A DNA stretch of 64,000 bases from positions 4,662 to 68,661 of the forward strand of contig CAJOMF010000014.1 of the NCBI GenBank assembly GCA_905235605.1. The letters are read 5' to 3'. Source of the DNA: an uncultured bacterium. GTDB taxonomy: Bacteria > UBP6 > UBA1177. This document shows positions 1 to 64,000 of this stretch, one piece after another. Made by a program: the position numbers and the translations under genes. How positions within the stretch are numbered: position 1 is the first letter of the stretch; each line of letters starts with the position of its first letter. A model generated the notes under the pieces. The model was not told where the DNA came from and did no database searches. It saw nothing but the letters and a program-made list of their open reading frames with translations.

Positions 1-2488
1 GCTTTTCCCAGAAGATTTTCGCCCACTGCGGTTCAACAATGCGCCACAGACGCGCATTTTTGATCTCAGGGAGGATCCTGAAATCATCTTCGGTATCATC
101 AGCCTCGAAAGAAGAAATGATCGTCTGGTAGCTTCTCTGCGCGATTTCGAAGAATCCGAGTTTTTCCATATATGCGGCGGACGAGAAAAGGAATGAATTC
201 ATCTTTTTGTCGACTATTCCGCCCAGATTGATGTAGCTGAGCAGCAGCCAGTGCCTGTTGATCGAAATGATGTCGCCCTGCGTTGCGGCAAGTTTGTCAA
301 CGATATTGCGGTAGAAATTGCGTTCCGGCTTACCGATTTTAACCATTTTTTTGAGTACGTTCATAACGGCTCTCGAAGCAAAGCGGATCGAATCGCCGTC
401 GGACACGATGTAGCCTTTTTTGATAAGCTCGTCAACGCATTCCGCGCCTGTCGTCGAAACAAGTGCGAAAAACTCTTTCGGAACTGAATAAAGGTTGAGG
501 AGCGTTATTTCCTTCAAAGTGAGCAGCAGGTCTTCGGAAAGCAGGGCAACACGCTTGTTTATCAGCTCGTCAATGTCTGCCGGGCAGACGAAATCGTCAG
601 GAAGTTTTGCAAAACGCCAGCTTCCCTTCATTTCGAAAATAAGTCCTAAATCTTTAAGATATTCAGTAAGCTGGATGGCAAAAAGCATGTTCCCGCCGGC
701 TTTTTCGCGCAGGAGTTTTTCCATATCGGCCGGGATCCTTTTCGTATCTAAAGCGGAAAAGATGGTTTCGGTAAGTTTTTCTTCGCCGAAACCTTTGAAA
801 TCATAAATATTTTCCTCTTCGGCGCTGGCAAGGACCGAAGCATCCGGATCTACCATGCAGATGACTGCCATCGGTGCGTAGTCGAAGAAAGAGCGGAGAT
901 TCGACAGGAATTTTACTGTCCTGACATTCAGTGCATTTGCGTTGTTTATTACCCAGAGAACCGGTTTGTTGCGGCTGAGGCAGTAAAGGATATATGAAAT
1001 AAGGTATTCCATATCGTGTTTCGGCAGCTTTGTCCTGAGCGGCACGAAATTGAGGCATATCAGTGCTGTGAGACACTCTTTTTTTCCGTCAGGAAGAGCG
1101 TCTCCGAAGAGAGAATCAAATCTTTCCGCAACAGCTTTAGAATCGGTACAGTCTTCGATTTTCATCAGTTTTTTGATGAGGTTGATGAAAATCATGAAGT
1201 CGAAATCAAAAATGTTGGCGTCGCTTGCAACGACTCTGAAAGTCTGGTTTTCCGAATTTTCCGTCTTTTCTGAAAAAGCGTTTACGCTGTTGAAAAAACG
1301 GCTTTTGCCTATGCCTGACTGTCCGCGCAGAAAAAATGTCCCGCCTTTGCATATTCTGAAATTCTGCTCGATTTTCCGCAGCATCGGGATGCACGACTCT
1401 TCAAATTCCGGTGTTACAGTGTCTCTGATAAGTTCATCAAAGGAAACATCATAAGTTTCGTTTACCTGACGCGGTTTAAGTTTGTATGCATCGGCGTTTT
1501 TTACCCACATTATTCCTGAAGCTGAGGCGGCGGACTGTCCCGTTTTCGTTTGTTCCGGCTGTGACAGCTCCTTCTTTGTTTCTTCAGGCTCTTCGGCAAA
1601 AAGTTCGTGCCCGATTTCTTCGTCGGGGTTCTGATTAGCTGAAGATGCCTGAGGTTCGATTTCAAGCATAAGCTCTTCAGGCTCTTCCGGCAGAACAGAG
1701 CGCTGTTCAGATCCGGCAGGCTGTTTTTTTACCGGCTCGAACAAATCGTCAGACTCGGTTTTTTCGTGTTTGTCCGGTGCCGCAGCTTCCTTTTCAACCT
1801 TTATGGTCAGGGTTGTGAGCTCTTCAAAAAGTGCGTCGAAACTGTCCGGAGCCTTTTTCGGTTTTTCGGTCTTTTTGGGTTCTTTAATCACTTCTTTAGG
1901 AGAATCCCATTTTGTGATGAAATCCGTAGCGCCTTTCTCGCTTTCGATCGATTCGAGCGTTGTTCTCCGGCGCTGTGCTCTTGATTCTCCGCCTTTTTTG
2001 CGCTGCTCGGCAACCTGCTTTTCAAAGTCGAGTTCAGGTCCGTCCTGATTTTTTTGGACGGGTTCGTCATCCATTTTTATTTCGATAGTGACGCGCGGTT
2101 TTCTTTCGGGTTCGGTTTGTATTTTGAGCGTTTTTTCTCCGGGATCTTCTTCAGGAGCAGCTTCGATACCGAGGTCTATTTCGAGAAAATCTTCTTTTTC
2201 CTTTTTTGCACGGTTGTCTTCAATATTGGTGGTGCCGCGCGGTATATCGTCGTCAAATTCGATTTTTATTCCGTCATCTTCGGCCTGTTTCGGAGCAGCA
2301 GGAGCCTCGCTTTCAGCCTTTCGGTCGGGAAGATCTTCGAGTTTGCCGCCGCATGACATGCAGAATTTCGCGTTTTTGTCGTATTTTATCCCGCAGACGG
2401 GGCATAGTCGCGCCAGTTCTTTTCCGCAGCCGTGACAAAAACCGGCGTCCTTGTTTTCATCAGTGCATGAACAGTAAAAACATTTCAT
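1..2488 (-). CDS. Zinc-ribbon + P-loop (AAA/STAND-like) ATPase domain protein, partial (C-terminus beyond window start)
   Basis: Minus-strand frame open from ATG at 2488 to position 1. N-terminus MKCFYCSCTD...CHGCGKEL...CPVCG...CMSCGG gives four CxxC pairs, a double zinc ribbon. Walker A is GQSGIGKS. Low-complexity acidic linker. Absent from the ORF track because no stop falls inside the window. Confidence 0.6.
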   Translation of the reverse strand, partial: MKCFYCSCTDENKDAGFCHGCGKELARLCPVCGIKYDKNAKFCMSCGGKLEDLPDRKAESEAPAAPKQAEDDGIKIEFDDDIPRGTTNIEDNRAKKEKEDFLEIDLGIEAAPEEDPGEKTLKIQTEPERKPRVTIEIKMDDEPVQKNQDGPELDFEKQVAEQRKKGGESRAQRRRTTLESIESEKGATDFITKWDSPKEVIKEPKKTEKPKKAPDSFDALFEELTTLTIKVEKEAAAPDKHEKTESDDLFEPVKKQPAGSEQRSVLPEEPEELMLEIEPQASSANQNPDEEIGHELFAEEPEETKKELSQPEQTKTGQSAASASGIMWVKNADAYKLKPRQVNETYDVSFDELIRDTVTPEFEESCIPMLRKIEQNFRICKGGTFFLRGQSGIGKSRFFNSVNAFSEKTENSENQTFRVVASDANIFDFDFMIFINLIKKLMKIEDCTDSKAVAERFDSLFGDALPDGKKECLTALICLNFVPLRTKLPKHDMEYLISYILYCLSRNKPVLWVINNANALNVRTVKFLSNLRSFFDYAPMAVICMVDPDASVLASAEEENIYDFKGFGEEKLTETIFSALDTKRIPADMEKLLREKAGGNMLFAIQLTEYLKDLGLIFEMKGSWRFAKLPDDFVCPADIDELINKRVALLSEDLLLTLKEITLLNLYSVPKEFFALVSTTGAECVDELIKKGYIVSDGDSIRFASRAVMNVLKKMVKIGKPERNFYRNIVDKLAATQGDIISINRHWLLLSYINLGGIVDKKMNSFLFSSAAYMEKLGFFEIAQRSYQTIISSFEADDTEDDFRILPEIKNARLWRIVEPQWAKIFWEK

Positions 2489-2513
2489 TTGGCACCCATT
2501 TTTTATATATTAT

Positions 2514-3483
2514 TCACCACTCTTTCAAGACCGAATCTTCACCGCTGAGAGTATATATTTTTACGCGGAATTTTTCCATAATTTTTTTAACGGTTTCTTT
2601 TTCGTGCAGAGCGACCGAAACGGCAGTTGCTGCGGCATCAGTCAAAGTCGCGTTTTCCCCGATTACGGTTACCGATCTCGCGTCTTTGACCGGTTTTCCC
2701 GTTTTAGGATCCATTATATGCGAAAAAGTCTGGCCCTCTATCACGAAAAAACGTTCGTAGTCGCCGCTTGTCGCAACTCCTTTGCAACCCGAAGTGCCGA
2801 GTTCCAGTTTTTTCAGTATTTCCGATGGTTTGTCAGGATTTTTTATTCCTATTGACCACGGTTTTCCTCCTTTGTTTCCGCAGAAAAGCATGTCTCCGCC
2901 GTAGTTCACGATGAAATTTTCAACGCCGTGTTTTTTCATTATTTCGGCGGCTCTGTCGATCGCATAGCCTTTGGCAACTCCGCCCAGATCGATTTTTACA
3001 CCCTTGCTGGCGAATTTTATTCTGTTTTCTGAGCAGTTGACCGAAAGTTTGTCTCTGCCTACAAAACGCTGTTTTTCTTCAATTTTTTTATCATCGGGGA
3101 TCTTGTTTCCGTTGTTTTCCCAGAGCTCGCCCGTGCTTTTGTAGGTGATGTCGAAAACTCCGCCGCTCATTTCGCCGAACTCAATACTTTTTTCAATGAG
3201 TCTGCAGACATGCCCGGGCACTTCAATCTCTTTTTCGTGCGCTTCGCGGTTGAGGAGTGAAACAAAACTTGAATCTTTATAATAACTTAACTCGTCTTCA
3301 ACGGTTTTTGCATCGTTTTTCACTGCATTTTCGAGAGCTTCGTTTTTTTCACCGGTGTAAATTATGCTGAGAACAGTTCCCATCCCTGAAAAAGTCAAAC
3401 TTTGGATTTCGGTCTGTTTTGTGCAGCCGCAGAAAAAGCCCGGCAGAAAAAGAAGAAAAAAGATTTTCGCCAAGCGTCTCATG
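2514..3483 (-). CDS. apbE: FAD:protein FMN transferase (ApbE family) lipoprotein
   Basis: Lipobox FFCGC after signal peptide. DLGGVAKGYAID motif typical of ApbE/Ftp. Start placed at MRRLAK (ATG at 3483) so it does not overlap the bamA stop. Confidence 0.75.
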
Positions 3484-3492
3484 CGTGCTCCG

Positions 3493-5826
3493 TCAGAATG
3501 AGTTTTTAATATTGAATTCAAACTGGAATTTAGGATCTCCCGGTCTACGGGTGAGCGGGAATCCCCATTCGAACGAAAGCGGAGCCATCGGTGTTACCCA
3601 GCGCAGACCGAATCCGGCGCTCCACAAAACGCCGAGCGGAAGGTCGTAGATGTCCTTGTCTTTCGAATTGATGTAGAAAAGATGCTCGTCTTTTGCCCAC
3701 GAGTTGCCGAGATCAACAAAACCGACGATGCTGATTCTCATCGATTTGACGACCGGAATTTCAAGCTCGTTGTTCATTATGAACTGCTTGTCGCCGCCGA
3801 TGATGTAGGGATAAGTCGAACTCGTCGGGTCTTTTCCGTCTGACGGGATGTTGTAGTCGGTGTCGCTGCGGTCGTGGTTGGGACCGATCGAATAGAACGG
3901 ATATCCTCGGACGCTGTACATTCCGCCGAGTTTGAATCTTTCGGCATAAGGCAGCGGCTTGTTCTGAAGGTGGATATTGTAACCGAGTTCGATATTTGTC
4001 CTGAAAACGACGCCAAGGAAAAGTTCCTGATACCATCTGAAGTTGAAGTCGAGGTTTAAAATATCCTCGTCACTTCCCATCCAGCGCGGGAAGTATTCGG
4101 CTCCGCCGATCACATAGATTCCTTTCGTCGCGTACATTCTGTCGTTTCTCATGTCGAGAGCGAGCCGCGCCGTGAGACCTGACGAGAAAATATCTCTGTA
4201 AAGATAGTTCATCTGGTGCTCTGTTGCGCCGTTGATATCAATTTTTTTCAGTTTGTAACCGACGTAAGCGCGCAGATACTTCGCGATCGGTATACCGAAC
4301 GTAACGCTGAAACCGAAGCTGTTCTGACTGTAGTCGGCGTAGTATTCGTAAATGTCCGAATCGTAGTTCAAATATCTGTAGTAAAACGAAAGATTGAATG
4401 AAACATTTGAATCGACGAACCACGGCTCATAGAAACTGAGACTTATTTCACGCCTCATTCTGCTGAGCTGGCCTGCGAGGCTGAGGCTCTGACCGTAGCC
4501 CAGGAAGTTGTTCTGCTCGACTTTTGCGTTGAAAAGGAAGCTCTCGAACGACGAGAAACCTGCGCCGACATTGAAAGTTCCGCTTTTGCGCTCTTTGACC
4601 GTGACGACCATCCTCGCCATGTTCGGAGAGGAACCTTTGACGACTTCGATCTTGACTTCATCGTAGAATCCGGTCCTTTTCAGGTTGAACTCGCTCTCTT
4701 TCTGCTGTGAATAGTTGAAAAGGTCGCCCTCGGAAATCTCCATTTCGCGGCGCATGACTTTGTCGCGCGTCCTGTCGTTGCCGGCAAAGGAAACCTCTTC
4801 AATAAAGCATTTCTCCCCTTTTCTGACGATAAAATTCATGTCTACAGTCTGTTTTTTGTCGTCAAGATGTCTGCCGGGAAGTATTTCAACAAAAGGATAG
4901 CCTTCGTTGCCGTAGATTTTCTTGAGATTTTCAAAATCACGTATTGTTTTTGAGTGCTGATACCACTCTCCCGGCTTTTGCGTGAACTTCATGTCAGGCA
5001 GTTTGCCGCTGTCGAGAGGATCGCCTTCGACCTCGTATTTGCCGACTTTGTAGCGTTTTCCTTCTTCAACGATGTATGAAATGTAGATGTCGCGCTTGTC
5101 TTTTGAAATCATGACAGTCGGTTTGGAAACTTTGACATCGACGAAACCGTTTTCGTTGTAAAGATAGGTTATCGCACCCATGCTCTCTTCGAGCGCGCTT
5201 TTCTTGTAGCCGCCGTCGCTGAAAATCGAGAAAAGCCCGTCCTCCTGAACGGACATGTACTTTTTGAGCTCGGCTTCTTCAAGGTATTTGTTTCCGACGA
5301 TCGTCACTTTTTTGACCCGGCTTTTTTTGCCTTCCGAAATCTTGAAGTCGATGTTGACCTCCTGCTTCTCCTTGTTTATCGCGACATCGGCATCAACTGT
5401 AGCCGAAAGGTATCCTTTGTCGTGGTAAAGACCTAGGATCGCTGAGGTATTTTTGGAAATTTTGTTCATGTCGAGAAGTTCGTTTTTCTTGACAGTGAGG
5501 ACTTCCTTGATGTCGTCGTTGTCGATTTTCTTGTTACCCGAGAATTTGACCGAGCGGATTATCGGAAACTCGACTACTTTGAATTTAAGAAGATTTTTCG
5601 CGTCATCGTAGTAGATCGAAACATCTTCAAAGATCTCGATCGCTATGATTTTTTCAAGGATCTCGTTGATTTCTTTCTCGCTGTAGTCGCGCTTTTCCTT
5701 GAAATACTGCGTCAGGATCGACTGCTCGGTCCTGATCGTCCCTTCGACTGCCACGTCATCGACCTGCAGAGAAAAAAGCGGCAGAAAAAGAAGAAATACA
5801 GCGAAAAAAGCAAAAAATTTATTCAT
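3493..5826 (-). CDS. bamA: Outer membrane protein assembly factor BamA (Omp85 family)
   Basis: 777 aa with signal peptide, POTRA-like repeats and a C-terminal beta-barrel ending in an aromatic residue (…FNIKNSF). Size and architecture fit BamA. Confidence 0.8.
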   Translation of the reverse strand: MNKFFAFFAVFLLFLPLFSLQVDDVAVEGTIRTEQSILTQYFKEKRDYSEKEINEILEKIIAIEIFEDVSIYYDDAKNLLKFKVVEFPIIRSVKFSGNKKIDNDDIKEVLTVKKNELLDMNKISKNTSAILGLYHDKGYLSATVDADVAINKEKQEVNIDFKISEGKKSRVKKVTIVGNKYLEEAELKKYMSVQEDGLFSIFSDGGYKKSALEESMGAITYLYNENGFVDVKVSKPTVMISKDKRDIYISYIVEEGKRYKVGKYEVEGDPLDSGKLPDMKFTQKPGEWYQHSKTIRDFENLKKIYGNEGYPFVEILPGRHLDDKKQTVDMNFIVRKGEKCFIEEVSFAGNDRTRDKVMRREMEISEGDLFNYSQQKESEFNLKRTGFYDEVKIEVVKGSSPNMARMVVTVKERKSGTFNVGAGFSSFESFLFNAKVEQNNFLGYGQSLSLAGQLSRMRREISLSFYEPWFVDSNVSFNLSFYYRYLNYDSDIYEYYADYSQNSFGFSVTFGIPIAKYLRAYVGYKLKKIDINGATEHQMNYLYRDIFSSGLTARLALDMRNDRMYATKGIYVIGGAEYFPRWMGSDEDILNLDFNFRWYQELFLGVVFRTNIELGYNIHLQNKPLPYAERFKLGGMYSVRGYPFYSIGPNHDRSDTDYNIPSDGKDPTSSTYPYIIGGDKQFIMNNELEIPVVKSMRISIVGFVDLGNSWAKDEHLFYINSKDKDIYDLPLGVLWSAGFGLRWVTPMAPLSFEWGFPLTRRPGDPKFQFEFNIKNSF

Positions 5827-6536
5827 ATACTGCGGATAACTCCTTCATTTATTTCAATAACTCTTCCCATTTCCGCAGCAAAATCCTGATTGTGCGTCAC
5901 GAAAAGAGTCGTCAAATTTCTTTCCTCAGCAATGGAAAGAATGAGTGCTATTATCATTTTTCCCGTCTCGTTGTCCAGATTTCCGGTAGGTTCGTCCATC
6001 AGAAGAAGCGAGGGCTCCGTGACAAGCGCCCTTGCAATGGCGACACGCTGCTGTTCTCCGCCTGAAAGTTCCGCCGGTTTGTGGTTCAAACGGTGCGTCA
6101 GAGCGACTCTTTCAAGCATTTTTTCCGCCTTTTCGAGAGCCGTTTTTTTCGACTGAGTGAGCATGAGCGGGATCGCGACGTTTTCAAGCGCCGTAAACTC
6201 GGGCAGGAGGTGATGGAACTGGAAAACTATGCCGATCTCGCGGTTTCTGAAAGCGCTCAGCTTCGAATCGGAAAATTTCGAGGGCTCTTCGCCTTTCAGC
6301 AGGATTTTTCCGCTGTCAGGTTTTTCCAAAGTCGCCATGATGTTGAGCAGAGTCGATTTTCCCGAGCCGCTTTTTCCGGTAAGAGAAAGTCTCTCGCCCT
6401 CTTTCATTTCCAGATCCACGCCGCGCAGAACGTCGATTCTGTGTCCTTCGACAAAGTACGATTTTTTTATGTTTTCCAAAGCAAGAATTGCATTGTCTGC
6501 AGGCGAGCCGCCCGCGCTCCGAAAAATTTCACTCAT
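5823..6536 (-). CDS. lolD: ABC transporter ATP-binding protein, LolD-like
   Basis: Walker A GKSGSGKST. ABC signature LSGGEQQRVAIARAL. Walker B LLLMDEPTGNLD. 4-nt ATGA overlap with bamA. Confidence 0.75.
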   Translation of the reverse strand: MSEIFRSAGGSPADNAILALENIKKSYFVEGHRIDVLRGVDLEMKEGERLSLTGKSGSGKSTLLNIMATLEKPDSGKILLKGEEPSKFSDSKLSAFRNREIGIVFQFHHLLPEFTALENVAIPLMLTQSKKTALEKAEKMLERVALTHRLNHKPAELSGGEQQRVAIARALVTEPSLLLMDEPTGNLDNETGKMIIALILSIAEERNLTTLFVTHNQDFAAEMGRVIEINEGVIRSI

Positions 6537-7827
6537 GTCTAAGCCCCTCTACCGGAGTGATTCCGGAAGCCTTGATACTCGGATAGAGCGTTGCCGCGAC
6601 CGAGATCAGAAGCGTTGAAAATATAACGACCGCAAATGTTCCGACCGACATCTGCACCGGCAGAGTCGAAAAAAAGTAAACCTCTTTGCTTATCTGAAAT
6701 TCGACATTTTTCAGCAGAAAACAGATCAGAACGGCGAAAACAGAACCGAGAAAAGTTCCCATAAGACCGATTATAAAGCCGTCGAACATGAAAATCCCGC
6801 GTATTACCCGTTTTTTCGCACCCAGCGAACGCAGGATCGAAACTTCCCGTGTTTTGTCGATAACCAGCATGATCAGCGTCGTAATTATTCCGAAAGACGC
6901 GACCACAGCGATAAAAACGAGGATTATGAACATTATCAGTTTCTGTAGATGGAAAAATTTTAAAGTCGTTTTGTGGAGGTCTCTCCAGTCCTGGACTGCA
7001 AAAGGAAAACCGCCGACGCGGTCTGTTATAAGCCCTTTGAATTCAAGTATTTTCCCTGGATCATCGACTTTTGTCGAAACAAAACTGACATTGTGCCCGA
7101 TGTCAAGCAGTTTCTGTGTCTCTTCAAGCCCGGCGTAGAGATAACGCGAGTCGTAGTCGTACATTCCCGATTCGAATATGCCCGCAACGACAAGATTTCC
7201 GCTTACCGGAACAGCGTCTTCACCGATGATTTTTCTGTTGCCGGAAGTTACGAGCGAAACGATGTCTCCCGGGGAAACCTGAAGTTTTGCGGCAAGATCA
7301 ACACCTAAAATTGCAGGAAAAAGCCGGGGTTTTTCACCGAGAAACTCATCCATTTCGCTCATTTCGAAAAGATTTTTCGCGACATATCCGCACTTTTCCC
7401 CTTTTGCCAGACACTCGTAGTTTCCCTTGACCACAAGTTCAGACAAATCTGAAATTTTTTTGTAGCCTTCGGGATCTATACCGTTCAAAAATGCGGTAGC
7501 GAGCCCTTTTTCCGACATCAGAAGCACTTCTCTGAAAACGACAGGAGTCGCTCCGAGAACGCCCGGTATTGACTCTGTCTGCTTCTCCACTTCGGTGTAA
7601 GTGTCGAAATTGCCGACCAGTCTGTAAATGTTGGCGTGAGTCGTTGATTTGAGAACGATTTCCTCGGTTTTCGCGATAAGACCGTCCATGACAGAAAGGA
7701 CGATTATCAAAGTTGCGACGCCGAGCGAAAGACCCAGGACCGAAATAAGCGAAATCAGGGAAAGAGTATGTTTTCTGTGACTTTGAGTGAAATATCTTAA
7801 AGCGATAAACCTTACAAATTCACTCAT
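6529..7827 (-). CDS. lolE: Lipoprotein-releasing system permease, LolC/E (FtsX-like) family
   Basis: 432 aa. N-terminal TM, large periplasmic loop, C-terminal FtsX-type 3-TM bundle. Overlaps lolD by 8 nt. Confidence 0.7.
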   Translation of the reverse strand: MSEFVRFIALRYFTQSHRKHTLSLISLISVLGLSLGVATLIIVLSVMDGLIAKTEEIVLKSTTHANIYRLVGNFDTYTEVEKQTESIPGVLGATPVVFREVLLMSEKGLATAFLNGIDPEGYKKISDLSELVVKGNYECLAKGEKCGYVAKNLFEMSEMDEFLGEKPRLFPAILGVDLAAKLQVSPGDIVSLVTSGNRKIIGEDAVPVSGNLVVAGIFESGMYDYDSRYLYAGLEETQKLLDIGHNVSFVSTKVDDPGKILEFKGLITDRVGGFPFAVQDWRDLHKTTLKFFHLQKLIMFIILVFIAVVASFGIITTLIMLVIDKTREVSILRSLGAKKRVIRGIFMFDGFIIGLMGTFLGSVFAVLICFLLKNVEFQISKEVYFFSTLPVQMSVGTFAVVIFSTLLISVAATLYPSIKASGITPVEGLRHE

Positions 7828-7861
7828 TCAGGTCTCTTAAACGGGAAAAACAGATGCGGAA

Positions 7862-8695
7862 CTATTTGGATTCTTCAGCCGGTTTTGCTTCTTCTTTTGC
7901 AGGCTGGGCTGCAGCAGGTTCCGGCTCTTCGGAAGTTTCGATTTCGACTTTTATCTCGTCTTCCGGTTTTTCCTGAACGTTTTCGTCAGGTTTTGCTTCC
8001 ATAGCTTCGTCAACAGGAGCCATGCTCTTGAAGCCGTCGTCGCCCGGCATCTTGGAAACATCGGGTTTGCCGTCTCTGTCGGTATCCTTTTCGATTTTTT
8101 CGATAACGCCGTTTCTGTAGTATTCCCAGTAATCGATCTTGCCGTCGCCGTTCTGGTCGAATTCTATTGCGATGAGCTGGCCTGTTTCATCATAATTTTT
8201 GATAATGTCGGCTTTTTCGTCAAACTGGAAATCGAATTCGCTTCTTACTACAAGACCGCCGATGAAGTAGTCTATCCGGTCAACTTTATTGTCAAAATCG
8301 AGATCGAGTTCTTCCTTGACGACAGCGCCTGTCTCTTCGTTGAAATAGCGCCAGACGTCGATTTTGGAATCGTGGTTGAGATCCATCATTTTGACAGAAA
8401 TCAACAGGTCGTTCCCGCCTTTTTCATTCGGAACTTTCTTGAAAACATTAATGATATCAGGCTTTTTGTCTTTGTTGACATCGTATTGTTTCAACTCATA
8501 GACATTGCCGTCAAACCTGATCTCGTCACCTTTTGAAGTGAGTTTATAACGTCCCTCCATTTCTTTTGCTGCAGCGGACGTTCTTACAGAAGAAGCGGAA
8601 GGCTGCCCGTCTTTTACGGAAGGTTCAGACGCACATGAACAAAAAATAGCCGAAAAAACCAAAAAAATCACCAACTTAATCATTTCAAACCTCAA
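7862..8695 (-). CDS. Secreted lipoprotein with four EF-hand-like Ca-binding loops and acidic C-terminal tail
   Basis: Signal peptide + Cys lipobox (FCSCAS). Repeated DxDxDGKID / DxNxDxKID loops: DLNHDSKIDVW, DFDNKVDRIDYF, DQNGDGKIDYWEY, DTDRDGKPD. Confidence 0.5.
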   Translation of the reverse strand: MRFEMIKLVIFLVFSAIFCSCASEPSVKDGQPSASSVRTSAAAKEMEGRYKLTSKGDEIRFDGNVYELKQYDVNKDKKPDIINVFKKVPNEKGGNDLLISVKMMDLNHDSKIDVWRYFNEETGAVVKEELDLDFDNKVDRIDYFIGGLVVRSEFDFQFDEKADIIKNYDETGQLIAIEFDQNGDGKIDYWEYYRNGVIEKIEKDTDRDGKPDVSKMPGDDGFKSMAPVDEAMEAKPDENVQEKPEDEIKVEIETSEEPEPAAAQPAKEEAKPAEESK

Positions 8696-8953
8696 ATATA
8701 TAACAAAGTTGCGCGCGATATTACATTAAAAAGGGAAAAAAGCAATTTTTTGAGGAATTAACACTTGTAAGGAAAAGGTTTTGTCCGGTTTTTACCATAA
8801 AGCCTCATTTTGTTGTCCACTTAGGGGTAGTGCACTATAGATTTTTCATTCTTTTAAAATTTGGAAATAAAATCCATTCAAAACCAGATCTTTATTGAAT
8901 TTTCTTTCAATTTTATTAAAATACCGCCCGAAATCTGTTTGAGGGGGTGAACC

Positions 8954-10204
8954 ATGAAATTTCTGTCAATGAGTGTTACAGACAAAGGTTTGATAAGAAA
9001 AAACAATGAAGATCACTTTCTTGAACTGCCTGAACTCGGACTTTTCGCGATCGCGGACGGCATGGGCGGCGAGCTTTGCGGGGAAATAGCTTCCGAAACA
9101 GCAGTAAACGCTCTCAGTGATTTTGTTACAGAAAACAGGGCTGTTATCGATGCTTTTCAGATGAACTCGAGCGCGGAGAACAAAACCCAGGTGCTTGATA
9201 TGCTTGCCGACGCTCTGCGCAACGCCAACGCAAAAGTTTTCAAGGAGGCCGGCAAGCGCGATATCGACGGCAAAATGGGAACGACTCTCACCGCTCTTCT
9301 CGTGATCGACAATACCGGTTTTATGGTTCACGCAGGCGATTCAAGGCTCTATATGATAAGGCACAGTGAAGTTACCCAACTTTCGACCGACCACACGCTG
9401 ATAAACGACTACAAAAAGCAGTTCGGCGACTATTTCGGCGTTTTTGACGCTAAATTCAGCGGAATTCTGACCAAAGCAGTCGGTATTCAGGAGTATGTCG
9501 AACCTGAAAAACTGACGTTCGCGATACTTCCGGAAGACAAATATCTTCTCTGCTCCGACGGGCTTTACAACGGTTTGGAGTGCGACACTCCCGGTTTCGG
9601 CGATATTTTTGACACACCTTTTGAAGATCCGCAGAAGGAGAAGGAACGGCTGAAAGAGGCAATGCGCAGCCTTACCGACGTCGTTTATAAAAACGGTGCC
9701 CCTGACAATGTTTCGATGATCCTTGTTTCAGCTTTCACCACGGACGAGGAAGAAGTAACGGGAACGCGCGAATTTATTAAGAAATTCGACAAGATACGTG
9801 CAATAGAACTTTTCAGGGATCTCGAATACCGTGAACTCCTTTCTGTCATGGCGCAGGTCGAAATCAGGACTTACAACAAATACGACGTCATTTCGAAAAT
9901 GTCGGCTTCAGACAGAGAACTTTTCATCATTCTTGACGGAAAAGTCTCCGCTTTGAAAGGAAGCAAACTGCTGAAAACCTTCCGCAGCGGCGATCACCTC
10001 GGTGACGTAGCCTTTTTAAGCGGAGAAATACCCTCATACAACCTTCTGCTTGACAAGACTTCATCGTTTCTTGTCATCAAAAAGTCAGCTTTTGACAAAA
10101 TCGTTGCCGAAGAACCGATAATAGGCGTGAAACTTCTTACCCGGCTCGCAACTGTCCTCGCAAAACAGGCTAATATCGCAGCCGACCTCATCAACGAACA
10201 ATGA
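8954..10204 (+). CDS. PP2C-family Ser/Thr phosphatase fused to a cyclic-nucleotide-binding domain
   Basis: N-terminal PP2C motifs (ADGMGGELCGEIAS; late DN motif). C-terminal cNMP-binding fold (FRSGDHLGDVAFLSGE…). RBS GAGGGGG upstream of ATG. Confidence 0.7.
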   Translation: MKFLSMSVTDKGLIRKNNEDHFLELPELGLFAIADGMGGELCGEIASETAVNALSDFVTENRAVIDAFQMNSSAENKTQVLDMLADALRNANAKVFKEAGKRDIDGKMGTTLTALLVIDNTGFMVHAGDSRLYMIRHSEVTQLSTDHTLINDYKKQFGDYFGVFDAKFSGILTKAVGIQEYVEPEKLTFAILPEDKYLLCSDGLYNGLECDTPGFGDIFDTPFEDPQKEKERLKEAMRSLTDVVYKNGAPDNVSMILVSAFTTDEEEVTGTREFIKKFDKIRAIELFRDLEYRELLSVMAQVEIRTYNKYDVISKMSASDRELFIILDGKVSALKGSKLLKTFRSGDHLGDVAFLSGEIPSYNLLLDKTSSFLVIKKSAFDKIVAEEPIIGVKLLTRLATVLAKQANIAADLINEQ

Positions 10205-12327
10205 TTTCTTCTTCGATTTTCATACTGCAGCTTTTGTTATCTTCTTTGGTTTTCGATTTTTCCGGAAGCGACATCGAGAAGCATGTTGAACAGAAGATCC
10301 AGTATTTTCAGCAGTTTACTCCGGAAGAAAAAGAAGATTTCTGCAAAAACGGAGACATTTTTTCGTGCCGGATCCTCTTTTTTGAGTCACTGAAATCTAA
10401 AGAAAACTCCAAAAATCCGGAAGATTACCTCTCTTTAATGAGCGACAGGGAAAAAAGTGCCGGGATATATCTTTACGCCACTGAAAGATGGGAAGATATT
10501 TCTTTGGAAAAACTAAAAAGTTACCTCGCGACTCTTCCTGAAAACTCAGCAAAAAGCCTTTATTCGGTCTATCTCAAAAAACTCTATCTTTCGGGCAGCG
10601 TGAAGCAGTTTATGGAAGATTACCGGCAGGAAAACAGCCCTGTTCTCACGCAGTTTTACGTCACCGAGCTTTTACGGCGCGATCCCGAAAGCGGTTTGTC
10701 TTACCTGCGGACCCTGAATATCTCTTTTCCCGAATCTTTTTACGACACTCTTTCAAAAATCGTTGAGCAGCATTCAAAGAAACTTGGGAACAAAGCCTAC
10801 AGTGAATTCAAAATCTGGAGCCTTGAATACAACTACCGCAAAGTGCGCTACAAACAGGTGATCCAGATGTCTACAGGCTGGTTCCCGAACAAAAATTACG
10901 CGAAACCTTACGACTGGAGAGCCCACCTGTACCGCGCAATGTCCTACACAAAAAGGCGCGAACATGCCCAGGCCGAGGCGATCTACGCGAAACTCGAACC
11001 ATACTGCTCAAACGAGGAGCTCACCGACAGCGATGTCTACAAATTTTACAGCGAATACGCCTACACAGAGGCGGCTTTGGGCAAAAATGAAAAGGCAATA
11101 GATCTCTATCTTGCGGCTTATGACCGCTTCAAATCAAAGGATGAAGATGCGGCCGGCGAATTTTTATATATGGCTGCAGATATGGCGAGACTTGCCGGAC
11201 TTTTGGAAGATGCTGAAAAATATTACAGAAATTTTATTGAATCTTATCCGCACTCGGGAAAAATCGAAATCGCGCGTTTTTTGAACTTCTGGATCGACTA
11301 CAAACGAGGAAAGTTCAAAGATGCACAGAAGATCCTTTCTTCAATAATTTCAGCCACCAATGAAATGAGTTACGACCACCAGCGGGCAACTTACTGGTTT
11401 GCAAGAGTTGCTGAAAAACTTGGTGAAAAAGAGGTCTCAAATGAAATTTACTGCGAACTTGCAGCAAAAATCCCGGCATCTTTCTACGGTTCTTTTGCAG
11501 CAGGCAGAGTCAAAACAGAAAATATAAAATGCGCCGAAAACAAAGTTCCGGCGAATGGCAAAACGAAATTTCACGATGACACGATGCTGCCCGAAACGGA
11601 ATGGATCATTGCGGCAATGGTGACAACCGACAAAAACATGACGGCGAAAGTGCTTAAAAACGCAGCGAAAACGATCGACAGCGAAGGAGATGAAATCGAC
11701 AGACTTGTCGCAAGCTATGCGGCAAAAACCGTGAACAACCACACACTTGCGGCAAATATTTTAAAGTCGATAAGCAACTTTTCCGCCCCTTCGAAAGAGT
11801 ATTTCAAACTGCGCTATACCGTCGCTTTTGAAGAAGAGATCCTCGCCCACTGCGACTTTTACGATGTCTCTCCGATTTTCGTTTTCTCGATAGCACGCCA
11901 GGAAAGCCTCTTTGACACATCGGCAATTTCCAGCAGTTACGCAATAGGACTTCTGCAGCTTCTTCCGGCCACAGCACAGACTCTGGCAACGAGAGAAGGC
12001 TACGGCAAAATCGAGACGAAAGATCTCCAGAAACCGCTCACAAATATCAGATTCGGAGTGAGATTTCTCGCCGATCTGGTAAAAAAATTCGACGGACAGA
12101 TCGCTCTGGCAGCAGCTTCATACAACGCAGGCCCCAACAGAATAAAAAAGTGGATCGAAAACGACCCCGGGCGCGAACTTGACGAATTTATTGAAGACAT
12201 TCCGATTTTCCAGACCAGGAACTACGTCAAGAAAGTTATGACGAACTACGCCGTTTATCACTACATTTTCTACGGAAAAGTCTACGACGGAATGAACTTC
12301 AAACTGCCGGTCAGTGCGGCAAACTGA
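10201..12327 (+). CDS. slt: Soluble lytic murein transglycosylase (Slt family) with N-terminal alpha-superhelical domain
   Basis: C-terminal SLT domain motifs ARQESLFD…AIGLLQLLPATA…AASYNAGPNRI. Long helical/TPR-like N-terminus. ATGA overlap with the upstream gene. Confidence 0.75.
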   Translation: MISSSIFILQLLLSSLVFDFSGSDIEKHVEQKIQYFQQFTPEEKEDFCKNGDIFSCRILFFESLKSKENSKNPEDYLSLMSDREKSAGIYLYATERWEDISLEKLKSYLATLPENSAKSLYSVYLKKLYLSGSVKQFMEDYRQENSPVLTQFYVTELLRRDPESGLSYLRTLNISFPESFYDTLSKIVEQHSKKLGNKAYSEFKIWSLEYNYRKVRYKQVIQMSTGWFPNKNYAKPYDWRAHLYRAMSYTKRREHAQAEAIYAKLEPYCSNEELTDSDVYKFYSEYAYTEAALGKNEKAIDLYLAAYDRFKSKDEDAAGEFLYMAADMARLAGLLEDAEKYYRNFIESYPHSGKIEIARFLNFWIDYKRGKFKDAQKILSSIISATNEMSYDHQRATYWFARVAEKLGEKEVSNEIYCELAAKIPASFYGSFAAGRVKTENIKCAENKVPANGKTKFHDDTMLPETEWIIAAMVTTDKNMTAKVLKNAAKTIDSEGDEIDRLVASYAAKTVNNHTLAANILKSISNFSAPSKEYFKLRYTVAFEEEILAHCDFYDVSPIFVFSIARQESLFDTSAISSSYAIGLLQLLPATAQTLATREGYGKIETKDLQKPLTNIRFGVRFLADLVKKFDGQIALAAASYNAGPNRIKKWIENDPGRELDEFIEDIPIFQTRNYVKKVMTNYAVYHYIFYGKVYDGMNFKLPVSAAN

Positions 12328-12353
12328 CCGGCCTTTCAGCAAAAATTTTCAGA

Positions 12354-12992
12354 CTAAAACCTATAAAAAGCGATGACCCTCTCCCCTTTTTCAAAGTCAT
12401 AGGTTTTTGTGTATTCAAGGTTCGAGTCCTGAAAAGGTTCCTGCTGGGAAGAATAGAAAACGACTAAACGTCCGCCCGGTTTGATGATCTTTCTGCAGTG
12501 CTCAAAAATTTCGTCATCGATTCTGACTGCTCTTGAAACGATGACGTCAAAATTTTCTTTAACATCGAAAAAGTTCCGGTTGATCCCTTCGGCGTTTGCT
12601 ATTCCGAGTTCCGCCGCCGTTAGGTTTATGAAGGAGATTTTCTTTCTGCTTTTATCCAGAAGCTTGAAGTCTGCATTCGGAAAGTAAAGTGCAAGCGGGA
12701 TTCCGGGAAATCCGCCGCCGGTTCCCAGATCGAGGATTTTCTCACCGTCAGAAAATATGTTTTTTTCACTTGCCGGAAACAAAGAGTCAACAAAATGCAG
12801 AAGCGCTGCTTCATGGAAATCAGTTACGGTCGTCAGGTTGTGGGTCTTGTTCCAGAAAACGAGTTTTTCCCAGAAAGAAAACATTTTTTCTGTGAGTTCT
12901 TCTGCGACACAAACACCGTATTTTTCAAGGTTTTTTGTCAGTATCTGCTGCAATGTTTCACGTGAAACATTTTCGGTTTTCTCTTTATTCAT
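12354..12992 (-). CDS. rsmG: 16S rRNA (guanine527-N7)-methyltransferase RsmG
   Basis: SAM-binding motif [17 protein letters not shown]. 212 aa. Sits downstream of mnmG as in the conserved mnmE-mnmG-rsmG cluster. Confidence 0.85.
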
Positions 12993-14850
12993 GGCTCTTT
13001 TTAAGGTGCATTATCAAAATTGAAATCGCCGCCGGAGTTATTCCCGGAATCGATGACGCTTCGGCTAAATTTGCCGGTCTCTGCTTTGTCAGTTTCTGCT
13101 TAACTTCGTTTGTAAGTCCGCTTAAGTTGCTGAAATCAAAATTTTCGGGGATCACAATCGTTGCCAGACTTTCAAATTTTTTGATTTCCTCTTTTTCTCT
13201 TTCGATGAATGAGGAATATTTTATTTCGACTTCAGCCCTGTCCCAGATCTCTGATGTTTCACGTGAAACAAAACCCGTTACAGCCTCTATCTGCGGGCGC
13301 GAGACGCAAGGCCTGCGAAGCAAAGTTGCAAGATTTCCCGCCTTCGAAAGCGGCGCCTCCCCCACTTCTTCAAGCCGCCTGTTTATTTCGGCTGTCGGAT
13401 AGATCGGGATCGAGTTTATCTCTTCGACCAGAGCCTGGACTCTTTCGCATTTTGCTTTTTCGATATCGTAGATTTTTTCGTCGATGAGTCCGGCAGCAAA
13501 CGATTTTTCGAGAAGTCTTTCTGCGGTGTTGTTGTCGCGGACTGAAAGTCTGAATTCGGCACGCGAAGTGAACATCCGGTAAGGCTCATCTACTCCTTTT
13601 GAAGTGATATCGCTGATCATGACTCCGGTGTAGGAATCGGAACGGTTGAGAATGAGTTCTTTTCCGCTTTCAGTTGCCGAAAATCCGGCATTTGCTCCGG
13701 CAACCAGACCCTGCGCTGCCGCCTCTTCGTAACCGCTCGTTCCGTTTACCTGACCTGCAAAGAAAAGTCCTTTCACAAATTTGCTTTCAAGCGTCATTGT
13801 CAGGTCTCTTGGATCGTAGGCATCGTATTCTATCGCATAAGCGGGGCGCGAGATTTCTGCATTTTCAAGCCCAGGGATCGATTCAAGCATCTCTTTCTGG
13901 ACGAAGACCGGAAGAGATGTCGAAATACCGTTCGGATAGTATTCGCGGCAGTCCCAGCCTTCGGGTTCGATGAAGATCTGGTGCGATTCCTTTTCGGGAA
14001 ATTTCATGAATTTGTCTTCGATCGAAGGGCAGTATCTCGGGCCGATTCCTTCGATTGATTTTGCGCTTCCGTACATCGGCGACAGGTCAAGATTGCTGAT
14101 CACGGCTTCTCTCGTTTTTTCGCTGGTGCGTGTCAAAAAGCACGGGATCTGTTTTGTCAGTATCCCTTCCGTTCTCACCGAAAACGGCGTGTAGTCGGTC
14201 TCGCCGGGTTGTATTTCCATCTTTGAAAAATCAATAGTTTTTCCGACGAGTCTCACAGGCGTTCCTGTTTTGAGGCGGAATTTTTTATGCCCTAAATCGA
14301 CTAGAAAATCGGATAATTTTTCAGAAGCCGGCTCCCCTAACCTGCCGCTTGAAAACATATCTCGGCCGATGTGGATTAAGCCGTTCAGGAATGTTCCGCT
14401 CGTGATCACGACTGACTTTGCCGAAAAAATAAATCCGTCCTTCGACTTAACTATAAAAGCGGAATCCTTATGCTCGAGCGAAACGACTTCGCCCTGAAAA
14501 ACGGTGAGATTTTCTACCTTGAAAACAAAAGCCTGCATGAAATTTTTATACAGATTTTTGTCGCACTGAGCGCGCAGAGCCTGAACAGCCGGTCCTTTTC
14601 TTCTGTTCAGAACTCGGTACTGGATCGCAGCAAAATCGGCCGCTCTTCCCATCGCACCGCCCAGCATATCGACTTCGCGCACGAGCTGGCCTTTCGCCTG
14701 ACCGCCGATCGACGGGTTGCACGACATCTCCCCTATTTTGTCGATCGAGATCGTGACGAGCAGAGTTTTCGCTTTCGTTCTCGCAGAAGCGTAAGCAGCT
14801 TCGATCCCGGCATGACCGCCGCCGATAACTATGACATCAAAATTTTTCAT
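12985..14850 (-). CDS. mnmG: tRNA uridine 5-carboxymethylaminomethyl modification enzyme MnmG (GidA)
   Basis: N-terminal FAD motif [15 protein letters not shown]. 621 aa. Matches MnmG along its length. Confidence 0.9.
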
Positions 14851-14991
14851 AAAGACCTCTGAAAAACGGCTTTCAAAATTGAGTTCTGACGCAAAAATCG
14901 GATCAAACCCGATTCGTTTGTCGCCCGGCAGAAAATCGTCGAATACGAGCCAAATGCGGCGTTATTTTGAAAATCAGACATTGTTCTCAAA

Positions 14992-16332
14992 TCATTTCCC
15001 CAGGCAGAAACCGCCGAAAATTTTGTCATACACATCATGGCTAGTCAGATCGCCGGCAAGATCACGGATTCCGTTGAAAATTTCCGAAACAAAGAAAAGT
15101 ATAATTTCTATTTGGTCTGAATCTAAATAAAGTTTGAGCTCTTCCAGTTTGTCCAGAATCTCTTCCGCTTTTTTTTTCTGCCAGTCGCTGAAAAAGATGG
15201 CTTCATTTTTATCAGGCATGCTTTTTTCGATATTTTCGCAGATCTTGTCAGTTAAAGTCCTGATTCCATTACCGTTTTTGCAACTTATCTCTATTGCGCC
15301 CATAAGTTCGGGATTTTCTGCCTGAGCAGAATCGCACTTGTTTTTGACGATAAGCCTAGATTTAATGCGGGTTTCACGCAATATTTCGCGGTCTTCTCCG
15401 TCAAGCGGTTTTGAGCCGTCAAAGACCAAAATGAGCAGATCCCCCTTCGCAAGCAGGTTCCGGCTCTTTTCGATCCCTTTTGCTTCGACTTCGGAATCGG
15501 CGATTCTTAAGCCTGCTGAATCAATCAAATTTGCCTGAAACCCCTTTGTGTAAAAGGTTTCAGAGATGTAGTCGCGTGTCGTGCCCGGAATGTCGGCAAC
15601 AATTGCTCTCTCCTGACCGACTAAGATATTGAAAAGAGAGGATTTTCCTACATTCGGCTTGCCCAAAATGATGATCTGATAGTCCAGAAACTTTTCTAAC
15701 GCCTTGGAATTTAAAAAAACCTTGTGAATATAGACCTTTGTGCGATTTATAAGATCGCTGAGTTTTTCAGAATCTATGTCTGTTGAGACCTGATCCGGGA
15801 AATCCACGACAGCAGTAGCCAAAGTGTGGAAATACTCCCACTCGGGAATAAGCTCTTTAAGCCTGTCGACGGTGTTTTTTTCGAACGCGGCCTTGCGTGA
15901 AAGCTCAGTAGCATAAGGGTTTTCCGAGGTTATGACCGTATTCAGCGCCAAGGCTTCGTCAACACTCATTTTTGAATTTATGACCGCTCTGAAAGAAAAC
16001 TCCCCTTTTAATGCGGGTATAGCGCCGTTTCTGACTATCAGAGCTAAAATCTGTTCGGCATTTTCAGCGGCGCCGTGGACGTGAAATTCGGTCACATCTT
16101 CACCTGTGAAGCTGAAAGGTGCATGAAAAGTAAGTATCAGGCACTTTTCAACGATTTTTTCGCCGTCAGAAATTTTAACGAAATCAGCTTTTCTGTGTTC
16201 GAATTTTGTTCTGCCGGTGAGTGTTGAGGCGATCTCAAACGCCTTTGTGCCGCTCACTCTGATTATGCCTATCGAGCTTCCTTTCGCAGTAGCGAGAGCG
16301 CATATTGTTGAATTTATCCTGTCGAAATACAT
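14992..16332 (-). CDS. mnmE: tRNA modification GTPase MnmE (TrmE)
   Basis: G1 motif GKPNVGKSSLFN. C-terminal C(L)GK motif. 446 aa. Confidence 0.9.
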   Translation of the reverse strand: MYFDRINSTICALATAKGSSIGIIRVSGTKAFEIASTLTGRTKFEHRKADFVKISDGEKIVEKCLILTFHAPFSFTGEDVTEFHVHGAAENAEQILALIVRNGAIPALKGEFSFRAVINSKMSVDEALALNTVITSENPYATELSRKAAFEKNTVDRLKELIPEWEYFHTLATAVVDFPDQVSTDIDSEKLSDLINRTKVYIHKVFLNSKALEKFLDYQIIILGKPNVGKSSLFNILVGQERAIVADIPGTTRDYISETFYTKGFQANLIDSAGLRIADSEVEAKGIEKSRNLLAKGDLLILVFDGSKPLDGEDREILRETRIKSRLIVKNKCDSAQAENPELMGAIEISCKNGNGIRTLTDKICENIEKSMPDKNEAIFFSDWQKKKAEEILDKLEELKLYLDSDQIEIILFFVSEIFNGIRDLAGDLTSHDVYDKIFGGFCLGK

Positions 16333-16341
16333 TTTTCGGAA

Positions 16342-17355
16342 CTATTTTGAGCAGAGCGGATATTTGAGGACTTCTTCGGGAACGGTCGTTTCTTCGTCGA
16401 GTCCCGGAACTTCGGTCGGATAGTAGAATTCTACATTGTTTGCAACGATTTCGACGCTTCCGCCTTCGTAAAGATCTGCGTTTTCAGGATAAACCGACGT
16501 AATGAAAACAGAGCCGGTGTATCCTATGCCCATGATGCATTCGCTGCCGTTCTGTCTGTCTACAAGTCTGTAACGGACAAGTTTCAGCATATTGTCAACC
16601 AAATCGAAAGTTTTGACTGCGTTTATTCTGTATTCCGCGCCGCTCTTTATAGAACCTGGTGAAAATTCGAGTTCGTGTCTCGGATAGCCGCCCGCCGGAT
16701 TCTGTTTGACGAAAAGCTGACGTCTGTTCGCACCCAAAGTGCCTGTGCAGTTGTCTGTAACCGCAAATGAAACAGAGCCGTCCCCGATTGTCGGGAAGTA
16801 TTGGGTCGTGTCACCGTAAAGCCCGTTGAATGCAGCGTAGGGAAGTGCACCCTGCGCGAAATAGTTTGAATCACCAGTTTTTGCATTGTCGAGAATATAT
16901 TTCGTCATGAAACGGACATTGAGAACACCCCACGCTTTTTTGTCGCATGTCGACATATCAAAAGCGGTGCAGTCGGGAAGGCATTTTGTCGCGCCGGTCA
17001 TAGCTGAATTAAGGTTCGAGCAGGTTATCGGGGCAGCAGAATCGCATCTTTCGCCGTATTCCACAGTCTCGTTGCCGCAGCCTTGGGGCAGGGTGTTTTC
17101 GTTGTCGGGAATTTCGTCCGAAATTCCGGGATCGGTCGGTTGAGGATCAGTGGCATCCTGACCGGGATCTGCCTGTTCTGTGTTGCTATTGTCGACCGGA
17201 GCTTCGGAATCATCTGCTTCGTCGTCACTTACGACATTGGAGTAATCCCAATCGGGAATATCCGAAAGTTCCTCCGAATCTTTTGCAGTCTCACTGCCGC
17301 AGGAAACAATGAAAAACAAGCTCAAAGAGAGCATGAAGACCAAAAACTCTTTCAT
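16342..17355 (-). CDS. Hypothetical secreted lipoprotein
   Basis: Start MKEFLVFML preceded by GGAGG. Lipobox IVSCGS. Acidic, Cys-containing, no recognisable catalytic motif. Confidence 0.5.
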   Translation of the reverse strand: MKEFLVFMLSLSLFFIVSCGSETAKDSEELSDIPDWDYSNVVSDDEADDSEAPVDNSNTEQADPGQDATDPQPTDPGISDEIPDNENTLPQGCGNETVEYGERCDSAAPITCSNLNSAMTGATKCLPDCTAFDMSTCDKKAWGVLNVRFMTKYILDNAKTGDSNYFAQGALPYAAFNGLYGDTTQYFPTIGDGSVSFAVTDNCTGTLGANRRQLFVKQNPAGGYPRHELEFSPGSIKSGAEYRINAVKTFDLVDNMLKLVRYRLVDRQNGSECIMGIGYTGSVFITSVYPENADLYEGGSVEIVANNVEFYYPTEVPGLDEETTVPEEVLKYPLCSK

Positions 17356-17511
17356 AAAGACCTCCATTTTTTGAGGAACACACGCCCCCGCCTTTCGGCA
17401 CCCCCTCTAACTTAGATGGGGAATAAAAACAGAGTATTATAGTAAAAACATTAAATTTTTCAATAATTTTTGATTTTTCTCTGTATAATTCAACAGTTTT
17501 TGAGTCAATGT

Positions 17512-18261
17512 TCAGTAAATGAACGGGAAAACTCTTTTTCTCGATTTGGGGTATTTATCTCCGAATTTTTCGATGTACCAGCGGCGGTTTGCATGCGCTC
17601 TCGGTACGAGGTTGGCCATTGAGAAGAAGACGAATGCTAGTCCCGGAACAGACCATGTGAGCACCGCCCAGCCTGCCCATTCGACGATCTCGCCGAAGTA
17701 GTTCGGACTTGCTACGAATCTGTGGAAACCTTTCATCGGGATGTGGTAGCCGGGGCCGTTTTCCTTACGCAGACTGCGGACGATGTGGTCGGATTGTATA
17801 TTGATGAACATTCCGCAGTAGAAGAGCAGGGTACCGATGATGAACTGCGGCGTTGCAAACCACGAAATTTCGTATTTCGAGAGGAAAAACAGCCAGTAGC
17901 CGTTGACAAAACCGTTCATGCAGTTGAAGAAAAGCGACATCGCGATGATCGAAAGAGGCATTTTGGCGCCGTTTTTGATGAGGAAAGGATAGATCAGATC
18001 GCGCTGGACGTAGTGCGAAAGCCAGATCCCGAGCATTACCGCTGTAACAGTTGTAACGTCACCAAGAAACGCGAAAACAATCGGAAGAACGACGACGGGA
18101 GACTCCATTATCAGCCAGCCGAGCTTCGGATTTACCGCGGGGCCCCATTTTTTACTGCCGTAGCGGCCGTAGCCCGCTGTCACGAAGTAGAGCGAGATCC
18201 ATGTGAAAACGCCGCTCACGAAGATGAAGACAAGTGTCCAGAAGTATAATTTTTCCATCAT
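17512..18261 (-). CDS. Steroid 5-alpha-reductase / DUF1295 family membrane oxidoreductase
   Basis: Polytopic membrane protein with the C-terminal NYFGEIVEWAGWA motif characteristic of 3-oxo-5-alpha-steroid 4-dehydrogenase-like enzymes. Confidence 0.65.
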   Translation of the reverse strand: MMEKLYFWTLVFIFVSGVFTWISLYFVTAGYGRYGSKKWGPAVNPKLGWLIMESPVVVLPIVFAFLGDVTTVTAVMLGIWLSHYVQRDLIYPFLIKNGAKMPLSIIAMSLFFNCMNGFVNGYWLFFLSKYEISWFATPQFIIGTLLFYCGMFINIQSDHIVRSLRKENGPGYHIPMKGFHRFVASPNYFGEIVEWAGWAVLTWSVPGLAFVFFSMANLVPRAHANRRWYIEKFGDKYPKSRKRVFPFIY

Positions 18262-19091
18262 TTTTTATCCTTTTTCGGCATAAGTTCGATCTCTTTGTTC
18301 TCAAAATGATAGATCATGATTCTTTTGTAACCCATAACACTGATCTCTACTTTGGTGTAGCCGCTCGTGAAGTGGAAAAACTGGCCGCCGTTGAAATCTT
18401 TCGCCTGATATTTGACGTAAAGATCCTTTTCGCCCATTCTTTTTTTGCCCGCTCTGCCTTCATTCTGCATGTATTCGAGGTTGTCGACCGAAATCCAGAC
18501 ATGTCCGACGAAGTGTTCGCCTTTCGGTTTTCTTGCAGTCATTTTGATCTTATAAGCCAATTTTCCGTTGAGTTTTTCGACTGCGACGAGCTCTCTGATG
18601 TACTCTTTCTCACCGTTTTTGTCGAAGTGGGGGATACCGGGCTTCGATTCGTGGGGATCGCATGCAATGACGCCCGGTCTTCTCGGTTTTCCGTCCGATT
18701 CGCAGGAATGGAGCTCGTATTTGAGGTCTTTATACCAGTAATCCCAGCGGGTGTAGACGTATTTTTCTGTCTCGAGCAGTTCATTAGTTTTGGGGTCGCG
18801 GTATTCGACAGTGACGTAGCGTTTGTTCTTCACGCCGGCGTAACTTTCATACATTTTCGAGTATTTCGCCGTGATCTTGTCGATTACTTCCTTCGAAAAT
18901 TCGGGGGTTATCGGCATTCCCGCGTAAACAGCCGGCTTTGCAGCAGCGGCTTTTTCAGCAGTCTGCACCGGAGCAGCCTCCTTTTTTCCGGTTGCCTGCG
19001 TTGCAGCATCGGTTTTCGGCTCAGTTTCTTCTGCTGACACACAGAAACTTAATAAAATCACAGAGATAAGTACTAAAAGATTCTTTTTCAT
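18258..19091 (-). CDS. Hypothetical secreted protein
   Basis: Cleavable signal peptide (MKKNLLVLISVILLSFCVSAEE). Ala/Pro-rich linker. ATGA overlap with the upstream gene. Confidence 0.5.
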   Translation of the reverse strand: MKKNLLVLISVILLSFCVSAEETEPKTDAATQATGKKEAAPVQTAEKAAAAKPAVYAGMPITPEFSKEVIDKITAKYSKMYESYAGVKNKRYVTVEYRDPKTNELLETEKYVYTRWDYWYKDLKYELHSCESDGKPRRPGVIACDPHESKPGIPHFDKNGEKEYIRELVAVEKLNGKLAYKIKMTARKPKGEHFVGHVWISVDNLEYMQNEGRAGKKRMGEKDLYVKYQAKDFNGGQFFHFTSGYTKVEISVMGYKRIMIYHFENKEIELMPKKDKK

Positions 19092-19307
19092 AGCTCCTCG
19101 ATCAATTCAACAATAAAACTTTCTTAAGACTGCTTTTTGTCATCCAGGTTTCACTCCATCTGAGTTTTCCCTTGAAAACCGGCAGATTATATTGAAGACG
19201 GATTTTTTATCAAACCGGCTCCCGGCTCAATATTTAATTGTGAAAAAATTATCAATGTTTATAATACCGCGTTACGTTTTCGGTTTATTGTTAATTTGGA
19301 GGTTTCA

Positions 19308-21875
19308 ATGAAGAAATTTTTGACACTTTTTGCTCTTCTGCTTTTTGTCTGCACACTGTCAGCAGCGCAGAAGAACAGCTTTTCCGCGGCTTCGGTAAAG
19401 AAGACCGGCGGAGTGACTTCTCTGGTTTCAGGGCTTGATATTCCGGTAAAAACGGATACAGATTCTCTGAAAAATTTCATTAAAAATGATTTTTACAAGG
19501 CTTTCAACATCGGTAAAAATGTTGAACCGGAACTTTTCCGCGCAGTAAAAATCGACGGCGCTTCGATTTACAAGTTCGTTCCTTTCTACAAAGGGATCAA
19601 GGTTGACGGCATTTACACCGTTCTCACAGTCAGAGACGGCAAAGTCGACAAAATCAGCAACGGTCTTTCCGACATCGACATTGACATTACGAAGATGATC
19701 CCGGAAAAACAGGCTCTCAAATCGGTCATGAAGGTCAGAAACATTAAAAACATGCCGAAAAACTACACAGCTGAAAAGATAATCACGCGTCATTTCGGCA
19801 AGTTCGTTCCGGCTTACAAAATCAGATTCGCGCCTGCTACGCTTGCAGACAGCCGCTATCACGTTGTCAACGCACTGACAGGCAAAGTCATCAAATCAAG
19901 TCATTCCACCTTTTTTGATGAGCCTACCACTCCGGCAGAACCTACAGAACCGACCGTACCGGTATGGGAATGCAAAGGCGACGAAACCGACACTGCGAAG
20001 ATCTGGAAGTTCAATCCGAACGTCACTCCGGATCTTGAAGAAGTCGAACTGCCGTGGGTCGCTCCGGTAGACGACAGCGAACTCACCCCTGAACTTCTCG
20101 GTTCGCTCATCACCGAAAAAGACGCAAAGGGCATCAGAAAAATCAAAGCGTACAACTGCCCCGATGACGGAACAAAAGTCAAGATCGATCCGGCTTCAAT
20201 GGGATTTGATCTCGGCGGCATGACATTTGATGTCCACGTATGTCATCCTATGCCGCTTGCAAACAAATGTGAGAAAGGCAGTTTCATTTACGACGACTGT
20301 GACAGCGGTCACGAATTTTCGGAAGAGGGGCTCGCTCCCGAAAAAATCGACAGATGCGCAGAAATTTCAATGTATTACCACGCTTCCAAGATTTATGACT
20401 ACATCCGTTCGCTCTATACCGGCATCGATTCCAAAAACGAGTTTTATCTCCAGCACAACGACAAAGACAAACCTCTCAATGTCATCAGCAATTTCGTAAT
20501 GCCTGATATGCAGGATTATCAGGGACTTTTTACCGGAACGAATAAACTTGCCGCTTTTGACAACGCGTTTTTCACCGAAGAACAGCCGATGCTGAACATG
20601 CTGCTCAAAGATTTCGGCGTAAACGGCGACCTTCTTGTTTTCGGACAGGGAACCAAAGCCGATTTCGGATACGACGGCGATGTCGTTTACCACGAATTCG
20701 GTCACGCTACGATCTACACTGCCGGCATCACCGGTCTTGAATACACCGACAAGTACGGTATGACGGTCGAGCCCGGTTCGCTCCACGAAGGTATGGCCGA
20801 CACATTCGCATTCATCATGACCGACAACACCTGTACCGGCGAATACGCTTCTGAAGGTTTTGTAAAGATCAGCCCGCTCTACGAGGCTCAGATGGATACC
20901 GAAGGCGAAGGCGACAACAAGATCTTCTGCATGAGAAGCGCTCTCAACAAGAGAAGAGTTTTTGAAGATTTCGTCGGCGAAGTCCACTGGGACGGTCAGC
21001 CGTTCCTTGCTTCAAACTGGGATATTTACCAGCTTATCAAAGGAAGTGATACCGATACGCAGAAACACCGCGACAATCTTGCAAAACTTTTCCTCAAAAC
21101 GCTCTATTCGATAGGCGATGCAAACGCTTCCTACAAACTTTGGGCAGAAACGCTTATGTCCGAAGTCGAAAAGGACGATAACTTCAAAGGCAAAGCGGCT
21201 GAAATCAGAAAAATCCTTGAAGACAGGAATTTCTTTGAAGAAGTCCGTGCACGCAGCGTAAACGAACTGATCAAAGACACGATGTATATTCCGGCAGGCG
21301 GCAGTAGCTCCGGCGAAGATGATCCTACGGGCGGTCTTATGGGATCAGGCGGCGGAATCGAGATCGAAGAGGGCAGTTCAACGATCCAGGTCGGTCCGGC
21401 TTACATCCAGCTTTACTACGATGTTCCAGCTGACGCAGAAAAAGACGCTCTCAAACTCAGTGCAGAAATCGCTGCCGACAGTTCAAGTTCGATGCTCGGC
21501 GACCTGGGCGGTATGGGCGGAACCCCGACGATCGAAGTTTTCTACAGAAAAGGTGCTCCGATAGAATATGTCGAAGGAGAAACAGCTATGAAAGCTGAAA
21601 AAGACGGAAAAGTTGCGGGAGATTCAAAGAAAGGCTGGATCATTCCTGAAGTCGAAAAAGGTGCAAGATACTATCTCCAGTTCGTAAGCACTACCGCAAG
21701 TTCCGCAACAGTTTCAGCGATCTCGGTCGAATCAGCTGACGCTCCTGCAGATTCCGAAATTTCAGACGAAGATACAGACGCAACTCCTGACGACGAAATG
21801 ACCTACAGCGACGACGATCCACAGGAAGAAAGCGGCAAAAAGAAGAAATCAAGCGGCTGCTCGCTTGTTCTTTAA
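19308..21875 (+). CDS. Secreted zinc metalloprotease (gluzincin, HEFGH…EGMAD; M4/M36-like) with C-terminal acidic extension
   Basis: ATG at 19308 after GGAGG (the ORF track's 19296 is a TTG). Signal peptide. HEFGHA zinc motif with a downstream EGMADTFA glutamate. Propeptide-like N-terminal region. Asp/Glu-rich C-terminus. Confidence 0.6.
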   Translation: MKKFLTLFALLLFVCTLSAAQKNSFSAASVKKTGGVTSLVSGLDIPVKTDTDSLKNFIKNDFYKAFNIGKNVEPELFRAVKIDGASIYKFVPFYKGIKVDGIYTVLTVRDGKVDKISNGLSDIDIDITKMIPEKQALKSVMKVRNIKNMPKNYTAEKIITRHFGKFVPAYKIRFAPATLADSRYHVVNALTGKVIKSSHSTFFDEPTTPAEPTEPTVPVWECKGDETDTAKIWKFNPNVTPDLEEVELPWVAPVDDSELTPELLGSLITEKDAKGIRKIKAYNCPDDGTKVKIDPASMGFDLGGMTFDVHVCHPMPLANKCEKGSFIYDDCDSGHEFSEEGLAPEKIDRCAEISMYYHASKIYDYIRSLYTGIDSKNEFYLQHNDKDKPLNVISNFVMPDMQDYQGLFTGTNKLAAFDNAFFTEEQPMLNMLLKDFGVNGDLLVFGQGTKADFGYDGDVVYHEFGHATIYTAGITGLEYTDKYGMTVEPGSLHEGMADTFAFIMTDNTCTGEYASEGFVKISPLYEAQMDTEGEGDNKIFCMRSALNKRRVFEDFVGEVHWDGQPFLASNWDIYQLIKGSDTDTQKHRDNLAKLFLKTLYSIGDANASYKLWAETLMSEVEKDDNFKGKAAEIRKILEDRNFFEEVRARSVNELIKDTMYIPAGGSSSGEDDPTGGLMGSGGGIEIEEGSSTIQVGPAYIQLYYDVPADAEKDALKLSAEIAADSSSSMLGDLGGMGGTPTIEVFYRKGAPIEYVEGETAMKAEKDGKVAGDSKKGWIIPEVEKGARYYLQFVSTTASSATVSAISVESADAPADSEISDEDTDATPDDEMTYSDDDPQEESGKKKKSSGCSLVL

Positions 21876-21967
21876 TTCCACGCTACTCACATTCACAAGT
21901 TTTTCAGTTTTTAAACACCACACTTAATTTAACCGGCTGAAATCAAAAAGGAATTTCTTAAAAACCC

Positions 21968-21995
21968 TTGACAAATAAAGAGTTTTGAGTATAAT
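21968..21995 (+). promoter_or_regulatory. Sigma70-type promoter TTGACA-N16-TATAAT driving the CarD-like gene
   Basis: Exact TTGACA at 21968-21973 and TATAAT at 21990-21995. About 36 nt upstream of the GGAGG/ATG of the CarD-like gene. Confidence 0.55.
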
Positions 21996-22030
21996 GCCAG
22001 CGTTTTTGTTCTTACTTGTCGGAGGTTTTT

Positions 22031-22549
22031 ATGAATCAGTTCAAACCCGAAGATCTGGCGGTTTATCCTAATTACGGAGTCGGGAAAGTCGTTTCCGTCG
22101 AATCGAGAATGATGGGAAATGCCGAAGTTTTCTGTTATGTCGTGAATATTCTTTCGGACAGTTCGAAAGTCGTTATCGTTCCTGTAGATTCTGCCGAGCA
22201 GATGGGACTCAGGACCTTGATCGGACCTGATGAAGTCCAGAATGTCTACGGTTGTTTCAAATACAAAGATCTCGACCTTCTGAAGATGAACTGGAACCGT
22301 CGTTACAGATCGCTTCAGGAAAAAATGAAAACCGGAAAAGTCACCGATGTTGCAACCGTCATTTCCGATCTGATGTTCCTCAAAAAGAAAAAAGGTTTGA
22401 GTTACGGCGAGGAAAGGCTTTTGAACGATGCGGAAGACATTCTTGCGACAGAACTTTCCATAATCGAAAAACTTCCGAAAGAAGAAATCGTCACAAAAAT
22501 CCACAACAGCTTCAAAAAGGAACCGAAAGAAGCAAAACCTGAATCTTAA
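22031..22549 (+). CDS. carD: CarD/CdnL-family RNA polymerase-binding transcription regulator
   Basis: N-terminal CarD_CdnL_TRCF-like motif (VYPNYGVGKVVSVE…). ATG at 22031 after GGAGG (the track's 22016 is a TTG). Confidence 0.7.
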   Translation: MNQFKPEDLAVYPNYGVGKVVSVESRMMGNAEVFCYVVNILSDSSKVVIVPVDSAEQMGLRTLIGPDEVQNVYGCFKYKDLDLLKMNWNRRYRSLQEKMKTGKVTDVATVISDLMFLKKKKGLSYGEERLLNDAEDILATELSIIEKLPKEEIVTKIHNSFKKEPKEAKPES

Positions 22550-22900
22550 ATGATTTCCGTTCAACCGGACACTCTGGTCACCGGTATCGACAGGTGGCAT
22601 CTCGAAAAACTGCTTGATTTTGATTTTTTCTGGTACGCAGATCCTTTTGAGCACTCAAAATCAAAAGGTTTTATTCTACCGCAGAAAGATTTCTCGATGA
22701 AAATCCCGATGAATCTGGTCGTTGACCTCAGTGAAACAGAAAAAGACACCCTCTTTTCGTTTGATCCTGCAAGCACTGTTTTTTACTCGGAAGAATGGCG
22801 GGGAAACGCTTCGGCTGTCGCCTCTTTTGTGAAAAATATCGTCAATTTTTCGGAAGACAGGGTCGATTTTGTGAAAAAGGATCACAGGATAGTCCGTTAA
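22550..22900 (+). CDS. Hypothetical small protein (possibly co-transcribed with carD)
   Basis: 116-aa ORF starting right after the carD stop. No strong RBS and no recognisable motif. Confidence 0.25.
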   Translation: MISVQPDTLVTGIDRWHLEKLLDFDFFWYADPFEHSKSKGFILPQKDFSMKIPMNLVVDLSETEKDTLFSFDPASTVFYSEEWRGNASAVASFVKNIVNFSEDRVDFVKKDHRIVR

Positions 22901-22921
22901 AAATGTAAAACGATTTTTATC

Positions 22922-25813
22922 CTATTTTACGTTGATGGAAACGACACCTTCCCAGCCGGCTGCGATGTAAACGGTTCCTTCGATGAGCTGCGGCTCTACA
23001 CCGTAATCACGCCAGTAGTCGCTGTAGGAGTAAGCTCTTGCTGAGGAAATGTCGAAATTACCTGATTTTTCCCCGCCGTCGGGAGCGATGTATGTCCAGC
23101 CTTCAGTCGTTGAAAGGATGACTCCGCCTTCATTTACATTCATTACGAAGTTGGCGTTTTCAAACGACTTTTTGTAGATCTCTTTGCCGTCAGATGCCGA
23201 AATGAGGCGGACTTCGGTAACTCCGCTCGATCTGTAAGAGCAGGTGTTCCACTCTTCGCCGGTCAAAGTTTTTACGAAGAAGACTTTGTCGTCTTTAGTG
23301 TAAACACTGTTTGAAACAGATTCGTAGGAATTCTGGTTGTAACCGTAGGAATCGGTCAAAGTCTCTTTTGCGACGACTGTTGCGGATGTTTTGTCCTCGT
23401 TGAGTTTCAAAATATTGATGTCGTAAGTGTTTTCGCTTGACCAGCAGTAGTAGTCACCGTCAGCGCAGTTGTCGTCATAGTTGTAGATCTGCGGCGTTTT
23501 TGTGTAGAGATACTTCGCATTTCCGCTGATTCCTACAAGTTCGCCGGGGATGTTCACCCTTTTGCCCGCTTTAGGATTTTTCGGATCGCCTGCGTCGAAG
23601 GGAAGGGCGTAGCAGAGATACTGGTCACCGTTTTCATCGGCTTTTTTGAGTTTGCAGCCGCTTGACCAGAATGTGCTGCCGACTGCGAAAATGTTCTTTT
23701 CACGGATCAGAGACTCATAGTCAAAATCAAAATCAGTAACTTTTATTCCTTTTTTAGGATCGTTCATGTCGATCAGTCTCATTTTTGCATTGTCTTCGGA
23801 ATGGTCGTCATACCATACTATATCGTAGGCAACAGCGGCAATGACATTGTTTTCCGAAGCGGTCTGGATCCAGGAAAGTTCTTTGTTCTCACCCAAAAAG
23901 AAATCGCCGACTTCTTTGACGGCTTCTCCGTCTTTGAATTGAACGACTTTGATCGCTCCTTCAGTATCGTTTGCTTCGCTATTGATCATTATGCGGTAAA
24001 TATATGCGAAGTTGCTGTTCTTCGTCAGGGTGACATCTGAATATGAATTCTGCGGCAGAGTTTTTGTCGACCAGAGAGTTTCCCCGTTAGTCTTGTCGTA
24101 GATGTTGAAATTGTAGTAACCGTCCAGTCCGCAGAGATACTGTCCGCATCTTGCCGTATTGCTGACGTAGGAGGCAAGGGTGAGTTCAGACAAAACTTTC
24201 GGATTGTCCCTGTCAGTCGCATCTGCAAGAACGACATGGTTTTCACCGATGCTGAAAATGAGATCCTGGATCGCGACACCGCGTCTGACATAGCTGTCGG
24301 AAGCGATATAACCGCGGGCTTTCAGGCCTTTGTCAAGGTCAAAATCGATGAGATAGAGTTTGTAGAGCGGCTCCCAGTAAGTGCCGTAATCAATGATCGG
24401 AAGGAGGATAAGACCGAGGTCGTCGAAGATCTTGAACGCTTTCCAGTCGTAGTTCGCTTCGCTGTAGCTGTATCCCGAACCGATCTCCACTGTGTTGATT
24501 TCTTTGGGATTTTCCGGATCTGCGACATCGTACATGCTGACCTTGGTTTTAGAACCGTCGCGGCCGACTGCAAGGATCGTTGTTCCTCTTACTTCGATGA
24601 AATCAGACCAGCCGGGAACTTCAAGTTCACCCAGCTGTTTGAGGTTCGACGGGTCGGAAATGTCAATGACATGCAGCGGATCCTGCTGGAAATAGGTGAC
24701 GGCATACATTCTGTCGCCTTCGAATTTCGTGCCGTAAAGCTGCTGGTTTGTCATGAATATGAGTTTGTCGAGTTTTTTGACGTTCGCAGGGTCGCTGACG
24801 TCAAAACTTTCGATCATACTGTCGCCGTTGCCCCAGCTTGTCGAGGAGCTTACTGCAAAGAAAGTGTTGCCGACCTCGTGCATTTTCCAGCGGTCGCTCA
24901 TGAAACCGTCAGTCCTGAACTCAGCTTTTTTGACGATTTTGCCATCGGGATCGCTGATATCGAACATCGTTACCGGATAGCCTTTGTCGTAGTCTTCAGT
25001 CCAGTAGTACGTGTCAGCTTCGGCAACGTAAATCGATTTCTGCGAAACGTAGAGCGTGTAGCTGTATCCTTCGACCGAAACTTTGTCGACCATTTTTATG
25101 TTTTTCGGATCTTTGACGTTGACCGACATGATCGATATCTGGTCTGCTCCCGAGTAGCCACCGTCACCGTCGCAGTCATACCAGTAGTATCTGTATTCAG
25201 TCGAAGCAACGTAAATGACGTCTCCGACCTGTCTCGAATCTGTGATCCAGCCTTCGATCTCGAATTCGCCGATAAGCGAAAGGTTTGCGGGATCTTCGGT
25301 GTTTACGACCATGAGTTTGGAATAAGTCTTGTTGGAATAGTAGATCTCGTCGTATTCGTAGCTGGAATTCGTGTAGCTTACGAGGATGTAAGCACGTCCT
25401 TCCTGAAGGTACATCTCGCCGACATATCCCTGGAATCTGAGGTTTCCGAGAATCTTTAGGTGTTCCGGATCTTTAATGTCGACTGCGATGAGTCCTTTGT
25501 ACTGGTTTGCGAGCCAGAGAACATTGCCGTCGAACTTGTAGATATCCGACTCAACTATCTCGCGTTCCGCGTCACCGTTTTCGCTGTCTTCGTTCGGTGC
25601 TGCTTCGGCATCGCCTGCATCGGCATCGACTTCATCCGCATAATCGCCGCCTTTGCCTGAATCACTTTCATAAGAATTTCCGACAGTTACGAATTCTTCC
25701 GTGCCGTCGCCCTCATACTCTGTTCTTCCGCCGTTCTGACTTGAATTGTCGCAAGAAGCGAAAAAACAAATCGACAGAACTAAAACTGCCAACAATTTAA
25801 AAAACTTACTCAT
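22922..25813 (-). CDS. LVIVD-repeat beta-propeller lipoprotein (large secreted)
   Basis: Start MSKFFKLL (ATG at 25813). Lipobox FFASC. Repeated LVIVD-like blades: VDIKDPEHLK, VNTEDPANLS, VNVKDPKNIK, FDISDPDGKI, FDVSDPANVK, IDISDPSNLKQLG. 963 aa. Confidence 0.6.
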   Translation of the reverse strand: MSKFFKLLAVLVLSICFFASCDNSSQNGGRTEYEGDGTEEFVTVGNSYESDSGKGGDYADEVDADAGDAEAAPNEDSENGDAEREIVESDIYKFDGNVLWLANQYKGLIAVDIKDPEHLKILGNLRFQGYVGEMYLQEGRAYILVSYTNSSYEYDEIYYSNKTYSKLMVVNTEDPANLSLIGEFEIEGWITDSRQVGDVIYVASTEYRYYWYDCDGDGGYSGADQISIMSVNVKDPKNIKMVDKVSVEGYSYTLYVSQKSIYVAEADTYYWTEDYDKGYPVTMFDISDPDGKIVKKAEFRTDGFMSDRWKMHEVGNTFFAVSSSTSWGNGDSMIESFDVSDPANVKKLDKLIFMTNQQLYGTKFEGDRMYAVTYFQQDPLHVIDISDPSNLKQLGELEVPGWSDFIEVRGTTILAVGRDGSKTKVSMYDVADPENPKEINTVEIGSGYSYSEANYDWKAFKIFDDLGLILLPIIDYGTYWEPLYKLYLIDFDLDKGLKARGYIASDSYVRRGVAIQDLIFSIGENHVVLADATDRDNPKVLSELTLASYVSNTARCGQYLCGLDGYYNFNIYDKTNGETLWSTKTLPQNSYSDVTLTKNSNFAYIYRIMINSEANDTEGAIKVVQFKDGEAVKEVGDFFLGENKELSWIQTASENNVIAAVAYDIVWYDDHSEDNAKMRLIDMNDPKKGIKVTDFDFDYESLIREKNIFAVGSTFWSSGCKLKKADENGDQYLCYALPFDAGDPKNPKAGKRVNIPGELVGISGNAKYLYTKTPQIYNYDDNCADGDYYCWSSENTYDINILKLNEDKTSATVVAKETLTDSYGYNQNSYESVSNSVYTKDDKVFFVKTLTGEEWNTCSYRSSGVTEVRLISASDGKEIYKKSFENANFVMNVNEGGVILSTTEGWTYIAPDGGEKSGNFDISSARAYSYSDYWRDYGVEPQLIEGTVYIAAGWEGVVSINVK

Positions 25814-25940
25814 CCCGACCTCCGTCAAAAAATACTCAAAAACATTCAATTTTCAGCAAATTGAACAAAAATACAATAGTTTAGTTCCATGTTGTGCCGA
25901 TTTTTCTGATAATTTTTTTAAAAAAAGTGATTTTTTCCGA

Positions 25941-28608
25941 TTATTTCACGTCGATCGTGACAATTCCGCTACCGTTTGTCGGAATATAAACTTTTTCACC
26001 GATGAGCTGTGAAGTGCCTGCAACGTTTGAAGCATCGGTGTCTTTGCTGAAAGTTCCGTTTTTTTCCTTGCCTTCCGGAGTTATGTAAGTCCAGTTTTGA
26101 TCTGTCAGAACCAAAAAACCTCCGTCACGGACATTGTTCCACTGTTTTTCCCCTTCAAAAGTTTTGTCGAAAACTTTTTTTCCTTTGTCCGAGATAACTT
26201 TGATCGAAGAAGGTGTCTCCTTTGTGTAGCGGCACTCTTTGACCGATGTCGAATTTGCATCGGAAACAAAAACCATTCCGCTGTTTTTCGGGTATGAATA
26301 GCCGTGCTTTTTCGTTGTTTTGGAAACACTGTCCTTTTCCGTGTTTTCGTAGGTGTAGTCTTCCACGGTTTCTTTTTTGATGACACATAGTCCTGTTTTT
26401 TCGGCATTGAGTTCGAGAATATATGAATAATGTACCGAATCAGACTTGCCGCGTCCCTGGATCTCAAATGTGTCCGTATGCAGATAGCGTCCGTTGTCAC
26501 TGATTCCGGAGAGCATTCCGGGAATATTTATTTTTTCTCCGGCTTTCGGGTTATTCGGGGCGCTGACATCAACCGGAGAAGCATAGCAGAGAAAAATGTC
26601 CTGATTCAGACTGTAGTCAACGCTCTGCTCTTCGCACCAGCTTACCCAGAATGTGCTGCCGTTTACAAGAATTCTGCTGATCCAGCCGAAATCAAAATGG
26701 TACGGAAGCTGTTTTATTCCGCTTCCCAAGTCATTCATATCGAAAAACGACAGTTGTTTCTCATCCCATGTCGTAACATAGGCGACGATATTGTTTTCAG
26801 AAACCGCCATCTTCTTCATTGTCTTGAACAGATCTTTTGATTTGAAATCGGTCTCTTTAAAAGAGCCGTCTTCTGAAAACTCTATAACCTTTAAAATTTC
26901 GTTGTAAGAGGTCTCCTTGCTGGAACTGTCACCGTAAATATATGCGCGGGAACCGTTTTTTCCAAAACAATTTCGGATATTACTTCAGGTTTGCCGTTTT
27001 TCGTGAAATTCACTGACAAAAGACTGGAACGGCTTATCGCCAAAACAGAATCTTTTAATGCAACTCCTCGTTTTAAGAGGCTTTCATCTTCTACAAAACC
27101 GTGTATTTCAAGTCCTTTTTCAATGTCAAAGCCGATAATGTACAACCTGTAGAAAGATTGCCATAACTCGTTGTATTCAGTAACCGGCACAAAGATAAAA
27201 TCATCTGACACTTGGAATATCGGTCTGGAATCTTCGGTCCAATAATTGATGCGGTTCGAGGCAAAAGTCAGGTATTTTATAGTTTTCACATATTTAGGAT
27301 CGGAAAGATCATACGCGGCAACTTCCCCGATATTGTCTCTCTTTCCCATTGCGATAAGACGGTTTCCCTTGACGGCGACTCCTTTAGACTGATTTGGAAG
27401 AGTTATGTTTTCGCCCAATTCCTTAAAATTTGAAGGATCTGAAATGTCGAAAATCTCAAGCCCGTAGACCTGATTATGAGTATAGAACACGGCATACAGT
27501 CTGTCTCCGTCAAAAATAGTGACATCGAGATCCCTGCCCCAGTCCAGCACAAATTGTGAGAGACTTTTTATATTTGTCGGATCGCTCACGTCGAAACTCT
27601 CAATTATATACATTTCGTCGGTTTCTTCATTCTGATAAGAAGTCACCGCATAAAAAGCATTGTCTTTTTCGTATATTCTCCGCAGGTCGCTTACTATTCC
27701 TTCTGCCTGAATTTCAGCTTTTTTGACTATTTTTCCGTCGCCGCTGCTGATATCCAGTACAGTTATCAGAGAACCTCCGCTTTCTGAAGTTTTATCCCTT
27801 GCGGTTTCAGCTACATATACCGATTTTTCAGAAATATGGACAGCGGGGTACGTGGGTCCTTCAACAAAATATTTGTCAATAATTTTCATAGCTTTAGGAT
27901 CTTTTATGTTTAAGGATACGGTCGTTGCTCCGTTTTTCGAAACTTCATATTCTCCGTTGTCGCATCCGTAACCGATATATGTGGAATCACGCAATGCAAA
28001 GTATAAAATATCGCCTGTGAGTTTTGATGAAACAGCAAGCCATCCTCTGATATTGATTTCACCTGAAACAGAAAGTTTTGAAGGATCGGAAATATCAACA
28101 GCGGTAATTTTTATGAAACCCATGTTGACAATGCCGATATCTCCGGTTTCTCCGTCGCCCTCGCCCGCCGATGTTTGGCTGACAACGAAAGCAGTTCCTT
28201 TATGGATATGCATTTCAATAATATCTTTCCCTTTGATTTTAATGCTTCCCAGCCTCTTCGGTTGTTTGGGATTGCTCACGTCAACGGAAACCAGACCGAG
28301 ATAACGGTTCGCAAGCCAGAGAATATCCCCCTCAAGTTTGTATATGTCGGGAGCATAAGTTTCTTCTTCATTCTTACGGCTGATACTGCGGAAAAGGCAT
28401 CCGCTTCCTCTGCAGCCTGCTTCCTCGTGTTTGGCATAGGTTAGAAATTCTTCCGAACCGTCGGCTTTGCAGTTTACTTTCTCCGGAGTCTGATTTTCCG
28501 GATCGCTATCGGAAATCTCCTGTTTCCCGGACTTTCCTTTGCCTCCGCACGCTGTGAAAATGAAAAGAAAAACTGCAAAAGCTGTGAAAAATCTGATGAA
28601 TTTTTTCA
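25941..28608 (-). pseudogene. Tandem paralog of the LVIVD beta-propeller lipoprotein, split into two ORFs by a 1-nt frameshift
   Basis: ORF 26891-28608 is homologous to the N-terminal two-thirds of the upstream paralog (APDIYKLEGDILWLANRYLGLVSVDVSNPK vs ESDIYKFDGNVLWLANQYKGLIAVDIKDPE). ORF 25941-26819 is homologous to the C-terminal third (both end …V(T/S)I(D/N)VK). Homology switches reading frame at the T6 run 26956-26961. Confidence 0.55.
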
Positions 28609-28757
28609 TGACGACCCCTCTAAAAAACCGAAAGATTTTATACAAAAAAACAAAAATACAATAGTTTAGTTTCACCTTGTGCCGGTTTTTCTGATAATTT
28701 TTTAAAAAAAGTAGTTTTCGCAGATCATACCCTGTTTACCTCGCAGTCTCGGATTCC

Positions 28758-28786
28758 TTGACACAAATTCCGCTAATTTATATAAC
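28758..28786 (+). promoter_or_regulatory. Sigma70-type promoter TTGACA-N17-TATAAC for the DUF1566 gene
   Basis: TTGACA 28758-28763, TATAAC 28781-28786, about 38 nt before GGAGGA/ATG. Confidence 0.45.
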
Positions 28787-28824
28787 GCGGCTGTTTTTGG
28801 TTTAATTAACTTTTGGAGGAAAAA

Positions 28825-29325
28825 ATGAAAAAAACCGCATTACTGCTGCTTGCAGTCGTTTTCAGCTGCTTCTTTGTTTCGGCTGAGACAAAACAACAGC
28901 CCGAACAGGCAAAAACAGCTCCCGCTGCTCCGGCAAAACAACTTCAGTGGGCAAAATATCCTGTGTTTATGGCAACTTGGGAAAAAGCCTACGAATACTG
29001 CGAAAATCTTGAAGAAAACGGATTCAAAGACTGGCGCCTTCCAACCATCGACGAACTCCGCTCGATAGTTAAAAAGTGCCCCGAGACCGCTACCGGCGGA
29101 AAATGCGCGATCAGCGACAAAAACGGCAAACTCAGCCTGAACGACTACGACAAACAGGACTGCCGCGGCTGCCGCAGAGGAGGATTCGACCTTCCCGGAA
29201 ACGGATGGTTCTGGTCTGCTTCACAGGTAACCGGCACTGACCACTTCTGGGTCATCAGCTTCAAAAACACAAGAGTTTCTCACGGCAAAAGAGTCGTTCC
29301 CTACAACGCTTACTGCGTCAGATAA
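28825..29325 (+). CDS. DUF1566 / Fibrobacter succinogenes major paralogous domain (Lcl C-terminal-like) secreted protein
   Basis: Signal peptide. …YEYCENLEENGFKDWRLPTIDELRSIV…WFWSAS…YNAYCVR, the DUF1566/Fib_succ_major signature. ATG 28825 after GGAGGA. Confidence 0.75.
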   Translation: MKKTALLLLAVVFSCFFVSAETKQQPEQAKTAPAAPAKQLQWAKYPVFMATWEKAYEYCENLEENGFKDWRLPTIDELRSIVKKCPETATGGKCAISDKNGKLSLNDYDKQDCRGCRRGGFDLPGNGWFWSASQVTGTDHFWVISFKNTRVSHGKRVVPYNAYCVR

Positions 29326-29347
29326 AATTTTGAAAATTTAAAAAATC

Positions 29348-31198
29348 TTAGAAAACCACTCCGAGATAAACATTCAGATAGTGGAAAAGCGATGTGTCAT
29401 GCTCGTCTGTGTCGAGACCGGAGAAGGGGATACCAATTTGGTATCTTGTCCCGAGGCGCATTCCGCTTTTGTTTGCGTAGTCAATGCCGATGAAGGGTTC
29501 GATCGCATTCGGAAGACCTTTGCCGCCTAAAGAATTGTTCTCTTTGAGTGCCATGGAGTAAGTCGTTCCGACGTACCCTTTGAGGTCGTCAAGAAAGAAG
29601 TATGTCAGGGTGAGACTTGCGTAGTAGCCGGCCGTGAATCTGCCGAGGAAATTGTTCCACAAAGCTGAGTTGAAGTTGTAGTCTTTGTTGAAACGGAAGT
29701 TTTCGACGGTGCGGTCGCCTTTTGTTGAGGAGTTGTTTATTGCGTTTCCCGGGGTGTTCCACGAATCGCCCTGAACATAGTCTGCATCATCCGGTGAGGC
29801 GATACCGGTAAGGAGACCGATGTGAAATTTTTTGGGAATTACGCGGAATCCGAGGTCTGCAGCCCAGCCGACCATCTGTGTTTTGACCGATTTGTCGCGG
29901 CCGTCTTCGAGGCGGATTTTTCCTATTGAACCTGTGAGAAAAGCAAGTTCGGTTTTGAGCGAGAAGAATTTGTAATGCAGATTGAGCCAAGCATCGAGTT
30001 TCCAGAGTTTCGCACTCTGTCCCGTGTAGGCGTAGACTTTGTCTGGATCGACGAAATGATCGGTAGCAGGCTCGACAGTACCGTCCTGTTCGTCAGATTT
30101 TACCCATTCGCCGGTAGTGTCGCCTTTCCAAGAGAACATGACCATCGCACCGACTTCGACGACAGTTTTTTCGTTGAGGATCTTGTTTTCGAGAACTGCC
30201 GGATCGTCTTCCTGCATGGTGAACATGAGGCTGACGTTGAAGCCGTCGTCTTTCTGTGACGCATCGATGAAGTAGTCGTGATATTTGTCCAGAAGTCCCG
30301 TGGAAGCGAGGTCGAAAGCGGGGATTATCTTGAATCCCATGACCGGGATCGTGAGCTGGATCCTGTCGAGATAGTTGCCGCTCGAAAGGGTGTTGAATTT
30401 GTTGCCGTCGCTGTAAAGGATCCCGAGGCCCCAGTGGAACGGCATCCTTCCGACTTTGAGCTGACCGATCGGAGTGTCGAAAACGCCCCACAAACCTTCG
30501 AAAACTATGTTGGCCGAGGTCGAAAGCTGGGCGTCACGCAGAAGTCCGTTCTCTTTTTTATCGAATTCGTAGTTGTCCGCTCCCATTGCCGTGTTGCCGA
30601 AAATCGAAAGTTTGGTGTGGATCTCCATTGTTTCGGCAATGTTGATGACCGGTTCAAGGTGGAGTTTGAGCCAAGCCCAGTTCAAAACATGTTCGTTTGT
30701 TGAGCGGGTAACCCTTTCGCCAGTCGTTTCATCCGTGACGACGTTGTTTATCGTATTTCTTGAAGCCATGTACGGGTTGTTGCCGCTCAGCTTCATGTTG
30801 TATGAGAAGGTGTTTGCTACGTTGAAATAACCGTAAAGTTCGAAGAATTTTACAGGTTTTCCCTGCTGGATCTTGACTAGAGGCGTATCTGTCGCAGATT
30901 CTTCTTCGGCGATAAATTCCTGACCGTCCTGAAGTTCCTCTTCTTGTTCGGGGGTTTCAGCGTTTTCAGCAGAAGATTCAGTTGTTTCCGGCGTATTGTT
31001 TTCGGGTCCTTTTTCAGGTTCCGGCTCTTTTTCCGGCACGGTTTCCGCTTCTGCCGGTTTTTCTTCTTCTGCAGCCTGTTCCTGTGCGGCTTCTTCTGCG
31101 GCTTTATCCGGTTCTGCATCTTCTGCCGGAGCTGTTTCCTGCGGCAAAAGGGCAAAACTGAAAATAAAAATAGTTAAAAATGCAAGAATTTTAGGCAT
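29348..31198 (-). CDS. Putative outer-membrane beta-barrel protein with Ala/Glu/Pro-rich N-terminal low-complexity region
   Basis: Signal peptide. Roughly 90-aa acidic low-complexity segment. Alternating amphipathic beta-strand pattern. C-terminal …YLNVYLGVVF ends on an aromatic residue. Confidence 0.45.
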   Translation of the reverse strand: MPKILAFLTIFIFSFALLPQETAPAEDAEPDKAAEEAAQEQAAEEEKPAEAETVPEKEPEPEKGPENNTPETTESSAENAETPEQEEELQDGQEFIAEEESATDTPLVKIQQGKPVKFFELYGYFNVANTFSYNMKLSGNNPYMASRNTINNVVTDETTGERVTRSTNEHVLNWAWLKLHLEPVINIAETMEIHTKLSIFGNTAMGADNYEFDKKENGLLRDAQLSTSANIVFEGLWGVFDTPIGQLKVGRMPFHWGLGILYSDGNKFNTLSSGNYLDRIQLTIPVMGFKIIPAFDLASTGLLDKYHDYFIDASQKDDGFNVSLMFTMQEDDPAVLENKILNEKTVVEVGAMVMFSWKGDTTGEWVKSDEQDGTVEPATDHFVDPDKVYAYTGQSAKLWKLDAWLNLHYKFFSLKTELAFLTGSIGKIRLEDGRDKSVKTQMVGWAADLGFRVIPKKFHIGLLTGIASPDDADYVQGDSWNTPGNAINNSSTKGDRTVENFRFNKDYNFNSALWNNFLGRFTAGYYASLTLTYFFLDDLKGYVGTTYSMALKENNSLGGKGLPNAIEPFIGIDYANKSGMRLGTRYQIGIPFSGLDTDEHDTSLFHYLNVYLGVVF

Positions 31199-31207
31199 AA
31201 ACCCCTC

Positions 31208-31633
31208 CTATTTTGCAAAATCTTCAAGGGTCACGATCTTTATTTTGTTGGCGAGCAGGATCTCTTCCGTCGCAGCCATGTCCCATGTTTTTATGGCGAT
31301 AAAAGCTGAATTTTTACCTGAAGCCAGCGTGTAGATGTAGTCGATGTTTATATCATTCTCGCTTAAGAGACGTGCAATTTCAAGCAATGCGCCGGGCTTG
31401 TCCTTGAGATCGACCACAATGATTTTTACAATATTGTGCGATAGATCCATTTTTTTCAGTATATCGCCGGTTTTTTTCGTGTCGCTTACGACAAGCCTGA
31501 GCTCGCCCAAAGACGCTGTTTCATTGATTGTCAGACCGAGAATATTGATATTGCCTTCGCTTATCGACTCAAGGATCTTTTTCAAAACGCCGGGTTCATT
31601 CCTTAAAAGCACCGAAATCTGCTCTACTCTCAT
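31208..31633 (-). CDS. Tandem ACT-domain protein
   Basis: Two ACT-like beta-alpha-beta-beta-alpha-beta units (VLLRNEPGVLKKILESI…; VVDLKDKPGALLEIARLL…). Start placed at MRVEQ. Confidence 0.6.
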   Translation of the reverse strand: MRVEQISVLLRNEPGVLKKILESISEGNINILGLTINETASLGELRLVVSDTKKTGDILKKMDLSHNIVKIIVVDLKDKPGALLEIARLLSENDINIDYIYTLASGKNSAFIAIKTWDMAATEEILLANKIKIVTLEDFAK

Positions 31634-31868
31634 TTTTGCCTCCAAACATAAAAAAACACCCGAAAACATATCATCTAAAAATGACTGATGTCAAAATATT
31701 TTATGGGTTATTCAGTCATTCTGAGTGTTCCCGCCGTTATTCTGAGTGAAACGAAGAATCTCAGAGATGTTTCGCTGACGGTACGAAAAGATGTTTCAAC
31801 ATTACAAAAAATTGCCGTATAGCCTTTTTTTCCTAAAATACGGCGTTTTTTTTGTTGGAGAATTGGAA

Positions 31869-32264
31869 ATGGAAGTGAATTTCAGTGACAGATGTTTTGT
31901 CTGCGGAAAAAACAATGTTGACGGGCTTCATCTCGACATACACCGCGACGATGAAAAGAAGGCGGCATGGGCAGAGATCGCTGTTCCGGATAAATTCTGC
32001 GGCTGGGAAGGGATAATCCACGGCGGGATAATCTCGACTCTGCTTGACGAGATAATGGCGTATTCGGCATTCACTCACAACGAAAAAGGGGTCACCGGCG
32101 AGATCAGTGTGCGCTTCAGAAAGCCGATGCCTTCGAACAGAAAGGTAAAAGTCGAAGGCTGTGTCGGATCGGAAAAGGGCAGAGTCCTCTGCACTACCGG
32201 AAAGATAACGCTTGACGGCGTTCTGATTGCGGAAGCCACGGCAAAAATGGTCAGACTGGACTGA
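31869..32264 (+). CDS. Hotdog-fold thioesterase (PaaI/YbgC-like) with N-terminal CxxC
   Basis: CFVCG…[14 protein letters not shown] motif typical of PaaI-type thioesterases. Start placed at MEVNFS. Confidence 0.6.
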
Positions 32265-32271
32265 GGAAAAC

Positions 32272-33210
32272 ATGATAAGAAAAACTGTTCTGGTCACCGG
32301 AGGAGCCGGTTTCGTCGGTTCCCACCTATGCAAAGCCCTGCTGGAGCGCGGAGATCACGTTGTCTGCATCGACAATTTCATCAGCGGCAGACTTTCGAAT
32401 ATCGAGCCGCTCAAGAAAAATCCTGAATTCGACCTTCTGATCCACGATGTGACGGAGCCTTACAATTTTTATGTTGACGAGATCTTCAATTTAGCGTGTC
32501 CGGCAAGCCCGATTTTTTATCAGAAAGATCCGATCGCGACTTACAAAACGACTGTTTTAGGCGCGATAAACGCCCTTGACCTCGCGCTCAGATGGAATGC
32601 GAAGATTTTTCAGGCTTCCACCAGCGAAGTTTACGGTGACGCGCTTGTTCATCCGCAGCCTGAAAGTTACTGGGGGAATGTCAATCCGCACGGTGTCAGG
32701 AGTTGCTACGACGAAGGTAAAAGAGGAGCCGAATCGCTCTTTTTCGATTATCGCAGAAAACACGGAATCAGAATTAAAGTTGCGAGAATATTCAATACTT
32801 ATGGTCCGAATATGAATGTTGACGACGGCAGGGTCGTAAGCAATTTCATAATTCAGGCACTCCAGAACCGCGACATCACGGTTTACGGTGACGGATTGCA
32901 GACGCGCAGTTTCTGCTATGTTGATGACCTGATCCGCGGAATGCTGGCACTCATGGATTCCGATGATTCTGTCACAGGTCCTGTAAACCTCGGAAATCCC
33001 GGCGAATTTACGATGCTGGAGCTTGCCGGAAAAGTTCTTGAACAGACCGGCAGCAAGTCAAAACTCGCATTCCTGCCGCTTCCGGGTGACGACCCGCGTG
33101 TCCGCCGCCCCGACATAACTCTTGCCGGAAAACTTCTCGGCTGGAAACCCGAGATCCCGCTTGACGAAGGTCTGCGCCGGACGATCGAATATTTCAAAGG
33201 TATACTCTGA
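32272..33210 (+). CDS. uxs: UDP-glucuronate decarboxylase (UDP-xylose synthase), SDR family
   Basis: [14 protein letters not shown] Rossmann motif. YDEGKR catalytic region. Matches UXS1/ArnA-decarboxylase-like proteins throughout. ATG 32272 after GAGGAAAA. Confidence 0.8.
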
Positions 33211-33231
33211 TTTTTCAGCAAAAATAAAAAA

Positions 33232-33256
33232 GGCCGGCTGACACCGGCCCCGTTTT
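33232..33256. terminator. Bidirectional rho-independent terminator between convergent genes
   Basis: GGCCGG-CTGACA-CCGGCC stem-loop, flanked by an A-tract upstream and CCGTTTT downstream. Confidence 0.5.
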
Positions 33257-33277
33257 GGTTGGCAAAGATGAAAAAAA

Positions 33278-33526
33278 TCACTTTTTACTTTTTTTAGGAG
33301 ATTCTTTTTTCTCTTTTGCACAGACTTTGCAGAATTTGTAGCCGTTTTCCAAAGCCTCTTCTTCTGATGCGAAAACTTTGGTGCACCCTTTGCAGTTGTA
33401 GTAACGACATGTTGATTTGTGACACGTTTTTGTGTCCGGGTTGCAGTGAATTTCTGCCGCAAATGCAATCGAAAATGAAAAAATCATTACTGACAAAACA
33501 AGAAATTTGGAAACAACTTTTTTCAT
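33278..33526 (-). CDS. Small secreted Cys-rich protein (8 Cys, Lys-rich tail)
   Basis: Signal peptide MKKVVSKFLVLSVMIFSFSIAFA. Mature region CNPDTKTCHKSTCRYYNCKGC…CKVC. GGAG RBS. Confidence 0.45.
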   Translation of the reverse strand: MKKVVSKFLVLSVMIFSFSIAFAAEIHCNPDTKTCHKSTCRYYNCKGCTKVFASEEEALENGYKFCKVCAKEKKESPKKSKK

Positions 33527-33763
33527 GATAAATACTCCAATTTAAAAAATTAACAAAAAACGGTGAATATCTAATATGCGATTTTAAATTTGTCAACAAA
33601 ATTTTAACAAAAATTTGAGAAAATTATTTAAATATGCGAAAATATTGAAAAATAAAAATCCTTTGTAATAAAATATTTTTATTTATAATGAAAAATAAAA
33701 AGTTGATTTTTTGTTGTGGTTGCAATTATATAATTTAGAAAATTTTTCTTTGAGGTTTGAGAC

Positions 33764-34603
33764 ATGAATCAAAATGACACAAGTTTGATAATGTATATTG
33801 CGGAAGACGGTGTTACGCGCATTCAGGCGACTTTTGACCGAGATACGGTATGGCTTTCAATCGACCAGATGGCCGAACTGTTTCAGAGAGACAAATCAAC
33901 AATTTCAAGGCATATAAAAAATGTATTTGATGAAAGAGAGCTTGACAAGAATCGAGTTGTTGCAAATTTTGCAACAACTGCCGCTGACGGAAAAACGTAT
34001 CAAGTCGATCATTACAATTTAGATGTAATAATTTCAGTTGGTTATCGTGTCAAATCAATTCGTGGTACACAGTTCAGAATATGGGCTAACGGCGTTTTGA
34101 AAGAATATTTGCTAAAAGGCTACGCCATCAATCAACGGATAGACAGGTTGGAACGTCGTGTTAGCAAGACAGAGGAAAAAATAGACTTTTTTGTCCGCAC
34201 ATCACTGCCTCCAGTAGAAGGTGTTTTCTTCCAAGGTCAAATCTTCGACGCCTATGCAAAATTCGAATCATTCATTCAAAGTGCTGAAAAAGAAATTTTT
34301 CTTATTGACAACTATATTGATTTATCGGTTCTGGAAAGGCTCACTAAAAAACAAAAAGATGTGAAAGTCACTATTTATACGGATCCGAAAACGAAACTAA
34401 GCGAGCAGGATGTTCAGAAATTCAACGAACAATATCCGCAGCTTACACTAAAACACACATCTAAAGCACATGACCGCTTTCTTATAATTGACGGCGTAAC
34501 TCTTTATCACATCGGCGCATCCCTAAAGGATCTCGGCAAAAAATGTTTTGCATTCGAAGTGCTTGATTCAGCGTGGATAAAAGAGATTTTGAAGAATTTG
34601 TGA
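33764..34603 (+). CDS. RhuM-family (virulence-associated, DNA-binding-like) protein
   Basis: Conserved RhuM core YQVDHYNLDVIISVGYRVKSIRGTQFRIWANGVLKEYLLKGYAINQ. Preceded by an AT-rich roughly 230-bp intergenic region holding a TTGATT-N18-TATATA promoter. Confidence 0.65.
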   Translation: MNQNDTSLIMYIAEDGVTRIQATFDRDTVWLSIDQMAELFQRDKSTISRHIKNVFDERELDKNRVVANFATTAADGKTYQVDHYNLDVIISVGYRVKSIRGTQFRIWANGVLKEYLLKGYAINQRIDRLERRVSKTEEKIDFFVRTSLPPVEGVFFQGQIFDAYAKFESFIQSAEKEIFLIDNYIDLSVLERLTKKQKDVKVTIYTDPKTKLSEQDVQKFNEQYPQLTLKHTSKAHDRFLIIDGVTLYHIGASLKDLGKKCFAFEVLDSAWIKEILKNL

Positions 34604-34724
34604 AAGAATGCCACGACCCGGAGAGACGTTCTGGAACGTCTTCAGAAAAGAACCATTGAATCCGTAAATGAGACGTATCATGATTCGTCTCTACAAAAAA
34701 ATTGCGGTCTCTGACGAACAACCT

Positions 34725-35740
34725 CTACCTGACACAACGGACACTATGTCTGTTGATGTTCTCCCTATACTGGTCGTACACGCGGCCGGAATAGAAATGC
34801 ACGCCCCACGCTTTGCGTGTTTTGCAGACGAAGGTAGAGGAAGACCAAAAATAGCTATCGATGCTTGGCATATCGGGAAAATCTGAAGCGGGGTTATATT
34901 TTTTATAATTTACAAGGGAAGCCAGTTCGTTTTTGTTCGGAAGCCTCCAGTCAGAATATCCGGCATAAGTCAGGGTTTCGCAGTAGGAAAGAGCCTCTTG
35001 CCAGATCTTATCGGTTACATAAGTTTTCTGCCAGATGAGTCCTGTTTCTCTGTCTGTCACAATGACATCTCCATGGACGGTCGAAGATTTAAATGAACCT
35101 GTCGGCAATGTAGCCCCCCTAACACACCTGACATAGACCCAGTACTGAATAGTCTTATCGTGGTAGTCCATGCGTCCGTCACCGAAATCCACACACCACG
35201 CGTAGTCCGTATAATCTACGTCTACGTTGGTAGAGGAAGACCAGAAATGGTAGTCTGGCGTATCCGGGAAATAACTCGTGTCGATTGCAGGATAATCTTT
35301 TGAGTTGTCAACGATAGTCAGAAGTTCCTGCGGTGTCGGCAGACGCCAGTCGGAATATCCCGCGTATTTAAGACTGTCGCAGTATGAAACGGCACCATCC
35401 CATTTATATTCGTCTGCTGCCACATCAGCCCCGTGTTGTTGTCAAGAACAACTGTCTGTGACGAAATTGTCTGAACAGTAAAATCCTGCGGTATGCATAC
35501 TCCCTGATACTGCACGTCCTGACCGAAGAAATCTTCTCCTTCTGCCGGGCACGTGATTTCGCTGTTCTCGTAGTCGTAGCATTTGTCCTGACCTGTGCAG
35601 ATGTTGCCAAAACACAGTTTTTGCGTCGAACAACCTTTTTCACCCGTGTCGGCGTTGTCGCTTGTTTTCGAACCGCCGCCGCAGCTTACGACGAAAATCA
35701 TCGCTGCGAAAAGTGCAAAAACAACCGAAAATTTCTTCAT
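34725..35740 (-). pseudogene. DUF1566-domain lipoprotein disrupted by a 1-nt frameshift (two overlapping ORFs 35318-35740 and 34725-35423)
   Basis: N-terminal ORF has signal peptide + lipobox and ends …NNTGLMWQQ. The DUF1566 continuation (ADEYKWDGAVSYC…SDWRLPT…) resumes in another frame. Consistent with a single-base deletion near 35416 (cagGca -> cagca). Confidence 0.5.
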
Positions 35741-35763
35741 TTTTTCCTCCTAATTTAAAATAC

Positions 35764-36783
35764 CTAGTCCAGTATTTCCCAATGACCGTTTTTGTCGGCA
35801 CCGATACGCTTTATGAGACCTTTTTCTTTCAAAGACGAAAAAATTCTTTCCGCCTGTCTCTGGCTGATGTTCAGACGAAGTGCAGCCGTTTTTGCCGATA
35901 TTTCAGGATTTTCTTTAATAAAATCAAGAATTTTAATTTCGCTCGCGCTGACATTTACACCGACATTTGCACCGACATTTGCACCGACATCTGATGTCGT
36001 TCTGTCGGCAAACCGGTGCCTTTTTATGGCATTGGCAATCATTTTCAGCATAAATTCTACAAAAACTCCCGAATCGGCATCATCGGTGCTCTGTTCGATC
36101 GCTTTGTAGTATCCTGCCTGATTTTCCCAGATCATGTTTTCAATGGGCAGGTGTGCGAAAACGGGATTCCACTCCGAGAGAAGTCTCGACTGCCAGAATC
36201 TTCCCATCCTGCCGTTGCCGTCTTCAAACGGATGGATGAACTCGAATTCGTAGTGAAAAACGCTGCTTTTGATGAGTATGTGGTCTTCAGCATTTTTCAG
36301 CCACTCGAAAAGATCGGATATGAGCCCTGAAACCATGTGTGCCGGAGGAGCGACATGCGAAATCCCGCTTCTGCCCATCACGCCGACTCCTCCGCGCCTG
36401 AAATGTCCGGGATTGTCTACTAAGCCCAAAGCCATGATCCCGTGCGCCTTGAGCAGGTCTTTAACGCTGAAAGGATCGAGATTCGGGAACTCTTCGTAAG
36501 CAAGGATCGCGTTTCTTACTTCCTGGATTTCTTTTATCGGCGCGATCACGTGTTTACCTTCGATCAGAGCTGTGACCTGCTCTTCAGAAAGTGAGTTCCC
36601 TTCGATTGCAAGAGAGCCGCGGATTGTTTTCATGCGGTTCACTTTGCGGAGCATGGGCCCGTCAGCCTGTTCGAGACGGATCGCAAAACGCTCAAGCAGA
36701 GCCGAGATTTCCGCCACCAGATTGACTGTTTCAGCCGTTATCGTAAAGGGCGGAGTGTGGATTTTTTTCTTTTTCTCGACCAT
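35764..36783 (-). CDS. fic: Fic-family protein (class II, auto-inhibited AMPylase type) with C-terminal winged HTH
   Basis: Canonical Fic motif HPFEDGNGRMGR. N-terminal inhibitory helix motif SLAIEGN (S/TxxxEG/N). C-terminal wHTH (…LRLNISQRQAERIFSSLKEKGLIKR). Confidence 0.8.
   Translation of the reverse strand: MVEKKKKIHTPPFTITAETVNLVAEISALLERFAIRLEQADGPMLRKVNRMKTIRGSLAIEGNSLSEEQVTALIEGKHVIAPIKEIQEVRNAILAYEEFPNLDPFSVKDLLKAHGIMALGLVDNPGHFRRGGVGVMGRSGISHVAPPAHMVSGLISDLFEWLKNAEDHILIKSSVFHYEFEFIHPFEDGNGRMGRFWQSRLLSEWNPVFAHLPIENMIWENQAGYYKAIEQSTDDADSGVFVEFMLKMIANAIKRHRFADRTTSDVGANVGANVGVNVSASEIKILDFIKENPEISAKTAALRLNISQRQAERIFSSLKEKGLIKRIGADKNGHWEILD
35951..35997. repeat. 12-bp tandem repeat (about 3.5 copies) inside the Fic coding region
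   Basis: acatttacaccg acatttgcaccg acatttgcaccg acatctg, encoding (VGAN)n in the Fic protein. Confidence 0.6.
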
Positions 36784-38156
36784 TACTTATTGAATTCGTT
36801 GAGCTTGTCTTCGAGAAGCTGTTTGATTTCAGCCATTCTTTCAGGCGTTTCGGCTTCGACTCTCATGACGATAACGTTCTGCGTGTTGCTCGGACGCATT
36901 AAGCCCCAGCCGTCTTTGAAAGTGACTCTGACGCCGTCGATATCGTTTACTTCGTAGCCGCCGTTTTTGAAGAAATTGACAACGTTTTCAACGATCTGGA
37001 ACTTTTTCGTCTCGTCGACTTCGATCCTGAGTTCGGGAGTAGAAAATGTTTCGGGGATCCCTTCAAGAAGTTTGTCGAAATCTGCTCCGTGTTTTCCTAT
37101 TATCTCAAGCATTCTGAACGCGGAATAGATTGCGCAGTCGTAGCCGAAGAAGCGGTGTTTAAAGAAGACGTGTCCGCTCATTTCTCCGCCGAAAGCGGCT
37201 CCGATCTCTTTCATTTTGACTTTGATGAGCGAGTGTCCTGCCTTCCACATTACCGGTTTGCCGCCGTGGGATGCAATGTCGTCGTAAAGAGTCTTGCTGC
37301 ACTTTACATCTCCTACGATTGCCGCGCCGGGAACTTCTTCGAGGACGCTTCTTGCGAAAATATTGAGGATCTTGTCGCCCCAGATGATTTTTCCGTTTCT
37401 GTCGACTATGCCGATTCTGTCGGCGTCGCCGTCAAAACCGATGCCGAGATCGGCTTTGTTCTCTTTTACCGCCGCGATCATCTTCTGGATGTAAGCCTCG
37501 ACCGTCGGATCGGGGTGATGGTTCGGGAATCTGCCGTCCGGCTCCTCGAAAATGCTGATGACGTTGAGCCCCATCTTGCGCATGATCGGAACTGCGACAA
37601 AGCCGCCGACACCGTTTCCCGCATCGACTACGAGTTTGATTTTTTCGGGATGATCGATGTGTATCGTCTTGAAAATGAACTTTTCAAAGTCGGGAATGAT
37701 GTTGTAAGTGGTGTTCGTTCCCTTTTTTTCAGGATTGATGAAGTCGTCAGCTTCCATGATATCCGCGATTTCCTGAATTCCGTCGCCGTAGACTGGAAGA
37801 TCGATGAGGTTTACTTTGAAACCGTTGTATTCAGGCGGATTGTGGCTGCCCGTGATCATTACCGCGCCCTGAACATCGATATTGAACATCGAAAAATAGC
37901 AGAGACCAGTCGGGATCATGCCGAGAAAGATCGTGTCGATACCGCTGTCGTTGAAACCTTTTATCATAGCCTGAGCAAAAGAAGGCGAGCTCAGTCTCGC
38001 ATCGTGACCGATCGAAACCGTCTTGAAAGAGGGGAGTTTTTTCTTGTAGAAACTTGCGCATCCGCGCGCCAGATTGTAGGCAAAATCATCAGTTAAATCG
38101 ATGTTTACATAGCCTCTGACATCATACTGTCTAAAAATCGTTCTGTTGATTTTCAT
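36783..38156 (-). CDS. Phosphomannomutase/phosphoglucomutase (alpha-D-phosphohexomutase family)
   Basis: Active-site loop TGSHNPPEYNGFK. Mg-binding DGDADR. 457 aa. Its stop overlaps the Fic start by 1 nt (TAATG). Confidence 0.8.
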   Translation of the reverse strand: MKINRTIFRQYDVRGYVNIDLTDDFAYNLARGCASFYKKKLPSFKTVSIGHDARLSSPSFAQAMIKGFNDSGIDTIFLGMIPTGLCYFSMFNIDVQGAVMITGSHNPPEYNGFKVNLIDLPVYGDGIQEIADIMEADDFINPEKKGTNTTYNIIPDFEKFIFKTIHIDHPEKIKLVVDAGNGVGGFVAVPIMRKMGLNVISIFEEPDGRFPNHHPDPTVEAYIQKMIAAVKENKADLGIGFDGDADRIGIVDRNGKIIWGDKILNIFARSVLEEVPGAAIVGDVKCSKTLYDDIASHGGKPVMWKAGHSLIKVKMKEIGAAFGGEMSGHVFFKHRFFGYDCAIYSAFRMLEIIGKHGADFDKLLEGIPETFSTPELRIEVDETKKFQIVENVVNFFKNGGYEVNDIDGVRVTFKDGWGLMRPSNTQNVIVMRVEAETPERMAEIKQLLEDKLNEFNK

Positions 38157-38268
38157 CTTTTTCTCCGCAAAAAGTCCTTAAAAAAACCGCGGCATTTTAG
38201 CAGAAATTATTTTTTTTGAAAGTTATAAGCGCTTGAAAATACGATTTTTATGAAAAGTTTTGAGCAGG

Positions 38269-39627
38269 TTACAGCACTGCCGCCATATAATACGGCAGGT
38301 AAATCACTTCGTTATCACGTTTTACATCACCGTCATACAGGACATACTGCAAGCCGACTTTGTTGGAAAACTTTGTTTTGAAATTCTGGAGTGATTTCAC
38401 TGCAAACTCTCTGCCTGATTTTACCTCGACCGGAACAACTTTTTTTTCGTTTCTGATCAGAAAATCGATTTCCATCACGGGTTTGCCCTTATTGTTGTAT
38501 TCAACATAAAAGAGGATTTTATGCCCGTTGCTGCGAAGGCACTGCGCGACCGCGTTTTCCACAAACATTCCCTCGTTTATATGCAGTTTGTCAGTGAGGA
38601 TTGTCTTATAAAACCCGTTATCCATAAATGTTCCGTCGCCGAAACTGAGGTTTATAAGCAAACCGGTATCAAGCAGGTAGCACTTGAAACGCCCGTTATC
38701 CATATTGAGGGTGAGAGCAGGGCTCGGATCGGTGACATTTCTCGCAACATTTACGATCATTGCTTCAGAAAGCCACGTGAGAGGGCTGCTGTATTCGCGG
38801 TATCTGGCGTTTTTATCCACATGAGAGAGCTGAAACGAACTGCTTTTTTCGTGTTTTGAGAGCTCGGAAGGAATATTATCCAGGATATTTCCCAAATAGG
38901 TGCTGTTTTCCTCTTTTTGATTCTTGATGTCGTTTCTGTAAAGAGCCAGAATTTCTTTCTTTGCAAAATCGACTTTTTCAAAATCTTTCGTCTGAATGTA
39001 TTTTACAACGGCCTGCGGCATTCCGCCGACACACATATATTCCCTGAATTTTCTGAAAATGTCTTTGTGAAGATTCCCGAGCGGTTTAATGTTTTCATAA
39101 CTGCTTTTTATGATAGGAAAAGTGAATTCGTCGCCCGCTGCCTGGAGAAATTCTTCAAAATCAAGCGGAAACATTTCAACGGCATATTCTTCAGAAGGAA
39201 TAAGGATTTCCGAACTCTCGGTCTTCTTTTTTATGCCAGCCAGTGATCCTGTTTCGATATAGTCGTATCTTCCGTCAGCCAACAGGGTTTTCAGAGCCTG
39301 GCGCGCCAGAGGGTAAAGCTGTATTTCATCTAAAATAATGAGCGAATCCCGCTTATAAAGCTTTTTCCCGTATTGCAGCTGAATTACGTTGAAAAAGTAA
39401 TCTAAGTCCAGAAGACTGTTCACGAAAAGGTCTCGGACAGTGTCGTTAGTTGATTGGAAGTTTATAGTTATGAAAGACTTATATTCGTTTTTCCCGAGTT
39501 CTTCCGCAATGGTTGTCTTTCCGACACGGCGTGCGCCTTTCAAAAATAAAGCATATTCCGGCGCATATTCTTTCTTCCATTTGAGTAATTCTTCATAAAC
39601 CTTTCTTTTCAGTACGATTTCTGCCAT
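38269..39627 (-). CDS. AAA_14 + DUF4143 family ATPase
   Basis: Walker A GARRVGKTT. About 450 aa, an architecture typical of DUF4143 ATPases. Start MAEIVLK (ATG 39627) after AGAGG. Confidence 0.65.
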   Translation of the reverse strand: MAEIVLKRKVYEELLKWKKEYAPEYALFLKGARRVGKTTIAEELGKNEYKSFITINFQSTNDTVRDLFVNSLLDLDYFFNVIQLQYGKKLYKRDSLIILDEIQLYPLARQALKTLLADGRYDYIETGSLAGIKKKTESSEILIPSEEYAVEMFPLDFEEFLQAAGDEFTFPIIKSSYENIKPLGNLHKDIFRKFREYMCVGGMPQAVVKYIQTKDFEKVDFAKKEILALYRNDIKNQKEENSTYLGNILDNIPSELSKHEKSSSFQLSHVDKNARYREYSSPLTWLSEAMIVNVARNVTDPSPALTLNMDNGRFKCYLLDTGLLINLSFGDGTFMDNGFYKTILTDKLHINEGMFVENAVAQCLRSNGHKILFYVEYNNKGKPVMEIDFLIRNEKKVVPVEVKSGREFAVKSLQNFKTKFSNKVGLQYVLYDGDVKRDNEVIYLPYYMAAVL

Positions 39628-39642
39628 TTGAGAACCTCTTTT

Positions 39643-39728
39643 CCACAAAATCTCCAATTTAAACCATGAAGATTTTCACAAAATCTCCAAATTTGTAATT
39701 GCCAGATATCACAAAATCTCTAATTTTT
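39643..39728. repeat. Three direct repeats CACAAAATCTC(C/T)AAtTT at about 33-bp spacing in the divergent promoter region upstream of the DUF4143 ATPase
   Basis: Copies at 39643-39660, 39676-39694 and 39709-39728. The proximal copy is 16 nt from the ATG. Confidence 0.55.
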
Positions 39729-39877
39729 CAATTTTTTAATGTAGATTTGTGATCTCTGCACACATCCTGAACATTTTCTGCCGCGCGGTTTCGTGATCCA
39801 AGCGCGTTCCGATTTTTCTTGATTTAAAATGCTTCAAAAGCATAATTAGGCGTTTTGTTGATGTTTAAAGGTGTGAT

Positions 39878-40822
39878 TTGGCTGAAAATTTCAAAAATAT
39901 TCTTGTTTTCGACGCTTCTTCTTCGAACATTTTTTTCGGCGGTGCTGACGGAAAGGGATCTGTTTTCCGGGCTGGGAATTTTGAAAAATCGAAGCTCAGC
40001 CGCTATCTTCCGGAAGAGTTCGGTAAAACTGTCGGAAACCTTGATCTGACGGAGCTTCCGCGGGTGATCATCGGCAACGGGCCGGGCGCTTTCACCGGAA
40101 TAAAAACGGGTACGGCGTTTTTTCTGGCGTATATCTATTCGCTCGGTGTCAAAACGGTCGAAACGGTAAGTTCGTTCTCGTTCATTTCGGCTCTTTCCGG
40201 GCCGTGCGCAGAAGATGCGAGGATCGTTCTCATTCCTTTCAACAAAGGGGAATATTTCGCGGCCGTTCTGGATAAAAACAACAAAATCCTGCGCGGCGAC
40301 ATCTTCATAAAGCCGCCTTACGAAAATATATCTTCTTTTTTTGCAGGTTTTGTAGGAAAGACAGCCGGCATCGTCGCTCCTATAGAGTGCGGAAGCGAAA
40401 TGATCCCTGAGCTTGAGAAGATTTTTTCAGTCAAAAATGTGCGTTTTGACGGTTTTTCTTTCGACAGAGGCCGCTTTGAGGCGCTGCCCGATACGAAAAT
40501 AGTTGATATCACTGCGGAACCTTACATCGTTAACCATGTGATTTTACCGGCGAATCTTGACAGTAACGGCAATTTTTATGTTGAAGTCAAACTTCAGGAG
40601 GCAAAAATGAGCCAGGATAATTTTTCGCGTGAAGAAATTCTTGCAAAGTTGGCACAGCTTAAAGAAGAACATGCGAAACTGAACGAAAAATCAGGTGAAC
40701 TCTCGTCGAAAAAGGTCTTTACTCCTGCTGACGAGGCTGAACTCAACATTGTCAGGAAGCAGAAACTCCGCGCGAAAGATATGATAGCCTACTTTGAAAA
40801 TCTTCTGAAAACCATGGAATAA
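39878..40822 (+). CDS. tsaB: tRNA threonylcarbamoyladenosine biosynthesis protein TsaB (YeaZ)-like with C-terminal coiled-coil extension
   Basis: N-terminal inactive-Kae1 pattern ILVFDASS…GNGPGAFTGIKTGTAFFLAY. Only in-frame start is a TTG at 39878. C-terminal roughly 100 aa are Lys/Glu-rich and helical. Confidence 0.55.
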   Translation: MAENFKNILVFDASSSNIFFGGADGKGSVFRAGNFEKSKLSRYLPEEFGKTVGNLDLTELPRVIIGNGPGAFTGIKTGTAFFLAYIYSLGVKTVETVSSFSFISALSGPCAEDARIVLIPFNKGEYFAAVLDKNNKILRGDIFIKPPYENISSFFAGFVGKTAGIVAPIECGSEMIPELEKIFSVKNVRFDGFSFDRGRFEALPDTKIVDITAEPYIVNHVILPANLDSNGNFYVEVKLQEAKMSQDNFSREEILAKLAQLKEEHAKLNEKSGELSSKKVFTPADEAELNIVRKQKLRAKDMIAYFENLLKTME

Positions 40823-40825
40823 CCG

Positions 40826-43096
40826 CTATTTTCTTTCAAAAACGAACTCGTTGTCACGGACGCAGCAGAGAAAATCACTGTGTTTGTCTGAATTTTTGTA
40901 GTATTCTTCGAGGAATGCACCTTCGAAAAATTTTCCGACGATCCTTTTGACAGCTCTTGCACCCATGAGTCTGTCGCGTGCAGTCATCTTCGAAACTATG
41001 AGTTCCTGAGCCGATTTCGGATCTTCTATTGAAAGCGAGCAGTTCTCCATTGTGTTGACTTTTTTAAGAGTTTCGTTGAATGCAGTTCCTGCAAGTTTCA
41101 CAAAATCTTCCTGAGAGAAAGGCTTGAAGAGCACTATGTCATCAACGCGGTTTACAAGCTCTTGGGAAAGGAAACCTTCGATTTTATTGATTATTTCGGC
41201 AGATTTTGCGCTTGTGTCAGCATCGCCGAATCCGACTCTGCCGGCTGAAAAAAGTTCTGCTCCCAGATTGGTCGTCATGATGACTATCGATTCGCTCATG
41301 TCGGCGGTGAAACCGCGCGTATCGGTAATTCTTCCTTCTTCAAGAATCTGCAGCAGGACGGTGAGGACTTTCGGATCGGCTTTTTCTATCTCGTCAAGCA
41401 GCAGAAGCTGGTAAGGTTCGCGCCTGAAAGCCTTGGTCAGCTTGCCGCCTTCGTCGTAACCGGAATATCCGGGAGGCGCGCCGATAAGTTTCGAGACGGA
41501 GTGCGATTCCTGAAATTCGCTCATGTCGAAAACCACCATTCTGTCGGGGCTTCCGAAAAGGAACGAAGCCAGTTTTTTCGCAGTTTCAGTCTTTCCCGTG
41601 CCGGTAGGACCTGCGAAAATCATCGATGCAAGCGGCTTTCCGACCGGTTTATTGCTGAATTTCCTCGCAAAAATCCTCGAAATTCGCTCTTTCGCACTTT
41701 TCTGCCCTACTATCGAGCGGTCGAGGACTTCCGGGAGCGTGTTCACGATTTTCGCCGTGTCGATAAGAAGATTTTCCTGCGGGATCCCCGTCCGGTTGGA
41801 AACTAACGATATGAGATCGTTTTTGTCTGCCTCGCTTTTCCTTTCACGTTTCAGGATGCTTCCCAAAGTGTCAAGCAGAGAAAGGACTTTGTCGGGCTGG
41901 CTTTTGCCCGAAATATACCGGTCGCTCAACGTTATTGCCGCTTTTATGAAATTTTCACCGCCGAAAGTTACACCATGGTAATTTTCAAGAGTTTTTGCTG
42001 CATTCGAGACGATTGCGAGAAGTTCTTCATTTTTAGGTTCTTCGACTTTCACGATCGAAAAACGTCTTTCCATTGCGGGATCTTTTGCGATGAATTTGTT
42101 GAATTCTTCGGTCGTCGTTGCTCCGATGAGCGGGAAGTTCCCGCGTGAAAGGGCAGGCTTGAGCATGTTTGCCACAGTATTGTCGCTTCCTGAAGAAGAG
42201 TAGAGAAGGTGGATCTCGTCAATGAAAACGATGATTTTCCCGCGGTTTTTTTCAACAAAATCAAGAAGTTCGGTAATTCTTTTTTCCAGAGAGCCGCGGT
42301 ATTCTGTTCCGCCGACAAGCGAAGAAAGGCGGAGTTCCCAGATTTCGATATCGGGCAGCAGACCTTCCTTCTGCCTGAGCGCGACAGCTTCCACGATCGC
42401 TGTTTTTCCGCTTCCTGCAGGGCCGATGATCATCGGGTTGTTGCTGTTTTTCCTGCCCAGAATGTCGATTATTGCTTCGATTTCGCGGTTTCGCCCGAAG
42501 ACAGGGTCGATTTTTCTTTCAAACGCTTCCCGCGTAAGGTTCCTTCCGAAAAGTGAAATGGCGCTTGCGTCGATCGGACGGTTTTGATCGCTCCTGGTTT
42601 CGCTGTCGAAAGAAGGATAGACTTTCGTTGATTCCTGCAGCATTTCGTTTGCGCGGTTCGTGGCCTTTTTTGTCGGAGCGTCTATGTGTGCCAGTGCAGA
42701 GGTTCGGATGTTGGATACGGTCCCCATTGCATCAAGTATCCTGTATGCGAGAGTGTCGCGGATGCTGGTCAAAGCTGCGAGAAAATGTGTCGGATTGACT
42801 GGCTGACCCTTGTTGGAACAGTATGAAGCGGCACTTTTTTCCAGTAATTGAATGACCCCCTTTTTTTCTTCCATGTTTGTGCCGGAAAGTTTTGCATCTT
42901 TCAGCATGGAATTGTATGTCTTTGCGACAGTCTGATATGATATTTGAAGATTTTCCAATATTGCTGCTGCTTCGCTCGGAGCGGAAAAATAAGCGAGAAG
43001 AAAATGGAGCGATGTCAGGGGTGTCTGCATCCTTTCTGCAAAATCAATAGCTTCACCGTAGAGCGAAACAAGAGCCTCATCCTGGATTTCGGACAA
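40826..43096 (-). CDS. Clp/Hsp100 ATPase (ClpA/ClpC family), two AAA+ modules
   Basis: Clp_N-like N-terminus. Walker A1 GPAGSGKTAIVEAVA. Walker A2 GPTGTGKTETAKKLA. Sensor/arginine-finger regions. 756 aa. Confidence 0.8.
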   Translation of the reverse strand: MSEIQDEALVSLYGEAIDFAERMQTPLTSLHFLLAYFSAPSEAAAILENLQISYQTVAKTYNSMLKDAKLSGTNMEEKKGVIQLLEKSAASYCSNKGQPVNPTHFLAALTSIRDTLAYRILDAMGTVSNIRTSALAHIDAPTKKATNRANEMLQESTKVYPSFDSETRSDQNRPIDASAISLFGRNLTREAFERKIDPVFGRNREIEAIIDILGRKNSNNPMIIGPAGSGKTAIVEAVALRQKEGLLPDIEIWELRLSSLVGGTEYRGSLEKRITELLDFVEKNRGKIIVFIDEIHLLYSSSGSDNTVANMLKPALSRGNFPLIGATTTEEFNKFIAKDPAMERRFSIVKVEEPKNEELLAIVSNAAKTLENYHGVTFGGENFIKAAITLSDRYISGKSQPDKVLSLLDTLGSILKRERKSEADKNDLISLVSNRTGIPQENLLIDTAKIVNTLPEVLDRSIVGQKSAKERISRIFARKFSNKPVGKPLASMIFAGPTGTGKTETAKKLASFLFGSPDRMVVFDMSEFQESHSVSKLIGAPPGYSGYDEGGKLTKAFRREPYQLLLLDEIEKADPKVLTVLLQILEEGRITDTRGFTADMSESIVIMTTNLGAELFSAGRVGFGDADTSAKSAEIINKIEGFLSQELVNRVDDIVLFKPFSQEDFVKLAGTAFNETLKKVNTMENCSLSIEDPKSAQELIVSKMTARDRLMGARAVKRIVGKFFEGAFLEEYYKNSDKHSDFLCCVRDNEFVFERK

Positions 43097-43182
43097 AATT
43101 GCCTCCCAAAAATCAAAAGCGGCGCAGTTTAAAGCAAACGGTGTCTTTTTTCAACAAATATCTGAGTTTAAAATAGTGAAAC

Positions 43183-43210
43183 TTGACTGTTTAATCATTT
43201 TAAATAAAAT
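43183..43210 (+). promoter_or_regulatory. Sigma70-type promoter TTGACT-N16-TAAAAT for the LPP20 gene
   Basis: TTGACT 43183-43188. TAAAAT 43205-43210. AGGAGG RBS before ATG 43244. Confidence 0.4.
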
Positions 43211-43243
43211 ATATGCGTTTTTGTTTAATAAGGAGGTTAAATT

Positions 43244-43822
43244 ATGAAAAAATCGTTGGTTTCCATCGTTTCTATCATTTTTCTTATGGTTTTGGCTGCA
43301 TGCGGAAGCGCTGACAAAAAGGACACCGGCAATGCTGTAAAAAATGAATTTGACGGTGCTCCGGAATGGGTTCTCGGCAGCTCCAGCACGGCTTCTCAGA
43401 TTTGCGGCGTAGGAAGTGCGGCAGGTTCAAGAAACGTTTCTATGATGCGTACCGCTGCGATGGGCAGAGGCAGGACCGAAATCGCAAGAATGCTTGAACT
43501 CAAAGTTCAGTCGATGTTGAAGGACTATCAGTCGACGACGACCGGCGGAGAGGATTTCGGAACGGCGGCAAATGACGAACAGCACATCGTTGACGTTGCA
43601 AAACAGATCACGGATCTTACGCTTTCGGGCACCGAGCAGAAGGAAAGCTGGATCTCCGATTCGGGAACGCTATACGTTCTTATGTGTGCGGATCTCGAGA
43701 AATTCAAAAATACAGTCAACAGCATGAGCCAGCTCAGCGAAAGCGTCAGAAAAGCAGTCACCGAAAGAGCCGACAAGGCTTTCGAAGAACTTTCAAAAGA
43801 GATCGAAGCTCAGAAAAAATAA
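43244..43822 (+). CDS. LPP20-family lipoprotein
   Basis: Signal + lipobox LAACGS. Central region resembles the LPP20 lipoprotein family. Lys/Glu-rich C-terminus. Confidence 0.55.
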   Translation: MKKSLVSIVSIIFLMVLAACGSADKKDTGNAVKNEFDGAPEWVLGSSSTASQICGVGSAAGSRNVSMMRTAAMGRGRTEIARMLELKVQSMLKDYQSTTTGGEDFGTAANDEQHIVDVAKQITDLTLSGTEQKESWISDSGTLYVLMCADLEKFKNTVNSMSQLSESVRKAVTERADKAFEELSKEIEAQKK

Positions 43823-43846
43823 GTTCTTTCATTTTTCAAAGTTTTA

Positions 43847-44647
43847 ATGAAACTCTTTTTCCTTTTATTTATTCTGTTTCCTTTTTTTGCTTCGGCGTCT
43901 GACGATACAGAATCGGCTGAATCTTTGACGGAAGGACGCGAAATAGCACCTCTGCCGAAGACTGACGAAAGGATCAACGGTTATCGCGAAGACTATAAAA
44001 AACCGAAGGAAAATCTGATCGAACTCCCGAAAAAATACAGGAAAAAGGAGAAATCCAAAAAGGAAAAAACAGTGCTCCGGGAAGAAAATCCGAAATTGCC
44101 GGAAACTGCGCCTAAACCCTCCGAAGAAGCTGAAAAAACTGAAGAAAACAAAAATGTTTCACATGAAACACTGCCGCCGAAAGCTGAGCCGAAACCTGAA
44201 CAGAAACCGGCGGAAAAACCGAAACCTAAGCCCGGATATTACGGCGAAACCTTTGACGGTCTGCGCGACGGAAAAGGAAAACTGGTTCTCGAAAACGGCG
44301 ATATCTACGAAGGATACTGGAGAGAAGGGCAGAAGGACGGGCACGGAATTTACGTCTACGCAAACGGAATAAAGTACAACGGGACCTGGAAAAACGACAG
44401 AATGGACGGCTACGGTTCGCTGATCTTTCCCGACGGAAGTTCATACTACGGCGAATTCGAAGACGGTGCGATATCCGGCACGGGCACTTTCAAATACGCA
44501 GATAAAGCCGAATATTCAGGCGAATGGAAAAACGGAAAATGGCACGGACGCGGCCGATTCAGACTTGCCAACGGCAGGGAAATCAACGCGGTATTCTGCG
44601 ATCAGCAGATAGTCGAATTCATCAAAACCGAAGAAGATTCGGAATAG
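43847..44647 (+). CDS. MORN-repeat secreted protein
   Basis: Signal peptide. Lys/Glu/Pro-rich linker. At least six MORN repeats (YEGYWREGQKDGHG, YNGTWKNDRMDGYG, YYGEFEDGAISGTG, YSGEWKNGKWHGRG). Confidence 0.7.
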   Translation: MKLFFLLFILFPFFASASDDTESAESLTEGREIAPLPKTDERINGYREDYKKPKENLIELPKKYRKKEKSKKEKTVLREENPKLPETAPKPSEEAEKTEENKNVSHETLPPKAEPKPEQKPAEKPKPKPGYYGETFDGLRDGKGKLVLENGDIYEGYWREGQKDGHGIYVYANGIKYNGTWKNDRMDGYGSLIFPDGSSYYGEFEDGAISGTGTFKYADKAEYSGEWKNGKWHGRGRFRLANGREINAVFCDQQIVEFIKTEEDSE

Positions 44648-44667
44648 AAATTAAGATCTGCAGCGGA

Positions 44668-45480
44668 TCAAAAATTTTTCAGAGATTCTTTAAAAGGTTC
44701 AAAAAAACGGGAGAGTTTTTTGCTCGCCGCAGATTTTGTCAATCCGTATTTTTGGGCGATTTCCGTAAAATCGGGTCTGTAATCATGATCTGCTGAATAA
44801 GCGTCCAAAAGTTCCTTATCTATGAAAGTGTAATTCACCAAAATCTCAGGGTTAAGACCATACAACAACAAGTTTTGGAGTGTGGCCCGATAAAGTCTGT
44901 GATAAACCTCTGTAAGATCAAACTCCATTTTCAGAAGTAAGACTGTAAGGATCTCGGAGAGCATCTGATCAGGATTCTTTTTCCACTCTTCCTGGATCTT
45001 CGGGATGAGTTTCTGCAGATCTTTTTTCATAAGGCTTTTTTCCAATGGATCGGTGTCGTTATCTTCCAAAAGAGTGTCCAAAATGGAGAAAGTTTCTCCT
45101 TCATCATTCGTCTTTTCGAGTTCGGTGGTGTTTGCATGTTCTTGAATTTCTTCGCCTTTTGCGGTGTTTATCGCCTTTTTCAATGAATTGAAAAGATATT
45201 TGCTGAAAGGAGCACCATTTTTGCGTGTTTCTGACTCGGGAAACCATTTTAGGCAATCTATGACCACTTTACGAACTTCATCAACATATTCCCCGTAAGC
45301 TGATTTTTTGATCTCTTTGACTTTCAGGTCTGAATTCTGGGAGGCTCCTTTTGGGGTTAATGCTGCCAGAACGATTTTCCATGTAAAGCCTTTTATCGCG
45401 ACTTCGATGTTTTCACCACGATCAAGGGCGTTTTGATATCCTTCGTAAAGTTCGTTAATCTTTTCAAAAATTTTTTCCAT
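44668..45480 (-). CDS. Hypothetical protein with sigma-70-like region 2.2 and region 4 (HTH) signatures
   Basis: …NGAPFSKYLFNSLKKAINTAKGEE… resembles sigma region 2.2 (FSTYxxxxIRxAI). C-terminal …FTEIAQKYGLTKSAASKKLSRF resembles the region-4 HTH. First gene on the low-GC island side. Weak by-eye assignment. Confidence 0.35.
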   Translation of the reverse strand: MEKIFEKINELYEGYQNALDRGENIEVAIKGFTWKIVLAALTPKGASQNSDLKVKEIKKSAYGEYVDEVRKVVIDCLKWFPESETRKNGAPFSKYLFNSLKKAINTAKGEEIQEHANTTELEKTNDEGETFSILDTLLEDNDTDPLEKSLMKKDLQKLIPKIQEEWKKNPDQMLSEILTVLLLKMEFDLTEVYHRLYRATLQNLLLYGLNPEILVNYTFIDKELLDAYSADHDYRPDFTEIAQKYGLTKSAASKKLSRFFEPFKESLKNF

Positions 45481-45482
45481 GG

Positions 45483-46103
45483 TCAGTCCTCGAACAATGC
45501 GTTAATTGTCTTTATTGCTCGTTCACTGCTTGAAGTCTCGATCATGTTGGTAAAGTTCTGCATAAGATAGAGCGGGGTGATGTCGTAGATCATAGGTGAA
45601 CCTTCTACGATTTCGTTGTTTTTGAATTCAACTTTGGAATAAACAATGTAGCCGACGGAACAATCGAAAAATTTCTCTGCAAACTGGCACACTGTGAAAA
45701 GCAAAAATGCCAATGGTTTCGGGCCATAAGTAGTGTCGGCATAGATTTCGGCATCATGCTCGAGTTCTTTGAGGATGGCTTTGAACATAAACTGAAAATT
45801 TGTTTTCGACATATCGAACGCGCTCGGAAGTATTTTATAAGTGATTTTTGCTCCGACTTTGTTGAAATGATCGAGTTCTTCCTCAAAAAGTTTCGCGTTG
45901 TCGCTTCCAGCGTTTTCACCCCCTTTTGTCTCGAGAAGGAGAACTTTGACATCATCATCCGCTTTAAGCGAGTTTGCAAGAGCAGCTGTCGCAGCAAACA
46001 GAATAGGTTCTTTAATCTCAAGCAGAGCGTTGCCGTCAACGGGATAGACGCATTTTTTTAAATTCTTTTTAAGCGGAAGTGTTACGAATAGGATTTTTTT
46101 CAT
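45483..46103 (-). CDS. Hypothetical protein (possible Rossmann-like fold; DTTYGP motif)
   Basis: 206 aa with a 2-nt gap to the downstream sigma-like gene, so an operon. No recognisable family. Preceded by island motif copy 1. Confidence 0.4.
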   Translation of the reverse strand: MKKILFVTLPLKKNLKKCVYPVDGNALLEIKEPILFAATAALANSLKADDDVKVLLLETKGGENAGSDNAKLFEEELDHFNKVGAKITYKILPSAFDMSKTNFQFMFKAILKELEHDAEIYADTTYGPKPLAFLLFTVCQFAEKFFDCSVGYIVYSKVEFKNNEIVEGSPMIYDITPLYLMQNFTNMIETSSSERAIKTINALFED

Positions 46104-46145
46104 TTTTTTTACCTCAATTATTCACAAAAAAACATTTCACACTGT

Positions 46146-46178
46146 ATATAATCGGTGAAAAACGGATAAGTTGACAAA
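46146..46178. promoter_or_regulatory. Island-specific conserved motif, copy 1 (TATAAtCGGTGAAAAA-N8-GTTGACAAAA)
   Basis: 43 nt 5' of the 206-aa gene start, on the template of minus-strand genes. Four more copies elsewhere in the island. Confidence 0.5.
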
Positions 46179-46209
46179 ATTTTTTCAAAAATTTCATAAT
46201 ATGCCTGTT

Positions 46210-47730
46210 TTATTGATGTTTTTCTTCACGTTTATCCATTTTCGCCAGCTCGAAAGTGAGATATATCAGGTAGATCTGAATCGCAAAAGCGTGCTTTTCA
46301 AAGAAATCGACCTCTTCGTTTTCGGAGCAGTAGAGAAAACTCATGAATTTTTTCAGATGAGCGCGTTCGTCTTCATCCAAAACATTATTATTATAGATAT
46401 TGGTTTTGTCGAGTTCCTCTTTGGGAAACTTGAGATAGCCGTCTTTATTGAAGACTTTACGCCATAATTCTTTATTGTTTGCCGCGTTGATGTTCAAAGG
46501 AGCCGTGATCTTTTTAAAATAATGCTCCAGAATTACGAGAAGTTTTTCCGCATTTTCTTTTTGAGCCGGATTTTTCTTAAGTTCACAGAGATATTGGTAA
46601 GAATCAAAAAAAGCGTAAAGGAGCAGCTTTTCCCAATACAATATTTGAAAATCGTTGAACATTTGGAAGTCGATATATTTGTCGAACAGTTTATAGACAG
46701 CGACATTCGCTCCCAAGTGGGTTATCCTGTTGCGTTCGGGATACAAAAACTTGTGATTCAGCGCACTTCTATTTGTAAAGCGGTCGTTTTTATTAGCTTT
46801 GATCGTTTGCCCGTCGAGCGAAGGATGTCCGTCCTGCCATTCCATTTCGGATTCTTCAAAGAATTTGCAGGTTATTTCCCTGCAGAATTTTTCATTTCCG
46901 GCAAAAAATGTCTGTGTAAAGCACTGATCCTTGAAACCGAAATCCAGTGTCTTGAGTGTTTTGAGATTAGTCAATACCTTTGTTATTTCTTCATTAGCTT
47001 CTGTATCGGTATAATTCGATTTTTTTCTGTTCGGGAAGATTTTAAGAATAGATTCCTGATGTTCCCTTACAAAATTCACCACATTTATGAGTTTTTCCCT
47101 CGGAACGGCTTCGTTTTCCGGCGGCATGAAATTAGCAAGGATGCGGAGAACGCCTTCATTCGCCTTGAAATAATTTCCTTCGAATTTCGTAAAATCGATA
47201 TCCGTGAATGGAGCTTTTTTTAAAAAACCGAGATCTTTGCTGATTTTATTAAGGATTTCACTCTGTTTTTCAGGCAGATACCAGGATTTTTCTTCCAAGG
47301 CCGAATCAAAAAGCTTCTTGATTTTCAATTTCCGTTCATCGGAAGCGAAAAATGTTCCGACTTCGCAGATGTCACGCAGCAGAAAGAAGAAAACTCCCTG
47401 CAGAAGCCGCATATCTTTTTCGAAAAGTTCAGGATCGATATTTTTGATCTTATCAGGTCTGGCAAGCGATATAACAGCAAAAGCCTTTTCCGCGATAGTT
47501 GTTCCAGCTATGATTCCGCTCGTTGCATTAAAAATATTTTGTTCGACTATGCTTTGGGGAGCAGAAAATACCTTTTTTAGAGAATCAATATTCAAGCCAC
47601 TTAAAGAGTTATAAAAAGCGAGAACCTTGTTCGGTTTTTCACTGAAACCACCGCGCAGGACCTCTTTGTTTTTCTTTATTTCTGCAATAATTTTATCAAG
47701 TTCTTCTTTTGATCTCATGGCATTCTCCAT
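46210..47730 (-). CDS. Hypothetical 506-aa protein (contains an Rx4H HEPN-like motif, RNRITH)
   Basis: Long ORF in the low-GC island with no recognisable catalytic family. The HEPN-like assignment is weak. Confidence 0.4.
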   Translation of the reverse strand: MENAMRSKEELDKIIAEIKKNKEVLRGGFSEKPNKVLAFYNSLSGLNIDSLKKVFSAPQSIVEQNIFNATSGIIAGTTIAEKAFAVISLARPDKIKNIDPELFEKDMRLLQGVFFFLLRDICEVGTFFASDERKLKIKKLFDSALEEKSWYLPEKQSEILNKISKDLGFLKKAPFTDIDFTKFEGNYFKANEGVLRILANFMPPENEAVPREKLINVVNFVREHQESILKIFPNRKKSNYTDTEANEEITKVLTNLKTLKTLDFGFKDQCFTQTFFAGNEKFCREITCKFFEESEMEWQDGHPSLDGQTIKANKNDRFTNRSALNHKFLYPERNRITHLGANVAVYKLFDKYIDFQMFNDFQILYWEKLLLYAFFDSYQYLCELKKNPAQKENAEKLLVILEHYFKKITAPLNINAANNKELWRKVFNKDGYLKFPKEELDKTNIYNNNVLDEDERAHLKKFMSFLYCSENEEVDFFEKHAFAIQIYLIYLTFELAKMDKREEKHQ

Positions 47731-47764
47731 TCAAAACAGCAATCCAATGATTCTGCTGATAAGA

Positions 47765-47797
47765 TATAAGCGGTGAAAAGAAGGGCGGTTGACAATT
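47765..47797. promoter_or_regulatory. Island-specific conserved motif, copy 2
   Basis: TATAAGCGGTGAAAAGAAGGGCGGTTGACAATT, 35 nt 5' of the 506-aa gene start. Confidence 0.5.
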
Positions 47798-48326
47798 ATT
47801 TTAACTTTTGTTGTTCTTTTTTTGTCGCATCATAGGCTTTTTTGACGCTTTTTTTGACTCCGTTGAAAGGGTTTAAAACGGAGTTTTTTGTCGAGTCTAC
47901 ATCCTCGTCATACCTTGCTGATGCGACCACATTATTTTCGAGATCGGTAAAAATAATGTAAAGAGTCCAGTTCCTCTGGTTGTCTTTGTCAATTTCCTCA
48001 TCAAAGTTTTTGAAAACAGTTCTATAATTCGTCAGGAAATTTTTCGAGTCAGTCTCAATTTTCTCCTTGTCTTTTTTATAACTGAGAACAAAACAGTGGA
48101 TCGGACTGTTCTGATAATAAGAACCAGTGTAATTGTCTCCTTCAAAATCACTGTTGATTTTTTGTCCGTTTATGCAACGCCTGTAATCATTGTTGCTTTG
48201 TCCATATGAGGTGGTGTATACATATGGAAAATCTGCAGTGGATTGCTTTTGCAGAGAAATCTTCTCAGCCCAAACGGCAGTAAAAACGAACAAAATGGCA
48301 AAAACAGCCAAAAATTTCTTTAACAT
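47796..48326 (-). CDS. Small secreted hypothetical protein
   Basis: Start placed at MLKKFLAVFAILFVFTAVWA (signal peptide). Asn/Tyr-rich. Lies between the 276-aa and 506-aa genes. Confidence 0.4.
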   Translation of the reverse strand: MLKKFLAVFAILFVFTAVWAEKISLQKQSTADFPYVYTTSYGQSNNDYRRCINGQKINSDFEGDNYTGSYYQNSPIHCFVLSYKKDKEKIETDSKNFLTNYRTVFKNFDEEIDKDNQRNWTLYIIFTDLENNVVASARYDEDVDSTKNSVLNPFNGVKKSVKKAYDATKKEQQKLK

Positions 48327-48403
48327 TTTTTCCTCCCTTAAGTTTAGATCCGTAATCAACCAAAATTCGAGTCAGAATAGTTAAAAATAGAGATTTGTAA
48401 ATA

Positions 48404-49234
48404 TTATGCGGCTTTGTCGAAAGCCAATATTTTATTGATCAATTTCGACAGTGATTCTTCTTTGAGTAATTTGCCGGTGAACTTTTTTATTGTTTTATGG
48501 TACTGACGTATATCGTATATGACCTCATCTTGCTGCTCTTTGTTTCTGAACCTCAATATCATAAAACGGATGTGTCTCTGGTATGCTTTGAAATCGGAAT
48601 TCACGAAATCATAAAATGTCTTTTCAGGGAAGCGTGTATGGTAAAATATTGCAAATTCGCTTCTTGCTTCCGTCAGATCGGAATAAGACGGCTTGTCACT
48701 GTGTTGGATATCTACTATTTCGTTGTTTATTTTTCTTTGGTTTGATTGAATGAGATCGTAACCTGGGAATTTTTTTGTTTTATCGGAACTCCAGTCTCTG
48801 TCGATGGGTTTTGACGGATCAAAAAACTCTCCCGAAAGGTCGTTGATGTAAAATTCCAGATCTTCGATCCCGATCTGCTTTATTTTGTGCTTTTTCTCCA
48901 TAAACTTCCGGCCTTCAAATGTGATTTCATAACTTTCGCCGTTTTCTTTCAGCAGCTCGTTCTTTATCAGGAAATTGAATTGCATATTCAGAAAACTGTT
49001 GCTGTCTATGCCCAGGAAAGAGCATATTTTCGAATATTCGGTAATACCGTTGTCGACAAGTTTCAGGATCACCATGCTGAAACGGTCGATTTCTCTTTCA
49101 GTTTCAAAAGCGACTTTCTGTTTGCATTTCCAGAACGGGAGATCAATTTCGAAAATGTCTTCCAGCTGGAATCCTTCCGTTGAGTATTCGTCCTTGTAAA
49201 GTTCCCAGATCCTCTGTTTAAGTTCTCTATCCAT
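48404..49234 (-). CDS. Hypothetical 276-aa protein (possible wHTH), translationally coupled to the upstream helicase
   Basis: 8-nt overlap with the helicase stop (…ATGGATAG…). Central segment resembles a winged helix. Confidence 0.45.
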   Translation of the reverse strand: MDRELKQRIWELYKDEYSTEGFQLEDIFEIDLPFWKCKQKVAFETEREIDRFSMVILKLVDNGITEYSKICSFLGIDSNSFLNMQFNFLIKNELLKENGESYEITFEGRKFMEKKHKIKQIGIEDLEFYINDLSGEFFDPSKPIDRDWSSDKTKKFPGYDLIQSNQRKINNEIVDIQHSDKPSYSDLTEARSEFAIFYHTRFPEKTFYDFVNSDFKAYQRHIRFMILRFRNKEQQDEVIYDIRQYHKTIKKFTGKLLKEESLSKLINKILAFDKAA

Positions 49235-52214
49235 TGAAAACCTCCTCCAAACTGTTGAATATAAGACCTTCTTTCTGAAGTTTTTCTGCTATTTTCTGCA
49301 ATTTGAATTCCGGAAAATCCTCCGACGGGGTGAATGTCGCCCTGTTCAGGAGGTAATCGCTGTCTCCGACTACGAACAGCAGGCGTTTCGCTCTCGAAAA
49401 TGCGACGTTGATCCTTCGGTAATCGGCTAAAAATCCGATGTTGTCCTGCCCCTGAGCACTTCTGACGATGTCGTAGATTATGATATCGCGTTCGGCTCCC
49501 TGAAATTTGTCGACAGTCTTTATTTCTATGAGGGGCTCACCCTTTTCCGTTACGAAATTACGGTATTTTTTCAGATTGATCTTCTGCTTCAGAAGCTCCA
49601 CCTGACCTTTGTAGGCGGCTATAACACCAATAGTGAGCGGCTTCTCTTTTTTCGTATTGGACGGATAAAGCGAGTTGAGTTTTTCAAGCAGTTCTTTTAT
49701 GGCTTCGACATTGCACTGGTTCTGGCGGAAGAATTTGTTGCCGTTGTCGTAAGGCTGAGGTCTTTGGGAAGTGCTCAAAAACGCTATGGATGTCGGTTTT
49801 TTCAAATTCAGACCATGTGCCTTGTCGGCATCGAAGCCGGGAATATCAGGGTTTTTGAGTTTGCCGTCGTAAAAGAATTCCGAGATCAGGCTCCCGATCT
49901 GTTTAGGCATCCGGTACTGGATATCGAGCATTCTTATGAAACGCTCGTTCGGAGTTCCCTGAAATCCTTTTTTTATTTTTTCGAAAAGACTGACTCCGTA
50001 GGTTTTGTCTATATCGAGACCGTCGTCTTCCATTTTTTCTCTGACATTCTTTCTTACAGCTTCTTCTCTTGTGATAACTGGCGGAAGCTGCCTGTCATCT
50101 CCTATCATTATGATGTTTTTCCCCATGCTCAAAGGGACAAGCGATTCTGCAGGGGTGGCTTTGCTGCTTTCATCCATTATTACATAGTCGAATTCAAAAT
50201 GTATATTCCGATATTTGCTGCTTGCGATATGGATGCATGTCGCTCCGACAACATTCGTGTTGTTAAGCATCGCGCTCAGGAGATCTATCTTTTCGCTTCC
50301 GTTGTCCAGCAGTGCTTTGTTTTTGAGCAGACCGTTGCCTATAAATGCAAGCCAATCTTTATTTATCTCAAGCAATATCCCGTTTTGGTCTTTGTCCGCG
50401 AACTCTTTTGAAAAATTTTCCGATGATGTTTTTGCCGTGTCGTTTATGTATTTTTCCAGCTTTTTTTCGAAGCAGTGCTGTTTCATCAGAATCGAAACAT
50501 TGTCCTTTTCCAAAGCGTTGTCACTTGCCAGCCGCATGAATGTCACATCTTTTTCTCCAGCAAGTTTTTCCAGGACGTTGTCCACTGCCAGATTCGACTG
50601 GGATGTCAGCAGGATCCTGACGTTTTTATTCTGTTTGATCAATTGGAGTATGATCTCAAGGATAACTGTCGTCTTGCCTGTTCCGGGAGGGCCTTGAATG
50701 AGGTATATCGGTTTGTAGTTGATCGCATCGACAACAGCTTCCAATTGAGATTCATCGTTTTCCAGCTTAGGATTGAAAAGATCATTCAGAATGTCGGCAT
50801 GATCCGATGGATGGATTCTGCAAGGTATTTCGCTTTCAGGCGTGGTTACTATGTCACACAGTTGTTTATTCACAATATCGCGCTGTTGAAATTGCTGACA
50901 GGCCTCTATCTGCTTTTTAAACTGGCTCGTTTTTTGATTGGTGTCTTCTGTAATGGTCCATGATTCAGGGATTTCTTCAATATTCCGTTTTGGATCTTTT
51001 ATCGTTATAGTTCCATCTTCCGGGCCGTAGTCGAGGATCTCACCGATCAGCGGAAGCGGAGGTTTTTTGCTCTGTAAAAACACTTTCGTTTGTTCATTTT
51101 TCAGTTCTTTGATCTTGCCCCAGTTGATCCCAGTATAGTCCTTTAAATAGAAGATCAAATCACCGTTGTCGCTTTCTTCTACCTTGTCATACTTTACTGC
51201 AAAGGCATTTTCTTCGATGTAGCGTTTTTCCGACTGAGGCAGTTCCTTCCAAATCTCCAATTCATTTTGTTGAGTCCGGTTCAATTCAGACAGCCTGTTG
51301 CTTTTCACTGCTGAGCGGAAATGGCGGCTCAATGGTGGCAGTTTTTTCAGCAGATCTATCAGATCTGCATACTTAGAAAAACGTTCGGTGCGTTCCTCTG
51401 CCAATGACCCAGACAGTATCAGATCGATGGTCTCCTTATGGTCTTCAGTCGCATAATTCTCTCTGATAAAATCCTCGAAAGTCTTTATGAGAGAGTAGAT
51501 ATCATCCTGAAAATTTATCCGGCCGTTTCTGCTAGAAAGATATCTTTTTGCTCCAGCAGAAAGATAATTTTGATCAAGCAGTCCTTCATCGGCGAAGATG
51601 TCGAAAAGTTTTGCGAAAAGGAGTTCTGCACGTCCCTCATCGTCAATTTTGATGTATTTTGGTGATATTATGAATTTCTCTGAATTCTCGTTTTTCTTGA
51701 ACCAATCGAGGCCGAGAGCAATATTGGTAACATCGGTGATATCAACTTTTTCGGCGGATTCTTCAAGCATGTTGTCTCCGAAATTCTCATAAACTATGTA
51801 ATAAAAATGCTGATTTTCATCGTATCCTGTATCCATGATCTTTACAAATCCAGGGATCTCTTTGTCAATCAAAGGCTTTATTTCGTAATCAAGGATCCTT
51901 TTTATCTTTCTGGCGTTTGTTTCCGTTTCTTTTATCATCAGAATGTCAAAGATTTCGCCTTCACGGTTTTCGCACCCTTCGAAAAAACGGAGGTTGGAAC
52001 TTAATTCTTTCGAAGCTGAGATAACGGTGTAATTTCCTATCGTTTCTGTGCCCGATATGTCATTTGCTGCACTCTCTTCCTCTTCTTCAAAGACCTCTTC
52101 GGAATCAAAATCCATGCTTAATGATTCATAAGAAAAGAAACGGTCGGATCTCCCCGAATAGGTGAGTTCTTCGATCGGTTCTCCGAGATAGAATAAATTC
52201 GAGTTTTTTTTCAT
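49227..52214 (-). CDS. Upf1-like SF1B helicase (DNA2/NAM7, AAA_11/AAA_12-type) with roughly 480-aa uncharacterised N-terminal domain
   Basis: Walker A GPPGTGKTT. Motif II VIMDESSKA. Motif III/IV region. Motif VI KFQGAERDIIIYDIVRS. Start placed at MKKNSNLF (ATG 52214) after GGAGG. N-terminal half has no clear family but shows a kinase-like beta3-K / hinge pattern. Confidence 0.7.
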   Translation of the reverse strand: MKKNSNLFYLGEPIEELTYSGRSDRFFSYESLSMDFDSEEVFEEEEESAANDISGTETIGNYTVISASKELSSNLRFFEGCENREGEIFDILMIKETETNARKIKRILDYEIKPLIDKEIPGFVKIMDTGYDENQHFYYIVYENFGDNMLEESAEKVDITDVTNIALGLDWFKKNENSEKFIISPKYIKIDDEGRAELLFAKLFDIFADEGLLDQNYLSAGAKRYLSSRNGRINFQDDIYSLIKTFEDFIRENYATEDHKETIDLILSGSLAEERTERFSKYADLIDLLKKLPPLSRHFRSAVKSNRLSELNRTQQNELEIWKELPQSEKRYIEENAFAVKYDKVEESDNGDLIFYLKDYTGINWGKIKELKNEQTKVFLQSKKPPLPLIGEILDYGPEDGTITIKDPKRNIEEIPESWTITEDTNQKTSQFKKQIEACQQFQQRDIVNKQLCDIVTTPESEIPCRIHPSDHADILNDLFNPKLENDESQLEAVVDAINYKPIYLIQGPPGTGKTTVILEIILQLIKQNKNVRILLTSQSNLAVDNVLEKLAGEKDVTFMRLASDNALEKDNVSILMKQHCFEKKLEKYINDTAKTSSENFSKEFADKDQNGILLEINKDWLAFIGNGLLKNKALLDNGSEKIDLLSAMLNNTNVVGATCIHIASSKYRNIHFEFDYVIMDESSKATPAESLVPLSMGKNIIMIGDDRQLPPVITREEAVRKNVREKMEDDGLDIDKTYGVSLFEKIKKGFQGTPNERFIRMLDIQYRMPKQIGSLISEFFYDGKLKNPDIPGFDADKAHGLNLKKPTSIAFLSTSQRPQPYDNGNKFFRQNQCNVEAIKELLEKLNSLYPSNTKKEKPLTIGVIAAYKGQVELLKQKINLKKYRNFVTEKGEPLIEIKTVDKFQGAERDIIIYDIVRSAQGQDNIGFLADYRRINVAFSRAKRLLFVVGDSDYLLNRATFTPSEDFPEFKLQKIAEKLQKEGLIFNSLEEVFNG

Positions 52215-52251
52215 TTTTTCCTCCTTGAGAAGCGTTACATCCAACACCACT

Positions 52252-52284
52252 TATAAGCGGTGAAAAATCCCTGAGTTGACAAAA
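52252..52284. promoter_or_regulatory. Island-specific conserved motif, copy 3
   Basis: TATAAGCGGTGAAAAATCCCTGAGTTGACAAAA, 38 nt 5' of the helicase start. Confidence 0.5.
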
Positions 52285-52314
52285 AATCTGTGCAAAAAGC
52301 TTAAGGCTGTTAAA

Positions 52315-54048
52315 TTATTGGTTGTTTCTCACACACACAACTTTGAGTTTATAGTCGAGAATGTAGGGAAAATCTGCCGAATGTGCTCCTCCGCGATTGT
52401 ATGCGTCAATAAGCATCGTCATGTGGCCGACTCTGGCGTTCATAAAGTCAACGCCCCATGCTTCTTTAGTGTTTTCCGGGTCGAGAGTTGATGACCAGAA
52501 GGCCTCAATTGAGCCGGTTTTGCTGAATTTGGGATCGTTTATTTCTTCCAAAAGTTGTTTTTGGGTTTCTTCTCCGAGCTCATAGTATTCCGTTTTTGCC
52601 GTCAGAGTGTTGATTTTACCGCACCCGTTGCAGTCTTTGCTCCAGCATTTTTCATTAAGGCACTGTCTGTTTTCGCTGATTCTGCACCTGCCTCCCAATT
52701 TGGTTTTGTCGCAGTTGTGAATAAGCGTGCGCAATTCGTCTATGTTTGGCAGGTGCCAGTCGGAATTGTTGTTTTCTGTAAGGTTTGAGCAGTAATTCTG
52801 TGCTTCTTCCCATGTCATCGGATCGGCTGCAACGGACGACCACTTCAAAGACTTGGGATTTGGCAATGATTTCACAGGTTTCCTTTTAGGTTTAACCTTG
52901 AAATCGTCATCTTTTCTGTCGCGGACGCAGATCACATCTGTATCGTGGTTTATCACCGGCACATAAAGAGCGAGGTCGAGCACCGGACTGTATGTCCAGC
53001 CGAACCGGTCTGGCCTTGCATGAGAGCCGTCCCAGATACTGTTTGCCGTGAGAGCCCTTATCCCGTGAGTTCTTCTTGCAGCAAGGAAAAAACTTTCATC
53101 TGCATCTTTTTCCGGCTTTTTATATCTGCCGTGCAGCGATTTTAATTCTTCTATTGTCGGCTGGCGCCAGTCGCTGAAACCTCCTTCTCTTAAAGATTCA
53201 CAGTATGCATAGGCATCATGCACCCCGAAAGTATTGTTCACGCAGTCACGATACAGGTATCCGCAGGGAATTTCCCGTTCTTCGTTTTCTTCGCAGATCC
53301 AGCTTTCATCGCAAAGTCCTTTTGCTGCGGTGTACATGATGTGCCGATCTGCAAGCAGCGCTGCTGTGTAGTTTTTCTTTTTCGACACCGTGCTTTCAGA
53401 CCACTGCAGTTTGTCAGGATCGATGGTTTTTTCTATTTCAATTTTTTTCTCTGCGGCAAAGTCTTTCGGGTAAGATTCCCTGACGCACGCAACATTGCAG
53501 AGATCCCGCATACACGGGCGGCACGGATGCCAGTCAGGATCGGCAAGGCAGCTTTTTCCGCTAACCATCCCGTAACCGTTAAACCAGTTCTGGTCATTTT
53601 CCTTTTCGTTGAAAGACCAGAAACAGCTGTCGTAAAGGTAAAATCCGTTGACATAAGTCCGCAATGTGTCAGCCTCTTTTTCTGTGTAGAATATGCCGCT
53701 TCCCTCCTTGAATACTGAACAATCTTTCATTATTGATTTCAATTCCTCGGTTGTCGGCGGTCTCCAGTCGGAAAAACCGTCTTCGCGCAGCTCTTCGCAG
53801 TATTCTGCGATGGTGTCGTAATACATCGGTCCGGGAGAGGGCTGCGACCACATAAGATTTGGAGCGACATCGGTTTTTACAGTGGACTGCTTCTCACGGC
53901 GTATGGCAGGATCGGGATCATTTTCAGTGTCTTGAAGCAGAATTATGTCTTCGTTTTTTGGTTTCTGAACCTCTTCTTTTGAAGAACAGCCGGACATCAA
54001 GCAGAGTGTAATCATGCAAAGGTGTAAGATCATTGAGATATTTTTCAT
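52315..54048 (-). CDS. Secreted lipoprotein with three DUF1566 / Fib_succ_major domains
   Basis: Lipobox LMSGCSS. Three copies of the YCEELREDGFSDWRPPTTEELKSI / YCESLREGGFSDWRQPTIEELKSL / YCSNLTENNNSDWHLPNIDELRTL signature. Confidence 0.7.
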   Translation of the reverse strand: MKNISMILHLCMITLCLMSGCSSKEEVQKPKNEDIILLQDTENDPDPAIRREKQSTVKTDVAPNLMWSQPSPGPMYYDTIAEYCEELREDGFSDWRPPTTEELKSIMKDCSVFKEGSGIFYTEKEADTLRTYVNGFYLYDSCFWSFNEKENDQNWFNGYGMVSGKSCLADPDWHPCRPCMRDLCNVACVRESYPKDFAAEKKIEIEKTIDPDKLQWSESTVSKKKNYTAALLADRHIMYTAAKGLCDESWICEENEEREIPCGYLYRDCVNNTFGVHDAYAYCESLREGGFSDWRQPTIEELKSLHGRYKKPEKDADESFFLAARRTHGIRALTANSIWDGSHARPDRFGWTYSPVLDLALYVPVINHDTDVICVRDRKDDDFKVKPKRKPVKSLPNPKSLKWSSVAADPMTWEEAQNYCSNLTENNNSDWHLPNIDELRTLIHNCDKTKLGGRCRISENRQCLNEKCWSKDCNGCGKINTLTAKTEYYELGEETQKQLLEEINDPKFSKTGSIEAFWSSTLDPENTKEAWGVDFMNARVGHMTMLIDAYNRGGAHSADFPYILDYKLKVVCVRNNQ

Positions 54049-54073
54049 CGTTTCCCTCCGTTATGTGGTTGTT

Positions 54074-54364
54074 TTAGGCAACGCAAAGAAGACGGTATTC
54101 TTCGTGCCATGTTCTGTCGTCTTCAAAAGCGATAATGTTTCTGAGTTTTCGTCTGAATTCGCGCTGAGGTTTGTCACTTTTGTAGAAGGAATAGTGCGTA
54201 AGGTGGTAACAGCCGCATTTTGAGCAGTAATATTTCCTTTTCGGGATCTCGTTCGCGTGTCCGCATTTTTTTGCTCCGTTGAGAGCGTTTCCCGCTTCTC
54301 TTTCAGTGTAGCAGATCTTTCCCGTGCTTTTGCATCTCAAATCTCTTCCGAAATCGTCTTTCAT
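54074..54364 (-). CDS. Small zinc-ribbon protein (CxxxxxxC … CSKCGC)
   Basis: 96 aa, basic, two Cys clusters. GGAGGG RBS. Island motif copy 4 lies 44 nt upstream. Confidence 0.4.
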   Translation of the reverse strand: MKDDFGRDLRCKSTGKICYTEREAGNALNGAKKCGHANEIPKRKYYCSKCGCYHLTHYSFYKSDKPQREFRRKLRNIIAFEDDRTWHEEYRLLCVA

Positions 54365-54407
54365 CTTTTCCCTCCATTTGTCTTGTCAATCAAACGCCTA
54401 CACGACA

Positions 54408-54440
54408 TGTAAGGGGTGGAAAATGAGAGAGTTGACAAAA
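54408..54440. promoter_or_regulatory. Island-specific conserved motif, copy 4 (degenerate 5' half)
   Basis: TGTAAGGGGTGGAAAATGAGAGAGTTGACAAAA. Confidence 0.45.
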
Positions 54441-54454
54441 TTTGCCTCCTTTTT

Positions 54455-55012
54455 TCATACTAAAGTGTTAAAAAGCCTGTCCCCAGTGTCTGGTCCTATG
54501 CCGTTTTTTTGAGTCAAAACTTTTTGACCGACAAAAGAATTATTTGAAACTCTGACTGTAAAAACTTCATAATCGTTGAATTTTTTAATAGATTTCTCGC
54601 ACAAAACATTCGTGACAATTTTAATTTTATCTTTTGGAATCTCAGATTTTTCGATTGCACTCAAAATGCCCTTTCCTGAATTGATAACTGCATCTACGAA
54701 AATAACGTCTTTGTTGAAAAGCAGCAGTTTGTTTTTCTCAAAAAAATCCTTGTCTGTTTTGTCATCGTAAAATGTTACGGCACAATCCAGACAATCTGCA
54801 AAACCTAAAGCCATTGGAATCCCAGCCCTTATTAAAGCTATGATTATGGAATCTTTTGTGAAGTGATTTTTAAAATATTTCCCTAATGCAAATCCCAAAT
54901 CAATATGAGCATGTCTCAATTCAGCTCCAGTTTTTTGAGAGTCACTTTTGCAAATACTGATTGCGTCAACAATTTTATCTGTTGAAAAATTTTCGCTTAA
55001 AACATACAGCAT
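54455..55012 (-). CDS. Uracil phosphoribosyltransferase-like PRTase (Upp family)
   Basis: PRPP-binding loop VIFVDAVINSGKG. C-terminal GIGPDTGDRLFNT matches the Upp tail (GLGDAGDRLFGT). GAGGAG RBS. 2-nt gap to the upstream gene. Confidence 0.65.
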   Translation of the reverse strand: MLYVLSENFSTDKIVDAISICKSDSQKTGAELRHAHIDLGFALGKYFKNHFTKDSIIIALIRAGIPMALGFADCLDCAVTFYDDKTDKDFFEKNKLLLFNKDVIFVDAVINSGKGILSAIEKSEIPKDKIKIVTNVLCEKSIKKFNDYEVFTVRVSNNSFVGQKVLTQKNGIGPDTGDRLFNTLV

Positions 55013-55014
55013 TA

Positions 55015-56220
55015 CTATTCTCCTCTGATTCCTTTATATTGATTTTCATTCCCTGCAAACTGTCGTATTGCGGTGTTTCTATGATTATCAATGTATGTTT
55101 GTACAGCAGGTCTTATTTTCCCTGGAGCCCAGAGGTAGCCGCTTGACATTTCAAGCATATAAATGTCGCACATGCTGTCTCCGGCACTAAAAACTTCGTA
55201 ATTTTGTAACAGAAGCAATTCTACGACATAACCTTTGACAAAATCCGAGATAAGATTCTTTGAGTTTTGGTTGAGATCGTTGCCTATTACCATTTCAAAT
55301 AAATGATGCTCTGCATTGAATTGATTCCAAAATTTATATATTCCAGAGGTGAGTCCAAACACGTGATACCCAGAAGTTTTTAAAGATTTTAGTTTTTCGA
55401 TGACGATATTATTGGCATGAAATAAAGAGGTCTTAGGGTGTTTTTTGAAGTTCTTGTATAATTCCTTTTGTCGCCAAAACTGATATACAGAATAGATATC
55501 GTCTGTAAAAATGGTTTTTAATATTGCAGGATCGGTGTTGTTGAGTTCAAAAAACGGAATAGTCGAATCCTCTTTAATGATGGTCTTGTCACAATCAAAT
55601 ATGGCGATTTTTTTAAATTTGTTTGGGTCGGAGCGTGTGTTCTCAATTTGAGAAACAATTCTTTGAGCTATGTTCATAGGTGTTAATTCAGGGAAACAAT
55701 CCATGTATTCATGCAAAAACTTCATGTCCAGATCAAAATCAGCATCCAGAACAATGAATTCTTTACGAGATTTGAAGCATATATCTCTAAGTTCCGAAAT
55801 CTCTTTTAATTGCCAATCTTTTATTTGTTGTTCCGTAAGATTTCTAAATTTTTGATTTTTCTGGCTTAAATTTATTCTTTCTTTTGCAATAGATGGATTG
55901 ACGTGCAGGTACAAAAATATGTCGTACAACTTACAATCGTTTTCTGTGCAAACAATTTTAAAACTTTGAGAATCAGGAAAACAATAGTGACCATCGACAA
56001 TAAAATCCTGTTGATTTTTTAATTCTTCTGCGAAAATAGTTCTTGTCCTTTTTTGAAGTTCGGAATCTAATTCCTGAAAATTTTTGCAATATATCCTGTT
56101 AGATATGATGTTTAATTGCTCAGATCCTTTCTTGTGGCAGTATTGCGGAAAATGACGAAGAAATTTTTCTATAAACGTGTCTTTCCCGGCACAGGAAATT
56201 CCATATACAGCAATCTTCAT
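55015..56220 (-). CDS. Fusion of a P-loop nucleoside/nucleotide kinase-like domain (Udk/NRK-like) and a HAD-superfamily phosphatase domain
   Basis: N-terminal KIAVYGISCAGKDT P-loop. C-terminal HAD motif I IAIFDCDKTII (DxDxT) and motif IV GDSMCD. ATGA overlap with the radical SAM gene. Confidence 0.6.
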   Translation of the reverse strand: MKIAVYGISCAGKDTFIEKFLRHFPQYCHKKGSEQLNIISNRIYCKNFQELDSELQKRTRTIFAEELKNQQDFIVDGHYCFPDSQSFKIVCTENDCKLYDIFLYLHVNPSIAKERINLSQKNQKFRNLTEQQIKDWQLKEISELRDICFKSRKEFIVLDADFDLDMKFLHEYMDCFPELTPMNIAQRIVSQIENTRSDPNKFKKIAIFDCDKTIIKEDSTIPFFELNNTDPAILKTIFTDDIYSVYQFWRQKELYKNFKKHPKTSLFHANNIVIEKLKSLKTSGYHVFGLTSGIYKFWNQFNAEHHLFEMVIGNDLNQNSKNLISDFVKGYVVELLLLQNYEVFSAGDSMCDIYMLEMSSGYLWAPGKIRPAVQTYIDNHRNTAIRQFAGNENQYKGIRGE

Positions 56221-57128
56221 TTTATATCCCCTATATATTTGTCAAAATAGCATTCCCCGTCATTAAGCTGCTTAAATCGTTGCATGGATTTTTCTACCGA
56301 TATTAACGAATCTGACGCCTTGCCTATTTCATATTCAGGTAGTCCGATGAATCTGCCGCAAGGGTATATTTTATTGTTCGCATAAAAAATGTTTGTTTTT
56401 CCGACCCCGCATAACTGACCATACATCGTGCAGTCGTATCGTTTGGGTTTGCGCAACTGTCTCAGTAACAGTTTTTTTTGAGAGGCCTCCTCTATAAATT
56501 TAATAAAATCGCCTTTGGATATGTATAAATCCGGAGATTTTTCATCCACAAGTCTGGAAAAGCAGACTTCGGAAAAATTCTGCTCAAAAAATCTAAGAGT
56601 TTCTGTTTCGCTGCTCAGTGTTCCTTTGTGAACAGTTGCATTTACGGAAGGTGTTTCCTGAAAGATTTTTTTATATAGATTTATAGAGTTCATTACAATG
56701 TCAAAGGAGCCTTTTCCGTAGGCAAGTGTTCTGCATGAATCATGTAGATTTTTATCGCCGTCTATGGAAAAACATAGTTTTATTAAATCCCGATTGTTGT
56801 GGAACCACCGGATAATATTTTCTGTGGCAGAGATCCCGTTGGTTATGGTGTAAAAAGACAGCAGTTTATGTTTGGCGATCAGCCTGGTATACGAGACAGC
56901 TTCTTGTATTAAATCAAACCGGATTAACGGTTCCCCTGCGCCGACAAGTCCGATTTTGAAATTTATCTTGTTCTCTTCTGAATAAGCAACAATGTTGGAT
57001 ATAATATTGAGCAGAACTTCTGTAGAAATGTCATTGCAAGACTGCTTTGAAACATGCTTGTCAAAGTGGCAGTATCTGCAGCGAAGTTGGCATTTGCCTG
57101 TTATGGAAATACAAGCTCTGTCAATCAT
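56217..57128 (-). CDS. Radical SAM enzyme, MoaA/viperin-like (CxxxCxxC near N-terminus, GAGEPL)
   Basis: ISITGKCQLRCRYC (CX3CX2C) resembles the MoaA N-terminus (ISVTDRCNLRCTYC). …NKINFKIGLVGAGEPL… resembles viperin/MoaA (EKINFSGGEPF). C-terminal Cys pair. Start at MIDRAC (ATG 57128) after GAGG. Confidence 0.7.
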   Translation of the reverse strand: MIDRACISITGKCQLRCRYCHFDKHVSKQSCNDISTEVLLNIISNIVAYSEENKINFKIGLVGAGEPLIRFDLIQEAVSYTRLIAKHKLLSFYTITNGISATENIIRWFHNNRDLIKLCFSIDGDKNLHDSCRTLAYGKGSFDIVMNSINLYKKIFQETPSVNATVHKGTLSSETETLRFFEQNFSEVCFSRLVDEKSPDLYISKGDFIKFIEEASQKKLLLRQLRKPKRYDCTMYGQLCGVGKTNIFYANNKIYPCGRFIGLPEYEIGKASDSLISVEKSMQRFKQLNDGECYFDKYIGDIK

Positions 57129-57129
57129 T

Positions 57130-58389
57130 TCAGACCTCATTGTTTTCAGTTTTTGCAAATTTTTTATTAATTTCAGGATCGTTGATTTGGAGGGCATAAT
57201 CTTTGGCGGTTTTGTTTTCGTAACGACTGTGAATATTTAAGTCTGTTTTATCAACAAGATAGTTTGCAACATCAGAACACTTTCTAATGCAAGCTTTTAT
57301 TAAAGGCGTAAAACCGTTGGAATCCTGTTGGTTGCAGCAAGCTCCCTGTTCAACAAGATATTTTACTATCTCAAGTTCTCCATGCCATGCAGCGATCATC
57401 AAAGCAGTGTTTCCGTAATTATCGCCTTGCGAACCTTTGTCTATGTCAGCCCCGTTTTGCAATAGGATTTTTATAAATTCTAAATTTTTTATTTGAACCG
57501 CATGGCTAATTGGTGGAAGTCTGTATTTTGCATCGTCGCATTTATTTATATCTGTTCCCGGCAGGGAAATAAGGTATTCGAGCATTTTTTTGTCTCTATT
57601 TCTGATTGCTTGAATGCAAGGGGTATATCCCGTTTTGGGGTCAGTATGATTTATGTCGGGATTTCCCTTTTTTACTTTCTCTGCATCCAAAATATTTCCG
57701 TTTTTAACAGCATTGTAAAAATTGCCGGTGTCTCTGGGGCTAAAATCTTCATCCGATAGAGAGAATTCTCTTTCGTAATCCTCAAGATTTAACACTTTGA
57801 AATTTAGAGTTGATGCAGCTTTCAAAGGGAAATAAACATCTTCAGCAAGAAGAAAAACGGTTAGTGATGAGTCTTTTTTGGCTTCACGCAGAGCAGCATT
57901 TATGATTTTATTGTCGTTGAAATTCTCATTTTTATTAACAACATCTTCGAGAACTAAAAATCTTTTTTCATCTTTTTTCTGCAAATCAACAAAAGACTTC
58001 ATAGCTAGCCAAGCCTGTTGCTTTCGTTTTCCACGATCTTTTTGGTAATTCATTTCATCAAGAACTGTTTCGGTAATGCAGATATAGTTAATGGCTTTTT
58101 TTCCATTCATTTCTTCCAAAATTCTTGGTCTGCGGCACAATATGGATGAATCCACGATCAGCATGATTTTTTTTGATTTTTTCAATCCTAACAATTCGTC
58201 AATGCTCACACAAAATGTTTGAGCTATTTGAATTAGCTGGTCGGTTGTCGGAAGACTTTTCGCTTGTTCCCAATTCGACACTGTAGGTCTTGAAACATTG
58301 AGCTTGTTTGCAAACTCTTCTTGTTTTAGCCCTTTGGAATTTCTTAACTCTTCAATGTTTTTAGCAATTTCGTCTTTTGAGTAATTCAT
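57130..58389 (-). CDS. XRE-family HTH + PIN-like domain + ankyrin-repeat protein
   Basis: HTH_XRE (LKQEEFANKLNVSRPTVSNWEQ). PIN-like acidic motifs (KIMLIVDSSIL…ITETVLDEM). At least two ankyrin repeats (GNTALMIAAWHGELEIVKYLVEQGA…). AGGAG RBS. Confidence 0.6.
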   Translation of the reverse strand: MNYSKDEIAKNIEELRNSKGLKQEEFANKLNVSRPTVSNWEQAKSLPTTDQLIQIAQTFCVSIDELLGLKKSKKIMLIVDSSILCRRPRILEEMNGKKAINYICITETVLDEMNYQKDRGKRKQQAWLAMKSFVDLQKKDEKRFLVLEDVVNKNENFNDNKIINAALREAKKDSSLTVFLLAEDVYFPLKAASTLNFKVLNLEDYEREFSLSDEDFSPRDTGNFYNAVKNGNILDAEKVKKGNPDINHTDPKTGYTPCIQAIRNRDKKMLEYLISLPGTDINKCDDAKYRLPPISHAVQIKNLEFIKILLQNGADIDKGSQGDNYGNTALMIAAWHGELEIVKYLVEQGACCNQQDSNGFTPLIKACIRKCSDVANYLVDKTDLNIHSRYENKTAKDYALQINDPEINKKFAKTENNEV

Positions 58390-58590
58390 TTTTTTCTCCT
58401 TTCAAGTGGTTCTGTTTCTCAAAAAAACAATCAACGAAAAGTATTTTAAGCAAGAATTTTTAATGTCAATATCAATTACTTGTATTTTGACCAATGTTAA
58501 ATCTTCTTACATTTGTAAAAAATCCTGACATCGCAATAAATAGAACAATGTATCCTTTTTTCACTTATCAAAGAACCTTTCTGCTCTACC

Positions 58591-58624
58591 TATAAGCGTC
58601 AAAAACTTTCTGAGTTGACAAATA
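58591..58624. promoter_or_regulatory. Island-specific conserved motif, copy 5
   Basis: TATAAGCGTCAAAAACTTTCTGAGTTGACAAATA, about 200 nt 5' of the XRE-PIN-ANK gene. Confidence 0.45.
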
Positions 58625-58695
58625 AGAGAGATTTTTTGAGAAAAAATTTAGCTGATGAAGGAAAAGATCAATATATTAAGTGGTTTGCTTTGAGC

Positions 58696-59553
58696 TTAGT
58701 ACAACTTTTCCTTGTGTTCCAATTCGAGTTTTTTATCGTCGATGGAAGCCTTGAGGATTTCGTAGTATTTCTGGCGTGTAAATATGTTTGCTTTGTATTG
58801 TGCGTGCTGTTTGCCGTCCAGTTTGCTCTCAACTGCATGCCGTTTCAGAATCTCTTCGACAAAACGGTTCGGGATCGCGTAGTCGATAAGCAGACAGTCG
58901 ATGAGATCGACTTTGCTCCTGCCGTTCAGGAAAGCGCAGGTTTTGAGAACATGGACGATTCTTTTCCAGCGGGAGTCACTTACATAGAACTCGAAGCACT
59001 TTCTTCTGATTTCTGAAATGACACTTTTGGCTTCTTCGCTCAGTTCGACCCTGTCGATTACCGGCTGCCACTCTTTTACTTCCTTTATTGTAAGCAGTGC
59101 GGCTTTTTGTTCTTTATCGGGATGCGGGATTGTCTCGAAGCTGGGACTGTTTACGAAGTTAAAAAAATTGTCGTCATCCGCAATCGGTTTTACCTCGACA
59201 GTAATGACCCAATCTTCATTATTTTCCGCAGCTTTATAGGGATCTGCTTCCGACGAGTTTTCCATACGGAATAAAGAATCAATGCCGTATTCTGACGACC
59301 GGGGGGCAAACTGATCATGGCTGTAATAATCTTTAAACGCACTTTGGATAGAGAACTGAATAAGTTTTTTGTCGTTGTCGGATCTTCCGGAAAGAATAAT
59401 GTCTTCCGCAGCAACAGCCGAAAGCAGCGAAAGGTTGATTACTTCCTCTCTGCCTCGCAGATTACGGTTTAAAAAGGCAAGAACAGTTTCAATACGGTCA
59501 CGCATTTCCTTGCCGGAAAAAATCTTTTTTTCTCCCGAATTGTTGTCGCTCAT
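58696..59553 (-). CDS. Hypothetical protein (island edge, adjacent to tRNA-Leu)
   Basis: ATG 59553 after GAGG. No recognisable family. A partial motif-like TTTTTGACAATTTT lies at 59603-59616 upstream. Confidence 0.4.
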   Translation of the reverse strand: MSDNNSGEKKIFSGKEMRDRIETVLAFLNRNLRGREEVINLSLLSAVAAEDIILSGRSDNDKKLIQFSIQSAFKDYYSHDQFAPRSSEYGIDSLFRMENSSEADPYKAAENNEDWVITVEVKPIADDDNFFNFVNSPSFETIPHPDKEQKAALLTIKEVKEWQPVIDRVELSEEAKSVISEIRRKCFEFYVSDSRWKRIVHVLKTCAFLNGRSKVDLIDCLLIDYAIPNRFVEEILKRHAVESKLDGKQHAQYKANIFTRQKYYEILKASIDDKKLELEHKEKLY

Positions 59554-59680
59554 CTTCAACCTCGTAAAAAGTGATTAAAAAACTGCGTAATTTTAAAGAA
59601 GAAGAGATTTTTGACAATTTTTTGCGGGAAACGGTTTTTCAGCTTTTCTATTTGCTGCAAAGCTTGGATTGTTCTAAAAA

Positions 59681-59768
59681 TGGTGCCGGAGACCGGGCTC
59701 GAACCGGTACAGGAGGTTATCCCGAGGGATTTTAAGTCCCTTGCGTCTACCAATTCCGCCACTCCGGC
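59681..59768 (-). tRNA. tRNA-Leu (anticodon UAA), CCA encoded
   Basis: Minus-strand read: GCCGGAGTGGCGGAATTGGTAGACGC…AGGGACTTAAAATCCCT…GGTTCGAGCCCGGTCTCCGGCACCA. Long variable arm. Anticodon loop CTTAAAA. Confidence 0.85.
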
Positions 59769-59785
59769 GGTTATAAGTTTGAAAA

Positions 59786-59859
59786 TGGAGGCACCTTCCG
59801 GATTCGAACCGGAGATGGAGATTTTGCAGACCTCTGCCTTACCTCTTGGCTAAGGTGCC
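59786..59859 (-). tRNA. tRNA-Cys (anticodon GCA), CCA encoded
   Basis: GGCACCTTAGCCAAGAGGTAAGGCAGAGGTCTGCAAAATCTCC…GGTTCGAATCCGGAAGGTGCCTCCA. Anticodon loop CTGCAAA. Confidence 0.85.
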
Positions 59860-59897
59860 GACCAAAAAGAATTTCGATTGAAAAAGGACATAAAAAA

Positions 59898-59973
59898 ATG
59901 GAGCGGGAAACGGGATTCGGACCCGCGACGTCTACCTTGGCAAGGTAGCACTCTACCACTGAGTTATTCCCGC
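59898..59973 (-). tRNA. tRNA-Gly (anticodon GCC), CCA encoded
   Basis: GCGGGAATAACTCAGTGGTAGAGTGCTACCTTGCCAAGGTAGACGTCGCGGGTCCGAATCCCGTTTCCCGCTCCA. Anticodon loop TTGCCAA. Confidence 0.85.
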
Positions 59974-60074
59974 TCTGGCAGGCGACAAGATAGTCAGAAA
60001 CTTTTGAATGTCAAGTTTTTTTTGCAGGTTTTTGAAAAAATCTGCTTTTTCCTGCGCGCTCCCGCCTTGTATCT

Positions 60075-60170
60075 GAGAAAATTTTGCGGAAAGTGCGTTT
60101 TTTGGCGAAAAAAATTTTGCGAAAAGTGCAGTTTTGAGCAAAAAAAATTTTGCGATTCCTGCAAAGCCAT
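60075..60170. repeat. Three tandem imperfect copies of AAAATTTTGCG(G/A)AAAGTGC(A)GTTTT; a related copy at 59619-59645 and a 45-bp near-duplicate at 63074-63118
   Basis: Direct comparison: 60117-60160 ttttgcgaaaagtgcagttttgagcaaaaaaaattttgcgattc versus 63074-63118 ttttgcggaaagcgcagttttgagcaaaaaaattttgcgattc. Confidence 0.55.
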
Positions 60171-60411
60171 TAAAATCATTATTCTTTTTAGTTGTCCGGT
60201 TACAAAACTCATAAGTCGCTGGATTTATTCTGTGAAAAGTTTTCTTCGCGAATCGGAGAAAAAATTCTGCTTTACACTAAAGATTATCAGAAAGACGGCG
60301 AAGTTCAGTGCATTCCCGCTTATTTCACATGGCTTTTGTGATTTTTTTGCCAAAACAAAGAATTTTTATAAAATACTGCGGTTTAAAAATCGAGGCTCTC
60401 CGAGGTCGCAA

Positions 60412-61449
60412 ATGAGGAAAATCACGACGCTTTTTGCTCTGGCAATTTTGGTGTTTTTTATTCTGATGACCGGTTGCAGTAAGTTTCCGGAATGCAGCCC
60501 GACAAGCAAAACTCCGTGCAAAGATTCATCAACCGGTCTTATCTGGTCATCAAAATCACACGGCATAATGTATGATTCTGATGCCAAATATTATTGCAGC
60601 CACCTTCAGGAAGGCGGTTATTCCGACTGGCGTCTGCCGTTGATTGATGAACTCAGAACATTGATAGAAAATTGCCGGAAAACGGAAACTGGCGGGGAAT
60701 GCAGAGCTTCCGAGGAGTGTCGCGATAGCTGTTGCGAAAATGATGCCTGTGCGGGATGTCCTTTCAATTCAAGCGGTTATTACAGCAAGTTAGGTGACAG
60801 CGAAACACTTTGGTCTTATTCCTGGCCTACTGACGGTGGGGCAGATTGCAGCTGGTCTGTAAATTTCAGCGAAGGCGCGGTTCACATTGACAACGAATAC
60901 CTTTACACCCGCTGTGTAAGGGGTGCTTCCCAAGATGATGAAGAAGGAGACGGGGAAGATGAAGAGGATGAAGAAGACGAGGAAGAAGAGGAAGAAGAAA
61001 ACGGCAACCGTTTAAACGGTGCGTGTTTCAAAGTTGACGGCAGAGAGTGGTCGAATCTTTCTTCCATAAAATTTATCTGGTCTGATGCAGTGAAGTACTG
61101 CGACAAGTTGAATCAATGCGGACATTCCGACTGGCATCTGCCCACAATCAGCGAGCTCCGTACTTTGATTCAAAACAATCCGGGAACAGAATCCGGCGGA
61201 ACATGCGGTGTTACCGACACTTGTCTTAGTGATGAGGATTGTTATGATTTAGACAATTGCTGGTCTGTGGGGCTTTATGGTGACGGCCCATACAGCAAAC
61301 TCGGTGACGAGGAGTGGTTCTGGTCTTCTTCTGATTTGTCCGATGAGCCGGACTATGCGTGGGGCGTTGATTTTTACGACGGCACTATCAGTGAGTATGA
61401 GAAAAATGTTTACGATTCCGAGGGATGCAATGTCCGTTGCGTGAGGTGA
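60412..61449 (+). CDS. Lipoprotein with two DUF1566 / Fib_succ_major domains and an acidic (DEEDEEEEE) linker
   Basis: Start MRKITTLF (ATG 60412). The ORF track's upstream extension overlaps the tRNAs and is spurious. Lipobox LMTGCS. YCSHLQEGGYSDWRLPLIDELRTL and YCDKLNQCGHSDWHLPTISELRTL. Confidence 0.7.
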   Translation: MRKITTLFALAILVFFILMTGCSKFPECSPTSKTPCKDSSTGLIWSSKSHGIMYDSDAKYYCSHLQEGGYSDWRLPLIDELRTLIENCRKTETGGECRASEECRDSCCENDACAGCPFNSSGYYSKLGDSETLWSYSWPTDGGADCSWSVNFSEGAVHIDNEYLYTRCVRGASQDDEEGDGEDEEDEEDEEEEEEENGNRLNGACFKVDGREWSNLSSIKFIWSDAVKYCDKLNQCGHSDWHLPTISELRTLIQNNPGTESGGTCGVTDTCLSDEDCYDLDNCWSVGLYGDGPYSKLGDEEWFWSSSDLSDEPDYAWGVDFYDGTISEYEKNVYDSEGCNVRCVR

Positions 61450-61565
61450 CTACTTTTTGCAGGCTTCGTAGATACAGTTTTTCGATTTATATCTTGGCAA
61501 ACATTTTTCGTAAAGTACGGTTTTTCTGTTTGTGAAAGCAGTCTTGCAGACAATCAAAAAAGCGC

Positions 61566-62918
61566 CTACTTTTTAGACGCGATTTTTGTCTCAAAAATCC
61601 ATTTTTTCAGCAAAAAGGCACAGAAATGAGGGAAGGTGTAGAATTTTCCGTTGAATCCGATGTTTCCGCCGCAGAATTTTATGCCGTATTTTATGTCGTG
61701 ATACTTTTCTTTTTCAATGAGTTTGTTGAGCGAAGCGGTCGCGCTGTCCTGCGCTTTGACTTCGACCGGAACAAGGGAATCGGCATCGCGCACGAAGAAA
61801 TCCATCTCGACAGTCGATTTTTCGTCTTTGTAGTAAAAAAGTTCGTATCCCTGCTTTACGAGCATGTCGCCGATGACATTTTCATAAACTGCACCTTTAT
61901 AGATATTGAAATTTTTGTTCCGGCGCAGATCCTCCTGGGCTTCCTCGTCAAGAGATGCGATCAAAAGCCCCGTGTCACGGAAATAAATTTTGAAATCGTT
62001 TGCCTTATAGTTGCCTTTCAGCGGCAGTTCCGGTGTTTCAAGACAGTGGCAGACATTGATTATTCCGGCATCTCGGAGCCATTCGACCGTTCCGGCATAC
62101 TCGCGGTTTCTTGCTCCCGTTGCGATTTTCGACACCTGATATTTTTTGTTCTCTTTTGCTAGAAAAACAGATATGTTGTCGTAAACATTGGTGATTTTTC
62201 CTTTGTCAAGACCTGCTGCATATTTTGTTATATCCTCTTTGTAGGCGGCAAGTATCTGCCTTTGCGCATCTAAAGTTCCCGAAAAGTTTTTCTGCTCCGC
62301 AAACATCCTGACAACCGCCGGCATACCTCCGAGAGTCATATATTCAGTAAAGTTTTCCTGCCACACCGCGTATTCGTTCTGATTGAAAGGCTCAATATTT
62401 TTCATGTGTTGGAAAATCGTTGCAATCTGATCTTTTCCGAAGCCTTTCGCCCAAAGAAATTCCTCGAAATCGAGAGAATGCATCTCTAAATCCTTTTTGT
62501 AGCCGACACTGACGGAAGTCACTTCATTGTAGTTTATTCCGAGCATTGATCCCGAGCAGATCACGTCATAACGCCCGTCGATCTTAAAGAATTTCAGACA
62601 TGTCGCACAGTCTGGGCAGGCCTGCATCTCGTCGAAAAAAATCAAAGTCTCTTTCGGAACGAATTTGAAAGAAGGGTTAATGAAGCTTATCTCCTTTATG
62701 ACCGAATCGGGCGAATAGCCGCCCGCAAAAATATTTTTGTACTTCGGCTCCTCGATAAAATTTATCTCGACAAAGTATTTATAAGTTTCGGCAAAACGTC
62801 TGATCGAGAAAGTTTTTCCTACCTGACGCGCTCCCTTTACAATAAGCGGAAGCCTTTCCGGATTCTTTTTCCACTCAAGAAGAAAATCATCAATTTTTCT
62901 ATGAAGTATTTCGGGCAT
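61566..62918 (-). CDS. AAA_14 + DUF4143 family ATPase (second copy)
   Basis: Walker A GARQVGKTF. Same architecture and length class as the 38269-39627 gene. Confidence 0.65.
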   Translation of the reverse strand: MPEILHRKIDDFLLEWKKNPERLPLIVKGARQVGKTFSIRRFAETYKYFVEINFIEEPKYKNIFAGGYSPDSVIKEISFINPSFKFVPKETLIFFDEMQACPDCATCLKFFKIDGRYDVICSGSMLGINYNEVTSVSVGYKKDLEMHSLDFEEFLWAKGFGKDQIATIFQHMKNIEPFNQNEYAVWQENFTEYMTLGGMPAVVRMFAEQKNFSGTLDAQRQILAAYKEDITKYAAGLDKGKITNVYDNISVFLAKENKKYQVSKIATGARNREYAGTVEWLRDAGIINVCHCLETPELPLKGNYKANDFKIYFRDTGLLIASLDEEAQEDLRRNKNFNIYKGAVYENVIGDMLVKQGYELFYYKDEKSTVEMDFFVRDADSLVPVEVKAQDSATASLNKLIEKEKYHDIKYGIKFCGGNIGFNGKFYTFPHFCAFLLKKWIFETKIASKK

Positions 62919-62930
62919 TTATGCAACTCC

Positions 62931-63054
62931 ATCACAAAATTCCGGTGTATTTTGCCACAATTTTTCACAAAATTCCAGTTGTTTTTTGCTGTTTTTTCAC
63001 AAAATTCCGGATGTTTCAGTGATATTTTTCACAAAAATCTGATTTTAGGACTGT
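62931..63054. repeat. Four direct repeats TCACAAAATTCC(G/A)G at about 33-bp spacing upstream of the second DUF4143 ATPase
   Basis: Copies at 62931, 62963, 62997 and 63038. The proximal copy is about 15 nt from the ATG, mirroring the 39643-39728 arrangement. Confidence 0.55.
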
Positions 63055-63070
63055 AAAAAAGGACTAACAG

Positions 63071-63120
63071 ACAAACATTTTGCGGAAAGCGCAGTTTTGA
63101 GCAAAAAAATTTTGCGATTC
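63071..63120. repeat. Distal copy of the TTTTGCGGAAAGCGCAGTTTTGAGCAAAAAAATTTTGCGATTC element (direct repeat of 60117-60160)
   Basis: Near-identical 45-mer in the same orientation. Brackets the 60.4-62.9 kb two-gene segment. Confidence 0.5.
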
Positions 63121-63132
63121 TAAAAGGATTTT

Positions 63133-63200
63133 CTTGACACGGCATTCTTTATGATTAGATAAATGACAAGATATTTGACAAGATAAATGACAAGATAAAT
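63133..63200 (+). promoter_or_regulatory. Promoter TTGACA-N16-TAGATA followed by 3.6 tandem copies of a 12-bp repeat GATA(A/T)(A/T)TGACAA in the 5' leader
   Basis: TTGACA 63133-63138. TAGATA 63155-63160. Repeats at 63157-63200. RBS AAGAGGT. ATG 63220. Confidence 0.45.
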
Positions 63201-63219
63201 TAAAAGAGGTCTTGAAAGT

Positions 63220-64000
63220 ATGAGACGCAGGGAATCAGAAACTCTTGAATTCAAAAAAACAACAGCCCAGTTGAAGGAGGCAGTTATTTCTATTTGTGCA
63301 ATGCTGAACAAACACAATGTCGGTATTGTCTATTTCGGAATCAAAGACGATGGTTCCGTGTTTGGCCAGGATATAGGCAGAAAAACACTTTCCGACATAT
63401 CGCATGAATTGAGAAATAACCTGAAACCTACTCCGGGCATTTCGATAACATCAGAAACTATAGATGAAAAAAATGTTATTAAAGTCTTTGCTACAGGTGA
63501 CGACACGCCGTATTCCGCCTACGGACGCTACTACATAAGGATACATGATGTCGATGTTTTCATGGATTCGGGACTTTTGTGGAAATATTTCGAATCGAAA
63601 GAAAAAACCTATTCCAAGTGGGAGGAAAAAACGACATCTTTCAATATTGATCATGTAAACGAAGATCTTTTGATTCACTATATAAGAAGTGCGAATGATA
63701 CCGGCAGACTAAACTATATTTACAGGAATCCGGAAGAGGCTTTGAGAAAATTGAATCTTATAGATGAAGATGGGTTTCTGAATAATGCCGGATATTTTTT
63801 GTTCGGGAACGACGGTCCTGTGCTCCTGAAGGAAGTGATTTATCCGACAGACGAACGGAACTCTTTTACCGATTTGAAGCAATTCAGGGGAAATATTATC
63901 GAGTGCATCGGCGAAGGGTTGAAATATATACAGAACAACATTCACTATCTTTCCGAGATTGTCGGAACAAGGCGCGTGGAAACGCCCGAAATTCCGTTGG
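63220..64000 (+). CDS. AlbA_2 (Schlafen-like) DNA-binding-domain protein, partial (continues past window end)
   Basis: N-terminal ESETLEFKKTT…GIVYFGIKDDGSVFG matches the AlbA_2 putative DNA-binding domain found in ATP-dependent regulator-like proteins. The frame stays open to 64000. Track ORFs 63451-63678 and 63709-63945 are antisense to it. Confidence 0.55.
   Translation, partial: MRRRESETLEFKKTTAQLKEAVISICAMLNKHNVGIVYFGIKDDGSVFGQDIGRKTLSDISHELRNNLKPTPGISITSETIDEKNVIKVFATGDDTPYSAYGRYYIRIHDVDVFMDSGLLWKYFESKEKTYSKWEEKTTSFNIDHVNEDLLIHYIRSANDTGRLNYIYRNPEEALRKLNLIDEDGFLNNAGYFLFGNDGPVLLKEVIYPTDERNSFTDLKQFRGNIIECIGEGLKYIQNNIHYLSEIVGTRRVETPEIPL

Follow-up and report, generated by a model that had tools for sequence, protein, structure and literature searches.

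Four co-oriented minus-strand genes, spanning positions 54441 to ~58640 of the window (the whole 64,000-nt stretch of DNA analysed here), form a compact, horizontally mobile and apparently undescribed operon, encoding an HTH(XRE)-PIN-ankyrin protein (G1), a radical SAM enzyme (G2), a kinase-HAD fusion (G3) and an Upp-like PRTase (G4). No curated family or PADLOC system was found to cover this cassette. With a probability of about 0.45, it is read here as a conflict system whose product would be a modified nucleotide, probably of pyrimidine type, with the PIN-ankyrin protein as a presumed obligate partner and phages or other mobile elements as the most likely targets.

A sequence-only reading of the same DNA had described a five-gene unit. 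All five minus-strand open reading frames were found at the coordinates it gave, its gene junctions proved exact, and the CX3CX2C, GAGEP, Walker A, HAD and PRTase motifs it listed were all present. The TGA stop of G1 (57132-57130) is separated by one base from the ATG of G2 (57128), which is preceded by GAGG 6 nt upstream; G2 and G3 share an ATGA overlap (56217-56220), and a 2-nt gap lies between the kinase-HAD and PRTase genes. The unit nevertheless comprises four genes rather than five, as the zinc-ribbon gene (54074-54364, minus strand) lies 90 nt away, has no homologue adjoining any distant cassette examined and is unchanged in cassette-free strains. Its exact protein occurs on at least 41 contigs, compared with 3-7 contigs for G1-G4. 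In the cassette-free strains (L062 and L064), homology to the window (92-94% identity) begins at 54440, 14 nt past the G4 stop codon and exactly at the element TTTTGTCAACTC, setting the downstream boundary of a strain-variable insert at 54440..54441; given this breakpoint, the zinc-ribbon gene is resident flank.

Among 185,579 species genomes, about 47 carry the cassette, and they belong to at least 10 phyla including archaea. Almost without exception these 47 loci preserve the order G1-G2-G3-G4, as do additional loci from metagenomes, and together they cover Spirochaetota, Fibrobacterota, Gammaproteobacteria, Neisseria, Campylobacterota, Clostridia, Mollicutes-like lineages, Lentisphaerae, Kiritimatiellae and Methanomassiliicoccales. 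Wherever a locus extends far enough, G1 lies upstream of the radical SAM gene. The kinase-HAD protein is fused with the PRTase in 15 loci, one protein (P0233) joins the radical SAM and kinase-HAD domains, and another (P0235) combines kinase, HAD, PRTase and radical SAM domains in one chain, preceded only by a PIN-ankyrin gene. This strict synteny and these fusions bear out the earlier proposal that PRTase, kinase-HAD and radical SAM proteins act as one functional unit, and the HTH-PIN-ankyrin protein, likewise proposed as a partner, is invariant across loci. Accessory genes in keeping with nucleotide chemistry occur in some loci: a HisJ-type PHP phosphatase is inserted in L017 and L059, and a trio of an isochorismatase-like hydrolase, a 10-TM membrane protein and an adenine-PRTase-like protein in L026 and L036. 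In fungi, a kinase-HAD-UPRTase homologue stands alone, the surrounding 8 kb on either side being free of radical SAM genes, so that this part of the cassette may have a purely metabolic role, a point against the main reading.

The low-GC island setting noted earlier also held, GC content falling to 0.34-0.375 over 54-59 kb compared with ~0.44-0.49 across most of the window, beside genes for tRNA-Leu, tRNA-Cys and tRNA-Gly (59681-59973). The cassette is a strain-variable insert within a defence hotspot: among contigs of the same lineage that bear the identical flanking zinc-ribbon gene, 19 of the 21 examined lack it, with a sharp breakpoint, and this same 4.1-kb module is found at 89-94% identity in three settings that differ in their flanks. 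Neighbours within the window include an MkoA-like helicase, a CARF gene and PDC-S01 ATPases; the archaeal locus carries HmaB and HmaC immediately upstream, and other flanks contain restriction-modification, AbiD and DrmC genes. Ordinary housekeeping genes are common in the flanks, L059 leading straight into purEKLFMN, and no neighbour besides G1-G4 was conserved across the flanks examined.

The upstream edge of the module is marked by a minus-strand copy of the island element TTTGTCAACTC (58612..58622), the core of a ~45-nt conserved motif, 233 nt upstream of the G1 start. Three exact copies occur in the window against ~0.03 expected, all on the minus strand and each preceding an island module, and homology to the other cassette-bearing strains, L056 and L057, stops at 58639 and 58542, respectively. 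Between this element and G1 lies an operator-like palindrome, TGTCAGGATTTTTTACA (58514..58530, minus strand), a degenerate form of TGTCA-N7-TGACA and a candidate binding site of the G1 HTH domain. Treponema and Fibrobacter-type leaders (L002, L006, L008, L010 and L057) carry exact GTCA-N7-TGAC sites at the corresponding place, the motif being present in 6 of 28 leaders compared with 1.9% of control windows. A sigma-70-like match, TTGACA-18-AATACT (58440..58469, minus strand; 10/12 matches), also precedes G1, but such sites are no more numerous in the region than in shuffles, making it weak evidence for a promoter.

G2 (56217..57128, minus strand; 303 aa) was characterised by HMM and fold comparison as a twitch (half-SPASM) radical SAM enzyme with one auxiliary cluster, closest to CteB and anSME. 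It carries CX3CX2C as C13/C17/C20, the GAGEP motif and four further invariant cysteines (233, 240, 257 and 293). Foldseek comparison of its AF2 model (pLDDT 92) gave TM scores of 0.76 for CteB and 0.75-0.77 for anSME, with BlsE and MoaA also among the matches, whereas viperins reached 0.49-0.61. HMM scores followed the same order (PapB 112 bits, SCIFF maturase 102, MoaA 37, the PADLOC pVip models 35 and 32), all far under family cut-offs (e.g. 112 vs 340 bits). The MoaA/viperin likeness first ascribed to this protein is that of the generic radical SAM core alone, the best matches being SPASM/twitch maturases. The outcome named beforehand as telling against a nucleotide role was a SPASM-type peptide maturase encoded close to a precursor peptide; the SPASM-derived fold was indeed found, but neither a leader-binding domain (RRE) in G2 nor, near the cassettes, any small ORF conserved beyond close relatives. 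With just four extra cysteines present as well, a RiPP system was rejected. It remains an observation against the nucleotide reading that the closest relatives of G2, by HMM and fold, act on peptides or proteins.

The N-terminal domain of G3 (aa 1-185; 55666..56220, minus strand) has the fold of an archaeal adenylate-kinase-type P-loop NMP kinase, replacing the Udk-like assignment made previously, with Walker A GISCAGKDT (G7..G12-K13) and DGH at 76-78. Its C-terminal domain (aa 204-360; 55141..55611, minus strand) is a HAD-IB phosphatase with all four motifs, namely D209xD211xT213 (FDCDKT), T291, K329 and G347-D348...D352 (GDSMCD). The P-loop and all HAD motifs are invariant in the alignment. 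A kinase and a phosphatase in one protein would seem to work against each other, for which the main reading offers no explanation. G4 (54455..55012, minus strand; 185 aa) belongs to the Upp family (Pfam UPRTase 5e-11; PDB Upp 1o5o 4e-8), with MRAGL-type, DAVINxGK and GPDTGDRLF motifs and the letters VDAVINSGKG and GIGPDTGDRLFNT. Its Upp-type PRPP and base motifs are invariant, as are residues R62, D107, D175, T176 and R179.

G1 (57130..58389, minus strand; 419 aa) combines three domains recognised by Pfam (HTH_3 6e-14, PIN_4 7e-8, Ank_2 6e-44). The HTH domain (aa 8-70; 58180..58368, minus strand), which weakly matches antitoxin HMMs, is facultative in the family, about 10 lineages retaining PIN-ankyrin without it (L009, L011, L017, L034, L037, L047, L049, L059, L060/61). 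In the PIN domain (aa 77-193; 57811..58161, minus strand), the acidic tetrad D80, E112, D159 and D184 is complete and, in alignments A4 and A8, invariant or nearly so; the closest solved PIN domains, with weak E-values, are those of SMG5 (4e-4) and SMG6 (7e-4). The polar loop residues of the ankyrin repeats (aa 243-405; 57175..57663, minus strand) are strongly conserved, invariant positions including S320, N324, N327, N353, D356, N358, G359, T361 and K365.

On the main reading, G4 would combine a free, probably pyrimidine-like base with PRPP to give an NMP, which the kinase domain of G3 would convert to the NDP and host Ndk, it is assumed, to the NTP. A 5'-deoxyadenosyl-initiated radical modification of the nucleotide or its base precursor would be performed by G2, whereas the HAD-IB domain may remove phosphate so that the product is finished, limited or rapidly turned over. 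Immunity would then arise from a toxic or chain-terminating nucleotide analogue, as in viperin-kinase pairs and Ophion. G1 would autoregulate the operon where its HTH is present, its intact PIN domain being a predicted RNase and its conserved ankyrin surface a likely sensor or regulatory module. Chain termination does not account for the ever-present PIN-ankyrin protein.

That protein is central to a possible, though doubtful, alternative, a signal-effector circuit like that of RNase L, in which the nucleotide made by G2-G4 would serve solely as a signal read by the G1 ankyrin repeats and cause abortive infection instead of chain termination. The PIN RNase might be turned on by the appearance of the ligand or by its loss, the ligand then being a small-molecule antitoxin with a HAD-shortened lifetime. 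PIN-ankyrin is the sole strictly invariant non-enzymatic partner, surviving both HTH loss and the fusion of all four enzyme domains; its tetrad is intact, its unusual loop conservation suggests a fixed ligand or partner, and a kinase-phosphatase fusion would yield a fast-turnover metabolite. RNase L, in which binding of 2-5A to ankyrin repeats controls the attached RNase, offers an analogy. However, the immune second messengers known so far arise from abundant NTPs or NAD in a single step, and a pathway that needs several steps and begins with a free base is slow for a signal; none of G2-G4 looks like an infection sensor, and nucleotide binding by bacterial ankyrin repeats is a supposition here. 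An accessory, XRE-regulated operon for salvage or detoxification of an unusual nucleobase or nucleoside (gut, rumen, marine), with no role in phage conflict, seems improbable. The salvage-type enzymes, the permease-like protein, hydrolase and second PRTase of L026 and L036, the run into purine genes in L059, the fungal homologue and the many housekeeping flanks are all in keeping with it, but an intact PIN nuclease invariantly coupled to ankyrin repeats is unlike metabolic regulators, the HTH being dispensable and PIN-ankyrin not. The very sparse distribution spanning domains and the strain-variable presence inside a defence hotspot also argue against metabolism, as does the lack of any match above cut-off between the cassette proteins and HMMs of curated metabolic families.

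It is very improbable that G2 modifies G1 or a host or phage protein, with the nucleotide enzymes secondary: although SPASM-family maturases of peptides or proteins come out on top in HMM, sequence and fold comparisons alike, the sub-cut-off scores, the single auxiliary cluster left, the missing RRE and precursor ORF, and the fact that some lineages fuse radical SAM with kinase-HAD or PRTase domains oppose this, and small-molecule twitch enzymes exist (BtrN, BlsE, MoaA; the latter two among the fold matches). Least credible of all is that G1 is an addiction gene of toxin-antitoxin type, a PIN toxin and an N-terminal antitoxin-like HTH in one protein, hitch-hiking with unrelated metabolic cargo; the HTH-PIN layout and the weak antitoxin matches recall VapBC-type modules, but G1 is strictly linked to the enzymes, its divergence co-varies with that of G2 (Spearman rho 0.75), its stop codon is translationally coupled to the G2 start, and PIN-ankyrin persists without the HTH.

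Among known systems, SPASM/twitch enzymes (CteB, anSME, PapB; BtrN, BlsE, MoaA) share with G2 the core fold and a C-terminal Cys-rich auxiliary-cluster domain, and we take C233-x6-C240-x16-C257...C293 to parallel the Aux I ligands of anSME. G2 differs in having cysteines for one cluster instead of seven or eight, in its low identity (18-21%), in lacking an RRE and precursor, and in its context and fusions with nucleotide enzymes; BtrN, BlsE and MoaA themselves act on small molecules. Prokaryotic viperins encoded with nucleotide kinases, like vertebrate viperin-CMPK2, likewise pair a radical SAM enzyme with an NMP kinase, the viperin product being a chain-terminating ddhNTP, but besides the lower scores given above they lack the auxiliary-cluster domain, and the PRTase, HAD domain and PIN-ankyrin protein are additional here. 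RNase L resembles G1 by analogy, without claimed homology, in joining ankyrin repeats to an endoribonuclease tied to enzymes that make special nucleotides, whereas the G1 nuclease is PIN rather than KEN and no pseudokinase is present. In the toyocamycin pathway, a PRTase and a HAD phosphatase (ToyH/ToyI) operate with the radical SAM enzyme ToyC, and Ter-linked PRTase-HAD systems for nucleoside-like metabolites were reportedly predicted by Anantharaman, Iyer and Aravind in 2012. Such pathways share the logic of base plus PRPP to nucleotide, tailoring and HAD dephosphorylation, but use other enzyme families in large, lineage-restricted clusters without a PIN-ankyrin partner or kinase-HAD fusion.

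The closest validated analogue of the cassette, and a precedent for its reading as a defence system, is Ophion, a non-orthologous anti-jumbo-phage system of Pseudomonas aeruginosa comprising the radical SAM enzyme OpnA, the PHP phosphatase OpnB and the PRTase OpnC, for which nucleotide interference has been proposed (bioRxiv 10.1101/2025.09.30.679545). OpnA matches G2 at the generic radical SAM N-terminus only (27% over 105 aa, E = 1e-3) and lacks its four twitch cysteines, OpnC shows no similarity to G4, Ophion has neither a kinase-HAD fusion nor a PIN-ankyrin protein, and the window cassette has no PHP. In both systems a compact defence-island operon unites radical SAM, phosphatase and PRTase functions, and the HisJ-type PHP in or beside the L017 cassette is homologous to OpnB (26% identity, E = 4e-21), the L059 cassette also carrying a PHP.

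The five co-oriented minus-strand ORFs and the coupled junctions described in the sequence-only reading were all present exactly as stated. They comprise G1 (57130-58389; 419 aa, with HTH_3, PIN_4 and ankyrin repeats), G2 (56217-57128; 303 aa counted from the ATG at 57128, a radical SAM protein), G3 (55015-56220; 401 aa, P-loop kinase and HAD), G4 (54455-55012; 185 aa, UPRTase family) and G5 (54074-54364; 96 aa, a small protein with four cysteines). G1 ends in GTC TGA and is separated by 1 base from the ATG of G2, with GAGG 6 nt upstream, G2 and G3 are joined by an ATGA overlap, and the gaps between G3 and G4 and between G4 and G5 measure 2 nt and 90 nt. The GC content over 54-59 kb is 0.34-0.375, compared with about 0.44-0.49 elsewhere in the window, and tRNA-Leu, tRNA-Cys and tRNA-Gly lie at 59681-59973. 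None of the curated family or system cut-offs of Pfam, NCBIfam and PADLOC was reached by the cassette proteins (G1-G4) beyond generic domains.

When the neighbourhood was sought in other genomes, it was the G1-G4 block that proved to be conserved, and the claim of a five-gene unit was narrowed accordingly. With each of 185,579 species represented by a single genome, the scan yielded 47 cassette loci, none with G5, and phmmer searches on their ORFs found the G1-G4 order kept at essentially every locus long enough. The same order recurs within unrelated flanks in Vibrio crassostreae, a Treponema MAG and Desulfovibrio subterraneus. Bacterial hosts include Treponema, Fibrobacter, Brachyspira, Vibrio/Enterovibrio, Neptuniibacter, Colwellia, Pasteurellaceae, Neisseria, Campylobacter/Helicobacter, Clostridia/Ruminococcus, Haloplasmataceae/Anaeroplasmataceae, Lentisphaerae and Kiritimatiellae, and the archaeal hosts belong to Methanomassiliicoccaceae. 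Homologues of G2 at 35-90% identity were all unnamed or generically named.

Empty-site comparison with cassette-free strains identified G5, the zinc ribbon previously counted as a component, as a resident flank: the gene is unchanged in those strains and, by phmmer, has no homologue at distant cassette loci. The exact G5 protein was found on at least 41 contigs and the exact G1-G4 proteins on 3-7. Among 21 inspected contigs with identical G5, 19 carry a polysaccharide-biosynthesis cluster directly upstream and lack the cassette, which occurs only in the window's own arrangement (L065, 100% identical). The identity of cassette-free strains to the window (92-94%) begins at 54440, exactly at TTTTGTCAACTC and 14 nt past the G4 stop. 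Two other cassette-bearing strains (L056 and L057; 89-94% identity) match only 54461-58542/58639, within different flanks, and the stretch common to them consists of G1-G4 and a 150-250-nt leader, giving a module of about 4.1-4.2 kb. Neither a recombinase nor a terminal inverted repeat was found for this module, and the 64-kb window holds no second tRNA-Leu 3' end that would form a tRNA-derived att repeat. Carriage by phages or plasmids was rejected, with 1 locus in 2.9 million viral contigs and none in PLSDB; in INPHARED phages, radical SAM genes were found at 22-31% identity only.

The surroundings of the insert vary between strains. G5, which has no family match in Pfam, NCBIfam or PADLOC, usually comes after the polysaccharide cluster and ahead of an Lcl_C lipoprotein gene. 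In a cassette-free strain (L064, 9278-12973), another insert follows the Lcl_C lipoprotein gene and precedes a Mokosh system; it encodes a 298-aa radical SAM protein, a 41-aa ORF and an 882-aa protein with a faint ankyrin match, and this different insert at the same spot confirms a variable hotspot. The 287-aa ORF upstream of the cassette (58696-59559, minus strand) was rejected as a component, no homologue being detected by phmmer at any distant locus. Its sole match is AAA_lid_8 (RavA/MoxR lid), which suggests a bpMoxR ATPase remnant; the sister strain L056 has an intact bpMoxR and VWA pair at the corresponding place.

An element of about 45 nt, TTTTTTGTCAACTC-N5-TTTTTCACCGCTTATAnGTnGTGT, lies ahead of four successive modules of the island, namely the cassette, the G5-lipoprotein pair, an MkoA-like helicase and a CARF gene. 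Exact minus-strand copies were located at 58612-58622, 54429-54439 and 52273-52283 (three exact 11-mers against about 0.03 expected), and a minus-strand copy with 1 mismatch at 46168-46178. The breakpoint between cassette-bearing and cassette-free strains coincides exactly with the 5' edge of this element, which could be a shared promoter/operator or a recombination site for module shuffling.

G2 had been taken for a MoaA/viperin-like enzyme, an identity ruled out by HMM scores, PDB profile search and fold search, which place it as a twitch-type offshoot of the SPASM clade. Its bit scores on NCBIfam models reached 112 for PapB (cut-off 340), 102 for the SCIFF maturase (425) and 80 for anSME (349), compared with 37.2 for MoaA (TIGR02666, cut-off 284) and 35.0 and 31.7 on the PADLOC pVip models. 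The PDB profile search matched CteB (6e-25), anSME (3e-21) and, over the N-terminal core only, MoaA (6e-6), with viperin absent from the matches at E <= 1e-3. The AF2 model (pLDDT 92) gave TM scores of 0.73-0.77 to CteB and anSME (CteB 0.76, anSME 0.75-0.77), with ChlB also among the close fold matches, and lies farther from MoaA (0.60), BlsE (0.57) and viperins (0.49-0.61). The protein opens directly at the radical SAM core (MIDRAC...), without an N-terminal extension, and its alignment contains CX3CX2C, GGEP and four more invariant cysteines, C233-x6-C240-x16-C257...C293. In both model and cysteine pattern, the alignment to CteB and anSME extends across the first half of the SPASM domains of these enzymes. 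A full SPASM domain with two auxiliary clusters (7-8 Cys) was rejected, since only C233, C240, C257 and C293 are conserved; these four suffice for one auxiliary cluster and make up a twitch-type domain. As modelled, G2 belongs to the twitch class, with a radical SAM core, a truncated SPASM domain and one predicted auxiliary cluster. The SPASM/twitch branch is otherwise known mainly for peptide maturation. All 20-110-aa ORFs located <=800 bp from about 45 cassettes were clustered in a screen for RiPP precursors, and every widely conserved cluster turned out to be a frame shadow inside G1-G4. Flanking small-ORF clusters were confined to close relatives, which led us to reject a RiPP maturase with its precursor, and G2 lacks an RRE leader-binding domain.

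The kinase moiety of G3 had been described as Udk-like, a label that did not hold: the Udk/PRK family match failed, and the N-terminal domain resembles archaeal-type adenylate kinases (NMP kinase fold) in structure and has an intact P-loop. The C-terminal domain is of the HAD-IB type, phosphoserine-phosphatase-like at the level of both fold and sequence. The alignment shows no variation in Walker A, the DGH motif or any of the four HAD motifs, and the AF2 model has a pLDDT of 93. G4 passes the Pfam UPRTase domain (42.9 against 27 bits) but remains below the Upp equivalogs (20.1 against 208 bits for TIGR01091 and 22.9 against 114 bits for NF001097), and is therefore a relative of Upp at family level only. 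Among solved structures T. maritima Upp (1o5o) is the closest, and its DPMLATG and GLGDAGDRLF align with DAVINxGK and GPDTGDRLF of G4. The Upp-type RAG loop is retained, as are the PRPP loop and, at the C-terminus, the predicted base/PRPP motif GPDTGDRLF.

Gene fusions connect these activities. G3 and G4 form a single kinase-HAD-PRTase protein of 533-599 aa in 15 loci, and a kinase-HAD alignment profile searched against 1.84 billion representative proteins gave 136 matches at E <= 1e-30. Among these matches, P0233 has the domain order rSAM-kinase-HAD; another, P0235, reads kinase-HAD-PRTase-rSAM and is preceded by PIN-ankyrin as the sole cassette gene. Such fusions link radical SAM to nucleotide enzymes more firmly than synteny alone, and it is this part of the pathway idea put forward by the sequence-only reading that stands, shorn of its viperin/MoaA and Udk labels and of G5. 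A fungal kinase-HAD-UPRTase (P0269, Hortaea werneckii KAI6885563.1, locus L058) is collinear with G3 and G4 at 26% identity and has the family-specific PRTase motifs of G4; P0264, P0252, P0284 and P0311 are taxonomically unassigned collinear homologues, and all these proteins measure 650-810 aa. No radical SAM gene was found within 8 kb of P0269, and proteins of this fungal type may represent an uncharacterised eukaryotic nucleotide enzyme.

The acidic tetrad of the PIN domain (D80/E112/D159/D184) is conserved in G1 alignments and the Pfam PIN_4 model scores 33.3 against 21.9 bits; the domain, a predicted nuclease, is of the SMG5/SMG6 (PIN_4) type. The ankyrin loops contain many invariant polar residues. 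HTH is missing from about ten lineages and PIN-ANK is always retained, and the divergences of G1 and G2 from the window co-vary (Spearman rho 0.75). When the HTH-PIN half was used to look for other partners of G1, nothing beyond close relatives came up; most of these are short (160-344 aa), and the one inspected (P0167, 207 aa) is truncated by a contig end.

A weak sigma-70-like site lies at 58440-58469. Upstream of G1, Treponema and Fibrobacter-type cassettes share a conserved palindrome, TGTCA-N7-TGACA, of which the window has a degenerate version (58514-58530). The palindrome was present in 6 of 28 leaders compared with 1.9% of control windows, a distribution that fits autoregulation by the HTH domain. 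This operator-like palindrome excepted, conservation of the leader does not reach beyond close relatives, and a riboswitch search of its 233 nt in Rfam returned nothing credible (best match a snoRNA model, E = 0.48).

Additional genes are inserted in some cassettes. A HisJ-type PHP phosphatase is found within the operon of locus L017 and upstream of G1 in L059, and an isochorismatase-like hydrolase, a 10-TM membrane protein and an adenine-PRTase-like enzyme form a trio in L026 and L036; these inserts point to the handling of free base and phosphate esters. In Ruminococcus-clade cassettes the inserted protein carries NERD and TM segments and may be an extra effector. In L041-L045 it measures 346-379 aa, has a C-terminal hydrophobic segment and separates the radical SAM gene from the kinase-HAD-PRTase fusion (e.g. 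L041, 10875-11987), sometimes with a 50-aa ORF after it. Locus L059 (GCA_021378535.1, 5674-18214) encodes PHP, PIN-ANK without HTH, a rSAM-kinase-HAD fusion and UPRTase, running gapless into purE-purK-purL-purF-purM-purN; it requires a non-standard genetic code because of stops under table 11.

Among 140 flanking ORFs, no neighbour beyond G1-G4 is conserved; type II R-M, AbiD, DrmC, PDC-S01, PDC-S26 and MADS genes are scattered there together with two integrases and many housekeeping genes. The aggregated counts are suggestive, not conclusive, of an enrichment in defence genes. HmaB and HmaC lie directly upstream of the archaeal cassette, a full Mokosh pair adjoins the cassette in a sister strain, and the window cassette sits among an MkoA-like helicase (4e-137), a CARF gene (2e-72) and PDC-S01 ATPases. 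The 1007-aa helicase (49227-52250, minus strand; PADLOC MkoA) forms a Mokosh-like pair with a 276-aa wHTH protein (48404-49234, minus strand; HTH_45, weak MkoB N-terminal match, no PLD nuclease), and at this spot the cassette-bearing L057 and the cassette-free L062 have a classical Pkinase-helicase and PLDc_2 pair. The stand-alone 206-aa CARF protein (45483-46103, minus strand; PADLOC CARF2, Csx1 6e-38) lies in a stretch of GC 0.36-0.41, between a 506-aa protein without family matches (46210-47730, minus strand) and a 270-aa protein with two sub-threshold Pfam matches only (44668-45480, minus strand); no Cas genes were seen nearby. The two AAA_14/DUF4143 ATPases (61566-62918 and 38269-39657, both minus strand) match the PADLOC candidate PDC-S01 at 2.7e-150 and 4.8e-102, a family that also adjoins the cassette in Treponema (L002) and L056.

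With linkage, fusions, intact catalytic motifs, folds and mobility established, the model we favour, at a probability of roughly 45%, is that G2-G4 make a modified nucleotide against phage, with G1 as regulator or executor. The PRTase would convert base and PRPP into NMP, the AK-like kinase would carry NMP to NDP, the twitch radical SAM enzyme would modify the nucleotide, and the HAD domain would trim the product or turn it over; the product would interfere with phage nucleic-acid synthesis, and G1 would regulate and/or execute the response via its RNase. The main rival, which we consider rather doubtful, holds that the product is an ankyrin-domain ligand gating the PIN RNase, and would account both for the invariance of PIN-ANK and for the otherwise paradoxical fusion of a kinase with a phosphatase. 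Accessory base salvage appears unlikely. Modification of a protein or peptide agrees with a fold nearest to CteB and anSME, but no precursor ORF is conserved across the about 45 loci, and we regard it as improbable; a hitch-hiking TA-like gene is the most improbable of these explanations.

By analogy, and with slightly greater doubt than attaches to the ankyrin-ligand rival, the cassette might be a prokaryotic counterpart of OAS-RNase L logic, or the inverse of that logic. In the direct form, a radical-SAM-tailored nucleotide would be built from free base via PRTase and kinase and kept short-lived by the fused HAD phosphatase, and the G1 ankyrin repeats would read it and gate the PIN RNase. 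In the inverse form, the metabolite would act as a small-molecule antitoxin, whose collapse, when a phage drains SAM, PRPP or ATP or stops host expression, would unleash the RNase. Were this reading true, bacterial immunity would gain its first ankyrin-repeat nucleotide sensor, along with the first immune ligand made by a radical SAM enzyme.

Should the cassette defend against phages, radical SAM chemistry would have been drawn into nucleotide-based immunity independently for a third time, after viperin and Ophion, and here from the SPASM/twitch branch. A new modified nucleotide or nucleoside is implied, possibly an antiviral or antimetabolite scaffold, as is a new enzyme architecture, the NMP kinase-HAD phosphatase fusion, often extended by PRTase and sometimes by radical SAM. 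With an invariant PIN-ankyrin partner, it can be tested directly whether small-molecule synthesis is linked to an RNase. Experiments are feasible because the cassette is compact (4.1 kb), self-contained and widespread across domains, and occurs in cultivable facultative hosts, namely Vibrio, Neisseria, Pasteurellaceae and Neptuniibacter.

The cassette falls outside every PADLOC system, NCBIfam family and source annotation, and full-text literature searches turned up no account of this gene combination. PADLOC 2.0 returned only weak single-domain matches, to pVip, VakA (1.6e-3) and PRTase_III-A (1.3e-3), and a PDC-M72A match limited to the ankyrin region. The nearest validated system is Ophion, an anti-jumbo-phage system composed of the radical SAM enzyme OpnA, the PHP protein OpnB and the PRTase OpnC, in which radical SAM and PRTase residues are essential (bioRxiv 10.1101/2025.09.30.679545). 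Orthology was rejected by BLASTP: OpnA and G2 have only the generic core in common (E = 1e-3), and OpnC shows no similarity to G4. The accessory PHP of L017 is a homologue of OpnB; a PHP is also present in L059 but lacking in the window. The cassette thus resembles Ophion and viperin-kinase pairs in theme, with components drawn from different families, and it appears to be an undescribed member of the emerging class of radical-SAM nucleotide-based conflict systems.

What the first reader, a model, noticed from the sequence alone, without database searches (positions are those of the whole stretch)
57130..58389. Unusual three-domain protein: XRE HTH + PIN-like nuclease + ankyrin repeats heading the radical SAM operon
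PIN nucleases fused to an N-terminal HTH resemble toxin/regulator hybrids. Ankyrin repeats are uncommon in bacteria and usually mediate protein-protein contacts. As the first gene of the cassette, it could couple a sensor to an RNase effector or auto-regulate the operon.
Basis: partly seen in the sequence, partly recalled or inferred. Interest (0 to 1): 0.5.

Follow-up and report, generated by a model that had tools for sequence, protein, structure and literature searches.

The report
HTH-PIN-ankyrin gene leading mobile cassette
The three-domain protein is real, keeps an intact PIN nuclease active site, and is the constant first gene of an undescribed four-gene cassette (nuclease-ankyrin protein plus three nucleotide-type enzymes) that moves between distant bacteria, archaea and prophages, which makes it a good but untested candidate for a new conflict or immunity system.

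Summary
Observation confirmed. ORF 57130-58389(-) encodes 419 aa with an XRE HTH (1-68), a PIN_4 domain (72-205) and ankyrin repeats (220-415). All three pass Pfam gathering scores.

- The acidic quartet D80/E112/D159/D184 is invariant in 32 homologues at 36-86% identity.
- The PIN-only model (pLDDT 90.8) matches Dis3, SMG6, Nmd4 and VapC PIN domains.

New findings:
- The gene is always first in a four-gene cassette: [HTH-]PIN-Ank, a twitch-like radical SAM enzyme, an NMP-kinase-like/HAD-IB phosphatase fusion, and a UPRTase-like enzyme.
- Every one of about 24 distinct loci with enough flank has all four genes. They come from Spirochaetota, Fibrobacter, Kiritimatiellae, Firmicutes, Pasteurellaceae, Neisseria, Desulfovibrio, Bacteroidota, Methanomassiliicoccales and prophages.
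- Flanks differ. Several are defence islands or prophage accessory slots.
- The HTH is optional. PIN-Ank is never missing.
- Ankyrin is the most conserved domain.
- The PIN-Ank gene alone was allele-swapped between two near-identical genomes.

I found no description in PADLOC v2 or the searched literature. The most likely function is a conflict-system nuclease/regulator coupled to synthesis of a pyrimidine-derived nucleotide. That function is inferred, not shown.

The parts
57130..58389 (-). HTH-PIN-ankyrin protein gene, 419 aa
   Evidence: ORF. Pfam hits to HTH_3, PIN_4 and Ank_2. More than 100 full-length homologue clusters with the same architecture. AF2 model with mean pLDDT 89.9 and pTM 0.58.
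58186..58389 (-). XRE/Cro-C1 type HTH domain (aa 1-68)
   Evidence: HTH_3 6e-14. Five short helices in the model. Absent in some homologues.
57775..58176 (-). PIN_4-type PIN nuclease domain (aa 72-205); catalytic D80, E112, D159, D184
   Evidence: Quartet invariant in 32 homologues. The four acids sit after S1, after S2, at the N-terminus of H4 and after S4 in the model. These are the canonical positions given in PMC5499597. Foldseek top hits are Dis3/Rrp44, Nmd4, SMG6 and VapC PIN domains. The PIN profile hits the MJ1533 PIN domain at 3.7e-4.
57145..57732 (-). Ankyrin repeat domain (aa 220-415; about 4 repeats plus caps)
   Evidence: Ank_2 6e-44. Most conserved domain: mean pairwise identity 47.5%, against 36.9% for PIN. 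Invariant residues fall at binding-surface positions: Q299, N324, N327, W335, N358 and K365 are invariant, and R263 and K288 are nearly invariant.
58430..58494 (-). Promoter-like site (TTGACA 58469, 18 nt spacer, AATACT ending 58440) bracketed by two 24-nt direct repeats (58471-58494, 58430-58453); candidate operator, low confidence
   Evidence: The motif is found only in the orthologous loci L035/L036. The promoter scan is not enriched over shuffles.
56217..57128 (-). Radical SAM enzyme, 303 aa, with CX3CX2C plus four invariant C-terminal Cys (one auxiliary cluster, twitch-like)
   Evidence: Pfam Radical_SAM. NCBIfam best hits are the SPASM maturases PapB 3e-32 and SCIFF 4e-29, all below their cutoffs. 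Closest PDB entry is CteB, 5wgg, at 5e-18. Cys pattern from the alignment.
55015..56220 (-). P-loop NMP-kinase-like domain fused to a HAD-IB (phosphoserine-phosphatase-like) domain, 401 aa
   Evidence: AAA_17 1.8e-9 and HAD. Invariant GxxxxGKD, DGHY, DxDxT, T, K and GDSxxD motifs. The profile hits phosphoserine phosphatase 1f5s at 2.7e-7.
54455..55012 (-). UPRTase-like phosphoribosyltransferase, 185 aa
   Evidence: Pfam UPRTase 5e-11. RAGL, VDAVINxG and C-terminal GPDTGDRLF motifs align with T. maritima UPRT 1o5o through its C-terminus.

Best explanation
The gene encodes a cytoplasmic, catalytically competent PIN (PIN_4/SMG6-Dis3-like) ribonuclease fused to a conserved ankyrin module. In this lineage it also carries an N-terminal XRE HTH.

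It is the invariant first component of a self-contained, horizontally mobile four-gene cassette. The other three products are a twitch-type radical SAM enzyme, an NMP-kinase-like/HAD-IB phosphatase fusion and a UPRTase-like phosphoribosyltransferase. Together these look like a short pathway that builds and modifies a pyrimidine nucleotide from a base plus PRPP.

Most likely working model (all steps inferred):
1. The HTH tethers the protein to its own promoter and autoregulates the operon.
2. The conserved ankyrin groove binds one constant ligand, either the cassette's nucleotide product or one of the three enzymes.
3. That binding controls the PIN nuclease.
4. RNA cleavage by PIN is the output of a conflict (anti-phage or anti-mobile-element) system.

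Shown here: the architecture, the intact active site, the PIN fold, strict synteny, mobility, and the modular exchange of the PIN-Ank gene.
For: Architecture and active site:
- Domains pass Pfam cutoffs.
- The acidic quartet is invariant across 36-86% identity and sits at canonical PIN positions.
- Fold matches to Dis3, SMG6, Nmd4 and VapC PIN domains at 1e-5 to 1e-3, with query-normalised TM-score (TMq) up to 0.77.
- Ten remote PIN-profile hits (E 1e-21 to 1e-11) all keep PIN+Ank, and eight of them also show an N-terminal HTH.

Synteny:
- Every locus with enough flank carries all four genes.
- Kinase-HAD is fused to the PRTase in three Firmicutes loci (Rosetta-stone link).
- Translational coupling in the window.

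Mobility and conflict context:
- GC is 0.36 in the cassette against about 0.45 for the window. It lies about 1.3 kb from a tRNA cluster, with a truncated RavA-like ORF between them.
- Flanks differ at every site. In Pasteurella multocida the cassette sits between ilvA and trpS.
- Neighbours include an MkoA-like helicase, a DruE-like helicase with a type IIG RM system, DUF2357, DUF4238 and PDC-S01.
- A divergent clade sits between the lysis genes and the serine integrase of prophages and is always followed by a NERD nuclease gene.

Effector rather than pure regulator:
- The HTH is missing in several lineages, whereas PIN-Ank never is.

Constant ligand:
- Ankyrin is the most conserved domain, with invariant residues on the concave face.

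Two modules:
- Pairwise identities of the three enzymes co-vary with r = 0.79-0.87, against 0.35-0.49 between PIN-Ank and the enzymes.
- Between two genomes that are 96% identical, only PIN-Ank is divergent: dS 0.49 against 0.08 or less for its neighbours, with dN/dS 0.14.

Pyrimidine chemistry:
- UPRT signature motifs, including the C-terminal loop.
- NMP-kinase-like DGHY motif and complete HAD motifs.
Against: - No experiment exists for any member, and public annotations are generic.
- The defence-island association has no background control. Several loci (L007, L037, L039, L040) have only ordinary neighbours.
- The cassette was not found in isolated phage genomes or plasmids.
- No alternative effector ever replaces PIN-Ank, whereas effector swapping is common in signalling defence systems.
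- The radical SAM enzyme's closest characterised relatives modify peptides, not nucleotides.
- The candidate operator is not conserved outside the orthologous loci, and the promoter scan is not above chance.
- Inter-domain geometry is uncertain (pTM 0.58), so nothing can be said about ankyrin-PIN autoinhibition.
Confidence: 0.5

Rival explanations
1. Pathway-specific regulator of a biosynthetic or salvage operon. The three enzymes would make a modified pyrimidine nucleoside or nucleotide as a natural product, cofactor or salvage intermediate. HTH-PIN-Ank would only control expression, through transcription (HTH) and mRNA turnover (PIN), with no role in conflict.
For: - The PRTase + radical SAM + HAD phosphatase set recalls nucleoside-analogue gene clusters such as toyocamycin and tubercidin (my own knowledge, not tested here).
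- UPRT, NMP-kinase and HAD motifs are intact.
- Several loci sit among ordinary metabolic genes.
- The gene is first in the operon and carries an XRE HTH.
Against: - The HTH is absent in many lineages while PIN-Ank is retained, and no separate HTH gene was detected next to most of them.
- The distribution is patchy and cross-domain, the cassette sits in prophage accessory slots, and GC is low. These point to a selfish or accessory trait.
- There is no transporter or resistance gene in the cassette.
Confidence: 0.2
2. Fused type II toxin-antitoxin-like module. An XRE antitoxin-type DNA-binding domain and a VapC-like PIN toxin would sit in one polypeptide and be functionally independent of the downstream enzymes. 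The enzymes would merely be co-transcribed cargo.
For: - PIN_4 proteins in bacteria are classed largely as TA toxins, and 16% of PIN-associated antitoxins are HTH type (PMC5499597).
- The HTH matches antitoxin and repressor models such as PezA, HipB, MqsA and RstR at sub-threshold scores.
Against: - Synteny with the three enzymes is strict in all ~24 loci across phyla, including at 26-31% identity.
- The genes are translationally coupled.
- There is no separate neutralising partner ORF.
- The ankyrin module is always fused and highly conserved.
Confidence: 0.08
3. Protein-modification system. The SPASM/twitch radical SAM enzyme would modify a protein or peptide, possibly PIN-Ank itself or an invader protein. 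The kinase and the phosphoserine-phosphatase-like HAD would act on a phospho-Ser/Thr intermediate, and the ankyrin repeats would present the substrate.
For: - The best radical SAM relatives are peptide maturases: PapB, SCIFF, anSME and CteB.
- The HAD half is closest to phosphoserine phosphatase.
- Ankyrin repeats are typically protein-protein modules.
Against: - All maturase scores are far below family cutoffs.
- There is no RRE domain and only one auxiliary cluster.
- No conserved precursor-peptide ORF is present.
- The UPRTase-like enzyme with full uracil/PRPP motifs has no obvious role in this scheme.
Confidence: 0.1
4. Degenerate or non-catalytic PIN. The central domain would be a structural or RNA-binding relic, as in SMG5, and the protein only a scaffold.
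For: Some PIN_4 members, such as SMG5, are inactive.
Against: - All four canonical acidic residues are invariant across 32 diverse homologues.
- dN/dS is 0.14.
- N114, K117 and D118 in the ELNxxKD motif are also conserved.
Confidence: 0.04

Closest known systems
PIN_4 (PF13638) nucleases: bacterial VapC-like toxins and PhoH2, eukaryotic SMG6, Dis3/Rrp44 and Nmd4 PIN domains
   Same: Same fold and the same four-acid metal site at the same topological positions. The domain passes the Pfam gathering score, and its structural best hits are these proteins.
   Different: None of those proteins carries an N-terminal XRE HTH plus C-terminal ankyrin repeats. The 2017 PIN superfamily catalogue does not mention ankyrin at all (0 occurrences). 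There is no partner antitoxin and no PhoH ATPase.
VapBC-type type II toxin-antitoxin modules
   Same: A PIN nuclease associated with a DNA-binding domain that could autoregulate the promoter.
   Different: Here the DNA-binding domain is fused, optional and N-terminal to PIN. No separate antitoxin exists. The gene is always followed by three enzymes.
RNase L (ankyrin repeats that bind 2-5A, fused to an RNase)
   Same: An ankyrin repeat module fused to a ribonuclease, encoded here next to nucleotide-metabolising enzymes. The ankyrin concave face is invariant, as expected for a small-ligand site. This resemblance is recalled from knowledge and is a lead, not a test.
   Different: The nuclease is PIN rather than HEPN/KEN. 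There is no pseudokinase domain and the domain order is reversed. No OAS-like synthetase is present. Ligand binding is untested.
Prokaryotic viperins with associated kinases (pVip/VakA)
   Same: A radical SAM enzyme next to a nucleotide kinase in mobile or defence contexts. Hits to the pVip (2.4e-9) and VakA (1.6e-3) models are weak.
   Different: The radical SAM enzyme scores far better against SPASM/twitch enzymes and has a four-Cys auxiliary-cluster motif. The PRTase, HAD and PIN-Ank components are not part of pVip systems.
Nucleoside-analogue biosynthetic clusters (toyocamycin/tubercidin type: PRTase + radical SAM + phosphatase)
   Same: The same enzyme classes are combined (my own knowledge).
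   Different: The radical SAM subfamily differs (not QueE). There are no GTP cyclohydrolase or other pathway genes. The cassette has only four genes, is mobile across domains, and is led by a nuclease.

Membership tests
PIN domain-like superfamily, PIN_4 (PF13638) | Sequence match above the curated Pfam threshold | tested here: met
   33.3 bits against a cutoff of 21.9, residues 77-193. The profile hits the MJ1533 PIN domain at 3.7e-4 and RRP44 at 7e-3.
PIN domain-like superfamily, PIN_4 (PF13638) | Alpha/beta/alpha fold with a parallel sheet, structurally superposable on solved PIN domains | tested here: met
   PIN-only AF2 model with pLDDT 90.8 and pTM 0.85. Foldseek hits: Dis3 1e-5, SMG6 with TMq 0.74-0.77, then Nmd4 and VapC.
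PIN domain-like superfamily, PIN_4 (PF13638) | At least four acidic residues: after S1, after S2, at the N-terminus of H4, and after S4 | tested here: met
   D80, E112, D159 and D184 are invariant in 32 homologues. The criterion is from PMC5499597.
PIN domain-like superfamily, PIN_4 (PF13638) | Metal-dependent nuclease activity | not testable with these tools
   Needs a biochemical assay.
XRE/Cro-C1 HTH (PF01381) | Sequence match above threshold and a five-helix bundle | tested here: met
   52.2 bits against a cutoff of 23. Helices at 5-18, 23-30, 34-41, 49-59 and 63-66.
XRE/Cro-C1 HTH (PF01381) | Specific operator binding at its own promoter | tested here: inconclusive
   Two 24-nt direct repeats bracket a promoter-like site. 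They are not conserved beyond the orthologous loci, and no comparable repeats were found in six other loci.
Ankyrin repeat proteins | Tandem 33-residue helix-turn-helix repeats matching the Ank models | tested here: met
   Ank_2 148.9 bits and Ank 79.8 bits. Paired helices from residue 257 to 379 in the model.
Type II toxin-antitoxin (VapBC) | Two-gene module with a separate antitoxin that neutralises the PIN toxin | tested here: not met
   There is no small same-strand ORF adjacent to the gene. It is always followed by the radical SAM, kinase-HAD and PRTase genes.
Prokaryotic viperin (pVip) system | The radical SAM enzyme belongs to the viperin family | tested here: not met
   pVip models score only 2.4e-9, against 3e-32 for SPASM maturases. 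A C-terminal four-Cys auxiliary-cluster motif is present.
Any system in PADLOC-DB v2.0.0 | The cassette proteins match the models of one described or candidate system | tested here: not met
   Only generic domain-level hits: PDC-M72A on the ankyrin region, HTH models, and weak pVip, VakA and PRTase_III-A.
RNase L-like ligand-gated ankyrin-RNase | Ankyrin repeats bind a nucleotide messenger that activates the fused RNase | not testable with these tools
   Only indirect support: ankyrin is the most conserved domain, with invariant concave-face residues. The nuclease class differs (PIN, not HEPN).

The most novel reading that the evidence does not exclude
The cassette is a new kind of immune or conflict system in which the UPRTase-like, kinase/HAD and twitch radical SAM enzymes make a modified pyrimidine nucleotide. 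The invariant ankyrin groove of the first protein senses that molecule to switch on (or hold off) its PIN RNase. This would be a prokaryotic counterpart of the RNase L logic, with a radical-SAM-made ligand, carried by prophages and genomic islands in bacteria and archaea.
Probability: 0.15. Interest if true: 0.85.

Novelty: new variant of a known kind. Interest (0 to 1): 0.62.

Why it matters
If the cassette is a conflict system, it would add a nuclease effector gated by ankyrin repeats and a radical-SAM/PRTase/kinase-phosphatase nucleotide pathway to the known repertoire. Its product could be a new antiviral nucleotide or messenger.

The system is compact at four genes and about 4 kb. It occurs in cultivable, genetically tractable hosts (Pasteurella multocida, Actinobacillus equuli, Neisseria, Desulfovibrio subterraneus, Vibrio aerogenes). 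The catalytic residues to mutate are clearly predicted. The hypothesis is therefore directly testable.

Even if it turns out to be a regulated biosynthetic operon, the obligate PIN-ankyrin fusion is an uncharacterised family. Its public annotation is only 'ankyrin repeat' or 'HTH domain-containing protein'.

Tried and rejected
- **Literature.** Five full-text searches combining PIN, ankyrin, radical SAM, phosphoribosyltransferase, HAD and defence terms found no description of the cassette.
- **PADLOC and NCBIfam.** Only domain-level or sub-threshold hits.
- **Isolated phages and plasmids.** No full-length PIN-Ank in 50,697 phage records. No kinase-HAD in 72,556 plasmids.
- **Effector swapping.** I searched with the kinase-HAD profile in species genomes and in the 5.8-billion protein set. 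Every context inspected still had PIN-Ank. One look-up (Vibrio aerogenes) returned nothing.
- **Riboswitch or ncRNA in the leader.** Rfam at E<=1 gave only the three tRNAs and a chance snoRNA hit.
- **Conserved operator.** The 24-nt repeat occurs only in the orthologous loci. No comparable repeats were seen upstream in six other loci.
- **PDB sequence searches.** A single-sequence search of the PIN region gave nothing significant. The kinase-HAD sequence gave nothing until a profile was used.
- **T4 Pnkp-like RNA-end healing.** I considered this for the kinase-HAD protein. I set it aside because the HAD half is a capped HAD-IB, phosphoserine-phosphatase-like enzyme.
- **Viperin membership** for the radical SAM enzyme was rejected.
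Full report
**1.

The minus-strand ORF 57130-58389 encodes 419 aa from an ATG preceded by AGGAG. Pfam finds three domains, all above gathering scores:

| Domain | Residues | E-value |
|---|---|---|
| HTH_3 | 12-66 | 6e-14 |
| PIN_4 | 77-193 | 6.7e-8 |
| Ankyrin repeats (Ank_2) | about 240-410 | 6e-44 |

A search of 5.8 billion proteins returned 606 hits. The best 120 are nearly all full-length proteins of about 405-440 aa with the same HTH/PIN_4/Ank domain list. A minority of about 340 aa lack the HTH. Public names are only 'ankyrin repeat domain-containing' or 'HTH domain-containing' protein.

**2. The PIN domain looks catalytically competent**

In an alignment of 32 homologues (36-86% identical to the query), D80, E112, D159 and D184 are invariant. 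So are K117, P88, I162 and F187.

An AlphaFold2 model of the whole protein has mean pLDDT 89.9 but pTM 0.58. The domains are therefore confident and their mutual arrangement is not.

In the model the four acids lie just after strand 1 (74-79), after strand 2 (102-106), at the N-terminus of helix 158-172 and after strand 176-181. These are the positions that the PIN superfamily classification gives for the metal site. That paper also states that at least four acids are needed for activity (PMC5499597).

A PIN-only model (pLDDT 90.8, pTM 0.85) finds PIN domains as its top solved-structure matches:
- Dis3/Rrp44 at 1e-5
- Nmd4
- SMG6, with query-normalised TM-score (TMq) 0.74-0.77
- SMG5, AF0591, TTHA0540 and VapC

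A sequence profile of the domain hits the MJ1533 PIN domain (3.7e-4) and RRP44 (7e-3).

**3. The gene is the first member of a strictly conserved four-gene cassette**

In the window it is followed on the same strand by three genes:
- A radical SAM gene. Its true start is ATG 57128, one base after the stop, opening the conserved MIDRACIS N-terminus.
- A 401-aa P-loop kinase/HAD fusion at 55015-56220.
- A 185-aa UPRTase-like gene at 54455-55012.

The same order recurs in every locus with enough flank. The sources are listed below.

| Source |
|---|
| Fibrobacter |
| Methanomassiliicoccales archaea |
| Neisseria |
| Kiritimatiellae |
| an uncultured Fibrobacter element |
| Haloplasmataceae |
| Treponema, Clostridia, Lachnospira, Bacillales, Marinifilaceae |
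| Spirochaetales gut MAGs |
| Desulfovibrio subterraneus |
| Pasteurella multocida |
| a divergent clade in IMG/VR contigs (PIN-Ank only 26-31% identical) |

Variations support functional linkage:
- Kinase-HAD is fused to the PRTase in three Firmicutes loci.
- Kinase and HAD are split in Marinifilaceae.
- Two loci have a second PIN-Ank paralogue.
- The Haloplasmataceae locus has three extra genes: an isochorismatase-like gene, an unknown gene and a second PRTase.

A search that started from the kinase-HAD protein never found it without PIN-Ank. Ten remote hits of the PIN-only profile (E 1e-21 to 1e-11) all carry PIN_4 plus ankyrin repeats, and eight of them also show an N-terminal HTH. In a library of 1.84 billion representatives the PIN subfamily has only 27 clusters at E<=1e-30 and 120 at E<=1e-10. 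The family is therefore rare.

**4. What the partner enzymes look like**

Radical SAM enzyme:
- It has CX3CX2C plus four invariant C-terminal cysteines (C233, C240, C257, C293 in 303-aa numbering). This is the pattern expected for a single auxiliary cluster (twitch-like). There is no N-terminal RRE.
- Its best family hits are SPASM peptide maturases, all far below their cutoffs. Its closest solved relative is CteB.
- The pVip models hit only weakly.

Kinase-HAD fusion:
- The kinase half has GxxxxGKD and an invariant DGHY motif that resembles the DG(F/Y)PR motif of NMP kinases. That resemblance is my reading.
- The HAD half keeps all four HAD motifs and is closest to phosphoserine phosphatase, a HAD-IB enzyme.

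PRTase:
- It keeps the RAGL loop, the PRPP loop (VDAVINxG) and the C-terminal GPDTGDRLF motif.
- These align with T. maritima uracil phosphoribosyltransferase through its C-terminus. Purine PRTases align only over the core.

Together this reads as base + PRPP -> NMP -> further phosphorylation, dephosphorylation and radical modification of a pyrimidine nucleotide. That reading is inference.

**5. Mobility and context**

In the window:
- The cassette has GC 0.36 against about 0.45 for the window as a whole.
- It lies about 1.3 kb from a tRNA-Leu/Cys/Gly cluster, with a truncated RavA-like ORF between them.
- An MkoA-like helicase lies about 2 kb from its other end.

Elsewhere the flanks are unrelated to one another:
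- A DruE-like helicase plus a type IIG restriction enzyme.
- DUF2357 plus an RtcR-like CARF ATPase.
- DUF4238.
- VapBC.
- Plain metabolic genes.

In the divergent clade the cassette sits between tail/holin/endolysin genes and a large serine integrase, or next to two such integrases. It is always followed by a NERD nuclease gene. I did not control the defence-gene association against a background, so it is only suggestive.

**6. Two modules**

Across 17 loci I correlated pairwise identities between the cassette proteins:

| Comparison | r |
|---|---|
| Among the three enzymes | 0.79-0.87 |
| PIN-Ank against the enzymes | 0.35-0.49 |
| PIN against Ank | 0.80 |

The pairs are not independent, so these values are indicative only.

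The window can also be compared with an orthologous locus (L036) that is 96% identical over about 8.6 kb:

| Region | Identity or divergence |
|---|---|
| Kinase-HAD and PRTase genes | 100% identical |
| Radical SAM gene | 96.9% |
| 306-nt upstream region | 97.4% |
| PIN-Ank | 87.5% nucleotide, 86% amino acid; dS 0.49 against 0.08 or less for neighbours; dN/dS 0.14; changes spread over all three domains |

One allele of exactly this gene has been exchanged while staying under purifying selection.

**7. Role of the domains**

- The HTH is optional, so the protein is more than a repressor.
- The ankyrin domain is the most conserved part. Mean pairwise identity is 47.5% for ankyrin, 36.9% for PIN and 39.1% for the HTH.
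- Its invariant non-consensus residues fall at positions that form the concave binding face in designed ankyrin proteins. Q299, N324, N327, W335, N358 and K365 are invariant, and R263 and K288 are nearly invariant. The position mapping is my own.
- This argues for one constant ligand or partner rather than variable invader proteins.
- A candidate operator is noted in the window: two 24-nt direct repeats bracketing a TTGACA-18-AATACT site. It is weak evidence, because the promoter scan is not above chance and the motif is not conserved beyond the orthologous loci. No Rfam element lies in the leader.

**8. Comparison with known systems**

- The protein is a member of the PIN_4 family, of the XRE HTH family and of the ankyrin repeat proteins. 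All tested criteria are met.
- It is not a VapBC module, because there is no separate antitoxin and it is always followed by the enzymes.
- The cassette is not a pVip system and matches no PADLOC v2 system.
- The PIN superfamily catalogue does not mention ankyrin fusions.
- The closest functional analogy is RNase L, in which ankyrin repeats sense a nucleotide and are fused to an RNase. The closest analogies for the enzymes are viperin-plus-kinase pairs and nucleoside-analogue gene clusters. These analogies are recalled from knowledge and remain leads.

**9. Verdict**

This is a real, well-supported three-domain protein with an intact nuclease site. It leads a previously undescribed, widely transferred four-gene cassette.

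The best-supported explanation is a conflict-system nuclease/regulator coupled to synthesis of a modified pyrimidine nucleotide (confidence about 0.5). A regulated biosynthetic operon is the main rival.

I rate it a new variant of a known kind, with interest 0.62.

Noticed in passing
window 49227-52250 (-) and 48404-49234 (-): The 1007-aa SF1 helicase matches the Mokosh MkoA model strongly (4e-137). The overlapping upstream 276-aa ORF has only a weak MkoB hit (1e-6) and a winged-helix domain. This may be a Mokosh-like defence system about 2 kb from the cassette.
   Followed up: partly
window 58696-59559 (-): This 287-aa ORF has a TTG start and matches only the C-terminal lid part of RavA/MoxR ATPases (AAA_lid_8), with no AAA core. 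It is probably a truncated gene. It is conserved in the orthologous loci L035/L036.
   Followed up: no
window 59681-59973 (-): A tRNA-Leu(taa), tRNA-Cys(gca), tRNA-Gly(gcc) cluster lies about 1.3 kb beyond the cassette's first gene, with the truncated RavA-like ORF between them. The region around the cassette has low GC (0.36 at 54-58 kb). Together these are typical of an integration hot spot.
   Followed up: partly
window 57130-58389 compared with L036 1363-2622: Between two genomes 96% identical over about 8.6 kb, only the PIN-Ank gene is divergent (dS 0.49). The next two genes are 100% identical and the upstream non-coding region is 97.4% identical. The apparent recombination breakpoints coincide with the gene borders.
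   Followed up: yes
window 54074-54364 (-): A 96-aa Cys-rich ORF with a zinc-ribbon-like CxxC...CxxC pattern lies just downstream of the PRTase gene. It is conserved at 99% in L035/L036, has no family hit, and is absent from other cassette loci.
   Followed up: partly
L025 10550-11722, L026 4998-5978, L027 10973-12055, L028 11464-12528: In the divergent prophage-borne clade the cassette is always followed by a NERD-domain nuclease gene, which may be a fifth component. In L028 a 190-aa ORF lies between the PRTase gene and the NERD gene.
   Followed up: partly
L035 7518-8165: In one of the two orthologous contigs the radical SAM gene is called at only 215 aa, with a gap after the PIN-Ank stop. 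It may be disrupted, whereas L036 has an intact 303-aa gene.
   Followed up: no
L011 8257-10618: The Haloplasmataceae version has three extra genes inserted between PIN-Ank and the radical SAM gene: an isochorismatase-like gene, a 374-aa unknown gene and a second PRTase. A PHP-domain gene follows the cassette.
   Followed up: partly
window 52315-54048 (-) and 59878-61449 (+): Two large Cys-rich lipoprotein-like proteins with Lcl_C (DUF1566) domains flank the island. The second contains a long acidic E/D run and its called ORF overlaps the tRNA genes, so its true start is probably further downstream.
   Followed up: no
L001 11895-16834: In Fibrobacter sp. UWB2, an RtcR-like CARF-AAA-HTH regulator (PADLOC 5.8e-173) and a 1165-aa DUF2357 protein sit directly downstream of the cassette.
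   Followed up: no

Follow-up and report, generated by a model that had tools for sequence, protein, structure and literature searches.

The window analysed, a 64-kb stretch of DNA, carries two related genes on its minus strand, ATPase1 (38269..39627, 452 aa) and ATPase2 (61566..62918, 450 aa), which lie 23 kb apart and encode proteins with 32% identity. Both products were assigned by Pfam and PADLOC to the defence candidate PDC-S01 (AAA_14 + DUF4143; COG1373). The two Pfam domains were found above the gathering threshold and in N-to-C order, with 75.5 (AAA_14) and 106.4 bits (DUF4143) for ATPase2 and 80.4 and 75.9 bits for ATPase1, for which a weak NERD match was obtained as well. The PADLOC model PDLC04786 matched the proteins end to end (E 2.7e-150 over residues 5-440 of ATPase2; E 4.6e-102 over residues 6-451 of ATPase1). 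The ATPase plus PD-(D/E)XK architecture of PDC-S01 is shared by the window proteins: ATPase2 contains the Walker A motif GARQVGKT, a Walker B DE (D96-E97) and a C-terminal PD-(D/E)XK-type motif, D373...E386-V-K388, and Walker A, Walker B and the D...ExK motif are invariant over two subfamilies. For both proteins an AAA+, Orc1/Cdc6-like fold was predicted, which also resembles STAND proteins (NLR, Avs). PDC-S01 is reported to rank fourth in frequency among the defence candidates of prokaryotes and to be the commonest single locus in rumen genomes (PMC12988326, PMC13356809), and its anti-phage validation is still pending (PMC12988326). In the literature it figures as a single ORF of unexplained mechanism, and in what was found on DUF4143, COG1373, PDC-S01 and the PADLOC embedding, with incomplete coverage, no upstream repeats are described.

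Upstream of ATPase2, four direct repeats on the minus strand (62928..63048) were located by box and periodicity scans; a strain with a 98%-identical ATPase2 (L154) has an array identical to that of the window. Read on the plus strand, the boxes are TCACAAAATTCCGG at 62932-62945 and 62997-63010, both with 0 mismatches, a copy with 1 mismatch at 62965-62978 and a degenerate distal copy, TCACAAAAATCTGA, at 63029-63042 (3 mismatches). On the sense (minus) strand of the gene the box reads CCGGAATTTTGTGA, with (C)CGGAATTTTGTGA as its flank form. The start-to-start distances are 33, 32 and 32 bp, a period of 32 was returned by TRF, and the proximal box directly abuts the GGAG ribosome-binding site. 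The four boxes that the initial annotation had claimed for this gene are real. Back to back with this array stand two units of the GCGRAAAG(C/T)GCA type on the plus strand (63073..63120), with ~85% identity by eye to 60110-60165.

ATPase1 is preceded by three direct repeats (39643..39722, minus strand), which are kept in its orthologues (L081-L103). These boxes lie at 39644-39655, 39677-39688 and 39710-39721 in plus-strand coordinates, spaced by 33/33 bp, and read CACAAAATCTCC/T on the plus strand and GGAGATTTTGTG(A/G) on the sense strand. The start of ATPase1 is the ATG at 39627, as in the orthologues, and not the TTG at 39657. A count of four boxes at this locus is corrected to three direct repeats; the supposed fourth is an inverted partial copy, GATTTGTGAT, on the plus strand at 39744..39753, distal to the array. 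This copy is absent from the orthologues and probably non-functional. The claim that both arrays have the same spacing was borne out, and the claim of the same position relative to the ATG nearly so, the T of the proximal TGTG lying 18 nt before the A of the ATG in ATPase2 and 20 nt before it in ATPase1.

To judge chance similarity of the core, the proposed shuffled-sequence test was run on the window, and the excess lay above all shuffles: CACAAAATNNCC with ≤1 mismatch gave 16 matches against 6.09 +/- 2.30 expected, and 16 was reached in 0 of 100 shuffles. A loose 14-mer with ≤3 mismatches showed no window-wide enrichment (17 vs 11.8 expected), so that the signal consists of clustering and phasing. 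When the 64 kb were scanned without a motif, for any 10-mer (≤1 mismatch) present three times at 32/33 bp, only 39643, 60076 and 62931 were returned, and none in 5 shuffles.

The site at 60076 belongs to a third array on the plus strand (60076..60165), which is made up of three 33-bp units AAAATTTTGCG(G/A)AAAGTGC(G/A)... and adjoins a tRNA-Gly gene. Its box is of the GAAAGTGC type known from other subfamilies (compared with L131-L138). About 30 bp downstream and in the same orientation lies the remnant of a DUF4143 ATPase gene, of which only the last ~49 codons are left (60195..60341, plus strand). It was detected by tblastn (42% over 43 aa, E 1e-4) and by phmmer (E ~1e-8 against ATPase1-type C-termini); when distant family members were searched against 59900-61000 by tblastn, the remnant was found only by ATPase1-type proteins. 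At this array the gene appears to have been deleted while the array stayed. With the three sites of the motif-free scan and this remnant, every array in the window adjoins a DUF4143 gene or its remnant.

The surroundings of these arrays differ between strains. The array on the tRNA side has two units in the related strain vs three in the window. The upstream neighbour of ATPase2 is a small HTH_24 gene in L154 and an AlbA_2 gene in the window, and synteny between the two ends inside a box at ~63090 (unit 63073-63120; L154 3820-3850). The change in unit number and the break inside a box indicate that the arrays also act as recombination-prone repeats. Three tRNA genes are located on the minus strand at 59681-59973, namely Leu-taa, Cys-gca and Gly-gcc (Gly at 59899-59973). 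Past this cluster follow the remnant, an Lcl_C lipoprotein gene and ATPase2, a gene content unlike that of the related strain. The Lcl_C-domain lipoprotein (60412-61449) contains an AAG/GAA-rich repeat (60932-61004), which encodes a long acidic (E/D) linker between its halves. A Schlafen/AlbA_2-domain gene that extends past the end of the window has its ATG at 63220 and, ahead of it, a promoter-like pair, TTGACA (63135)/TAGATA. The interval between this pair and the ATG contains a 12-bp unit, TGACAAGATAAA, in four tandem copies (63157-63207), which may be an operator-like array as well, belonging to a different multi-copy gene family. A further 12-bp tandem repeat, GACATTTGCACC (35950-35990; 3.4 copies, 96% matches), is coding and lies in the ORF 35764-36783 on the minus strand.

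For the comparison with relatives, one genome per species was scanned, which yielded 80 loci (L001-L080) with proteins 59-73% identical to ATPase2. The loci are labelled Treponema/Spirochaetia, Fibrobacter, Bacteroidales, Clostridia, Bacilli and Negativicutes, many of them being MAG or metagenome contigs with possibly inexact taxonomy; the range of these labels indicates clear horizontal spread. In nearly all of these loci the start codon is closely preceded, on the sense strand, by 2-5 direct copies of GGAAWWWTGTGA(W). Across 79 ATPase2 orthologues, box density was 12.2/kb on the sense strand of the upstream 260 nt and ~0.5/kb elsewhere or antisense, and this ~25-fold enrichment was found only upstream of DUF4143 family genes. 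The box-to-box spacing was 32 bp in 99 and 33 bp in 49 cases (148 of 172), and several of the other spacings were multiples (65-66, 96 bp).

Metagenome relatives of ATPase1 showed the same layout, with a box that changes with the protein subfamily. Ordered by identity, the box is GGAGATTTTGTGA at 80-95%, GCGATTTCGTGA and GAGATTTTGTGA at ~74%, AAGATTTTGTGA at ~72%, GTCGCAAACGTGC at 56% and CTTGAAAAAGTGC at 31%. The ATPase2 and ATPase1 sets together comprise 137 relatives, from Treponema, Fibrobacter, Bacteroidales, Clostridia and Bacilli MAGs and from unassigned metagenome contigs. At least three NGTG anchors chained at 32/33 bp were present in 121 of the 137 upstream regions (~90%), and in 4 of 1102 control segments (1 of the 537 in-gene segments and 3 of the 565 from other flanks). 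A CRISPR array was considered and rejected, as the conserved part takes up 12-14 bp of 32-33, the units number 2-5 and their distance to the ATPase ATG is fixed.

More distant members of the family were collected from plasmids and viral contigs; the plasmid collection holds no archaeal examples, so that Archaea lie outside the sample. Plasmid homologues 28-33% identical to ATPase2 from Glaesserella, Vibrio, Acinetobacter and Segatella have 32/33-bp arrays, with the boxes CCTTTGAAAAAGTGT in Glaesserella, TGCGCATAAAAATGTA in Vibrio and Acinetobacter and GTCCCTCATAAAAGTGT in Segatella. Upstream of a Bacteroides plasmid homologue only two boxes were found, 66 bp apart, and the clearest two copies at a Fusobacterium homologue were 77 bp apart, with no 32/33-bp phasing seen. 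The family member adjoins a DNA methyltransferase gene at the Glaesserella plasmid locus and nucleotidyltransferase and DUF262 genes at the Segatella plasmid locus (L149, L153), neighbours that fit a defence-island setting.

A set of 57 viral-contig relatives was 28-53% identical to the Glaesserella query (alignment A4). Motif-free autocorrelation of these loci, counted as matching 7-mers per locus, peaked sharply at lag 33 (14.4) and lag 66 (6.5), with 3.95 at lag 32, against <1.6 at every other lag and <0.8 in in-gene controls. Chains of 9-mers at lag 32-34 had at least two copies in 43 of 56 loci and at least three in 25 of 56 (controls: 11 of 168 and 0 of 168), which leaves 13 of 56 distant loci without an array by this criterion. 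A few subfamilies depart from the direct-repeat layout; in loci L179-L185, for example, also from viral contigs, the box ATAAATGTGTA occurs ~80 nt upstream of the ATG as palindromes and not as direct repeats; two near-identical ~38-bp palindromes, (C)CTATCATAAATGTGTAACGTCTACACATTTATGATAGG, are present there, which suggests a different oligomeric binding mode.

The extent of DNA similarity between unrelated contexts was also informative. It begins inside the array (~-50 to -137) and, in most pairs, ends no more than ~20 nt from the stop codon. From these limits, the conserved and transferred unit is array plus ORF, ~1.5 kb in length. Since DNA homology spans nothing else, the ATPase is the sole gene consistently linked to the array, and the compact unit has evidently been transferred across phyla with no linked recombinase.

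In 205 aligned units of the ATPase2 group, information was confined to the positions G-7 G-6 A-5 A-4 W W W T G T G A W A and to an A-rich patch ~17-19 nt downstream of TGTG, while the remainder of the 32-33-bp unit varies freely. The consensus of this group, GGA-A-WWW-TGTGA-W, corresponds to one box of 12-14 bp per unit. As 32-33 bp equal three helical turns, all boxes of an array face one side of the DNA.

The initial annotation had proposed an operator shared by the two paralogues, with cross-binding of each ATPase as a test, and had called for a comparison of the upstream regions. In this comparison the TGTG core and the phasing proved to be common, but the flanks (GGAGATTTTGTG vs CGGAATTTTGTGA) differ at -8, -6 and -5. 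Each flank type is kept among the orthologues of one paralogue, and a third box type, GCGRAAAGTGC, coexists in the window. A common operator with cross-binding, the weakest part of the initial proposal, is thus unlikely, and the pattern fits insulation between the paralogues better than sharing. The box sequence follows the protein subfamily and not the host; identity at non-core positions is 0.69 among the boxes of one array vs 0.48 between arrays.

One residue may be tied to box type. In the ATPase1 group, CGTG boxes occur in three separate lineages (L086/L088; L102/L104; L106/L107/L112), all with Thr at the variable position of FxL[S/T]H. Ser takes its place in the nearest TGTG relatives of these lineages (88%, 81% and 84% identical), and Ala in the AGTG group. 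This position is residue 268 of ATPase1 and S263 of ATPase2, six residues before the invariant ARxREY. The covariation is the best of ~480 columns, with the multiple testing which that implies, and in the ATPase2 group it is not seen, both residues occurring with TGTG. A tie between this residue and box type in the ATPase1 group is therefore suggestive only.

The position of the arrays relative to promoters was read from the orthologues, since a simple sigma-70 scan of both window upstream regions found no promoter on the gene strand. In loci labelled Clostridia or Bacilli, box core and -10 element form one continuous sequence, TGTGA|TATAAT, so that the TG of the box is at the same time the TG of an extended -10. 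Over all orthologue loci of any taxon, a -10-like hexamer exactly 5 nt after the T of the box TGTG was counted in 35 cases, in the bulk of which the box concerned is the first or second from the gene. In loci labelled Bacteroidales, the Bacteroidetes-type -7 motif TAnnTTTG follows a box; a distance of 12-14 nt from the T of TGTG was found in 34 cases over all loci. The phased array is thus wired into two promoter dialects, in the loci compared always overlapping or abutting the core promoter, and such a position over core promoter elements is the one expected of an operator. The Clostridia/Bacilli promoter under the box is often near consensus (TTGAAA-N18-TGnTATAAT, e.g. L037), which fits repression better than activation.

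Two explanations that dispense with a DNA-binding protein were weighed against this geometry. The units might be duplicated promoter or UP-like modules, or phased A-tracts whose curvature boosts transcription, and indeed every unit carries its own TAnnTTTG in some Bacteroidales loci (e.g. L057, L070) and the A-rich patch is in phase. Most loci, however, have the promoter motif in one unit only, the conserved part is the GGA..TGTGA box, and the box variants track the protein subfamily instead of the promoter dialect of the host, all of which makes a protein-independent element quite improbable. Alternatively, the repeats could act in RNA, as a structured 5' leader or a repeated RNA motif. At both window genes and at some Bacteroidales loci a further box is situated downstream of the promoter motif and ahead of the start codon, and this proximal box would be transcribed. 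Most boxes, though, are upstream of or within the core promoter, and the repeats are direct, with no complementary partners. The Rfam scan of 59500-64000 (E up to 1) returned the three tRNAs and nothing else, and the array RNA folded ordinarily (z = -0.63). On account of the missing Rfam match and the ordinary folding an RNA element was rejected, and its probability is taken to be negligible.

The array is most likely the site at which the ATPase would bind its own promoter. This assignment of the binder relies on the exclusive linkage of array and gene, on the tracking of protein subfamily by the box and on the Orc1/Cdc6-like fold. The presumed DNA-binding part of the protein is less clearly delimited. 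AlphaFold models of the full protein, built on a 37-sequence alignment, were usable for the AAA+ and nuclease parts only; residues 248-321, the stretch in which analogy would place a winged helix, had a pLDDT <50, and the region 205-340 modelled alone (74 sequences) reached a pLDDT of only 45. A Pfam scan of the central region gave DUF4143 only, with no HTH or winged-helix family; a DNA-binding domain in the ATPase is therefore putative. No useful relative was returned by PDB sequence searches with a single sequence and with a profile, and a domain search of both proteins gave no Cdc6 or DnaA family match.

As this domain is only putative, another protein might bind the boxes, either a host global regulator, for example of the CRP/FNR type, or a small regulator encoded elsewhere; the TGTGA core resembles a CRP half-site. 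Against such a binder, the boxes are direct repeats at 33 bp and not palindromes, they are conserved over at least six taxonomic groups that have different regulators, and the 64-kb window combines three box types, every one of which goes with a particular paralogue. Moreover, no other gene is conserved beside the array, and the enrichment of boxes is restricted to the upstream regions of the DUF4143 family. A separate regulator is accordingly regarded as improbable, and a CRP-type site was rejected because of the direct-repeat, cross-phylum and paralogue-specific character of the boxes.

Our preferred reading, to which we assign a probability of roughly 60%, is that the boxes make up a cognate, iteron-like operator or assembly platform, phased and confined to the DUF4143/PDC-S01 ATPase-nuclease family, which would give autorepression. 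Of the family-specific autoregulatory operator put forward in the initial annotation, the family specificity and promoter-proximal location of the cis element are supported (~90% of the 137 relatives and most of the 57), while its sharing by paralogues is not. Under autorepression, one ATPase protomer would occupy each box, probably via the stretch that joins AAA+ module and nuclease domain, for which the models are poor, and the head-to-tail order of the boxes would let the Orc1/Cdc6-like AAA+ domains touch one another. The resulting cooperative nucleoprotein complex could cover the -10 region or block the first transcribed bases. Expression of a potentially toxic nuclease would in this manner be held low, in proportion to the free protein. 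With its own box variant for each paralogue, several copies are proposed to coexist in one genome without cross-talk.

An array with a role mainly beyond transcription is considered unlikely. It could be a nucleation or anchoring platform for ATP-dependent assembly, from which infection-triggered release would couple derepression to nuclease activation, or a recombination site through which the 1.5-kb cassette of array and ORF is gained, lost or exchanged. Consistent with one or the other, the transferred unit is exactly array plus ORF in unrelated phyla, unit number differs between strains, a synteny breakpoint falls inside a box, and an orphan array with a deleted gene adjoins a tRNA gene; the conserved D...ExK motif and the Orc1/Cdc6- and STAND-like fold point the same way. 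On the other hand, the unit is without a conserved 3' element, flanking repeats or a linked recombinase, ordinary homologous recombination would be expected to break in tandem repeats, and the fixed geometry with the -10 and -7 elements points to transcription control. A tentative and rather unlikely extension of autorepression would combine several of these features: the Orc1/Cdc6-like ATPase-nuclease may polymerise head to tail on the 33-bp-phased array, a hallmark of the family, which would be both autorepressor site and resting platform of an abundant, putative immune sensor. A phage cue or DNA damage would then release the protein, which would lift repression and set the nuclease free at the same time, and array and ORF would also be the smallest unit able to pass from phylum to phylum.

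Operators that consist of phased direct repeats and are bound by the product of the adjacent gene are known from DnaA boxes at dnaA, ORB elements at orc1/cdc6, iterons and MalT boxes. Archaeal Orc1/Cdc6 initiators have origin recognition boxes beside their own gene, and DnaA boxes are present in the dnaA promoter. The present loci show no sign of an origin, the gene being multi-copy per genome and horizontally mobile, and differ further in the nuclease domain of the protein and the strict spacing of 32-33 bp. The iterons of plasmids such as pSC101, P1 and RK2 serve Rep autorepression; they are usually 17-22 bp long at ~22-bp spacing (two turns) and lie in a replication origin, and their binders are Rep proteins that do not belong to the AAA+ class. 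Like iterons, the boxes are head-to-tail repeats phased by whole turns over the promoter of their presumed binder's gene, but they are 12-14 bp long at three turns, on chromosomal-scale contigs and with no replication functions of a replicon seen; relatives were found in long contigs of this scale, some >1 Mb. Replication iterons were rejected, there being no Rep gene and three arrays in one 64-kb segment with tRNA and housekeeping-type genes. MalT is a STAND activator that binds direct-repeat boxes and has a LuxR-type HTH and a sensor domain, whereas the present proteins have no recognisable HTH or sensor and contain a nuclease domain, and their promoter geometry favours repression.

The array is a first concrete handle on what the PDC-S01 protein recognises and how it is controlled. 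The prediction that follows is that an Orc1/Cdc6-like ATPase with a fused nuclease binds DNA cooperatively and with sequence specificity, and the natural pairs of protein and box variants could be used for decoding its specificity. In defence assays, constructs with and without the native upstream ~150 bp would be expected to behave differently. The compact 1.5-kb unit has moved among Spirochaetes, Fibrobacteres, Bacteroidetes and Firmicutes, and if the polymerisation and immune-sensor reading were true, one of the commonest candidate defence genes of prokaryotes would follow a new regulatory logic.
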